From positions 1 through 38,433 of IMG/VR virus record IMGVR_UViG_3300005325_000009: a stretch of 38,433 nucleotides of DNA. The stretch is one strand, 5' to 3'. How positions within the stretch are numbered: position 1 is the first letter of the stretch; the number at the start of each line of letters is the position of its first letter. The notes under the pieces were generated by a model. The model searched no databases. It was given only the letters and a program-made list of their open reading frames with translations, and was not told the origin of the DNA. A program made the translations under genes and the position numbers. Of this stretch, positions 1-38,433 are shown in pieces. Source of the stretch: a virus (Duplodnaviria; Caudoviricetes).

Positions 1-1
1 T

Positions 2-514
2 TCCATCTATTCCCAGGCGACACTGCCCGCGCTGAAATCCGTAGGCGGCGACCTTTCCATCTATTCCCAGGCGACACTGCCCGCGCTGAAATCCGTAGGC
101 GGCGACCTTTCCATCTATTCCCAGGCGACACTGCCCGCGCTGAAATCCGTAGGCGGCGACCTTTACATCTATTCCCAGGCGACACTGCCCGCGCTGAAAT
201 CCGTAGGCGGCTACCTTTACATCAATTCCCAGGCGACACTGCAAGCCGACGCGCTGAAATCCGTAGACGGCTACCTTTCCATCAATTCCCAGGCGACACT
301 GCCCGCGCTGAAATCCGTAGGCGGCTACCTTTCCATCAATTCCCAGGCGACACTGCCCGCGCTGAAATCCGTAGACGGCTACCTTTCCATCAATTCCCAG
401 GCGACACTGCAAGCCGACGCGCTGAAATCCGTAGGCGGCGACCTTTACATCAATTCCCAGGCGACACTGCCCGCGCTGAAATCCGTAGACGGCTACCTTT
501 CCATCAATTCCCAA
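2..514 (+). repeat. In-frame tandem repeat, 9 full units plus a partial (seven of 54 nt, two of 60 nt)
   Basis: Units start at 2, 56, 110, 164, 218, 278, 332, 386, 446, 500; core tcccaggcgacactg...gcgctgaaatccgtag. Confidence 0.97.
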
Positions 515-994
515 ATAAACACCAAATTTGAGAAAAGGTTATGGAAAAACCATCGTAACAACCAATGGTATTTGACGAATAATTGTTCAGAGTGGTTATT
601 ATCGCAAGTAGGCAAAATAAAATATCGGATAGACGAAGTAGAATTTGATAAAGAGTTATTCGATAAAGTGCGTAAAGATAAACTATCAGCCCAAGAAGTT
701 TTTACAATTACCAATATGGAACAGCGTAGGATCGCCTATGAGAAGATGGATAAAATTAAGATGTCCAGCCTTCCTGATTTGAAGATACTCGAAGAAACGG
801 TGGATAATTGCGGCAACAAAGTGCGCTTGGTTACTTTCACCGTTCCCGAATATACCGAGCCATTTAAATTCTTGCATTGCGTATGTCCAAGCACGAAGAG
901 GGAATATTACCTTGAAACGCAGCAGACTACTTGCGAATTGGCAAAGGCAAAGAGTTTCGGGCTTGAGGCGGTTATCTTCCATAAGGAGTGGTAA
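2..994 (+). CDS. 5'-truncated repeat protein: receptor-L-domain/LRR-like repeats plus C-terminal DUF6745-like domain
   Basis: Frame 2 is open from base 2 into ORF 572..994. Repeats SIYSQATLPALKSVGGDL fit LxxLxxVxGxLxI. C-terminus has NMEQRR and CVCPSTKREYYL, motifs I associate with DUF6745. Confidence 0.75.
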   Translation, partial: SIYSQATLPALKSVGGDLSIYSQATLPALKSVGGDLSIYSQATLPALKSVGGDLYIYSQATLPALKSVGGYLYINSQATLQADALKSVDGYLSINSQATLPALKSVGGYLSINSQATLPALKSVDGYLSINSQATLQADALKSVGGDLYINSQATLPALKSVDGYLSINSQINTKFEKRLWKNHRNNQWYLTNNCSEWLLSQVGKIKYRIDEVEFDKELFDKVRKDKLSAQEVFTITNMEQRRIAYEKMDKIKMSSLPDLKILEETVDNCGNKVRLVTFTVPEYTEPFKFLHCVCPSTKREYYLETQQTTCELAKAKSFGLEAVIFHKEW

Positions 995-1078
995 TAGAAT
1001 TAGCCCAGGAAAAGAAATCCCGGCAGGATATTGCGGAGATAAAATATTTGAAGAAGCATAAATAAAGGAGGTTTCTAA

Positions 1079-1387
1079 ATGACCAGGCCAACGGTGAAGG
1101 AAGCGATTAACTACTGCGAGAGATTATTAACATTTCCTGTAATGCGGGAAGATTTTAGTAACTTTAAGGATGAGGATAAAACGGAAAATGCTATTAAAGT
1201 CCTCATCACCGCAGCCCAAGATTCAGAAAAACTGCGGGAGGCAACAAGGAAGGCGTATATAAAAATGGAGGAAGCTCGTATCTTGAGTGTTAAAGAGCCT
1301 ATGCAGTTAAGCGATAGAATTACATTGAATGGATTGATACGGGAAGCCCAATCAGCACTTAACCCCACAACGCAGGAGGATAGATGA
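1079..1387 (+). CDS. Hypothetical protein
   Basis: ORF with AAGGAGG ribosome-binding site upstream; ATGA overlap with next gene. Confidence 0.75.
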   Translation: MTRPTVKEAINYCERLLTFPVMREDFSNFKDEDKTENAIKVLITAAQDSEKLREATRKAYIKMEEARILSVKEPMQLSDRITLNGLIREAQSALNPTTQEDR

Positions 1388-1590
1388 AAGATAAAATAAC
1401 CGCCCATTTTAACATTCAACTTTGGGTTGAGTGTCCGCATTGTAAAGACAGTTTTGATGTAATGAAAACGGATGAATGGAATAGCGGAGGATACGAGGGT
1501 GTAGAGTTTGAGAGCCAAGAAGGAATTGATTTAGAGTTAACTTGCCCCCAATGCCACAAGGAATTTATTATAAATGATACTTGCTATTAA
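1384..1590 (+). CDS. Small zinc-ribbon protein
   Basis: CPHC...CPQC pair; GGAGG upstream. Confidence 0.75.
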   Translation: MKDKITAHFNIQLWVECPHCKDSFDVMKTDEWNSGGYEGVEFESQEGIDLELTCPQCHKEFIINDTCY

Positions 1591-1612
1591 AACACCAGAA
1601 AGGACTAACCCA

Positions 1613-2047
1613 ATGACCCATACCAAGCAGATAGCGGAGTTGAAGGCAGATAAAAAAGAATATTGGATAACACCGCCAGAAATATATAAAAAATTAGATG
1701 ATGAGTTCCACTTCGATTATGATCCGTGTCCTTATCCATATATTGGAATTGATGGGACGGAAACTGATTGGGGAAAAAGCACCTACCTTAACCCCCCCTT
1801 TCGTAAATCGGATGGGAAAAATGGGAAAGGACCAACAGCTTTTATCCGTAAGGCGATTGAGGAAAACAAAAAAGGTAAAACCGTAGTGGTTATGATAAAT
1901 ACAAACTCTTTTATAAATATGCTAATAGAGGCGGGTGCAGAAATGCGGTCAATGAAAAGGGTTAAATGGTTAGATGGACAAACTAAAGAACCGTGGAAAA
2001 ATTCATCTAATACGACTTGTTTTATTTTACGGGGTAAAACAAAATAA
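1613..2047 (+). CDS. Phage DNA N6-adenine methyltransferase (Dam_phage-like)
   Basis: WITP...F..DPCP...W..YLNPPF motifs; start moved to ATG 1613 (AAGGA upstream) within ORF 1574..2047. Confidence 0.85.
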   Translation: MTHTKQIAELKADKKEYWITPPEIYKKLDDEFHFDYDPCPYPYIGIDGTETDWGKSTYLNPPFRKSDGKNGKGPTAFIRKAIEENKKGKTVVVMINTNSFINMLIEAGAEMRSMKRVKWLDGQTKEPWKNSSNTTCFILRGKTK

Positions 2048-2119
2048 CCATCAAATCGGTGGTGGATCTAACCCCGGGATAGGTTGTTGGGATTGTAATT
2101 ATGGATTAGAGGATAAATA

Positions 2120-2383
2120 ATGAGCGTTTACATCGATCGACCAATAATTGAGTTTTGCGGAACCGCAAGTTGTCATTTGGTAGCGGATACCGAACTTGAA
2201 CTTGACCGTATGGCGTACCTCCTAAATATTAAAAAGAGTTGGAAGCGGCATAATAAGGGTGTACCATATTATACGATAACTATGGGGAGGAGGTATAAGG
2301 CGATAAGGTACGGTGCGCAATCGGTAAGTCAGGATTTTGTGGTACAGTTTATTCGGGATCATAAAAAAGGAGTGATGGTATGA
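2120..2383 (+). CDS. DUF4031-like protein
   Basis: MSVYID...CHLVADT..EL..MA..L....W...RR.KAI.YGA pattern. Confidence 0.8.
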   Translation: MSVYIDRPIIEFCGTASCHLVADTELELDRMAYLLNIKKSWKRHNKGVPYYTITMGRRYKAIRYGAQSVSQDFVVQFIRDHKKGVMV

Positions 2384-2769
2384 CAGAGAAGAAGATGCAA
2401 ACGATGGTAGAGGTATTAGCTGCGTTGATGTATTTTGATTCAGTAAAGCCGGAGAAGCGTAAAGATATGATCATGTTTGAGAAGTTGACGGAAGCGGAGC
2501 AGTCGCCGTTTCTGGCCCAGGTACAGAAGTTCTTGGCGGCGATCGGGAAGATGGGTATGCAGATCAATAAATGTACCGATAAAAAGAAAGAGGTTGAGGT
2601 CCGGGCTGTGGCCGCAGATCAGTTGACTGTAAAAATAGAAGAATTCGTTAAAGGGCTTAAAACCGTTAAGCCGGCGTTATTCCCTTGTCGGGAACTTGCG
2701 TTGAGGATCTTGGCGCCTCAAGTGGTAGAGAAGCAGGAAGAGGTTAAGCCTGAAGCCTCTAAGGAATGA
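2380..2769 (+). CDS. Hypothetical protein
   Basis: 129-aa ORF, ATGA-coupled on both sides. Confidence 0.75.
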   Translation: MTEKKMQTMVEVLAALMYFDSVKPEKRKDMIMFEKLTEAEQSPFLAQVQKFLAAIGKMGMQINKCTDKKKEVEVRAVAADQLTVKIEEFVKGLKTVKPALFPCRELALRILAPQVVEKQEEVKPEASKE

Positions 2770-2912
2770 CAAGTACTTGGTTAATGAAGGCTTTGGGAGG
2801 TTTTTTTATTTTGATCGCGGTAGTTTCTGTATTTGAGAGGAATGGACCGCGTGCCTTATTCTACTTCTGTTCTGCCGGGTTACAGGCGGCTTTAGTATGG
2901 GGGATGCGATAA
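2766..2912 (+). CDS. Small membrane protein (48 aa), not in ORF track
   Basis: MTSTWLMKALGGFFILIAVVSVFERNGPRALFYFCSAGLQAALVWGMR; fills the gap exactly with ATGA and TAATG overlaps. Confidence 0.65.
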   Translation: MTSTWLMKALGGFFILIAVVSVFERNGPRALFYFCSAGLQAALVWGMR

Positions 2913-3310
2913 TGAATAAATATGGGAATAAGTGGGCGCGGTGTTTATCCGGGCATACTCATCAGTCAATAGCCGAAGCTAATTACTGTAACCGGCTGTT
3001 GGCAATGCGGCAATCCGGAGAAATTGTAGGGTATCGTTGCCAGGTATCGTTTGAGTTGCGGGTGAAGAAAGAGTTTATCTGCGTGCATGTGGTGGATTTT
3101 ATGGTAGTAAAGCGCGTCTTATCCGGTAAGAAAGATGATCTGGTTTTAGAAGCGCATGAAGTAAAAGGGTTCCGTACGGATATCTGGGGGTTAAAGTATA
3201 AATTATTTAAAGCTTTATATCCTAAGGTTCCGTATATTATTATCGACAGAAAGGAGGATAAAAACGGTGGAGAAAACAAAAAGAGAAGGGGATGTAAAGA
3301 TGGAGCTTAA
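2912..3310 (+). CDS. DUF1064-like PD-(D/E)xK endonuclease
   Basis: MNKYGNK start, S..EA, Q..F.L, VDF, EVKG motifs; likely start 2912 within ORF 2897..3310. Confidence 0.8.
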   Translation: MNKYGNKWARCLSGHTHQSIAEANYCNRLLAMRQSGEIVGYRCQVSFELRVKKEFICVHVVDFMVVKRVLSGKKDDLVLEAHEVKGFRTDIWGLKYKLFKALYPKVPYIIIDRKEDKNGGENKKRRGCKDGA

Positions 3311-3548
3311 GCAGTTCGATCCAAAGGCGGAAACCGATGTGGTCATGGAGAAGGTCTTAAAGTCAAAGGGGTTTGTGTTATTTGTCGCGGTCTTAACCGA
3401 CAAAAAGGATAAAGACGGGAATTTTATTATCGATTCCCATCTTATCCGGCATCATTACGGCTTTGAAGACCTCGCCAAGGCGCCGGCTGTTTTAAAGGGG
3501 ATGTGTTTCAATGAGGCGCTGGGGTTGATGGGGTTGCGTAAAGAATAA
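3267..3548 (+). CDS. Hypothetical protein
   Basis: ORF with AAGGAGG upstream of GTG start. Confidence 0.65.
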   Translation: MEKTKREGDVKMELKQFDPKAETDVVMEKVLKSKGFVLFVAVLTDKKDKDGNFIIDSHLIRHHYGFEDLAKAPAVLKGMCFNEALGLMGLRKE

Positions 3549-3554
3549 GGATAA

Positions 3555-3710
3555 ATGACCGCGCTCGAGAAATTTCAACAGGCGATGAATAAAATCTCCC
3601 CGTTCTGGACCAAGAATATCGAAGTTACGGCCCAGGATGGGGAGATTGTTCTTATTAAAGTAGAGGGGTTTTGCTTTAAAAGTGATAAAGATAAAAAACA
3701 AAATCCTTGA
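3555..3710 (+). CDS. Small protein (51 aa), DUF2292/YezD-like; not in ORF track
   Basis: MTALEKFQQAMNKISPFWTKNIEVTAQDGEIVLIKVE...; IEV..QDG.IV.I pattern; AAGGA upstream. Confidence 0.55.
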   Translation: MTALEKFQQAMNKISPFWTKNIEVTAQDGEIVLIKVEGFCFKSDKDKKQNP

Positions 3711-3736
3711 CAAATTAGTGTTTTTGTGTTTATAAT
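3707..3736 (+). promoter_or_regulatory. Sigma70-type promoter upstream of the terminase operon
   Basis: TTGACA (3707-3712), 18 nt, TATAAT (3731-3736); both hexamers are consensus. Confidence 0.8.
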
Positions 3737-3775
3737 TTAAGTAATTAGATAGATTAAAGGCTCTTACTGAGCTCC

Positions 3776-3823
3776 AGAAGAGCGGTTTGTATTTAAAAAA
3801 TACAGATCGCTCTTCTTTTTTTT
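3776..3823 (+). terminator. Intrinsic terminator/attenuator in the terS leader
   Basis: agaagagcggtttgtattt / aaatacagatcgctcttct stem (2 G-U pairs) followed by T8. Confidence 0.75.
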
Positions 3824-3833
3824 AAAGGGGAAC

Positions 3834-4514
3834 ATGAGTAATAAACCGCATCCGCAAAAAATCACGCCTAAGAAGATCAAAAAACAGTTAAGTCCTCGTC
3901 ATCAAACATTTTGCAGAGAATACCTTATTGATTTTATTGGCGCTAAAGCCGCTATACGCGCGGGTTTTTCTGAACATACAGCCGCTGAACAGGCCTCAAG
4001 GTTGTTAAGCAAAGTTAAGATTCAGGAAGAGATCAATCGCCTCCGTCGAGAAAGAGAGAAACGCCTCGAAGCATCCGCAGATTTTGTCGTCCGGGAATTG
4101 ATGAAGATAGCGAAGTTTGATATCCGCGATCTTTTCAATAAAGACGGATCTTTGAAGCATATTACGGATTTAGATCCGGATGTAGCACGGGCTTTATCTG
4201 GATTTGATATTGATGAGATATGGGATGGTAAGGGGAAAGATAAAGAACAAATAGGCGAAACCAAAAGATTCAAGGCTTGCGATAAGGTTCGGGCTTTGGA
4301 AGCTTTGGGTGAACATTTCGGTATCTTTAAACGGTTAGGGGTTAAAGGCGCTGATGAAGAAGAGGCGAAACATAAAAAGCGCGATCTTCTTCAGGTGATC
4401 AAAATTCTTTCAAAAGATGGACAAATTACCACTATCGAAAATAGAGTTGGAGAAAGCTCAGGCGCAGCCGATGGAATGGATCAATCTGGCCCTGGGAACA
4501 TCCGTATTCTCTAA
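3834..4514 (+). CDS. terS: Terminase small subunit
   Basis: LSPRHQTFCREYLID...AAIRAGFS...A...ASRLL HTH and DKVRALE.LG.H.G.F, typical of the Terminase_2 family. Confidence 0.93.
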   Translation: MSNKPHPQKITPKKIKKQLSPRHQTFCREYLIDFIGAKAAIRAGFSEHTAAEQASRLLSKVKIQEEINRLRREREKRLEASADFVVRELMKIAKFDIRDLFNKDGSLKHITDLDPDVARALSGFDIDEIWDGKGKDKEQIGETKRFKACDKVRALEALGEHFGIFKRLGVKGADEEEAKHKKRDLLQVIKILSKDGQITTIENRVGESSGAADGMDQSGPGNIRIL

Positions 4515-5874
4515 AGGCCAGGCTGAGATCCTCCGCGCTATTCCTCGGGCTATTACGGAGAATAAGCCTATTGTAGTGCCTTCGGCTAATATGCAGGGCA
4601 AGGATTTCATCTGTGGCCGGATCCCTTTATGGTTCCTCTTTTCATACGCTCCTTCCAAAGTAATTATTACCGCTCCTACTGATCGTCAGGTAAAAGAAGT
4701 TATCTGGGCTGAATTAAGTACTGCCTGGAATAACGCTATTGTTGATCTTCCTGGCCGGTTGCTTACTTGTAAGGTTGATGTTGAACCTGATTGGTTTATT
4801 CTGGCGTTTACCACAAAAGAATCAGGTGATCAGACAGGTAAAGCCCAAGGGTTCCACTCTCCCAATGTCTGCGTTATTATTTCAGAGGCCCAGGCTGTTG
4901 AGGATAAGATCAAAGAGCAGCTGGATTCGTTGTTAGGCGGCGCGCATAACCTTTTGATCGAGATTGGTAACCCTCTCCAGACTACTGGGTTTTTTGCCCG
5001 GGATATGGAAGATACCACAAACAATATCGTTATTACCCTGGATGCTTTGGATTCGCCTAATTACCGGTTCAAGAAGATTGTTGTTCCTGGTATGGCCAGT
5101 TATGATTGGATTGAGAAACGCCGGCAGTTATGGAATCCTGAAGGTACTGAAGATGATCCCCGGTGGTTGGCTCGTGTGCGGGGAAGAAAACCAAAGTCAT
5201 CGATTGATACTTTGTTTTCCGATGAATTGGTTGAAAAGATGGTTACTCAAGAGCCGCGCGTGGTTAATCGTAAGATCGTGGTGTCAAATGATCCTGCCGG
5301 GATGGGTGATGATGAAGAGGTTATTTATGGCGGGATATCTGGGAGGATATCTAAACAGGATATTCAGGCCAAGAGTACCGGTCCTACAAGTTGTTCTCGC
5401 ACTTTGCAGATGGCTAAAACAGTGGGGGCAAACCATATTATTATAGACTGTGATGGTCTTGGCCAGCCGATAGCTGACTTTATCCGGGGAATAAAGCCTC
5501 AGGGTGTTACTTTGCAGGAAGTCCATAACCAGGGTAAACCGGAAGATGAGCAGTATTACAATCTGGCTGCTGAAATGTGGTTTTACGCTAAAGCTGAGGC
5601 GGAAGCGGGTAGAGAACGAATCCCTAATGATGAATACCTTAAAGAAGAGTTAAAAGAACGAAAATACTTTATCAATGTTCGCGGTAAGATTCAGCTTGAA
5701 TCCAAAGAAGATGTGAAAGATAGGATCGGTAGATCTCCAAATCGGGCCGATGCTTGGGTAATGAATGTATGGGCTCGGAAGAGTTCTTTGGTTATTCATA
5801 AGAAAGATGTGTGGTCAGATTCCCAAGAACAGTCAGAAGTGTCGCGTGGACCGCTTAGCGCGATGGCTGCTTAA
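4417..5874 (+). CDS. terL: Terminase large subunit
   Basis: Walker A SANMQGKD, TAPT.RQV, GFH, Walker B variant IISEA, GNP, nuclease DPAGMGDD, ID.DGLG, ESKE...GRSPNRADA; 98-nt overlap with terS. Confidence 0.93.
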   Translation: MDKLPLSKIELEKAQAQPMEWINLALGTSVFSKGQAEILRAIPRAITENKPIVVPSANMQGKDFICGRIPLWFLFSYAPSKVIITAPTDRQVKEVIWAELSTAWNNAIVDLPGRLLTCKVDVEPDWFILAFTTKESGDQTGKAQGFHSPNVCVIISEAQAVEDKIKEQLDSLLGGAHNLLIEIGNPLQTTGFFARDMEDTTNNIVITLDALDSPNYRFKKIVVPGMASYDWIEKRRQLWNPEGTEDDPRWLARVRGRKPKSSIDTLFSDELVEKMVTQEPRVVNRKIVVSNDPAGMGDDEEVIYGGISGRISKQDIQAKSTGPTSCSRTLQMAKTVGANHIIIDCDGLGQPIADFIRGIKPQGVTLQEVHNQGKPEDEQYYNLAAEMWFYAKAEAEAGRERIPNDEYLKEELKERKYFINVRGKIQLESKEDVKDRIGRSPNRADAWVMNVWARKSSLVIHKKDVWSDSQEQSEVSRGPLSAMAA

Positions 5875-5886
5875 AAGGAGCATAAG

Positions 5887-7770
5887 ATGGTTGAGGAATT
5901 AAAGACAAGTAAGGATAGTGAAGTAAAAGACGATAATCTGCGGACCGAGATCACTGCCCGGAAAAAACGGTGCGAACAATATTATGGTCCTTGGGATGTG
6001 GTGGCTAAAGAGGACTATGAGTTTGCGCAAGGTAAACAATGGCTCGATGAAGATGTCCAGGCTTTAAAGGATGCTGGCCGGCCTTGTCTTACTTTTAACC
6101 GAATCCGGCCAATTCTTAATTTAGTGTCGGGGTACCAGCGGGAAAATTCTGCCAGGATTAAGGTCAATCCCGAAGGCGGAGAGGATAAGATATTCTCTGA
6201 GGTATGCGATAAAGCAATCCACTTTGTAGATAAATTATCTCATCTTACTCATAAGTTAGGGTACCAGTTTGATGATGGGATAAATTGCGGTAAGGGATGG
6301 ATCGAAGCGATAATTTCATATGACCGTGATCCTGTTCGCGGAGATATTATATTCAAGCAAAGGACTCCGTATCAGGTCCGGCCAGATCCGGATTGTATAG
6401 AATATGATATCAATGAAGGCGCAAAGTATCTCTTTAAAGGCCCGGTGAAGTTATCTAAAGATGAACTGATAGAACTTTATCCGGATAAGGCGAAGTTAAT
6501 CAAGGGATTTGTTAAAGATGATGACGATCCGGTTACTAATGGTTCCGGAGTGTTATCCGAAGGCGATAATGATAATTATGGGAATAATCCCAATTCTACT
6601 ACCGTTAATCAATCAGCAGCCGCGGATACCCAGGAAGATGATGATTCTGATTTTGATGGTGATCAGAAGTTTACCTTACAGGAATACTGGAGATATAAGC
6701 ATGTTGCCAAGTTTTTCGTGGTTGAGGTAGAATCTGGTGAACCGCACCGGTTTGATACTAAAGCTGAAGCAGAGGAATTGATCTTCAAGCAGCAATCCGG
6801 GAAGGTTATTGAACGCAAGGTGCCAGAAATGTGGGTTGCGGCAATGGTATGTGGGCATATTGTTCAGGATGTTAAATCGCCGTTTGAACCTTTCTATTCC
6901 GGATACCCGTTCTTCCGGTATATGTCAGACTGGTCGCCGAACGCTGAAACTGAGGTATTAAGGGTTCAAGGATTGGTCCGTCAGGTCAAGGATCCACAAA
7001 GGGAAAAGAATAAGGCTAAGTCGCAGTATCTTCATATTCTTAATACCCAAGCTAACTCCGGATGGGTCGGAGAAGAGGGGGCATTGTCCGAAACCGGATG
7101 GAAAGAGCTTGAACAAATGGGATCTAAGCCTGGTATTGTGATCAAGGTAAAGAAGAATTACGGTGCTACTCTTCGCGAGATATTGCCTAAAGGCCCTAAC
7201 GCTGGGCATATTCAGCGAGAACAGACGGCTGATGAAGAGTTTAAACAGATATTAGGGATAAATCCTGATCTTATGGGGATGCAGGAAGGTACTGCCAGTG
7301 GCCGCGCTATCGCTATGAGGATCAAGCAGGCTATTCTGGCTTTAGTTAAGATATTCCAGAATTACCGATATACTAAAGAGATCATCGGCAAGTTCATTCT
7401 TGAGATGGTTCCTATGGTATTTGATGAGAAGAAGCTGATGAAAGTTCTGGGTCCGCAGTATATGAAAGAACAGGTATCTGAAAAGAATCCGGAAGGGTTG
7501 ACTCCCGGGATGCTTGCTGCTTACCTCACAATGATCAAAGACAATAAATACGATGTCCTAGTTACTGAAGCTGACCAGAATAATACTGTGAGGTATGAAA
7601 CTTTCATGGAAATGATCGAAGTGATGAAGGTGGGCGGCCAGATACCTCCTGATCTTCTGATTGAGTATATGGATATCTCAAATTCTGAAGAGGTAAAGAA
7701 ACGGGTTTTAGCTTGGATGCAGCAGGTAACCGCTGCAAAGTCCGCGCAAGGCGCACCGGGAGCCCAATAA
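5887..7770 (+). CDS. Portal protein, P22-like
   Basis: F..G.QW, GRP.LTFNRI, GLVR..KDPQRE.NK..S, SG.AI motifs; follows terL. Confidence 0.93.
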   Translation: MVEELKTSKDSEVKDDNLRTEITARKKRCEQYYGPWDVVAKEDYEFAQGKQWLDEDVQALKDAGRPCLTFNRIRPILNLVSGYQRENSARIKVNPEGGEDKIFSEVCDKAIHFVDKLSHLTHKLGYQFDDGINCGKGWIEAIISYDRDPVRGDIIFKQRTPYQVRPDPDCIEYDINEGAKYLFKGPVKLSKDELIELYPDKAKLIKGFVKDDDDPVTNGSGVLSEGDNDNYGNNPNSTTVNQSAAADTQEDDDSDFDGDQKFTLQEYWRYKHVAKFFVVEVESGEPHRFDTKAEAEELIFKQQSGKVIERKVPEMWVAAMVCGHIVQDVKSPFEPFYSGYPFFRYMSDWSPNAETEVLRVQGLVRQVKDPQREKNKAKSQYLHILNTQANSGWVGEEGALSETGWKELEQMGSKPGIVIKVKKNYGATLREILPKGPNAGHIQREQTADEEFKQILGINPDLMGMQEGTASGRAIAMRIKQAILALVKIFQNYRYTKEIIGKFILEMVPMVFDEKKLMKVLGPQYMKEQVSEKNPEGLTPGMLAAYLTMIKDNKYDVLVTEADQNNTVRYETFMEMIEVMKVGGQIPPDLLIEYMDISNSEEVKKRVLAWMQQVTAAKSAQGAPGAQ

Positions 7771-7799
7771 TCCCGGAATGGCATTAAGGGGAGGTTGTC

Positions 7800-8996
7800 A
7801 TGGCAGGAGAAAAAGTGGTAGTTGATGAGAAAGCGTTAGAGAAGAAACTGGATAATAACGAGCCTCTTACTAAAGAAGAGGAGCAGTTTCTTATGGAAAA
7901 TCAGGGAGCTCCGCAGGATTTTGGCGGTCAACCCGGTCCAGCTATGGTTGAGGAAAAGGAAGAAGGCGGGGAGAAGAAAGAAGAAAAATCCACGCAGGAA
8001 CCGGCTGAGAATGCCGCGGAAAAAGAAGCACAGAAGGCTCAGGATGCTTTAAAGGAACGAGCGAAAGCCGTAGGATTAACGGAAACCGCTACTGAAGCGG
8101 ATATTCAGGCGGCGGAGAAGAAAAAGGAAGAAGAGGAAGATGCCAAGGATCCTTTTCTAAAGGTCGAACGGTTACTCCAGAAAGAAGAAAAAGATGTAAC
8201 CGAAGCCGATCTGAAAGACTATACCAAGCGCGAAAAGGCATATTATTATCAGATGCGCAAGGATCGTAAACTCCGGCAGAAAGCGGAAGAAGACCGGGAT
8301 GCCGCGCGGTTTGAACTGTCTAAACTGAAGAAGAAAGACGAAAAACCGCCGGAAGAAAAGCAGGAAGGTGATAAACCCGCAGAAGAAGCTGACGATCCTC
8401 TTAAAGGAAAAGATGATACTGATTTTCTTACTGCCGGGGATATCCGGAAAGTAATGGCTGCGGCTAAGAAGCAAACCGGAGCCGCTCCAATGAATATTAT
8501 GGCTTTACCCGCGGTACAGCGGTTTATCGAAAGTAGCGATAAAGAAGCGCGAACCTTAAAACCGGATTACGATGATGTAATGGAATTAACCAAAGAAATT
8601 ATTAATACAAACCCGGCTTACCAAAAGCAGGTAGCCGAAGCTTTCGCAAAAGGCGATAATCCAGCTCTAAAGATGTATGAGCTGATAAAAGCGGATCCGG
8701 AATACGCTAATTTGATTCCCGCGGCGCAGACTAGAGTTCTGGCCAGGAAAAAGAATTCCGAAAATAAGGATGAGGTTAAACCGGCCGTGAATACTAAGAA
8801 AGCGCAGGAAGCGGCCGCAGTAGAACAAGCGATCGAAAATAACGATAAAAAACCAAAAACTTCCGGGCATGCCGAAGGTAAAGATAAACTTGAGGGTACC
8901 GATCTGACGATCGAGCAGATATCGAAAATGTCGGATCGGGAATTTTCGAAGTTACCCAAAAAGACACGAGATAAGTACCTAGAGCTGTACGGATAA
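7800..8996 (+). CDS. Probable capsid scaffolding protein
   Basis: E/K-rich helical protein between portal and capsid; C-terminal MSDREFSKL motif. Confidence 0.75.
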   Translation: MAGEKVVVDEKALEKKLDNNEPLTKEEEQFLMENQGAPQDFGGQPGPAMVEEKEEGGEKKEEKSTQEPAENAAEKEAQKAQDALKERAKAVGLTETATEADIQAAEKKKEEEEDAKDPFLKVERLLQKEEKDVTEADLKDYTKREKAYYYQMRKDRKLRQKAEEDRDAARFELSKLKKKDEKPPEEKQEGDKPAEEADDPLKGKDDTDFLTAGDIRKVMAAAKKQTGAAPMNIMALPAVQRFIESSDKEARTLKPDYDDVMELTKEIINTNPAYQKQVAEAFAKGDNPALKMYELIKADPEYANLIPAAQTRVLARKKNSENKDEVKPAVNTKKAQEAAAVEQAIENNDKKPKTSGHAEGKDKLEGTDLTIEQISKMSDREFSKLPKKTRDKYLELYG

Positions 8997-9014
8997 ATCT
9001 AGGAGGGTTTCAAG

Positions 9015-10022
9015 ATGGCACTTTCAGCCAGCAATGCGGCTTTACAGCCAGCGCTATGGCGCAAACAGTTATTCGCGGATGTTCGCGATAACCTCTATAT
9101 GAATCGGTTCATGGGAACCAGTGAGCAATCCATGATCCAGGAGTTAGAGGATTTGAAGAAGGAAGCTGGTAGCAATATCAGCTTTGGCCTTGGAATGAAG
9201 TTATCCGGGTCGGGTATAACAGGTGATACTGAACTCGAAGGTTCAGAAGAGGCAATGACGGACTATGATGAGGATGTGGCTATTGATCAGATCCGTCATG
9301 CTGTGCGTTTGACCGGTAAGATGGACGAAAAGAAGAACGCGTATAATATGCGCGTATCAGCAAAGAACAGGTTATCCGACTGGTTCGCGGAGAAGATCGA
9401 ACAGGAAATATTCGATAAACTATGCGGAAAAGCCAGCTCTACTTTTGCGAATACTCCTACTATCGCGGCTTCTACTCGGTTGGTTTATGCCGGCGGGGAA
9501 GATGCGATAGCGCATATTACTTCTACCATGAAAATGGATACCAAGGTTCTTGATGCCGCTGTTCAGATAGCAAAGACGGCATCTCCCAGGATACGGCCGC
9601 TTCGTATTGGGGGGAAAGAATGGTATGTGGCGTTTTTGCATCCGTACGATATCACTAACCTTAAACAGGACCCGGTGTATAACCAGTCGGTTAGGGATGC
9701 CGGAGTAAGAGGTGAGGATAACCCGATATTTACGGGTGCTGTTTCAAGATACGGCCAGATCATTATCCACGAACACGAATATGTGTACCGTGCCAATGAT
9801 GGATCCAGTTCGTATGTTTCAAGGAACATCCTTTGCGGTCAACAGGCTGGTGTAATAGCCTGGGGCGCTCCGGTAAACTGGACGGAGAAATCGTTTGACT
9901 ACGGCAATAGCTGGGGTATCGCTTGCGGCGCTATCTTTGGCGTGATCAAGCCGTTGTTCAATTCCGTCGATTACGGAGTGGTAACGATGTATTGTGCATC
10001 AGCGGCCGCGAGTACCGCCTGA
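9015..10022 (+). CDS. Major capsid protein, N4-gp56/DUF4043-like
   Basis: L.K.AG..I.F.L...L.G..I.GD..LEG.EE, IDQ.RHAV, A...L..W, HP, NPIF.G, CG.QA motifs. Confidence 0.92.
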   Translation: MALSASNAALQPALWRKQLFADVRDNLYMNRFMGTSEQSMIQELEDLKKEAGSNISFGLGMKLSGSGITGDTELEGSEEAMTDYDEDVAIDQIRHAVRLTGKMDEKKNAYNMRVSAKNRLSDWFAEKIEQEIFDKLCGKASSTFANTPTIAASTRLVYAGGEDAIAHITSTMKMDTKVLDAAVQIAKTASPRIRPLRIGGKEWYVAFLHPYDITNLKQDPVYNQSVRDAGVRGEDNPIFTGAVSRYGQIIIHEHEYVYRANDGSSSYVSRNILCGQQAGVIAWGAPVNWTEKSFDYGNSWGIACGAIFGVIKPLFNSVDYGVVTMYCASAAASTA

Positions 10023-10032
10023 TCCTAGTTAA

Positions 10033-10065
10033 AAAATGAGGGCCCGGGAGAGTATTCCCGGGCCT
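10033..10065 (+). promoter_or_regulatory. GC-rich hairpin after the capsid gene (copy 1)
   Basis: gggcccggga-gagtat-tcccgggcct, preceded by an A-run, no T-tail on +. Confidence 0.6.
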
Positions 10066-10082
10066 GAATTAACGGAGGAAAA

Positions 10083-11063
10083 GTGGGATATTCTGAAAGA
10101 ATCGAAAAGAATGGTTACTGGGAAAAAGGGGTATTTGATATCCTTTATTCCTTTGTAACCAATTTTAACGCGTTTATCACTAAGATAAACACGGATACCG
10201 GAGATACCGCCATATCCGCAAGTTATCCAATAACAGATCCTTCTATCGGTAATACTTATGGCAAGGATATCCAGTATAACGCTATGCCTCAAGGCAAGGT
10301 CAATGACTTGCTTAAAGCTATCCGGACGAATTTTAATGCTGTCTTGGATATCTTAGCGGCAGATGATGGCGTTGCTGGAACAACCATATTTACTACCGAA
10401 AAGTTCAGCACTACCGAACATCTTATTGATGTTCCTAATGCCAGGATCAAGCAACGCGGAGAATGGAACGATGAGATCGCGATGTTCTTGGATGATCTGA
10501 TCGATCGGTGGAATCGGGTTTTGAGTGCGTGCGATTCCGATGCGACTCTTGATGATACCGATTATCGATCTACCTTAGGAATCGGTGATACGGTAATGAG
10601 TTCAAGTTCTTCGAGCAGCTCTTCGAGCTCATCTTCTTCAAGCTCGTCAAGCTCTTCGAGCTCCAGTTCAAGTTCTTCATCGTCGTCAAGTAGTTCATTT
10701 AGTTCTTCCAGCAGCTCTTCGAGCTCGTCAATGAGTTCTTCGTCAAGTTCATCCAGCAGTTCATCTTCTTCAAGCAGCTCTTCGAGCTCCAGCTCAGAAT
10801 CGAGTTCATCCAGCAGTTCATCTTCTTCAAGCAGCTCTTCGAGCTCCAGCTCAGAATCGAGTTCATCCAACAGCTCTTCGAGCTCGTCAATGAGTTCTTC
10901 GTCAAGCTCTTCGAGCTCCAGCTCAGAATCGAGTTCCAGTTCTTCAAGTAGTTCTTCGAGTTCTAGCAGTTCTTCGAGCAGTTCAAGTTCTTCGATGAGT
11001 TCATCCAGTTCCTCTTCTTCAAGCAGTTCCTCGAGCTCTTCGAGCTCTGAGTCAATAGGATAA
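10083..11063 (+). CDS. Putative capsid decoration/head-fibre protein with C-terminal poly-Ser tail
   Basis: Directly after the capsid gene; three N-terminal repeats ending (F/W)N..(I/L)..(I/L/C)..D; residues 173-324 almost all Ser; GGAGG RBS. Confidence 0.7.
   Translation: MGYSERIEKNGYWEKGVFDILYSFVTNFNAFITKINTDTGDTAISASYPITDPSIGNTYGKDIQYNAMPQGKVNDLLKAIRTNFNAVLDILAADDGVAGTTIFTTEKFSTTEHLIDVPNARIKQRGEWNDEIAMFLDDLIDRWNRVLSACDSDATLDDTDYRSTLGIGDTVMSSSSSSSSSSSSSSSSSSSSSSSSSSSSSSSSSFSSSSSSSSSSMSSSSSSSSSSSSSSSSSSSSSESSSSSSSSSSSSSSSSSSESSSSNSSSSSSMSSSSSSSSSSSESSSSSSSSSSSSSSSSSSSSSSMSSSSSSSSSSSSSSSSSESIG
10599..11054 (+). repeat. Poly-serine coding tract 1 (~152 codons)
   Basis: Mixed TCN/AGY codons; contains a 57-nt tandem duplication starting at 10746 and 10803. 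Confidence 0.97.
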
Positions 11064-11078
11064 TGGGAGGATAGACCA

Positions 11079-11378
11079 ATGCCAAGAATTCAAGGATTAG
11101 CGGAAAGCGGGATAAAAACCGCCGATACCCTGATCAAACCGGCACCGGGTTTTGTTTTCTCCCTTACCCTTGCTTATGAGGGGATGACTGCCGGAGAGAA
11201 GTGTACGCTGGTAGATGGCTTGACCATAGCAGGTCATGATGAAGTTGCGATCATCGTTCCAGCGGCCGCTGGTGTTCTTCAGTTGAGTTGGGTCCAGGGT
11301 AAACAGTTTGATACCGGGATCTTCTTCAATAAAGGAGCATCTGTCGGTTCGGTGTTTTTTGAGTGTACTTACAAGTAA
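11079..11378 (+). CDS. Small beta-rich putative virion protein
   Basis: 99-aa ORF, GGAGG RBS, G..FDTGIF motif, position in head module. Confidence 0.6.
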   Translation: MPRIQGLAESGIKTADTLIKPAPGFVFSLTLAYEGMTAGEKCTLVDGLTIAGHDEVAIIVPAAAGVLQLSWVQGKQFDTGIFFNKGASVGSVFFECTYK

Positions 11379-11380
11379 CC

Positions 11381-11414
11381 AAAATGAGGCCCGGGGTTGA
11401 GCACTCCGGGCCTC
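11381..11414 (+). promoter_or_regulatory. GC-rich hairpin (copy 2) before the modification cassette
   Basis: aaaat-gaggcccgggg...ctccgggcctc, similar in sequence to 10033-10065. Confidence 0.6.
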
Positions 11415-11442
11415 TACAAACATAAAAGGGGAGGCGAGTAAA

Positions 11443-13317
11443 ATGGAGAACCGAGTCTTGAAGGATCATAAGTTATTTAAACCTGCCAGTTTTGAAGAGG
11501 GTAAACATGCCGTCGTGGGCGATTGCAATGGGTTTACTATGCAAGAACGATGGGATGCTGAAACTCCCGCTTTTGCTAAAGCTATCCTGAACTATGCCGG
11601 TCCGGAAACAGCCCAAGAGATCCTGGATTATGGCTGTGGTGTTGGCCGGTTATCCAAAGAGATCATTAAACAAGATCCTACGGTGTTCGTAATCGGTACC
11701 GATGCTTCCGCGCAGATGATGGGTCAGGCTGAAGCGTATGTGAATTCCGAACGGTTCAGCACTAAACCTCCGCAGCATCTTGATCAGAAATTCGATATAG
11801 TTTACTTGGTTTATGTTCTTCAGCATGTTCCGGCGATCGAGATCCGGGAAATCCTGGCCAGGATCCATTACCACCTTAAAGATAATGGTGTTTTTATTTA
11901 CTGTTCCAGTGATTACCGTATGGCTATCCGGTATGACCAGGGTGGGTTCTTTGATGACCGGTTCCTTGGAGTTGATCTTAGAGCTGAGGTTTCCCGGTTT
12001 TTTGAACTTCAAGGACCGCTGTTTACTGAAGAGGATTATAAAAATAATCCCATATTAAGACGGATGATCACCGGGGAAACTCCAGGATGCGATAAAGGGT
12101 TGCAGCATCCGGCGTTGGTATATAAGAAACGCAAGATCATAAATACCACTTATTTCAATATGGAAGCAGCTGCGGATCCGATTATCAACAAGGAGGTAGG
12201 ACATGCCGTGCTCCAAGAAAAGGAGCAAAAGAAAGAAGAAGTAACTGGTACCGAATTTCCTCTTCAGAATCCTGCCTGGGTACGAAGTAATCCGAAAAAG
12301 ATCCTTTTGCTCAATCGTCTTGCTCCAGGGGATATCCTGGTTATGACAAACGCGATCAGAGATCTTCAAGCGGCGTACCCAGGCAAATTCTTAATTGATG
12401 TCCGCACTCCTTGTCCGGATATATTCGACAATTCTCCGTATATCCATAAACTCGAGTATGATGAAAAAGAGTACCAGAAGATCAATTCTAGGTTCTCTTC
12501 TACCACTCAGGATCAGAATAACGCGATGTTCCGGTTGATCCGGGATGGTGAAAAGGATATCCTCAACAAATTCTGCGCTATTTTGAATGAGGATATCTTG
12601 GTTATTGATATGCATTATCCTTTAATCCATTCATCGGGATTCGGAGGCCAGCATTTTGCTCAAGGGCATCGTGAGTTCTTGGAAGCCGTTTTAGGGCTAA
12701 AGATACCTCAGTATGATATCCGGCCACAGATATTTCTTTCTCAGGCAGAAAATGATTGGCCTTCCCCGGCTTTGGTTAAAGCTGAGGTTGATGGACCGTA
12801 TTGGGTGATCAACGCTGGCGCCAAAGCGGATAACACCTTAAAACAGTATCCTTTCTATCAAGAAACCGTTGATCTACTTAAAAAACATATCCCGGGTATA
12901 GTCTTGGTCCAGATCGGTCAAGAAAGCCATCTACACGCGGCGCTTGAAGGTGTGGTTGATATGCGCGGGAAGACAAGCACCCGTGAACTGTTCCGGTTGA
13001 TCGCTAAAGCTGAAGGGGTGATAAGTTGTGTGTCGTTTCCTATGCACATTGCAGCAGCGTTCTCAAAACCATGTGTAGTGGTGGCCGGCGCCAGAGAAGG
13101 CACTCGCTGGGAGTTGTACCCCAACCATCAGTTCCTTTATGTCAACGGTTGCTTGCCGTGCGCTCCGTATGATGGCTGTTGGCGAGGTACGGCGTACGAT
13201 TGCAATAATAAACGCGATGGGATACCGCTGTGTATGCTTTTGATCAGGCCTGAAGATATCGTTTGGGCTATTGAGAGGTATTACCGCGGCGGGATGTTGG
13301 AGGTGAACCGTGGATAA
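11443..13317 (+). CDS. Fusion of class I SAM methyltransferase and GT9 (heptosyltransferase-like) glycosyltransferase
   Basis: N-terminal ILDYGCGVGR, VLQH; C-terminal APGDILV.T.AIR.L, VQIG, DMRGKTS.REL..LI..A, S.PMHIAAA..KP.VV, Cys cluster. Confidence 0.88.
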   Translation: MENRVLKDHKLFKPASFEEGKHAVVGDCNGFTMQERWDAETPAFAKAILNYAGPETAQEILDYGCGVGRLSKEIIKQDPTVFVIGTDASAQMMGQAEAYVNSERFSTKPPQHLDQKFDIVYLVYVLQHVPAIEIREILARIHYHLKDNGVFIYCSSDYRMAIRYDQGGFFDDRFLGVDLRAEVSRFFELQGPLFTEEDYKNNPILRRMITGETPGCDKGLQHPALVYKKRKIINTTYFNMEAAADPIINKEVGHAVLQEKEQKKEEVTGTEFPLQNPAWVRSNPKKILLLNRLAPGDILVMTNAIRDLQAAYPGKFLIDVRTPCPDIFDNSPYIHKLEYDEKEYQKINSRFSSTTQDQNNAMFRLIRDGEKDILNKFCAILNEDILVIDMHYPLIHSSGFGGQHFAQGHREFLEAVLGLKIPQYDIRPQIFLSQAENDWPSPALVKAEVDGPYWVINAGAKADNTLKQYPFYQETVDLLKKHIPGIVLVQIGQESHLHAALEGVVDMRGKTSTRELFRLIAKAEGVISCVSFPMHIAAAFSKPCVVVAGAREGTRWELYPNHQFLYVNGCLPCAPYDGCWRGTAYDCNNKRDGIPLCMLLIRPEDIVWAIERYYRGGMLEVNRG

Positions 13318-14044
13318 TCAAATAATTTATACCCCTGAACATGTATCCCAGTTGGTTAAAGGTTGGATGAGTGACCATGATACTCGGATAAACGCGGCGG
13401 TATTCAATACCCTAAGGATCCTTAAAGCTAAAAACCCTGGAGATACTTACCTTGAAGCGTACCTTAATCATTACCAGAAACGCGGGAGCGAATTCTTCGA
13501 TTATTACCATCTTCTTTGGAGTGTTGGATCCCTGCTTGAACCGCGTAACATCATGGAGATCGGTTGTCGGACCGGGATATCGGTATGTCAGCTTTTAAGC
13601 TCAATGATGGATCCTAGTGTTCCTGCGGTGTTCCTTTTTGATATTTTCGCTGATGGGTTTACTTCTCCGGTGGTGGTTAAAATGAACCTCAGGGCGCTCA
13701 ATATCCCTCAAGATAAGGTTCATTTTATTATAGGTGATTCCGAAAAGACAGTTCCTATTTTTGTGGAAGACAGGCTTAAACAGTCTGAGTTTATTGCAGC
13801 GTATCATCCGTTAATGAATTATATCCTGGTTGATGGTAACCATGATAAACAAGCGGCAAGGGTTGATCTTGAGAATGTCGTACCTCTTCTTGCCCCTTCC
13901 GGGTTGTTGTTCTTTGACGATATCGCTCCGGATGGCTGTAATCTTTTGGATGTCTGGGATGATTTTAAAAAAACGCATGGTAATGAGTTTTATTTCCATC
14001 AGAATATGGATGGTAAAGGAATCGGCGTGGGGGTGAAACGATGA
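13310..14044 (+). CDS. Class I SAM methyltransferase (Methyltransf_24-like)
   Basis: MEIGCRTGIS, GDS, VDGNH, DL...LL..SGLL.FDD. Confidence 0.88.
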   Translation: MDNQIIYTPEHVSQLVKGWMSDHDTRINAAVFNTLRILKAKNPGDTYLEAYLNHYQKRGSEFFDYYHLLWSVGSLLEPRNIMEIGCRTGISVCQLLSSMMDPSVPAVFLFDIFADGFTSPVVVKMNLRALNIPQDKVHFIIGDSEKTVPIFVEDRLKQSEFIAAYHPLMNYILVDGNHDKQAARVDLENVVPLLAPSGLLFFDDIAPDGCNLLDVWDDFKKTHGNEFYFHQNMDGKGIGVGVKR

Positions 14045-14316
14045 TCGGAATGGGTGATCGTTTATTGTTCCTTGCCGGAGTTCCTCCGGAGAAGATGGAA
14101 GAATGTATTACCTGGGCTTTCGGCAAAGTCGATCAAGGCGAACCAATGGAAGAACTGGCGAACCGCTGGAACCAAAAGCACGGTAAGATATTCATAGTAG
14201 ATATGAAACGCGATAACCCTAAAGCGTTCATCTGGTCGATCGGGAAAGCGTATGTCGAGGAATTTTATCCCAAACGGCTGGTTACTCCTATTAAGATCTC
14301 CGGGAGGTTTAACTGA
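14041..14316 (+). CDS. Hypothetical protein
   Basis: Translationally coupled ORF inside the cassette. Confidence 0.7.
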   Translation: MIGMGDRLLFLAGVPPEKMEECITWAFGKVDQGEPMEELANRWNQKHGKIFIVDMKRDNPKAFIWSIGKAYVEEFYPKRLVTPIKISGRFN

Positions 14317-14966
14317 TGATCAATCATCCTAAGGATATTGAGTATTTTAAGCAGTACCCAGCTAAGGTAATGGAAGCACTGCATGCTCTTCATTATACGA
14401 ATATCAACGCCACAATTCCGTTCTTCGGCCCGATGTTATATTTTCTTCTGCGCGAAACCGGTGCGGCGAAGGTATTAGAAATCGGTCACGCTGAGGGGTA
14501 TACCGCTTTTTATCTGGCCAATGCTGTTAAAGATAATGCGGTACGGTATGGATACCAGGATGCCAGGTATTACGGTATTGATATCGTTCAGACTGAAACC
14601 GTTCGGAAAACTCTTGAATCTTATGGTTTACCGGTAGATATCTGGAAACTTGATTCCATAGACCTTAAACCTTCAACTTACTCTGGGATCGGGTTTGATG
14701 TCATATTCCAAGATGGCGCCCACGATACTAAGCATATCCTCCATGAAATGAATGTCCTTTACCCTCAGCTTAGAGGAGATGGTCAAGGGTATTGGATATT
14801 CCATGATTGCTTTGGTCCTGCTGAAGACGGGTTTAAAGAGGTTAAAAAGTTAATCGCGCAGGGAGTATATAAATTCGAGTTTGTCCGGCTATTCTCTCCG
14901 TATGGCATAGCGATCATGCGTAAAATCGAAGATTGGGATGAGAATAAAACAAGGTGGGTACCATGA
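14316..14966 (+). CDS. Class I SAM methyltransferase (Methyltransf_24-like)
   Basis: VLEIGHAEGYT, YGID, FDVIFQDGAH, FHD. Confidence 0.85.
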   Translation: MINHPKDIEYFKQYPAKVMEALHALHYTNINATIPFFGPMLYFLLRETGAAKVLEIGHAEGYTAFYLANAVKDNAVRYGYQDARYYGIDIVQTETVRKTLESYGLPVDIWKLDSIDLKPSTYSGIGFDVIFQDGAHDTKHILHEMNVLYPQLRGDGQGYWIFHDCFGPAEDGFKEVKKLIAQGVYKFEFVRLFSPYGIAIMRKIEDWDENKTRWVP

Positions 14967-15202
14967 CAAAAGAGGATTTACAATTAGTTCCGTATGAGGA
15001 TTTAATTGGGGAACTTGAATCTCGGTTTGATGTGTGTATTTTTGCCGGTACTAAATCCTTAGATAAAAAAGATGAAGAATCCAGACTTACTTACCATGGT
15101 GGAAAGTTCACCTGCATTGGATTGTGTGTCCATTTAATTGATATGCTTAAAAAGAGATGCCGTGAAAAAATGGAATTTTATGAGAGGGGAGATGAACTAT
15201 GA
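14954..15202 (+). CDS. Hypothetical protein
   Basis: 82-aa coupled ORF. Confidence 0.65.
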   Translation: MGTMTKEDLQLVPYEDLIGELESRFDVCIFAGTKSLDKKDEESRLTYHGGKFTCIGLCVHLIDMLKKRCREKMEFYERGDEL

Positions 15203-15360
15203 ACGGAAGAATGGCTAAAGCGGTACGCAGGAAAGCGCGGATTATGGCGAATAAGGATGCGGAAAATATGGTGTCGGAATTCAAGGCTTTAGTCAATACC
15301 AAGTTGAATTGGGTTGATCGCCTTACATTAAGCTGGAGGATAATGTGGAAAATATTCTAA
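15199..15360 (+). CDS. Small basic protein (53 aa), not in ORF track
   Basis: MNGRMAKAVRRKARIMANKDAENMVSEFKALVNTKLNWVDRLTLSWRIMWKIF; ATGA overlap, GGAG upstream. Confidence 0.6.
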   Translation: MNGRMAKAVRRKARIMANKDAENMVSEFKALVNTKLNWVDRLTLSWRIMWKIF

Positions 15361-15512
15361 AGAACATCAAAAAGATCAAGATAGATAAAAGAACTTGCGG
15401 TATCGAATCAATGTGTATCGCGGTAGATGAATGTCGTAAACGCCGCCAGTTTACGCTTAAAGGATCTGATAAGTGTCCTGGTCAAAGCCATTTTAATCTG
15501 GTAAAGAAATAA
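15345..15512 (+). CDS. Small Cys-containing protein (55 aa), not in ORF track
   Basis: GTG start after GGAGG; four Cys; TAATG overlap with next gene. Confidence 0.5.
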   Translation: MENILKNIKKIKIDKRTCGIESMCIAVDECRKRRQFTLKGSDKCPGQSHFNLVKK

Positions 15513-16096
15513 TGCCTAAATATCCCTTGATCTATTCCGTCGGTGATTCTCACTGTTGGCATGTTTGGTTGAAGGTTCCTTATGTCCGGGTCCAGACCAG
15601 TGGTCCTATGACTATGCATCGGTTCGGTAAAGATAAACCGTTCGTTCTTACAGGTATCCCGGAAGAAGCGATAGTGTGTTTCAGTTGGGGAGAAATAGAC
15701 TGCCGGTGCCATGTAAACAAGTTCCAGCCATGGCAAGAAACGATAGATGAACTGGTCAATGACTATTTCGATGCTATCGCGGCGAATATAAAAAAACCGG
15801 AAAACGCTTGGATATTTAATATAGTACCGCCTCCGCGGCGCAGCGCGGCCATAGAAAGCCCCGGATTCCCGTTCTTAGGTACTGATGAAGAACGGTTGAG
15901 TTATGTCCGGTATATGAATAAGAAACTGAGTGAATGTACTAAAAGAGGGTACACTTTTATAGATGTATATGAACATTATTGCGATCAGGACGGGTTTATG
16001 GTCCCGAGTAAAAGCGATGGACATGTTCATATTTCCGATGAGAAGCCGGTTATCCAATGGCTAGAGAGGAAACTGAATGAAATGTCCAATGTGTGA
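15512..16096 (+). CDS. SGNH/GDSL hydrolase-fold protein (possible O-acetyl esterase/transferase)
   Basis: GDSH, GEIDCR.H, N..L, FID, SDGHVH blocks. Confidence 0.85.
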   Translation: MPKYPLIYSVGDSHCWHVWLKVPYVRVQTSGPMTMHRFGKDKPFVLTGIPEEAIVCFSWGEIDCRCHVNKFQPWQETIDELVNDYFDAIAANIKKPENAWIFNIVPPPRRSAAIESPGFPFLGTDEERLSYVRYMNKKLSECTKRGYTFIDVYEHYCDQDGFMVPSKSDGHVHISDEKPVIQWLERKLNEMSNV

Positions 16097-16682
16097 GAGG
16101 GAGTTTGGTTTTGACCAACTTATTCCGGTCAAGCTCGGAGATGCTGAATACCGGCTTTGTGAATTTGATTTTATCAAAGTCAAAACATTTATCGACGGTT
16201 CGATCGCGGGGTGTACGATCAATATCACCTGGGGATCCGGAAAACTTTGTTGGAATAGTTGGGCGGCAATACGGGATCACTTGCGCAGATTTGAAATAAA
16301 AGAGGTACTGGAATTTGGTACAGGCTTATCCAGTGAACTGTTCTTGAATGAAGGAATGGATCTTATTTCTTGTGATATATTACCTCATCATATTGCCGCA
16401 TTCCAGCGGCATTTGGCGTATAAACAAGCAGTCTTTATTCCTTATCCTGACGATGACCATTTGCCGGATATTGAAGTAATATACCCTGGACGGAAATGGG
16501 ATTTCGTGTTTGTTGATGGCCCGCAGAAGAGGGCGAAAGAAGTTGCTTTAGCAATGAAACTTTCCAAACGGTTTATTTACCTTCATGATCCGAATGCCGG
16601 AGAGGAATCATTCTTTCCTAACGAGGATTGGATAATGGTTCCTGGGGATACTAAACTGTTTTGCAAAAGAGGTTTATTATGA
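16077..16682 (+). CDS. Class I SAM methyltransferase-like protein
   Basis: VLEFGTGLSS, WDFVFVDGP, LHD; short N-terminal CPMC...C segment. Confidence 0.8.
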   Translation: MKCPMCEREFGFDQLIPVKLGDAEYRLCEFDFIKVKTFIDGSIAGCTINITWGSGKLCWNSWAAIRDHLRRFEIKEVLEFGTGLSSELFLNEGMDLISCDILPHHIAAFQRHLAYKQAVFIPYPDDDHLPDIEVIYPGRKWDFVFVDGPQKRAKEVALAMKLSKRFIYLHDPNAGEESFFPNEDWIMVPGDTKLFCKRGLL

Positions 16683-17200
16683 CACAAAATCAGTTTTTGC
16701 CGGAGTATGTCCTGATTCCGCATTTTGGGAAAGATGCGTATCTTACCGGGGTAGAGATAGGGGTAATGACCGCTTGCGGCAGCGTGGCTATGCTTGACCG
16801 TATGCCAAACCTCACTCTTTACTGTATAGACCCCTGGCAATATGTTCCTGGGGTGGAGTATGAGGCCGGCCGGCCTCAGGATTACCATGATCTAAATATG
16901 GAACACACTAAGAACAGGTTGATCCCGTACGGTGAAAGAGCTAAGATTTTACATAAAACAAGTGATGAAGCAGTTATTTTTATACCTCCTCAAGTGGACT
17001 TCGTGCATATTGACGGACATCATGGGTATGAACAGGTATTGAGAGATATATCTAACTACCTGCCAAAGATAAAGTTAGGAGGAATTATCTCTGGACATGA
17101 TTATGTCCAAGTTCCTGAGGTTACCGCGGCGGTGGATAAACTGTTTTCTAAGGATCGGATAAATGTCGGGGATGACTTCCTTTGGTGGGTATATGTGTAA
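16679..17200 (+). CDS. Class I SAM methyltransferase (Methyltransf_24-like)
   Basis: GVEIGV..A, IDPW, DFVHIDGHHGYE.V..DI, GGIISGHDY, V..AV; start 16679 within ORF 16661..17200. Confidence 0.9.
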   Translation: MTQNQFLPEYVLIPHFGKDAYLTGVEIGVMTACGSVAMLDRMPNLTLYCIDPWQYVPGVEYEAGRPQDYHDLNMEHTKNRLIPYGERAKILHKTSDEAVIFIPPQVDFVHIDGHHGYEQVLRDISNYLPKIKLGGIISGHDYVQVPEVTAAVDKLFSKDRINVGDDFLWWVYV

Positions 17201-17334
17201 AAAAGATGGCAAATACCTGTTTTTATCCATACCTTTGCCAGGGTTTAAGGGGAAAGAATGAACGATCTTAAAATAAGGGCAGTAAGATACCTCGAAACGC
17301 AGGAAGAGGCGTTTCCGTTTGAAATTGAGGTAAT

Positions 17335-18159
17335 ATGGCAAAAGTGATCGAACCGCTATATTCTGACCTGAAATTAGCCCAGCAGTTTACCGCGGATACT
17401 AAGCGGGTACTCTTGGTTTTCTGGCACGGACTAGGGGATTTAATCATGTTCTTGCAGCCGTTAGCTAGACTCCGGGAGCTTTACCCAGATATCCGGATTG
17501 ACTTGGCAGTACAACGCGGCCTTTCTTTTGAAGATATTGTGCCGGAAGCCATGCTTATTGGAGGTGAAGATATGGATAAATTGGAGTCTTTAGACTACGA
17601 TATTGTAGCTAAAATCCATTTTCCTATGTCTGAAGGCCAGGTAGAATTGACTAAAGGAGAGTTCTGCTGCAAGCATGAATTGGGAATAGATCCGGTTTGC
17701 GGACATAAACTGGTACCGGGAAGGACCAGCCGGCTGATCGGAGTACATTTTAATATAACCTGTCTTCCGGATTCCTGTAATCCTGATGAGGAAACCGCGC
17801 GGCAGATCTGGGAAGAGATCCGGCTGGCCGGATGGATCCCGATTGAAACTCATTTTGAACATCCGTTCCATAACCCAGTAAATAAAAAGTTCGAGTTTGT
17901 GGATTGTACTGTAAGGAAGGCGCAAGCTCGGATATCTAACCTTACCAGTTTATTGGGTAACCTGGCGGGATTCGTAGGTGTAGTAAGCGGTAATTTCCAC
18001 TTGGCTCTGGCGATTTTGCCGAGTAATAGGATATTTTTCCTACAAAAACACTTCAAGCTCGAGTGTTTTACTCGCCTTCCCGTCGCCAGGGCCTCTATTA
18101 TGCCCGGAGAATATAAACCTGGCCAGGTATCCGCCTGGCTTAAAACATTGGAGGGGTAA
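17335..18159 (+). CDS. GT9-like (GT-B) glycosyltransferase
   Basis: HGLGDLIMF...L..LRE.YP and FVGVVSGNFHLA.A motifs. Confidence 0.8.
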   Translation: MAKVIEPLYSDLKLAQQFTADTKRVLLVFWHGLGDLIMFLQPLARLRELYPDIRIDLAVQRGLSFEDIVPEAMLIGGEDMDKLESLDYDIVAKIHFPMSEGQVELTKGEFCCKHELGIDPVCGHKLVPGRTSRLIGVHFNITCLPDSCNPDEETARQIWEEIRLAGWIPIETHFEHPFHNPVNKKFEFVDCTVRKAQARISNLTSLLGNLAGFVGVVSGNFHLALAILPSNRIFFLQKHFKLECFTRLPVARASIMPGEYKPGQVSAWLKTLEG

Positions 18160-18160
18160 A

Positions 18161-18442
18161 ATGTTATCGCAAAAACATGATCCGTTTATTAATCTAAAAG
18201 AAAACCGTAAAGATATGCCTGAGGTACCAACTGCCGGATCCGGAGTGAATAAGAAACCTGAACCGCGCGGACCGGTGGTATATATCCACAATATTGATCT
18301 TCCTTTGTCAATAGAAGACCTTAATATCTCTTTAACAGCAGAGATAAAAATAACCCCGCGAGAGATCAGGACTACGGTAACCAACGATAAGAAAGAAACT
18401 TCGTATGATCTCGAAATAACCGGGATCAGGTTTAAGAGCTGA
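18161..18442 (+). CDS. Hypothetical protein, possibly capsid staple-like
   Basis: 93 aa, beta-rich C-terminus ...SYDLEITGI; family resemblance judged by eye only. Confidence 0.5.
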   Translation: MLSQKHDPFINLKENRKDMPEVPTAGSGVNKKPEPRGPVVYIHNIDLPLSIEDLNISLTAEIKITPREIRTTVTNDKKETSYDLEITGIRFKS

Positions 18443-18473
18443 AACATTTTAGGGAAGGAGTAGGGGTGAAAGC

Positions 18474-19418
18474 ATGAGTAAATATGCGTTTATCGTCGGA
18501 GCGACAAAAGGGTATGTTCCGGAACTTTGCGCTATGCTTAACAGTTTGGATTATATAGGATCTAAGGCTGATGTCCATGTTTTAGGGATCGAGTTACCGG
18601 ATGAGTTTACCTCGCAATTTGATAAATTATCGTATAAGGTTATTTTTCATAATATCCTTGAAGATGAATGGACCGCGGCGCGCGGCCGGAGTGAAATAGT
18701 ATGCCGGAAACGGTACTGGTACGCCGCGGAGTTTGGAAAGGATTACGAGGCAGTATGTATCCTTGATGCTGATCTAGTGTTTTGCCGGGATCCGGAACAG
18801 TTTTTCGATATTGCCGCTAAAACAGGGTTTATCTTGGGGCCCAGTAAAGAACAAAATAAGGTTTATGATGACGATCATCATCTGGTAAATGTCGAAGATA
18901 AGGGGAAAACTTGGATATGGAATGTTGAACTTGGATACTATAACGATAAAGACCTTTGCAACTGTCCGGTGTTCATTGATGCTAAAAAGTGGAACGAAGC
19001 GTTAAGATTGAGTTGGGAGATATTTATCGACGGAGATTTTAAGGCTCCTGATATGGATGCTATGAACTTGGCGTTTTTACAGTATTACGGACACGATAAG
19101 ATCATAAAACTTCCTGGATTGCAGTGGCTGGGAACAAATGAGCAGATGCTTAAACCGTATATCCGCGCGGTAGAACGCCGTGGGCTTATATACACTGAAT
19201 GCGGCCTGGAGATATTCTGTTATCATGGCCAGTATTATAAACCGGTATGGCGCAAGCAACAATTGATCAACCGGCATAATTGTGCCGCAGGGTATCTCAA
19301 AACTACCGAGTGCCCGGATTCAATGGCTGAAGGGGCGATGAATCTTTTATACGCGAATTTCGTGAAGATGTTGGATTGGAAGATTATTATTGAGAAAAAA
19401 GAGTATAAAAACAGTTAA
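18474..19418 (+). CDS. GT-A fold glycosyltransferase (GT8-like)
   Basis: Y......LNSL, LDADLVF (DxD), N, D..AMN, C-terminal YHG. Confidence 0.8.
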   Translation: MSKYAFIVGATKGYVPELCAMLNSLDYIGSKADVHVLGIELPDEFTSQFDKLSYKVIFHNILEDEWTAARGRSEIVCRKRYWYAAEFGKDYEAVCILDADLVFCRDPEQFFDIAAKTGFILGPSKEQNKVYDDDHHLVNVEDKGKTWIWNVELGYYNDKDLCNCPVFIDAKKWNEALRLSWEIFIDGDFKAPDMDAMNLAFLQYYGHDKIIKLPGLQWLGTNEQMLKPYIRAVERRGLIYTECGLEIFCYHGQYYKPVWRKQQLINRHNCAAGYLKTTECPDSMAEGAMNLLYANFVKMLDWKIIIEKKEYKNS

Positions 19419-19426
19419 AGGTTAAA

Positions 19427-20536
19427 ATGCCATCCTACGGTCCTGATATTCTTACTGGTGGAATAGCTTCCGCGGATAGTTATCTTTCTGAAGGTTTTGA
19501 AGCTGATAAGGCATGTGATAATGATTTAGATCCTCGATGGCAGACAACATGTACAACATGTCCTCATTGGTGGAAGTACGATTTAGGATCGGGAGTTACA
19601 AAAATAGTAAAAAAGCTTCGTATAAATACTACTGGTTCGGGGTACAGCCTTAACGCGTTCGAATTACAAGGGTCTAATAACGACAGCGATTGGACTTCTA
19701 TACATTCTGATAATTGTGCTGATAGCAGCGATTGGCAAGAATTTACCTTTCCGAACAGTACGGCATATAGATATTATCGTATATATATATCATCTTCCTA
19801 TGCTGGAGATGGCCGCGCTAACATAGAAGAAATTGAAATGATGGAAGAAGAAGTTTCTTCTTCCAGTTCAAGCTCATCTTCTTCGTTGTCTTCTTCGTCA
19901 AGTTCTTCAAGTTTTTCATCTTCTTCAAGTTTTTCATCTTCTTCAAGTTTTTCATCTTCTTCAAGTTTTTCTTCGTCTTCTTCGTCTTCTTCGTCATCTT
20001 CAAGTTCGTTTAGTTCGAGCTCTTCAAGCTCATCATCTTCTTCTTCAAGTTCCAGCTCGAGTTCGTCAAGTTCTTCGTCTTCGTCAAGTTCTTCATCAAG
20101 CTCTTCAAGCTCGTCGTCTTCATCGAGTTCAAGTTCATCGAGCGAATCGAGCTCATCTAGTTCGTCAAATTCATCATTTAGTTCAAGTTCTTCAAGCAGC
20201 TCTTCGAGCTCCTCTTCTTTGAGCTCGTCTAGCAGTTCCAGTTCTTCGAGTTTTTCATCATCTTCTTCATCTAGCTCTTCAAGCTCAAGTTCTTCGTCTT
20301 ATAGTTTTTCAAGTTCTTCTTCATCAAGTTCTTCTTCATCAAGTTCTTCAAGTTCCAGTTTTTCATCTTCGAGTTCATCGAGCTCATCTTCTTCGAGTTC
20401 ATCGAGTAGTTCAAGTTCATCATCCAGCTCCAGTTCGTCGTCTTCATCTTATTCTTGGATCGACCGCGGAGAAACAGCGGGTAATTGGACTGATCGCGCA
20501 GAACCTGTAAGTACCTGGACACCGAGGTTATACTAA
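19427..20536 (+). CDS. Discoidin (F5/8 type C, CBM32-like) domain + poly-Ser stalk + Trp-repeat tail
   Basis: A.KA.D....RW, WWKYDLG, FELQGSNN..DWT, YRYYRI, IEEIEM; residues 144-343 Ser-rich; ends WIDR..WTDR..WTPR. Confidence 0.88.
   Translation: MPSYGPDILTGGIASADSYLSEGFEADKACDNDLDPRWQTTCTTCPHWWKYDLGSGVTKIVKKLRINTTGSGYSLNAFELQGSNNDSDWTSIHSDNCADSSDWQEFTFPNSTAYRYYRIYISSSYAGDGRANIEEIEMMEEEVSSSSSSSSSSLSSSSSSSSFSSSSSFSSSSSFSSSSSFSSSSSSSSSSSSSFSSSSSSSSSSSSSSSSSSSSSSSSSSSSSSSSSSSSSSSSSSSSESSSSSSSNSSFSSSSSSSSSSSSSLSSSSSSSSSSFSSSSSSSSSSSSSSSYSFSSSSSSSSSSSSSSSSSFSSSSSSSSSSSSSSSSSSSSSSSSSSSSSYSWIDRGETAGNWTDRAEPVSTWTPRLY
19856..20455 (+). repeat. Poly-serine coding tract 2 (~200 codons)
   Basis: Mixed Ser codons punctuated by F/L/Y/E/N; includes an 18-nt tcaagtttttcatcttct tandem. 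Confidence 0.97.
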
Positions 20537-21324
20537 TGGCATACCATCATCATCATTTAGTAGTTGATACTGGCGGATCAGGAGGCTTAGGAATAGGTAT
20601 TGATTCCGGTAATCACTTTGTTATTAATACCGGATCCGGATGGGTATCTACAAGTACAGATGATGGCCATAGCCATAAATTTAATTTAGGAGCTAATTCT
20701 TCTTTTTCAACCATATTTATCGCAGATGGAGCACTTAAAACTCTTAATCGTTCCGGACAATGGACCACAGATGAATTTGAAGATCATCATCACTATATCA
20801 ATGTCGGAATTGACGGTGGTGGCGGTTATAATGTTTTATATAAAAGTAGTGATCATACTCTTTATGCTTTTTCTGGAGTAACAATTACAACAAGCTCTTC
20901 TACTTGGACATCATCATCAAGTTCATCAAGCTCTAGTAATTCTTCTTCTAGCTCAAGTCTTTCTTTCAGCAGCTCTTCGAGCTCATCTTCGTCGAGTTCA
21001 AGCAGTTCTTCAAGTTTCAGCTCCTCATCATCGTCTTCATCTTCCAGTAGTTCTTCGAGCTCTTCAAGTTCGTTTAGTTCGAGCTCTTCAAGCTCATCAT
21101 CTTCTTCTTCAAGTTCCAGCTCGAGTTCGTCAAGTTCTTCGTCTTCGTCAAGTTCTTCATCAAGCTCTTCAAGCTCGTCAAGCTCGAGTTTTTCTTCATC
21201 CAGTTCATCTTCTTCATCGAGTTCGTCGAGTTTTAGTTCGAGTTCTTCAAGCAGCCAGTTGCCATGGTCAGATCGCCCGGAAAGCAGTATGGGGTTCATT
21301 GACCGGCCGAAACGGTTTCCATAA
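20536..21324 (+). CDS. His-rich domain + poly-Ser stalk + W/FxDR tail
   Basis: YHHHHL, DGHSH, DHHHY clusters; residues 126-240 Ser-rich; ends WSDRP..FIDRP; TAATG coupling. Confidence 0.8.
   Translation: MAYHHHHLVVDTGGSGGLGIGIDSGNHFVINTGSGWVSTSTDDGHSHKFNLGANSSFSTIFIADGALKTLNRSGQWTTDEFEDHHHYINVGIDGGGGYNVLYKSSDHTLYAFSGVTITTSSSTWTSSSSSSSSSNSSSSSSLSFSSSSSSSSSSSSSSSSFSSSSSSSSSSSSSSSSSSFSSSSSSSSSSSSSSSSSSSSSSSSSSSSSSSSSSSSSSFSSSSSSSSSSSSSFSSSSSSSQLPWSDRPESSMGFIDRPKRFP
20911..21255 (+). repeat. Poly-serine coding tract 3 (~115 codons)
   Basis: Mixed Ser codons; 21061-21179 is identical to 19997-20115. Confidence 0.97.
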
Positions 21325-21333
21325 GGAGGGAAT

Positions 21334-21999
21334 ATGTTATTAAGCGCGTTTAAGACTTATGTAAAATACGATTTCAAAAGGACAGATAAAGATACTGAGT
21401 TAGTTCAGGCGTATAACGATTCTATATTTTATGTTTCAGTACTGATCCCCCATGGAGGGTATAAGTACCAGAGTTATGTAAACACCGCAATAGGCCAGCC
21501 GAATTATCCTCTTCCGAATAACTTGATTCACCTTCTTCATCCGATCAGGTTGTTGGAAGGATCCGGAATAAACGATTCAGGGTATCCTTTGGATCATATA
21601 ACCAAAGAGGAATATGATGAAGAAGAGCCAAACCCTAACCGGACAAGTCCATCTACAGGAAAACCGGAACAATACTGTATCTTCTCCCGGGCAATATTAC
21701 CTACTCCGATTCCGGATAAAGCCACTTATCTGTTTGAGATAAACTGGAGTAAATTGCCTACTTTACTATCCGCGGCTGCGGATATTCCAGGGTTAGGTAA
21801 TGAATGGGATGAGATATTAAAATGGATGGTTCTTGATCGGCTTAATGCCGGATTAGAATTGTTCCAAGAAGCTGAATACTGGAGATCTAAATACCAGGAT
21901 TCAGAAGGTAATCCAATTGGCCAACTTCTCCGGCTATTGGATATTGAGCGAGATCGCGAAAGTAAATCGATAAGTCAAGTAAGTAATAATAATTTATAA
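21334..21999 (+). CDS. Probable head-tail adaptor protein
   Basis: Y.LP, G.P..Y, P.PD..Y motifs; position before tail genes. Confidence 0.75.
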   Translation: MLLSAFKTYVKYDFKRTDKDTELVQAYNDSIFYVSVLIPHGGYKYQSYVNTAIGQPNYPLPNNLIHLLHPIRLLEGSGINDSGYPLDHITKEEYDEEEPNPNRTSPSTGKPEQYCIFSRAILPTPIPDKATYLFEINWSKLPTLLSAAADIPGLGNEWDEILKWMVLDRLNAGLELFQEAEYWRSKYQDSEGNPIGQLLRLLDIERDRESKSISQVSNNNL

Positions 22000-22013
22000 G
22001 GAGGAATCATAAA

Positions 22014-22781
22014 ATGGCTGATTTTGCTATTGTACATACAGAAACCCATGATGAATCTAAACCCGCAGGTACCCGGGCCCGGAGCTTAGGTGATGATGAT
22101 ATTCGGGAAAAAGACCGAGCAATCCGGGAACGATTGGCAGTTGATCATATATTTTTAGCGGATGAAACCGGAGAAGATGGAATAGGTATTCATAAACAGG
22201 TAACCATGCGTTCGATCGCCGCGCCAACGGCGTATGATGATGTGGGGTATGTTTACTGTAAAGAAGTATCCGGGGTAATTGAATTGTTCTTCATGGATAG
22301 TGCTGGAACTGAAATCCAGCTTACTTCCGTGGGAAAAATCACTCCTGCTTCATTAGGATCTGGAACACCAAGTTCCTCTAATTACCTGCGCGGTGATGGA
22401 GCATGGACGGATCTTCTGGGGATAATATACCCTATCGGAGCACAATATATCAGTTTTACTGATTCAAGGAACCCGAATACTATATTGGGTTTCGGTACAT
22501 GGGTAGAGGTAGCCGGAAAAGTTGTTGTTGGTGTTGATACCGCGGATAGCGATTTTGATGCGGCATTAAAAACCGGAGGAGAAAAAGAGCATACATTGAT
22601 TACCGCTGAAATTCCGGAACACGATCACGGTGTAGCTGTTAATAGCACATTGGCCGGAGGCGGCGGATCTCCGCAACCAGGAACGGGCTCGGCCGAGACT
22701 TCAGCTAAAACTGGAGGTGGTGGTGCGCATAATAACTTACAACCATATATAACAGCGTATATCTGGCGCAGAACAGCATAA
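22014..22781 (+). CDS. Tail fibre/baseplate-type protein (Gp10 C-terminal-like)
   Basis: YLRGDG.W, YPIGA.YIS, NP...LGFGTW, TGGEK.HTL...EIP.H.H, HNNLQPYITAYIWRRTA. Confidence 0.8.
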   Translation: MADFAIVHTETHDESKPAGTRARSLGDDDIREKDRAIRERLAVDHIFLADETGEDGIGIHKQVTMRSIAAPTAYDDVGYVYCKEVSGVIELFFMDSAGTEIQLTSVGKITPASLGSGTPSSSNYLRGDGAWTDLLGIIYPIGAQYISFTDSRNPNTILGFGTWVEVAGKVVVGVDTADSDFDAALKTGGEKEHTLITAEIPEHDHGVAVNSTLAGGGGSPQPGTGSAETSAKTGGGGAHNNLQPYITAYIWRRTA

Positions 22782-22790
22782 GGAGTATCT

Positions 22791-24329
22791 ATGCCATTAC
22801 TTAGAAAAGGGATAATTCTTCCGACAAAAGGTATTGATTACAGTTTACCTTCGACTTTTATCGCCGATCAAAATAGTTTCTCTAAAAATATGTATTATTA
22901 CCGCGGAGAGTTACGGAAACGACCGGGAAAAACTTTAGTAGGAACAGCAATATCTGGCGGACAGATAATGGGTTTTGGAACTTTCGAAGGTAATACCGGG
23001 ATAAAGTATGCTGTTCGGGCATCAAAAACCAAGATTGAAAAGTATAACACTTCCACATTAGCGTGGGAATCTATCAGTGCTTCTGATTTTGGCGGTGGCG
23101 ATGATGATCAAATAAATATGGCCATGGTGGTGGAAGAACAAATATTGGCTATAACTAATTGGATAAATATAGTCAGGAAATGGACCGGATCCGGAAATAC
23201 CGCCGCTTTAGGAGGAAACCCGCCAAGGGCCAAGTATGCAGCGTATTTATCGCCGTACTTGTTGTTGGCTTATACTAATGATGGTGTAAGCATAAAACCT
23301 TGGCGAGTATCTTGGCCAGATACAGGCAATTGTGAAAACTGGTCTTCCGGATCGGCCGGATCGTTAGACCTTGGAGATGAACCTTCTGTTATTCAGAACA
23401 TACTAAAACTTAACGAATACGCTGCGGTATATAAAAAAGAATCGATCTGGTTATTAAATAAAGTAAGTTCCTCGGATGTGTTTCAAAAATCATGCGTTCG
23501 TACCGGAATAGGTTTATCCGCTTCCCGGGCAGTTGCAGATGCCGACGGTCAGCATTATTTTATGGCATTTAATGATTTTTATACCTGGGAAGGTATCCGG
23601 CCGGCATCAATAGGAGCTGCGGTAAGAGATGAAGTGTTCCGTCGGATCGACCGTACCCAGATAAACAGGTCATTTGCGTTACATGTTCAAGAGCTTAACG
23701 AGATATGGTTTTTTATTCCGGTTGCCGGAGGATCCTGGCCTACTGAAATATGGAAATATAATTACCGGTTGGGGTTCTGGTATTATGATACATGCGTTGA
23801 AATATCCGCCGCTATGCGTTGGGGTAAAGTTTCCAGCCAGACATGGAATGATGATACTCCAGGGTCATGGAATGAAGCTTTAGATGTATGGGATTCTGGA
23901 GATTCAATAGCGGATTGGGAAGAAATAATCCTGGGTAAAGTTACCGGAGGAACATGTAAACTTGATTATACCAAAGCTGATGATGAAGGTATCGCGGTTG
24001 AAGGTGTTTTTGAAACTAAAGATTTTATCGGAGAATCTTTAGAGAAAAAATCCAGATGGTTACAGATAGATTTCTGGGCCCGGGGATCTACCGCGGCTAA
24101 ACTTTATATCGATTATTCAGTAAACGGTGGCGATGACTGGACGAACATCCCTTATACATCCAGCCAGGCATACGCTGAACTTACTGAAAAAGCGGTACAT
24201 TATAAATTCTATTTTGATACCATAGCGCAAGAAATAAGGTTCAGGGCCAGGAATTCGGAAACCGGTGAGATATTTTATATCAAAGCGTTTTATCCTTATT
24301 ACCTCTCTAAGGAACAAAATAGGAGTTGA
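22791..24329 (+). CDS. Probable tail nozzle/DNA stabilisation protein (beta-propeller)
   Basis: 512 aa beta-rich; LRKRPG, R.SW.D.G..E.W, YK..SI motifs; podovirus gene order. Confidence 0.7.
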   Translation: MPLLRKGIILPTKGIDYSLPSTFIADQNSFSKNMYYYRGELRKRPGKTLVGTAISGGQIMGFGTFEGNTGIKYAVRASKTKIEKYNTSTLAWESISASDFGGGDDDQINMAMVVEEQILAITNWINIVRKWTGSGNTAALGGNPPRAKYAAYLSPYLLLAYTNDGVSIKPWRVSWPDTGNCENWSSGSAGSLDLGDEPSVIQNILKLNEYAAVYKKESIWLLNKVSSSDVFQKSCVRTGIGLSASRAVADADGQHYFMAFNDFYTWEGIRPASIGAAVRDEVFRRIDRTQINRSFALHVQELNEIWFFIPVAGGSWPTEIWKYNYRLGFWYYDTCVEISAAMRWGKVSSQTWNDDTPGSWNEALDVWDSGDSIADWEEIILGKVTGGTCKLDYTKADDEGIAVEGVFETKDFIGESLEKKSRWLQIDFWARGSTAAKLYIDYSVNGGDDWTNIPYTSSQAYAELTEKAVHYKFYFDTIAQEIRFRARNSETGEIFYIKAFYPYYLSKEQNRS

Positions 24330-24760
24330 TCATGGGTGCTGAACATCTAGTCGTACTTCCAGAATGTAGAACTAAATTTGAATTAGCTGAGCAGCATTTG
24401 AAAGACTCCGGAGCTTACCGGGATATTATTATCCGGCATGACGAAAAAATAATAGGGCTTGATAAAAAAGCACAGGAGAACAGAGAACTTATAAGTGATA
24501 TCTTTTCTAAAATAGACACCTCTACGAAAGATACCGCCAAGATAGTTACTAAAGGGGTTCTTGCCACGGTTGTGGCTATTGTAGCGGCTTTGTTATGGAC
24601 CGGAAGGTATATCGAAAAGGTAGAACGCCTTGATCGTACACACCAAAGCGAAACACAAAAAAAGGAGGCCAGGAATGTTGACAGCAATATTTACGGCTCT
24701 AAAGATTGGGTGGGGATGGTTGCTGAGGTTAATAGGAGGATGGATTCCTCTCGGCAATAA
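24326..24760 (+). CDS. Coiled-coil protein with one transmembrane helix (holin-like candidate)
   Basis: GVLATVVAIVAALLW hydrophobic segment. Confidence 0.55.
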   Translation: MIMGAEHLVVLPECRTKFELAEQHLKDSGAYRDIIIRHDEKIIGLDKKAQENRELISDIFSKIDTSTKDTAKIVTKGVLATVVAIVAALLWTGRYIEKVERLDRTHQSETQKKEARNVDSNIYGSKDWVGMVAEVNRRMDSSRQ

Positions 24761-24998
24761 ACCGTTTGGGGAATACCTGGGTAAGATAATCTGGGCGGTG
24801 GTTATCTGTATCGCGGTAAACGCCGGATGGAAATGGATTACCAGGCCGACAACGGAAAACAGTCCTCAGCAAACTGCTGGCCAGTTATGCAGCGACTATC
24901 ATCAAGAACAGTTGAATCCGGGGTTTGGGGGGTGTGTGAATATGAGGATCATAAAGTATTATGGCAAAGATAAATTTATTGAGGTAAAGAAAAAATGA
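24675..24998 (+). CDS. Membrane protein
   Basis: ATG 24675 after AAGGAGG within ORF 24630..24998; IIWAVVICIAVNAGW segment. Confidence 0.65.
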   Translation: MLTAIFTALKIGWGWLLRLIGGWIPLGNKPFGEYLGKIIWAVVICIAVNAGWKWITRPTTENSPQQTAGQLCSDYHQEQLNPGFGGCVNMRIIKYYGKDKFIEVKKK

Positions 24999-25471
24999 TC
25001 TGGATAAGTATAATATACCTTATTGTCTGCGCTGGATTATGGCGTTTGGGAGGATGGGATAAAGCTAAATGGTCTGGGTATAGGGATATCTTAATTCCGG
25101 CAGTAATAGCTTTATGGTATTCGATAACATTACATTGTCTATGGATCTTACCGGTTGAGTTCATTATGGTTAGCTCTATCCGGATGGGTTATGGCGCATG
25201 GGATCCTGAAAATGATGATAAACCTTCATGGCTTGCCGATATTACCCACGATCGAGAAGGATCCCGGATCCGGTTAATATACGGACTGATAACTGCTTTT
25301 TCAATAGGTATATTCCCAGCGATCCTGACAGAACATTATTTTAAATTTATTATTTATGTTCTTGAGAACGGAGTGTTGGAATTTTATCTTAATCGAAAAA
25401 AGGTTCGCGATATAATTTCTGAACCTTTAAATGGAGCTGGCCGGGCCAGTGTGATCTTATGGCTCAAGTAA
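24995..25471 (+). CDS. Multi-pass membrane protein
   Basis: Several hydrophobic segments; LWRLGGW, GYG motifs. Confidence 0.7.
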   Translation: MIWISIIYLIVCAGLWRLGGWDKAKWSGYRDILIPAVIALWYSITLHCLWILPVEFIMVSSIRMGYGAWDPENDDKPSWLADITHDREGSRIRLIYGLITAFSIGIFPAILTEHYFKFIIYVLENGVLEFYLNRKKVRDIISEPLNGAGRASVILWLK

Positions 25472-25812
25472 GAACAAGAATAAAAACAGAAATCCCGGAG
25501 GAAAATAATTCTTTTGAGAAAGGTCTAGAGAAAGAATTGTTATCTTATTCCCAAGAGATCGCGCAGGTAATAAATAAAGGAATAAAGTTCACGGATAACT
25601 TTGATGCCCAAATAAAAACTATCTCTGATTCGGGGGTGGCGGATTCCGAAAATACGGTAGCGCATACACTGAAACGAGTGCCCACAGGATATCTTATCCT
25701 GAAAATAAATAAATCCGGTATAGTTTATGATTCCGGATCCACTTGGACTGATACAAATATATATCTTAAATGCAATTCGGCTAATGCCGCTATAACGATA
25801 CTGATATTTTAA
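25459..25812 (+). CDS. Hypothetical virion-type protein
   Basis: N.GI...DN, VAH.L.R.P.GY.I motif. Confidence 0.7.
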   Translation: MAQVRTRIKTEIPEENNSFEKGLEKELLSYSQEIAQVINKGIKFTDNFDAQIKTISDSGVADSENTVAHTLKRVPTGYLILKINKSGIVYDSGSTWTDTNIYLKCNSANAAITILIF

Positions 25813-25825
25813 CTAAGGAGGAAAT

Positions 25826-26722
25826 ATGAGTTTATGGTCAGCTATTCCGGCGGTGGCGAATATAGCCAGTAGTTTATTGGGAGGAACAGGAGGCGGTGAA
25901 ACTGTTTCTCTGGAAAGCTCGATGCCAGATTGGCAATCGGCTACGGGTAAACAGTTATCCGAATGGATCCAGAAATACATGAACAATTATGTTCCGGGCC
26001 AGGCGTACACTGGGAAACTTTCCGCAGGCATGACCGGACAAGAAACTGCCGGTTTGGACATTTTAAATAATTACCTGTCCGGAAATAATGTCGGGGATCT
26101 GTTCAAAGCGGGAAAATCTCAGATCGCAGACACACTGGCGGGTAAATATATGGATCCTAATACTTCTCCATATATCAAGGCAATGACTCAGTTAAGTAAC
26201 CAGGACCTGGCCGATGCGATCAATAAATCCAGGATCGGAGCCGGGGCCAGGGGAAATTATTATTCGTCCGCGGCTATCGGAGAAGAAAAAGATCTTACCA
26301 ATCGTAATTTACAGAACCTGAATTCCATTATTGGTAATTATATCCAGAACGAACGCCAGAATATGTTGGGCGCGGCTACTACCGCTCAAAGTATGGATCA
26401 ATATGAAAACATAACCGCTCCTTTATCCAAGGTATCCGCTTCACAAAGCTTAGGTTCATTATCCCGGGTACTAGAACAGGAAGACCTGGAACGGCAGTAC
26501 AGCGCTTGGAAAAATCAAAGAACAGAAATGGCGCAACCGATCAGCGCGGCGCAGTCGTTATACGGAACAAACGCGCAGTATGGTGTAAATAACTGGACCA
26601 TGCCGCAAACCCAGACCAATACTACCGCGAGTAACTTGATGAAGTTACTATCCAGCCTGAATTGGAAAGGGATATCGGGAACTTCCGGGGCGGGAAATCA
26701 ACTGTTAAGCTTATTTTCTTAA
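25826..26722 (+). CDS. Probable DNA ejection/internal virion protein
   Basis: G/A/S/Q/N-rich; N-terminal ..ASSLLGG; position before the giant ORF. Confidence 0.65.
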   Translation: MSLWSAIPAVANIASSLLGGTGGGETVSLESSMPDWQSATGKQLSEWIQKYMNNYVPGQAYTGKLSAGMTGQETAGLDILNNYLSGNNVGDLFKAGKSQIADTLAGKYMDPNTSPYIKAMTQLSNQDLADAINKSRIGAGARGNYYSSAAIGEEKDLTNRNLQNLNSIIGNYIQNERQNMLGAATTAQSMDQYENITAPLSKVSASQSLGSLSRVLEQEDLERQYSAWKNQRTEMAQPISAAQSLYGTNAQYGVNNWTMPQTQTNTTASNLMKLLSSLNWKGISGTSGAGNQLLSLFS

Positions 26723-26734
26723 ACTGGAGGAACA

Positions 26735-27499
26735 ATGTCAGAATCGGCGAGGATATTAGCGGCAATGGGCGCTGTTCCGGCTGGAGTGCAGCCGAAAACA
26801 ATAACTGAAGAAAACGGGGAACCCGGTAATTATGATATAAGCACTTTAGGAAGAGTTATCCGGGTACTAAACCAACAGAAACTTAAAGTCGAGGCGGATG
26901 CCCAGAAGAAGATGGAAACCGCGAAGAAGAAGATGGATATGTATAAAACTCTTCGTGATGCCGGATATGATTCAAAAAGCGCGTATGAATCGGTAATCAA
27001 GAATGAAATGAAAGTTCCAGGAGAGGAAGATTTCTCGTCGATAAAATCCCCCACTGAACGGATCCTTAATAAGATGTCAAAAGGAATAGCGCTTACGGCA
27101 GGAGAACAGCAGGTTTATGATGAAACGATAAAGAAAAAACAGCCGGCGCAGAAAAACCAGGATCTTCTTGATGAATCCATAAAAGCAAAAGTTGACCTGA
27201 CAAAGGCGCAGACAGAAAAGATTAAGTTAGGTAAAACTCCGAATCAGCAACGGATGTATGAACAGATATTAAGAAAGATCGCCAATGGAATGGATCTTAC
27301 CACCGGAGAACAGAAGATCTATGATGAGGTGATCAAAAAACAGGCTAAACAAAACGGATCAGGTGATGCCCTCAGCGATATTCTGGATCCAGAGAATAAT
27401 GAGGAAACGGTTAAAGTGCAGCATCCGGACGGACGGAAAGGTACTATCTTGAAATCAAAATTGCCCGCGGCATTGGCCGCCGGATTCAAAAAGTTATAA
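26735..27499 (+). CDS. Probable ejection/internal protein with duplicated helical module
   Basis: ERILNKMSKGIALTAGEQQVYDETIKK repeated as EQILRKIANGMDLTTGEQKIYDEVIKK; C-terminal V..PDG..G.I...L..AL..GF. Confidence 0.65.
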   Translation: MSESARILAAMGAVPAGVQPKTITEENGEPGNYDISTLGRVIRVLNQQKLKVEADAQKKMETAKKKMDMYKTLRDAGYDSKSAYESVIKNEMKVPGEEDFSSIKSPTERILNKMSKGIALTAGEQQVYDETIKKKQPAQKNQDLLDESIKAKVDLTKAQTEKIKLGKTPNQQRMYEQILRKIANGMDLTTGEQKIYDEVIKKQAKQNGSGDALSDILDPENNEETVKVQHPDGRKGTILKSKLPAALAAGFKKL

Positions 27500-27502
27500 T
27501 CC

Positions 27503-27740
27503 TGTGCATAACTACTGAGGTTATTAAGATGATATACCCAGGTTTTATACAGGTTATTAACAAGTTATCAACAGTATATAAGTTAATATACATGATTAAT
27601 TTATGATAGATATTAATAGGGTTATACACAAGTTATACACAGATACTACTACTATTACTACTTTATCATTCTTATTAAACCATAAAATAGTATATAAGGT
27701 TAAATATAAGATAGTAAAATTTTGGCAAAAGATAAAAATG
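27503..27740. promoter_or_regulatory. oriC-like element: DnaA boxes + DnaA-trios + AT-rich segment
   Basis: TTWTNCACA matches at 27503 (reverse), 27622, 27633; near matches at 27521, 27532, 27543, 27554, 27565 (11-bp phase); ATA-CTA-CTA-CTA-TTA-CTA at 27643-27660. Confidence 0.8.
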
Positions 27741-27859
27741 AGGGTTTTAGCTCATAGGTTTGGGGAGGTTTATGGTTTGGGAATTGATTGTTTTCTGGGG
27801 AGCGTAGATAGATACCCCAAAATCAGCCATGGGTCGTTTCTGGCTTAAAAGAGGGCATA

Positions 27860-30800
27860 ATGGCAAAAAACGAAGATTTAGGATTTGTTGAGGAAACTGG
27901 GGTTCAGTCGCAAGATACTGGTTTAGGATTTATTCCGGAACCGGCTAAGGTGGATATTCAGCCGGCGCCCGAGCTTGAAGTTGAAGCCGCGTTGAATGAA
28001 GAGAAGCGGCAGATCGAGCAAGGTAAGTTTGATCGATTAAAAGCTGCTCAAGATGAACAGGAATTCCAGTCTTTTTATTCTGATATCGCTAAGAGGAACA
28101 AGTTAGATCCTAACCCGGATGATCCCCGGCATTTTTACGATTACCGCGCTTATTTTGAAGCGGTAAAGACTGGCCAAGCTCCTCTTCCTCAATTCAAACC
28201 TGAACATAATCAGTACCGTATGCCGGATGAATTTAAGTTACCTGGGCATCCAGATTATTATACCAATACCGATCCTCAGACATGGACAGTTGAGCAAACA
28301 CAGCGATTTATAAAAGAGCATCCAGCGCAGAACCCAGAAGAGGAAGCGCAGCGTGAAGCGTTCCTCGATCAGAAGAAAATGTTGGTTGGTCAGTTAAAGA
28401 TGAAGTTTACTGATTATGATAAGTATATCCAGGGTCAGATGAACCGGCAGATAGCGGATGGTAAAGAATATCCTCATGAAGAGTTATTAAAAGACCCTGA
28501 GAAGATGTCCGCTTTTGAATCGTTTACTGTTCCGTATGTAAAAGGAACCGCCGGATTTTTTACCAGGTTGGGAGGAGTCGAACCGTTTGGCAGCACATAT
28601 TCTTCGGAAGAGATCAAACAGTCGGAGAAAGATCACCCGATCGCTTCAGCTGTGGGAAAAGCTTACGGTGGGATCGGTCCGATAGCTTTAGCAGTTGCGG
28701 CCGCTCCGGAAACTTTAATGGGTCAATTGTTCGCTTTTTCCGGCCTTGGCGCGCTTGGACAAGCGGGTATTGAAAAAACCCAAGGAAATTTAATGGATAA
28801 AGAGGGTTCAAGGGATAGGATAATAAAATCCACGCTTAAATCCGCGGCATACGCTCCGCTTTGGTATTATACCCAAGGATTAACTTTGGGAGGTCCGGTA
28901 TTATCGATCATGGCACGGGCTGGTTCAAGGGGAACTGGCGCCGCGGGTATTGAGAAAGTAGGCGGAGCATCTACCCAGGAAGCGGTGATGTCCGGGTTAA
29001 TGACTGCTGGATTATCCGGATTGTTTGAACTCACTCCATATACCGCAAATAAAATAAATACCACAGTAAAGAACAGCGCGATCGATGATATGGCTTATAC
29101 CTTATCGCGTAACGATAATACTTTAAAGAATACCATGGTTCGTAATTACACTGCTAAATACGGCGTATCTCCTACTGAAGAGGAATTGGCGCAACTGCTT
29201 GGTGCTGGGATCAAAATCGAGGTTGTTAAAAACAATATTCCTACTGCGCAGATCGTAAAGACGGCCGGTAAACTCAAAGAACAGTTTAAGCCTAAAGTTG
29301 CTGAGGTTAGTCTTAATGGTGAAAAAGGCCAGGTATTGCTTCCGTTTAATGAGGGGGATATTGTTAATATCGCGGGAACCGTGGGCAAGATAGCTAAGAT
29401 CGCCGGGGATAACGCGTTAATAACCACTACCATTGGAAAACAGATTCAGGCAGCATTAAAAGATATTCAACCTACGGGCTTGATCCCTCAGGGTCTTCCA
29501 GAAACCAGTTTATCTAAAGTTCCGGAACATAAGAAAGAATATGTAAAGGACTTATTCAAGATCGAGAATCCGGCCGTGGTTGATGAGTTTATCAGTAATG
29601 ATCCGGAATACCATCGCGCGATCGAGCGGAATAAGTTGCTTGGCGAGAAAACTTATATCCAGTCGGATGATCCGGAAGAACAGCCGAATTATTATCAACC
29701 GTACCTTGAAAAAACTATTGGTAAAAATGTTCCGTCGGCAGAAGGTCAGCCGGAAGTTATCCTCTGGATGGGGTTACCGGGGTCCGGTAAAACCCAGATG
29801 GCTAAATCTTTGGGTTTAGATAAAACACATATTCAAATTGATCCAGATGATGCTAAAAAGTTTATTCCGGAAACCCGTAATGATCCCGCGTTATCCGATT
29901 ATGTCCATAAAGAATCGGCGTATATGGCGGATGAACTGCTTATGGCTAAGGCAATTGAGCAGAATAAGAATATCATCTGGCCGCTGGTGGGGAAGAACCC
30001 GAAGAAAGTTCAGGATGTGATCGATCGGTTTAAGGAAGCCGGGTATAAAGTAGAGCTTAATTATAATAAACTATCTTCAATCGAAGCGAAGAAGAGGGTA
30101 TATAAACGGTTCCTTGAGGATAAACGATTAACATCGACGGAATATATCGATAAAATAGGAGATCAGACTCTTGACCAGAATTTTGAGAGGTTAAAGGGTA
30201 TGGCGGATAAATATACTTCTTGGGATGTGAATACCAAGATCGGTGAACCTCCCAAGAAATTAGAAGAAGGGGTGAATTATGAAGAACCAGCAGTTACGGC
30301 CGGTGTCAGAGAAAGAGCAGGATCCGGAGGATATCCGGTTCGAGCATCTGGGGAAAGCGTTGGTACGAGCAAAGAGCAAGGGATACCGGTCGAGACCACA
30401 GGTGAAGGGAAGGTAAACCAGAGTTTATGGCATGAAACAGGCAGTTATGGTTTAGATAGTTTGATGGCTTATTCGGACGCGAGTGGATTAAATGTATCTA
30501 CCGATAAATCGCTTGCGCTTGGACAAGGTGGTAAGGGTATTTTAGTGGAGTTGAGTAAAGATGTTTTGCTAGGAGATAGAGGGAGTTTAAGAGCAATTAA
30601 AAAACCTGGAATGGAAATTGTAGGACAAAAAGAATTTGAATTAGTAGGTGGTTCAAATAAACCTGGAACTATAAAGTCTATTACCATAAAAACAGGGGTA
30701 CCTATTACTCAAGTTCAGAAAGCGATTCTTAACCGAGATTATAATAAGGTTATAAATGAAGACAAGTCTATTACTTTTACTCCAAAACTCTCCACTATCA

Positions 30801-33800
30801 CAAAACAAAAGATTACTGGGGTTGTGAAAGAAGGACAGAGTGAATATTATAAGAAAGATATATTCTCTAAGGATCCTTCCAGTGGTTCAGAATATAAATC
30901 CCCGCTTTTGGCCAAGTGGAATAAATCCGGGAGTATGGTATTCGCTAAAGAAACAATATCTTCTCCGGCGGATGTTGCATTTGCGTTTAAGCAGTTAAAG
31001 AACGCCGCGGTTGAGCATCTGTATTGTGTCGGCATAAAGAAGAATAAACCGGTGTGTGTTGAATTAATAACTATCGGCGGGTTGGATAGTGCGTATCCGG
31101 AAACTTTTGAACTGGTTGGGCTTTTAGTAAACAAAAAAGCCGATGGATTTTATGTGATACATAATCATCCTTCCGGGAACATCGAATATTCTCCAGAGGA
31201 TATGGGTTTATCTAAAAGTTTATCCGCGGCGGTAGGTAAGTTGGGGATAAAGTTCAGCGGGCATGTGATCATCGACGATACGAAATTCGGGTTTATCAAC
31301 AACGAGTTTGAGTTTGATCAATATTTACATCATCCTTCTACTCAGGAAGGTAAGAAGGTAGCTATATACCAGAAATATAATGAATGGATCAAATCCGTGG
31401 ATGATTTTACCGCGCAACCTTCGATCAAAGGACCGGCAGGGGTATTTGAATTGATCAAAGGTATTACAAAGGATCTTGATCAAGGCGATGCGGTAATATT
31501 CATGAATCCGAAAAACCAGATATTATCCGTAGAAACAGTTCCTTCGGTTTACAGTAAGTCCGCGGATATAGTAAAAAAAGCCGCGGCTGGCCGGTCGAAG
31601 ACTATAATCGTGGTTACGGCTTCTGGGTATGATCAGGTAAAGCATAAAGTGTTGGAAACGGAATTGGAAGAGGTAAATATCAAACTCCTTGATTCTATTG
31701 GGGTAGATCTTAAAACCGGTAAGTTTGAAGCTTATGGCTATAAAGGAGTTATTAATACTCCCGGGCTCGGGGTGAGTGAACTTGGAGAGCAGTATAATAA
31801 TATCCCCGAGTTTAAAAGTACAGAAGGGGCGCTTGATTGGGGGTTAAAGAATAAAGATAATCCGGAAGCTATCTCTGCTTTAACTTTAGCTAGAGATAAG
31901 GTTTTATCCGAAATAGAAGTTCTAAAAAGTATTCCCTCTCCAACTGATGCTCAAATCCAGTTGAGGTTCGATAAAGCGGTCCAAGCGCAGTTTTATAATG
32001 AAGCTTTAGAAACCGCGCAGCAGACTGATATTCCTCCCCAAGAAATAACTTCAGAAGAGGTTCCTAGTGTAATAGATCAGGCGTATAAAGAAATGACTCC
32101 GGAAGACCAGGCCCGGTTTGAGCTGGAGATGGATGATCTACGGAAGACCGCGGAAGGTAACCTGTTTGTAGCGATCCGCCAGTTGGGAGGTATAGCGCCA
32201 TACACCTCTACCGGCGCTAAAGCGGGAACGAAGTTTCTTGCCGAGGAACTGGCAAGTGTGCCGGCTAGCCTTAAAAACAAGAATTCTCAGCATACCTTAG
32301 ATACTATTTTAGATAACCTTGAAAGCCTTGGTTGGCATTTTAGTTCCAGCGATGAGTTGTTGGAAGAGATAAAGCGGCAAGCCGCGAATCCGGTAGAAAA
32401 AGTTGACCGCGCGAGTTTGCAGCAGATTATCCGGGATGCTCAGAAGAATAAGAAGTTGCAGCAGGAGATCCTGGATAAAGTGTTACCTGGTAAACGCCGG
32501 AAATTTATTACTACGGTTAAGAACGCTCAGAAGACTGCGGAAGAGGTAAGGAAAACCGTTGAGTCGAGGTATGAACCGATCAGTAACGCTAAAACACTTA
32601 AAGAAGCGCAGGATTTTGTGGTTGAGAATATGGAAGAAGCGGTTAGCCTGGTTGAAGGGCCTGGCCGGACAAATACTTTTACGAACGCTGTTGGGATCGT
32701 GTTGATCGATAAAGCCCAGGCAGAAGGTCGGTTTACTGATGCGATCCGGATGGTTGAGAGGTTGGCGGAAAAGAATACTGAACTTGGTCAGGCTATCCAA
32801 GCTCTGGCCATGTACGAACGGTTGACCCCGGAAGGAGTGCTTCAATACGCGCAGAAACAGGTCCGTAAAGCCAGGGAGGATGTTAAACAGAAAGAACGGC
32901 TTACGAATTTTGATAAGTTGGCTAAAGGGTTAGGATCTAAAGAACAGGATGATCTGGCGAAAAAGCTGGGTGTGCCGCATATTTCCGGGATCCTTGCTGA
33001 TGAGTTAAGGAAGATGGCGCAGAATCTTCAGCGTTTACCTTCGGCTTTAGATTGGCCGGATTTTTTGAATATGCCTCCTAAGAACGCGTATCAATACGCT
33101 ATGGATCTATTTAAGAAATTGGAAGATTCTGGGCAGATGGATCCGGATATTAAAAATGCGTTCCAGCAGGTATTTGATGGGTTTAAGAAAGCCGGGATAG
33201 GACCGGATACTGATCAGAATATTCCATGGAACCAGGAAATGCAAGGTGCATTTAATAAGTCTAGTACTGCTCCGGATATTGGACAAAATATTCCATGGAC
33301 TAAAGAGTTACAGGATACATTTAAGATCGGTATGGGTAAATTGTCCCGCGCGCGGCAGATCGAAGAGGCGTTGTTATTAAAAAAGATCGCCGGGATTGTT
33401 CCTCCCAGTTTAGGTAAGAAATTAGCGATGGTCCAGACATTAGCGCAGTTACTTAATCCAAAGACTTTTGTCCGGAATATTCTGGGGAATATAGGATTTC
33501 AGGCAGCGGAAAATATTTCAGATACCTTTGGCGCGTTATTGGATATTGGGGTTTCGTTGAGGACCGGTAAACGCTCGGTTTATGTTCCAAATATCGGTAC
33601 TCAAGGTAAAGGTTTGGTTCAAGGAATGAAAGAAGGTACTGAAGAGGCGTTGTTAGGGATCAATTTAAAGCCCGGACAGATGAGCAAATATACCCTCCCA
33701 AGTAATGGCGTGTTTGATAAGGGAGTGCTTGGTGCTTTAGAGAAGACATTAAGGATATCGTTATCCGCTACCGATCGGGCGTTCTACCAGGCGGCGTTCA

Positions 33801-35248
33801 ACCAGAGTATCCGGGAACAATGCGCCGCGGCGGGGTTAGATGATCCTACTGAAGAGATGATCGAAAAAGCTAACCAGATGGGGTTATACCGTACTTTCCA
33901 GGATGATAATGTGATCAGCAATTTCTTTAGTGGACTTAAAAAGTTGCTTAACCTGGGTAAGGATTTTGGGTTGGGTGATATTGTGATTAAGTACCCTAAA
34001 ACCCCGGCGAATATATTGGCCAGAGGAATAGAGTATTCTCCGTTTGGATTTGTTAAAACGGTATTTATTCTCAGCCGGCCGTTATTTCAACAGGGGCCGT
34101 TCGATCAGGAAGATTTTGTGAGGTCAACTTCCCGGGCATTTACCGGTTCGGCATTATTGGTTGGAGTTGGAGCAATCTTGGCTGCGTTAGGGATAATAAG
34201 CGGGAAACGGGCTAAAGATAAAGATGTCGCGGCTACCAGGGAGAAGGTTGGGATCAGGGAATATCAGATCAATGCCTCGGCGTTGAAGAGGTTTGTGGCT
34301 AGCGGATTAGATCCGGAACAGGCTAAGCTTCGGGAAGAGGATAATTTATATACTTATGATTGGTTTCTCCCGGGGTCAATAGGGTTAGCTTTAGGCGCTG
34401 ATATGGTTATTAATCCTAAAGAGAATATCGTAGATAAAACAATGAATCTTGGTGATCGGTTATTGTCCGCTTCTGAAACTTTACAAGAACAGCCGCTTGT
34501 CCAGGGTTTACGGGTATTGACATCGAAAGAGAACTTAGCGGAAGGCTTAGCTGATGTTGTTCAAGGTATCCCTGCTAGTTTTGTTCCCACAGTATTAAAC
34601 CAGGTCAGGCAACTTTCGGATAATACCGCCAGGAATACCAAAGATCCGAACTATTTTAAGGAAGCGTATAATAAGGCGATCATGCGTGTTCCGGGGTTAT
34701 CAAGTACTTTGCCGGCTAAGGTGGATACGCTTGGTAATAATAAGGAGATGTACCAGTTGGGTTCAAATAATCCGTTCAATGTGTTTTTGAATCCGGCGTT
34801 TGTGAATAAGTATAAACCGGATCCGGTGTCAAAGATGGTGTTGGATATCTGGGAATCAACCGGAGAAACCATTCATTTCCCGCGCGTGGCTCAGGCGAAG
34901 ATAAAATTAGGTTCGCAGACTAAGGAACCGATCGAATTATCCCCGGGGCAATATACCGAGTTTCAGAAGTATATAGGTAATAAAACAGATATATTATTTA
35001 CTATTTTAGCGGATAACCCGAAATTCATGGCTAAATCGGATGATGAAAAAGCTAAAGTGCTGCAAGGATATTTGACAGATATCAACACCGCGGCTAAGGC
35101 GGAAATATTGGGTTATCGGCCGGCTAAGGTAAGTCAGGGTGTTATCACTATCATCCGGGATATCGGCAGGAATAAACGCAGTATAGATAAAAATAACGAG
35201 GTTGGGTTTGTTGAGGATGAAGATATAGGGTTTATTCCAGGAGAATAA
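27860..35248 (+). CDS. Giant polyvalent (probably ejected) protein: zeta-toxin-like kinase, possible ART fold, JAB/RadC-like domain plus degenerate copy, helical C-terminus
   Basis: GLPGSGKT/IDPDDAK/VHKES (~29750-30270); HET..STD...A..E (~30425-30780); E..HNHPSG...S.ED..HVII (~30950-31310); podovirus ejection-gene position. Confidence 0.85.
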   Translation: MAKNEDLGFVEETGVQSQDTGLGFIPEPAKVDIQPAPELEVEAALNEEKRQIEQGKFDRLKAAQDEQEFQSFYSDIAKRNKLDPNPDDPRHFYDYRAYFEAVKTGQAPLPQFKPEHNQYRMPDEFKLPGHPDYYTNTDPQTWTVEQTQRFIKEHPAQNPEEEAQREAFLDQKKMLVGQLKMKFTDYDKYIQGQMNRQIADGKEYPHEELLKDPEKMSAFESFTVPYVKGTAGFFTRLGGVEPFGSTYSSEEIKQSEKDHPIASAVGKAYGGIGPIALAVAAAPETLMGQLFAFSGLGALGQAGIEKTQGNLMDKEGSRDRIIKSTLKSAAYAPLWYYTQGLTLGGPVLSIMARAGSRGTGAAGIEKVGGASTQEAVMSGLMTAGLSGLFELTPYTANKINTTVKNSAIDDMAYTLSRNDNTLKNTMVRNYTAKYGVSPTEEELAQLLGAGIKIEVVKNNIPTAQIVKTAGKLKEQFKPKVAEVSLNGEKGQVLLPFNEGDIVNIAGTVGKIAKIAGDNALITTTIGKQIQAALKDIQPTGLIPQGLPETSLSKVPEHKKEYVKDLFKIENPAVVDEFISNDPEYHRAIERNKLLGEKTYIQSDDPEEQPNYYQPYLEKTIGKNVPSAEGQPEVILWMGLPGSGKTQMAKSLGLDKTHIQIDPDDAKKFIPETRNDPALSDYVHKESAYMADELLMAKAIEQNKNIIWPLVGKNPKKVQDVIDRFKEAGYKVELNYNKLSSIEAKKRVYKRFLEDKRLTSTEYIDKIGDQTLDQNFERLKGMADKYTSWDVNTKIGEPPKKLEEGVNYEEPAVTAGVRERAGSGGYPVRASGESVGTSKEQGIPVETTGEGKVNQSLWHETGSYGLDSLMAYSDASGLNVSTDKSLALGQGGKGILVELSKDVLLGDRGSLRAIKKPGMEIVGQKEFELVGGSNKPGTIKSITIKTGVPITQVQKAILNRDYNKVINEDKSITFTPKLSTITKQKITGVVKEGQSEYYKKDIFSKDPSSGSEYKSPLLAKWNKSGSMVFAKETISSPADVAFAFKQLKNAAVEHLYCVGIKKNKPVCVELITIGGLDSAYPETFELVGLLVNKKADGFYVIHNHPSGNIEYSPEDMGLSKSLSAAVGKLGIKFSGHVIIDDTKFGFINNEFEFDQYLHHPSTQEGKKVAIYQKYNEWIKSVDDFTAQPSIKGPAGVFELIKGITKDLDQGDAVIFMNPKNQILSVETVPSVYSKSADIVKKAAAGRSKTIIVVTASGYDQVKHKVLETELEEVNIKLLDSIGVDLKTGKFEAYGYKGVINTPGLGVSELGEQYNNIPEFKSTEGALDWGLKNKDNPEAISALTLARDKVLSEIEVLKSIPSPTDAQIQLRFDKAVQAQFYNEALETAQQTDIPPQEITSEEVPSVIDQAYKEMTPEDQARFELEMDDLRKTAEGNLFVAIRQLGGIAPYTSTGAKAGTKFLAEELASVPASLKNKNSQHTLDTILDNLESLGWHFSSSDELLEEIKRQAANPVEKVDRASLQQIIRDAQKNKKLQQEILDKVLPGKRRKFITTVKNAQKTAEEVRKTVESRYEPISNAKTLKEAQDFVVENMEEAVSLVEGPGRTNTFTNAVGIVLIDKAQAEGRFTDAIRMVERLAEKNTELGQAIQALAMYERLTPEGVLQYAQKQVRKAREDVKQKERLTNFDKLAKGLGSKEQDDLAKKLGVPHISGILADELRKMAQNLQRLPSALDWPDFLNMPPKNAYQYAMDLFKKLEDSGQMDPDIKNAFQQVFDGFKKAGIGPDTDQNIPWNQEMQGAFNKSSTAPDIGQNIPWTKELQDTFKIGMGKLSRARQIEEALLLKKIAGIVPPSLGKKLAMVQTLAQLLNPKTFVRNILGNIGFQAAENISDTFGALLDIGVSLRTGKRSVYVPNIGTQGKGLVQGMKEGTEEALLGINLKPGQMSKYTLPSNGVFDKGVLGALEKTLRISLSATDRAFYQAAFNQSIREQCAAAGLDDPTEEMIEKANQMGLYRTFQDDNVISNFFSGLKKLLNLGKDFGLGDIVIKYPKTPANILARGIEYSPFGFVKTVFILSRPLFQQGPFDQEDFVRSTSRAFTGSALLVGVGAILAALGIISGKRAKDKDVAATREKVGIREYQINASALKRFVASGLDPEQAKLREEDNLYTYDWFLPGSIGLALGADMVINPKENIVDKTMNLGDRLLSASETLQEQPLVQGLRVLTSKENLAEGLADVVQGIPASFVPTVLNQVRQLSDNTARNTKDPNYFKEAYNKAIMRVPGLSSTLPAKVDTLGNNKEMYQLGSNNPFNVFLNPAFVNKYKPDPVSKMVLDIWESTGETIHFPRVAQAKIKLGSQTKEPIELSPGQYTEFQKYIGNKTDILFTILADNPKFMAKSDDEKAKVLQGYLTDINTAAKAEILGYRPAKVSQGVITIIRDIGRNKRSIDKNNEVGFVEDEDIGFIPGE

Positions 35249-35250
35249 CC

Positions 35251-35385
35251 GTGTGGTGCGTGTGTAACCGGATGATCTTGACAAAAGAGCAGGAAGATAC
35301 CGATCATAAATGCGATATCTGCCGCGCGCAGGAGAGTGGTAATGATCAACACGCAAGGAAAACAGACCAATCTGACGGTTGGTGA
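35251..35385 (+). CDS. Small putative zinc-binding protein (44 aa), not in ORF track
   Basis: GTG start after AGGAG; MWCVCNR...HKCDICR. Confidence 0.45.
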   Translation: MWCVCNRMILTKEQEDTDHKCDICRAQESGNDQHARKTDQSDGW

Positions 35386-35473
35386 TAAAGTGTTCTTATG
35401 GTCTGGAATAATCATTTGTTCCGGAATATTTATCGTTTATTGTATTTTATAAACTAAACTTATTTTTTAATTT

Positions 35474-35510
35474 ATCCGGGTTCTCGTCGAGAAAACCCGG
35501 ATTTTTTATT
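35474..35510 (+). terminator. Intrinsic terminator ending the structural operon
   Basis: atccgggtt...aacccggat stem followed by T-rich tail. Confidence 0.75.
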
Positions 35511-35523
35511 TTAAATAAAAAGC

Positions 35524-35552
35524 TTGACAAATTTAGTTTGTTTGTGTATATT
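35524..35552 (+). promoter_or_regulatory. Sigma70-type promoter of the early-type operon
   Basis: TTGACA, 17 nt, TATATT. Confidence 0.75.
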
Positions 35553-35570
35553 TGTATGTGGGAGGAAAAG

Positions 35571-35750
35571 ATGAGGATCGCTGAGTTAGAGATTGACTTG
35601 CAGAAGAAAAGTTTAGAGGACTTAAAAGAACTCGGCCAGGCTTTAGATACTTCATGTAATAAGTTGCCTGAGAAGATGATCCAAGAGATGGGATTAAGAA
35701 CGCTGCGTGATTTAGTTAAGATCCAGTTAAGCAAAAAGGGAGGAAAGTAA
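35571..35750 (+). CDS. Small helical hypothetical protein
   Basis: ATG 35571 after GGAGG within ORF 35538..35750. Confidence 0.65.
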   Translation: MRIAELEIDLQKKSLEDLKELGQALDTSCNKLPEKMIQEMGLRTLRDLVKIQLSKKGGK

Positions 35751-35914
35751 TGTTGTTAAATAAGCAAGCAGTTCGTCAAATGGCAGCTGAACGGGGCAAA
35801 CAGACCAGCGGTGATTTTGTTGAGGCTTTAAACCGTAAGGTTCAGATGTTGGTAGATAAGGCGATCGTTAATACCGGGGGAGTGAAGAGGTTGTCCGCCA
35901 AGGATTTGGAATAA
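35750..35914 (+). CDS. Putative minimal histone-fold protein (54 aa), not in ORF track
   Basis: MLLNKQAVRQMAAERGKQTSGDFVEALNRKVQMLVDKAIVNTGGVKRLSAKDLE; GGAGG RBS, TAATG coupling; helix/loop pattern matches Bd0055-type histones. Confidence 0.7.
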   Translation: MLLNKQAVRQMAAERGKQTSGDFVEALNRKVQMLVDKAIVNTGGVKRLSAKDLE

Positions 35915-35933
35915 GGCAAGGGGGAACATAAAG

Positions 35934-36197
35934 ATGGAGAAGAGTCTTATAGTAGTTCAGGTAACCCGAAGGGGTCATTTATGTGCGGGATGTCAAGGAA
36001 AAATACCGGGTCGGCATGCGGCTATTGCTTTAGTAACCAAGGAGAGGATCAATGGGAAAGAAGAAAAGTTTGTTGCTTATTTCCATAATATCGATTGTTA
36101 TAACGGTTATGAGTTCCGGAACATCTATGGCGCGGGAGCGGCCTGTGATGTTGGACCAGCAAGCTGTTCGTGCGATAATCGGGGAAGCCGGTGGTGA
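35934..36197 (+). CDS. Putative zinc-finger protein
   Basis: CAGC..KI...FH..C; GGGG RBS; 3' part overlaps the next gene. Confidence 0.55.
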   Translation: MEKSLIVVQVTRRGHLCAGCQGKIPGRHAAIALVTKERINGKEEKFVAYFHNIDCYNGYEFRNIYGAGAACDVGPASCSCDNRGSRW

Positions 36198-36567
36198 GGG
36201 GTACCGCGGGATGCTGGCGGTAGCATGCGGGATCCGGAACCGGGGATCGTTAAAAGGGGTTTATGGATTATACGCTAAGCATGTTGATCGCGCTCCAAAG
36301 AGGATATGGGAATTAGCCTGGAAGGCGTGGAAAGAGTCATTAATCCAAGATATTGTCCATGGCGCCAAAGATTGGGAAGGGATCAAGTTTAAACGGCCGT
36401 ACTGGGCTAAGGATATGGTAATTACCGCGGTTGAGGGTGGAAATGTTTTTTATAAGAATATCCGGGTGGTTCAGGAATGGCGTGATGATCAGGGAAACCG
36501 GTGGCGGACTGATCAGGAAGGTAATTTATATGATCGAGATGGGAATAGAGTGCGTAGAGAAGGATGA
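36052..36567 (+). CDS. SleB/Hydrolase_2-like cell wall hydrolase with N-terminal signal/anchor
   Basis: AIIGEAGGEG..GMLAVA..IRNR, GA, P.WA, G..VFY; KKKSLLLISIISIVITV N-terminus. Confidence 0.8.
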   Translation: MGKKKSLLLISIISIVITVMSSGTSMARERPVMLDQQAVRAIIGEAGGEGYRGMLAVACGIRNRGSLKGVYGLYAKHVDRAPKRIWELAWKAWKESLIQDIVHGAKDWEGIKFKRPYWAKDMVITAVEGGNVFYKNIRVVQEWRDDQGNRWRTDQEGNLYDRDGNRVRREG

Positions 36568-36571
36568 ATCG

Positions 36572-36781
36572 ATGTTTAATATTCAGGCGGAGTTAAGTAA
36601 GCGGGTGGGATGGTACCCCCGGCCGGTGTTTTGGCCGGATAGTATGAAAGAACTGGAAGCGGCTTCCGATGAGCAGCTTCTAGAATGGTACCGGTTTCTC
36701 CCGGGAGCTCAGACTGATGAACAGCGGCAGATGGAGAACCGGATCATTGAGAAACTGTTTATGGTAAGGAGGGGAGGATGA
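36572..36781 (+). CDS. Hypothetical protein
   Basis: Likely ATG 36572 after AAGGA within ORF 36431..36781. Confidence 0.6.
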   Translation: MFNIQAELSKRVGWYPRPVFWPDSMKELEAASDEQLLEWYRFLPGAQTDEQRQMENRIIEKLFMVRRGG

Positions 36782-36921
36782 GCAAAAAAGAACCAATTAA
36801 AAAAAAGGAGGTAAACCCGGGGTTTATCAAGCCGCGATGCCCGGATTGCGGGAGTACGCAGGTGTATTATCGCAGGAAAACACAAGATCGAGCTTGCCGC
36901 GGATGCGGGAAAACCTTTTAA
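36778..36921 (+). CDS. Small zinc-ribbon protein (47 aa), not in ORF track
   Basis: CPDCGS...CRGCG; ATGA overlap and GGAGG RBS. Confidence 0.7.
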   Translation: MSKKEPIKKKEVNPGFIKPRCPDCGSTQVYYRRKTQDRACRGCGKTF

Positions 36922-36936
36922 CCAGGGGAGTTAAAA

Positions 36937-37431
36937 ATGTCAGAAGAGAAAAGAAGACCGTCAGACAGCGAGTATGGCCGGCCGTTACCGAAACCGAAAC
37001 CGTTACCGTTCTTGCCGGAGAGGGAATGGCTTTACGGCAGGATAAGTAAGGCGGAATACGAATATGTATATTATCAAGGGAAGATCCAGTATCTCACGGA
37101 TAAGGATACTAAGGAATCTATCCTGGACCCGGAAACCAAGCAGCCGATCGAGCGCCGGCAGTTTGCGATCGAGATCGAGTTAAGGGATTTTTCCCTTCCG
37201 AACGGCGAACCGCGCCGCGCGTGGATTAAGTTGGGCGCGTCAATGGGGGCTAAAGCCAATCTTCCGCAGTTCCTCAGGAATTTAGGGTTTGAGGAACAAA
37301 ATCCTACTGTTCAGGAGATCCTGGATTTTCTGAAAGGGATCGAGGTCAAGTTGCAAATGGCCAATAAAGTGGGAAAAACATCCGGCGAGGATTACCAGGC
37401 GGCGATCTGGGATTCTGTTAAACCTGCATAA
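36937..37431 (+). CDS. Hypothetical protein, possibly ssDNA-binding (OB-like)
   Basis: Beta-rich with S...KA.L..FL..LG...L.G..V pattern; function inferred. Confidence 0.6.
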   Translation: MSEEKRRPSDSEYGRPLPKPKPLPFLPEREWLYGRISKAEYEYVYYQGKIQYLTDKDTKESILDPETKQPIERRQFAIEIELRDFSLPNGEPRRAWIKLGASMGAKANLPQFLRNLGFEEQNPTVQEILDFLKGIEVKLQMANKVGKTSGEDYQAAIWDSVKPA

Positions 37432-37440
37432 CCGCGCGGA

Positions 37441-37481
37441 CACCTCTAGGTTTGTCTTAGGGCAAGCCTAGAGGTGTTTTT
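37441..37481 (+). terminator. Intrinsic terminator
   Basis: cacctctaggtttgtc / ggcaagcctagaggtg stem followed by T5. Confidence 0.75.
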
Positions 37482-37488
37482 ATTAACT

Positions 37489-37812
37489 ATGAAAATTCAT
37501 ACGGTTCGTAATCCGTTCTATTGCCGATCAGGCCAGTTTTCCGGGAAAGGGTATCCCGGGCAGGTGTTGGTAGTGGGAATTGATTTGCACGCTTTAGAAA
37601 CAAATAATCCGTATCAATTTAGGATCGGGAGGAACCCTAAAGTATATTCCCGGGATTCCGCGGAGGTTAAAGCTGTGGCGCAGATCTGGACTAATCGTAG
37701 AGGCAAGAAAGTGGCGATTGTTCCGGTAAAGGTGTTTGAAACGGCAGCGGTTGAGGATCCCGGTCCTCCTCCGTTTAATTACGGTAGCGATATGAGAGGC
37801 CCACTGGATTAA
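37489..37812 (+). CDS. Hypothetical protein
   Basis: Likely ATG 37489 within ORF 37474..37812. Confidence 0.6.
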   Translation: MKIHTVRNPFYCRSGQFSGKGYPGQVLVVGIDLHALETNNPYQFRIGRNPKVYSRDSAEVKAVAQIWTNRRGKKVAIVPVKVFETAAVEDPGPPPFNYGSDMRGPLD

Positions 37813-37818
37813 AAGTTC

Positions 37819-37847
37819 TTGACAGATCCAGGTTTTTATGGTTTAAT
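37819..37847 (+). promoter_or_regulatory. Sigma70-type promoter with extended -10
   Basis: TTGACA, 17 nt, TGgTTTAAT. Confidence 0.65.
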
Positions 37848-37893
37848 AATTCATCAAGGGGGAACTAAAAGATGGGAGAAAAATTATTCGATA

Positions 37894-37930
37894 GCCAGAT
37901 GGTTGGATATGCCGATCATCTGGCGTTTTT
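37894..37930 (+). terminator. Terminator-like hairpin
   Basis: gccagatggttgg / ccgatcatctggc stem followed by gT5. Confidence 0.6.
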
Positions 37931-38283
37931 ATGCCTCGTAAGAAGCGCCCTGGGTACCGGTTGTTCCCCAATGTAAAAGTTCCATCTACCGGGCCTAGGG
38001 TTTTTTATTTGTAACCAATCTACCAGGAGGGAAATAGGCGATAAGTAATTTGACAAGAGAAATGTTTGACTTTGTTTTAGAGGCAGTTGAACATCGGAAT
38101 AATAGGTTATGGACAATGCACTATGATGAGAGATACGAATTAAAATATTCTTTTTTTTCACGGTGAACCTACGAATAATATCATTTCTCCTAACACTCTT
38201 TATGCTTATGGCAGAAAAGTTGTTACATTTGAACCAGGGTTTATAAAAGAAATAATTAAAAATAATTTAGGAGGGTCTAAATA

Positions 38284-38433
38284 ATGCCGGCGATATATCC
38301 CAATAAAGAGTTTACAGGATGGAATAAGGCTAATCTTGATAAGAAATCAAAGTTACTTGCTAAATTTATTAAGAAACACAGGGAATTCATAGGTCATAAT
38401 GAATTAGATAATATGTGCAATAGAATGTTTGAA
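38284..38433 (+). CDS. 3'-truncated hypothetical protein
   Basis: AGGAGG then ATG; MPAIYPNKEFTGWNKANL... open to the window end. Confidence 0.6.
   Translation, partial: MPAIYPNKEFTGWNKANLDKKSKLLAKFIKKHREFIGHNELDNMCNRMFE

What the first reader, a model, noticed from the sequence alone, without database searches (positions are those of the whole stretch)
10083..21324. Candidate virion glycan-coat system: three poly-serine scaffold proteins bracket a glycosyltransferase/methyltransferase cassette
Seen: between capsid and adaptor genes lie three proteins with about 152, 200 and 115 near-pure Ser residues. They flank two GT9-like domains, one GT8-like enzyme, five SAM methyltransferase domains and an SGNH protein. 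Mixed TCN/AGY codons point to selection for serine rather than simple slippage. Known: serine-rich repeat adhesins are O-glycosylated by adjacent GTs, and some mycobacteriophages O-glycosylate Ser of virion proteins with their own GTs. Inference: this phage builds mucin-like bottle-brush fibres carrying methylated/acylated glycans, tipped with lectin or metal-binding heads, for shielding or adhesion. No sugar-nucleotide synthesis genes are visible, so donors would come from the host.
Basis: partly seen in the sequence, partly recalled or inferred. Interest (0 to 1): 0.88.

Follow-up and report, generated by a model that had tools for sequence, protein, structure and literature searches.

The report
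Phage poly-serine bristles with glycosylation cassette
An uncultured short-tailed phage carries runs of 110-200 serines on three proteins in its particle-gene block, around a cassette of sugar-transferase-like and methyltransferase genes that travels with such runs across many unrelated phages, so it likely sugar-coats its own particle with long bristles, though no sugar has been measured.

Summary
Between the capsid and adaptor genes of a podovirus-like phage lie three poly-Ser proteins, with tracts of 150, 198 and 115 residues that are 93-95% Ser and use all six codons. Between them sit two GT9-like domains, a GT8-like enzyme, five methyltransferase domains and an SGNH-like protein.

The link recurs widely. 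Poly-Ser lies on 65 of 75 viral records with the GT9-like family (47 of 56 dereplicated), against roughly 0.02% of viral contigs overall. Elsewhere it is fused to major capsid, tail-tube and decoration proteins. Across 65 tracts (12,777 residues) there are 4 Pro and 9 Gly, with evenly spaced Phe/Leu/Ile.

Best reading (0.67): the phage O-glycosylates these tracts into virion bristles.

- pS1 has an anchor-like domain and a free tail, not a head.
- pS2 and pS3 are accessory.
- Relatives do carry sugar-nucleotide genes.
- Distant capsid relatives carry other GT cassettes without poly-Ser.

No glycan, virion location or host is shown. This scan noted the same theme earlier on other genomes; my searches found no paper on it.

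The parts
9015..10022 (+). Major capsid protein (context, left boundary)
   Evidence: Phage_capsid_3 E 2e-53, phrog_334
10083..11063 (+). pS1: 172-aa domain of three helical repeats (likely virion anchor) plus a free 150-aa poly-Ser tail (nt 10599-11048) ending ESIG
   Evidence: Orthologues next to the capsid gene carry tails of about 70-180 Ser. Homologous domains occur alone or fused to tail-fibre or head-decoration-type appendages. No fold match.
11079..11378 (+). 99-aa protein conserved directly after pS1; function not determined
   Evidence: Cluster of 15 loci; no Pfam or PHROG hit
11443..13317 (+). SAM methyltransferase (aa ~43-158) fused to a GT9-like GT-B glycosyltransferase (aa 283-624); the most constant cassette member and the candidate initiating enzyme
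   Evidence: Pfam Methyltransf_12/25 and Glyco_transf_9; best PDB hit WaaF E 5e-5; 75 viral loci
13310..14044 (+). Methyltransf_24 methyltransferase; fused to the GT9 domain in some relatives
   Evidence: Pfam E 1.5e-12; fusions seen
14041..14316 (+). 91-aa protein of unknown function, conserved in close relatives
14316..14966 (+). Methyltransf_24 / COMT-like O-methyltransferase
   Evidence: Pfam E 1.7e-10; profile hits are mostly O-methyltransferases
15512..16096 (+). SGNH/GDSL-like protein with Ser13, Asp169 and His173 invariant; likely O-acyl transfer or removal
   Evidence: Alignment of 8; Atlas lead; no Pfam or PDB hit
16077..16682 (+). COMT-like SAM methyltransferase
   Evidence: Profile hits to O-methyltransferases, best E 0.002
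16661..17200 (+). Methyltransf_24 methyltransferase
   Evidence: Pfam E 1.7e-14; best PDB hit 6g7d E 2e-8
17335..18159 (+). Second, divergent GT9-like glycosyltransferase of a virus-dominated family
18161..18442 (+). 93-aa protein of unknown function, conserved in close relatives
18474..19418 (+). GT-A-fold, GT8-like glycosyltransferase (DAD motif; PDMD where GT8 has DQD)
   Evidence: 240 homologues; model pLDDT 94; Foldseek hits WbbM, LARGE1, LgtC, glycogenin, GlyE; none found in GTDB genomes
19427..20536 (+). pS2: F5/8 type C (discoidin) head, 198-aa poly-Ser stalk (nt 19856-20449), C-terminal W-x-D-R repeat tag
20536..21324 (+). pS3: His-rich (HxH, weak YmaF-like) head, 115-aa poly-Ser stalk (nt 20911-21255), C-terminal W/F-x-D-R tag
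21334..21999 (+). SU10-type head-tail adaptor (context, right boundary)
   Evidence: Pfam E 1.3e-7

Best explanation
The phage likely O-glycosylates the long serine tracts of three probable particle-surface proteins with its own late-gene cassette, which would cover the virion with sugar-coated bristles. Inferred steps: (1) pS1 docks on the particle through its three-repeat helical domain and leaves a ~150-Ser tail free. pS2 and pS3 dock through a C-terminal W-x-D-R tag and hold a lectin-like or His-rich head at the end of a Ser stalk. (2) The GT9-like domain of 11443-13317, the most constant cassette member, attaches the first sugar to Ser from a host nucleotide-sugar in the cytoplasm. (3) The second GT9-like and the GT8-like enzymes extend the glycan; the O-methyltransferases and the SGNH-like protein cap or acylate it. 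(4) Glycosylation keeps the tract soluble and extended, about 40-70 nm for 115-200 residues if stretched. The variable cassette changes surface chemistry between phages, most likely to shield the particle or stop it sticking to minerals, matrix and non-host cells. Shown: gene content, folds, tract composition, co-occurrence. Not shown: glycan, donor, virion location, function.
For: Co-occurrence. GT9-like family: 65 of 75 viral records carry poly-Ser (at least 24 Ser in 30 aa) in the DNA held, 47 of 56 after 90% dereplication, and 32 of 33 at 44% identity or more. GT8-like family: 27 of 31 viral loci; 12 of the 31 are near-copies of one phage. Metagenome scan: 16 of 19 loci of 10 kb or more, partly the same contigs. 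Rough background: a Ser-codon pattern found 27 of 2.9 million contigs and caught 3 of the 65 known records, which implies about 600 contigs, or ~0.02%.

Capsid-matched contrast. At 49% capsid identity or more, poly-Ser was present in 25 of 25 loci with at least 1.5 kb downstream, and the GT9 family in 15 of 15 with at least 4 kb. At 34-40% identity, 0 of 49 loci had poly-Ser or any of the window families tested; 25 of them have at least 4 kb downstream.

Reverse test. Of 8 pattern-selected records at least 60% complete, 7 have a GT: 4 clear and 3 weak GT2 hits below cut-off.

Carriers. Poly-Ser is appended to 48 sequence-unrelated carrier clusters. These include a major capsid protein (L065), a tail tube (L013), head decoration (L075), a weak cement hit (L072), baseplate and tail-fibre-type proteins.

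Selection on Ser. 65 tracts, 12,777 aa: 11,756 Ser, 4 Pro, 9 Gly, 38 Thr, against 256 Phe, 228 Leu and 120 Ile. Pro and Phe/Leu are each one transition from TCN.

Accessory genes in relatives are glycan-building ones. The methyltransferases resemble O-methyltransferases.

Precedent. Mycobacteriophage GTs glycosylate capsid and tail tube (passages in PMC12363180, PMC13445384, PMC12619734). Chlorovirus A064R joins two GTs and a sugar O-methyltransferase (PMC7826918). Bare Ser42 self-assembles in vitro (PMC12926022 section 6), so longer tracts would plausibly need modification.
Against: No glycan, virion proteome, isolate or host: neither GT had a match in 50,697 GenBank phages.

Co-occurrence within the capsid clade may be one inherited event; independence rests on the different phage architectures.

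GT cassettes are not tied to poly-Ser in general. Six distant capsid relatives without poly-Ser carry GT8 or GT2 in the same slot (30 of 110 downstream ORFs scanned).

Ten of 75 GT9 records fall below the poly-Ser threshold, including one complete record (L178, which has a 24%-Ser protein). So do 11 of 14 cellular loci, within 10 kb. Twelve of the 23 pattern-selected records searched showed no GT, mostly fragments.

The GT9's best solved relative is an LPS heptosyltransferase, and no protein-O-GT was hit.

The pS1 domain has no known fold (pLDDT 65). Exclusion of Pro/Gly with regular hydrophobes also fits an unmodified ordered structure.
Confidence: 0.67

Rival explanations
1. The poly-Ser tracts are unmodified structural elements (self-assembling or hydrated stalks, with the spaced Phe/Leu/Ile as a packing code). 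The cassette glycosylates other virion residues, as the poly-Ser-free cassettes in the same slot presumably do.
For: Pro/Gly exclusion. Hydrophobes are evenly spaced: 5.6% of 603 gaps are 5 residues or less, against 30% in 1000 shuffles. Ser42 self-assembles. GT8 + methyltransferase cassettes sit in the same slot without poly-Ser. Bacterial poly-Ser linkers of unknown function exist (PMC2699552 passages).
Against: It does not explain why one enzyme family tracks poly-Ser across unrelated phages. Free C-terminal tails link nothing. Ser is kept over Thr, Ala and Gly, which points to its hydroxyl.
Confidence: 0.15
2. The cassette modifies the host's LPS or surface polysaccharide (receptor masking or serotype conversion), and poly-Ser is only a neighbour.
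For: The closest solved relative of the GT9 domain is WaaF. GT8 includes LPS enzymes. Relatives carry O-antigen-type sugar genes. One distant capsid relative has an O-antigen ligase in this slot (L253).
Against: The genes are co-oriented, often overlapping, and sit inside the structural block. No integrase was found in the window. There are no clear membrane segments: the highest 19-residue hydropathy is 1.82 and the rest are under 1.6. The Asp of WaaF's NDSG motif is Val in the family. The GT8-like family was not found in GTDB genomes and the GT9-like one at only 14 loci.
Confidence: 0.09
3. A host enzyme (glycosyltransferase or kinase) places the first group on Ser, and the phage enzymes only extend and cap it.
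For: All three GTs resemble glycan-extending enzymes. No known protein-O-GT was hit.
Against: Some poly-Ser phages carry the GT9-like domain as the only window-type family (L151, L152, L155, L157-L161). That fits an initiating role.
Confidence: 0.05
4. The cassette hypermodifies phage DNA.
For: Phage GT-A and GT-B enzymes can glycosylate DNA bases (10.1101/2023.12.21.572611 passages). PHROGs labels two of the methyltransferases 'DNA methyltransferase' (phrog_2675).
Against: No thymidylate synthase, 5mYOX/TET or polymerase was found in the window. That paper treats GTs without such neighbours as less likely DNA modifiers. The folds match glycan GTs and O-methyltransferases. The poly-Ser link would be unexplained.
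Confidence: 0.04

Closest known systems
Mycobacteriophage virion O-glycosylation (Che8, Corndog, Myrna; Freeman et al. 2023, not held, known from passages in PMC12363180, PMC13445384, PMC12619734)
   Same: Phage-encoded GTs modify virion proteins. The acceptors are capsid and tail-tube C-termini, the same protein types that carry poly-Ser tails in L065 and L013.
   Different: Here there are dedicated tracts of 110-200 Ser (up to ~850 in relatives), GT9-like and GT8-like families with no match in GenBank phages, five methyltransferases and an SGNH-like protein. Glycosylation is not demonstrated.
Chlorovirus PBCV-1 capsid glycosylation (A064R, A111/114R; PMC7826918 passages)
   Same: A virus-encoded GT fused to a sugar O-methyltransferase, and a GT8-like domain whose models include LgtC, GlyE and WbbM, the same structural neighbours as.
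   Different: A eukaryotic giant virus with N-linked glycans at a few capsid sites and no homopolymer acceptor. Sequence homology was not tested.
Serine-rich repeat proteins of streptococci and lactobacilli with GtfA/GtfB, Gly enzymes and accessory Sec (recalled)
   Same: A head on a long Ser-rich stalk with adjacent GTs; GlyE is a structural neighbour of the GT8-like protein.
   Different: Cell-wall adhesins with Ser-X dipeptide repeats, GT4 initiators and SecA2/SecY2 export. None of these was found here.
Bacterial autotransporter heptosyltransferases Aah/TibC (recalled)
   Same: GT9-related GT-B enzymes that place sugar on protein Ser, a precedent for a GT9-like initiator.
   Different: The family profile hit only WaaF and 3tov in the PDB at E up to 1. 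The acceptor there is a folded beta-helix.
Polyserine linkers of Teredinibacter, Saccharophagus and Cellvibrio carbohydrases (PMC2699552 passages)
   Same: Near-pure Ser tracts in prokaryotic proteins.
   Different: About 40 residues at 80-83% Ser, linking enzyme modules. Here the tracts are 3-20 times longer, about 92% Ser, often free tails, and next to a GT cassette.

Membership tests
Self-glycosylating virions (mycobacteriophage type) | Phage-encoded glycosyltransferases | tested here: met
Self-glycosylating virions (mycobacteriophage type) | Acceptors are virion proteins | tested here: inconclusive
   Gene position and homologue fusions point that way; pS1-3 themselves are not shown in particles
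Self-glycosylating virions (mycobacteriophage type) | O-linked glycan on virion protein, dependent on the phage GT | not testable with these tools
   Needs mass spectrometry and gene deletion
Self-glycosylating virions (mycobacteriophage type) | GTs homologous to Che8 gp110 / Corndog gp38 | tested here: not met
   tblastn of the GT9 domain and of the GT8-like protein found no match in 50,697 GenBank phage records; 17335-18159 was not searched there
CAZy GT9 (WaaC/WaaF heptosyltransferases) | Pfam Glyco_transf_9 above cut-off, GT-B with N-terminal G-D motif | tested here: met
   11443-13317: 37.4 bits against a cut-off of 22; G14 and D15 invariant. 17335-18159 has no Pfam hit and only profile/Atlas support
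CAZy GT9 (WaaC/WaaF heptosyltransferases) | Asp of the donor-site (N/V)D(S/T)G motif (role recalled) | tested here: not met
   Val replaces it in both families, so ADP-heptose as donor is not safe to assume
CAZy GT8 | GT-A fold with DxD | tested here: met
   D98-A99-D100 invariant in 60 sequences; fold hits
CAZy GT8 | Invariant D/E-Q-D motif (PMC7826918) | tested here: not met
   The family has P-D-M-D; the window protein scores 15.9 bits against a cut-off of 24.3. GT8-like, not filed as GT8
SGNH/GDSL | GDS nucleophile motif and D-x-x-(x)-H | tested here: met
   Invariant in 8 sequences
SGNH/GDSL | Profile or fold match | tested here: inconclusive
   No Pfam or PDB hit; Atlas 0.95 to a cluster with 41% Lipase_GDSL; not folded
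Serine-rich repeat protein system | GtfA/GtfB (GT4) initiator and accessory Sec genes | tested here: not met
   No such Pfam hit among the window ORFs scanned
Serine-rich repeat protein system | Ser-X dipeptide repeats and LPxTG anchor | tested here: not met
   The tracts are homopolymeric, and the C-termini are ESIG or W-x-D-R tags
Autotransporter heptosyltransferase (Aah/TibC) | Sequence homology to TibC | tested here: inconclusive
   Not among the PDB hits of the family profile at E up to 1; the GT9 domain was not folded
DNA hypermodification clusters | Neighbouring 5mYOX/TET or thymidylate-synthase-like gene | tested here: not met
   None in the Pfam/PHROG scans of window ORFs; the record may be slightly incomplete

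The most novel reading that the evidence does not exclude
A widespread class of uncultured tailed phages builds a genetically programmed glycocalyx. Portable poly-Ser modules of 40 to about 900 residues, punctuated by regularly spaced hydrophobic residues, are appended to capsid, decoration, tube and fibre proteins. A virus-specific GT9-like enzyme glycosylates them densely and works as a cytoplasmic poly-Ser O-glycosyltransferase, and swappable cassettes diversify the glycan. The resulting bristles could be as long as the particle is wide, or several times longer.
Probability: 0.45. Interest if true: 0.9.

Novelty: new variant of a known kind. Interest (0 to 1): 0.72.

Why it matters
Virion glycosylation in phages is known from a few mycobacteriophages with small acceptor sites. 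If this reading is right, some hundreds of environmental phage lineages carry mucin-scale sugar brushes. That would affect adsorption, transport through sediments, stability and recognition by host or predator lectins. It would also explain a share of the many phage GTs that have no DNA-modification neighbours (about 65% of ~25,000 GT contigs in 10.1101/2023.12.21.572611). It names a directly testable enzyme-substrate pair: a soluble GT9-like domain and a synthetic Ser-rich peptide. Such an enzyme could be useful for making bottle-brush glycoproteins in bacteria.

Tried and rejected
Triplet slippage or artefact: rejected. Codons are mixed, orthologues keep the tracts with different lengths, and contigs of the one holding run agree letter for letter, although that run may be the source. 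The Glu/Leu/Asp-rich antisense ORFs over the tracts are mirror frames.

pS1 fold: the model is mediocre (pLDDT 65). The viral library gave no hit at E up to 0.001, and the PDB gave only generic helical bundles (best Z 9.3, rmsd 3.6, 155 aligned, below the level trusted for bundles).

A pS1-capsid complex prediction was never run because the queue was full, so binding is untested.

Host: not found. A 5.4-kb cassette fragment lies in an Omnitrophota MAG (L120, 55% over 84 aa). But 401 genomes of that phylum gave only 3 distant capsid hits (two at 29-31% over the full length, one 58-aa piece at 41%), so the fragment may be mis-binned.

Expression: no RNA holder listed.

Terminal repeat: the apparent one is a local tandem repeat, so completeness is unproven. 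Complete relatives are about 40 kb.

The WSN pattern was unspecific in cellular genomes, so only translated viral hits were counted.

The GT9 tree is a quick one (73 of 90 rows after dropping duplicates and 2 short rows): 13 label changes against 17.1 shuffled, 5 of 500 as low. It shows clustering only.

Single-sequence PDB searches of two GTs found nothing. Freeman 2023 is not held.

Full report
Setting. The window is a 38.4-kb virus record; the one listed run that holds it is a groundwater metagenome and may be its source. It has a terminase, a P22-like portal, a Phage_capsid_3 capsid, an SU10 adaptor and large internal-type proteins, so it is podovirus-like. No integrase, polymerase or nucleotide-modification gene was found beyond a Dam-like methylase. 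The record has no terminal repeat; complete relatives are about 40 kb.

Observation. It is confirmed. The three tracts are 150, 198 and 115 residues long with 142, 184 and 108 Ser, use all six codons, and never repeat one codon more than three times. They grow by 18-57-bp duplications, and pS2 and pS3 share 119 identical bases. That shared piece has excess depth, so the lengths are approximate. The enzymes check out with different strength. The GT9 in 11443-13317 passes Pfam. The protein at 17335-18159 is GT9-like by profile and Atlas. The protein at 18474-19418 folds confidently as GT-A near WbbM, LARGE1, LgtC and GlyE but lacks the GT8 Gln. The five methyltransferase domains resemble O-methyltransferases; that the top hit 6g7d is the sugar methyltransferase MeT1 is recalled, and the paper I read on MeT1 (PMC9883506 passages) does not give that code. 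The protein at 15512-16096 has SGNH motifs only.

Anatomy of the Ser proteins. pS1 is a 172-aa domain of three helical repeats followed by a free tail. A profile search found 189 relatives. Of the 150 listed, most are stand-alone proteins of about 165-180 aa, only 3 have a run of 8 or more Ser, and some are fused to tail-fibre, head-decoration or tail-type appendages. It therefore looks like a display anchor that carries poly-Ser in this clade; this is inference. pS2 and pS3 are head-stalk-tag proteins. Their C-terminal W-x-D-R repeat also ends five poly-Ser proteins with unrelated heads in other phages. It occurs in 7 of 102 poly-Ser ORFs (two are the window's own) and in 0 of 3,264 other ORFs, which suggests a docking tag. 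pS2 and pS3 are accessory: the closest relative L272, and L035, go straight from the GT8-like gene to other genes.

Co-occurrence, enzyme to tract. The GT9-like family gave 75 viral loci. Poly-Ser lies on 65 of these records, 47 of 56 after dereplication, and 32 of 33 at 44% identity or more. Of the ten misses, three have shorter tracts (20-23 of 30), six are records 8-47% complete, and one is complete with a 24%-Ser protein. The GT8-like family gave 27 of 31, with 12 near-copies of one phage among the 31. Two of its four misses have poly-Ser elsewhere on the record. A metagenome scan gave 16 of 19 loci of 10 kb or more, and 25 of all 79 including short fragments. A rough capture-recapture puts poly-Ser in about 0.02% of viral contigs. 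The carriers fall into 48 sequence clusters; 19 of 48 representatives have a PHROG hit, mostly to head or tail families.

Co-occurrence, tract to enzyme. A codon pattern found 27 contigs. I searched 23 of them for GT2 and GT9, leaving out 4 that had short runs or did not look like tailed phages. Eleven show a GT. Among the 8 records at least 60% complete, 7 do, three of them only weakly. Some use other GTs: GT4, GT2, GT11 (L070, L080, L081).

Capsid-matched control. At 49% capsid identity or more, every locus with enough DNA has poly-Ser (25 of 25) and the GT9 family (15 of 15). At 34-40%, none of 49 has either. Against the simple picture, six of those distant relatives carry a different GT8 or GT2 gene, mostly with a TPR protein and a methyltransferase, in the same slot (30 of 110 ORFs scanned). 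The slot is thus a general home for modifying cassettes, and the specific link is between this enzyme family and poly-Ser.

Where the enzymes live. The GT8-like family was not found in 185,579 prokaryote genomes. The GT9-like one was found at 14 loci, 13 of them at 30-37% identity and 3 with poly-Ser nearby. Neither matches 50,697 GenBank phages. The listed Atlas clusters for 17335-18159 are 96-100% viral. These are virus-centred families, not a freshly captured LPS locus. The GT9-like domain is the most constant member: in several poly-Ser phages it is the only window-type family, which makes it the best candidate for the first step. Around it the cassette varies, and relatives add UDP-GlcNAc 2-epimerase, DegT, NAD-epimerases, cytidylyltransferase, LicD and radical SAM genes.

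What the tracts are selected for. In 65 distinct tracts Ser is 92%. Pro (4) and Gly (9) are nearly absent, while Phe, Leu and Ile total 604 and are spaced more evenly than in shuffles (5.6% against 30% short gaps). Flexible linkers and mucins would be expected to collect Pro, Gly and Thr. The pattern fits an acceptor for an enzyme that needs Ser hydroxyls in a regular backbone. It also fits an unmodified ordered structure, which is the main rival. Bare Ser42 self-assembles in vitro (PMC12926022 abstract and section 6), which argues that tracts of 150-900 need a solubilising modification.

Mechanism. The most likely course is late cytoplasmic O-glycosylation of the tracts by the GT9-like enzyme, extension by the other two GTs, O-methyl and acyl capping, and display on the particle as bristles and headed stalks (0.67). 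The donor is unknown; the WaaF donor-site Asp is replaced by Val. Shielding or anti-sticking is a better guess than immune evasion for a groundwater phage, but function is the weakest step. Rivals are unmodified structural poly-Ser (0.15), host surface modification (0.09), host-initiated glycosylation (0.05) and DNA modification (0.04).

Novelty. It works like mycobacteriophage and chlorovirus self-glycosylation (passages; the primary mycobacteriophage paper was not available) but is not a member by enzyme homology or acceptor type. Five searches (listings and abstract starts only) showed no paper on phage poly-Ser with GT cassettes. The library lacks most subscription journals, and I did not see bioRxiv supplements such as the GT contig tables of 10.1101/2023.12.21.572611. 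Eight earlier notes of this scan propose the same theme on other genomes, several naming other GT families. They are unchecked and not counted as support. A sequence look-up with this GT9 domain found none.

Verdict. A real, conserved and widespread module; a new variant of a known kind; interest 0.72, pending one simple biochemical test.

Noticed in passing
window 1-513: A 54/57-bp tandem repeat (9.3 copies) that reads open in one + frame as an 18-19-aa Leu-rich repeat, continuing past the repeat; the gene start lies before the window edge.
   Followed up: partly
window 27860-35248: A 2462-aa protein among the internal virion genes with a zeta-toxin/ATPase-like domain (aa 624-778) and a RadC/JAB domain (aa 1033-1142); it resembles an injected multi-domain 'polyvalent' protein (label recalled).
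   Followed up: no
L251, L262, L224, L258, L225, L228, L261 (after the capsid gene): A second, poly-Ser-free cassette (TPR protein + Methyltransf_23, with GT8 in five of them) in the capsid-adaptor slot of distant relatives; it may be another virion-modification system.
   Followed up: partly
L026:14782-17703 and relatives (L020, L023, L037, L040, L041, L343): A 973-aa protein that is 88% Ser (about 850 residues) between a 20-aa N-terminus and a C-terminal F-x-D-x-T-x-x-Y repeat, a second type of tag.
   Followed up: partly
L046, L049, L011, L184, L107 poly-Ser tracts: In some lineages the interrupting residues are Cys and Arg instead of Phe/Leu (up to 24 Cys in 132 aa), which could allow disulfide cross-links or charge patterning.
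   Followed up: no
L109:7005-9101, L110:11218-13680: Cellular GT9-family homologues in an Acidobacteriota MAG and in Rhodocytophaga sit next to non-phage proteins with Ser tracts, one of them protease-like; this may be a bacterial use of the same pairing.
   Followed up: no
L120 (Ca. Aceula meridiana MAG, 5.4-kb contig): A cassette fragment closely related to the phage ones inside an Omnitrophota bin; either a host hint or mis-binning.
   Followed up: partly
L253:12298-13623: An O-antigen ligase-like gene right after the capsid gene in a distant relative.
   Followed up: no
window 36052-36567: A weak endolysin-like hit (PHROG E 0.004) far from the structural block.
   Followed up: no
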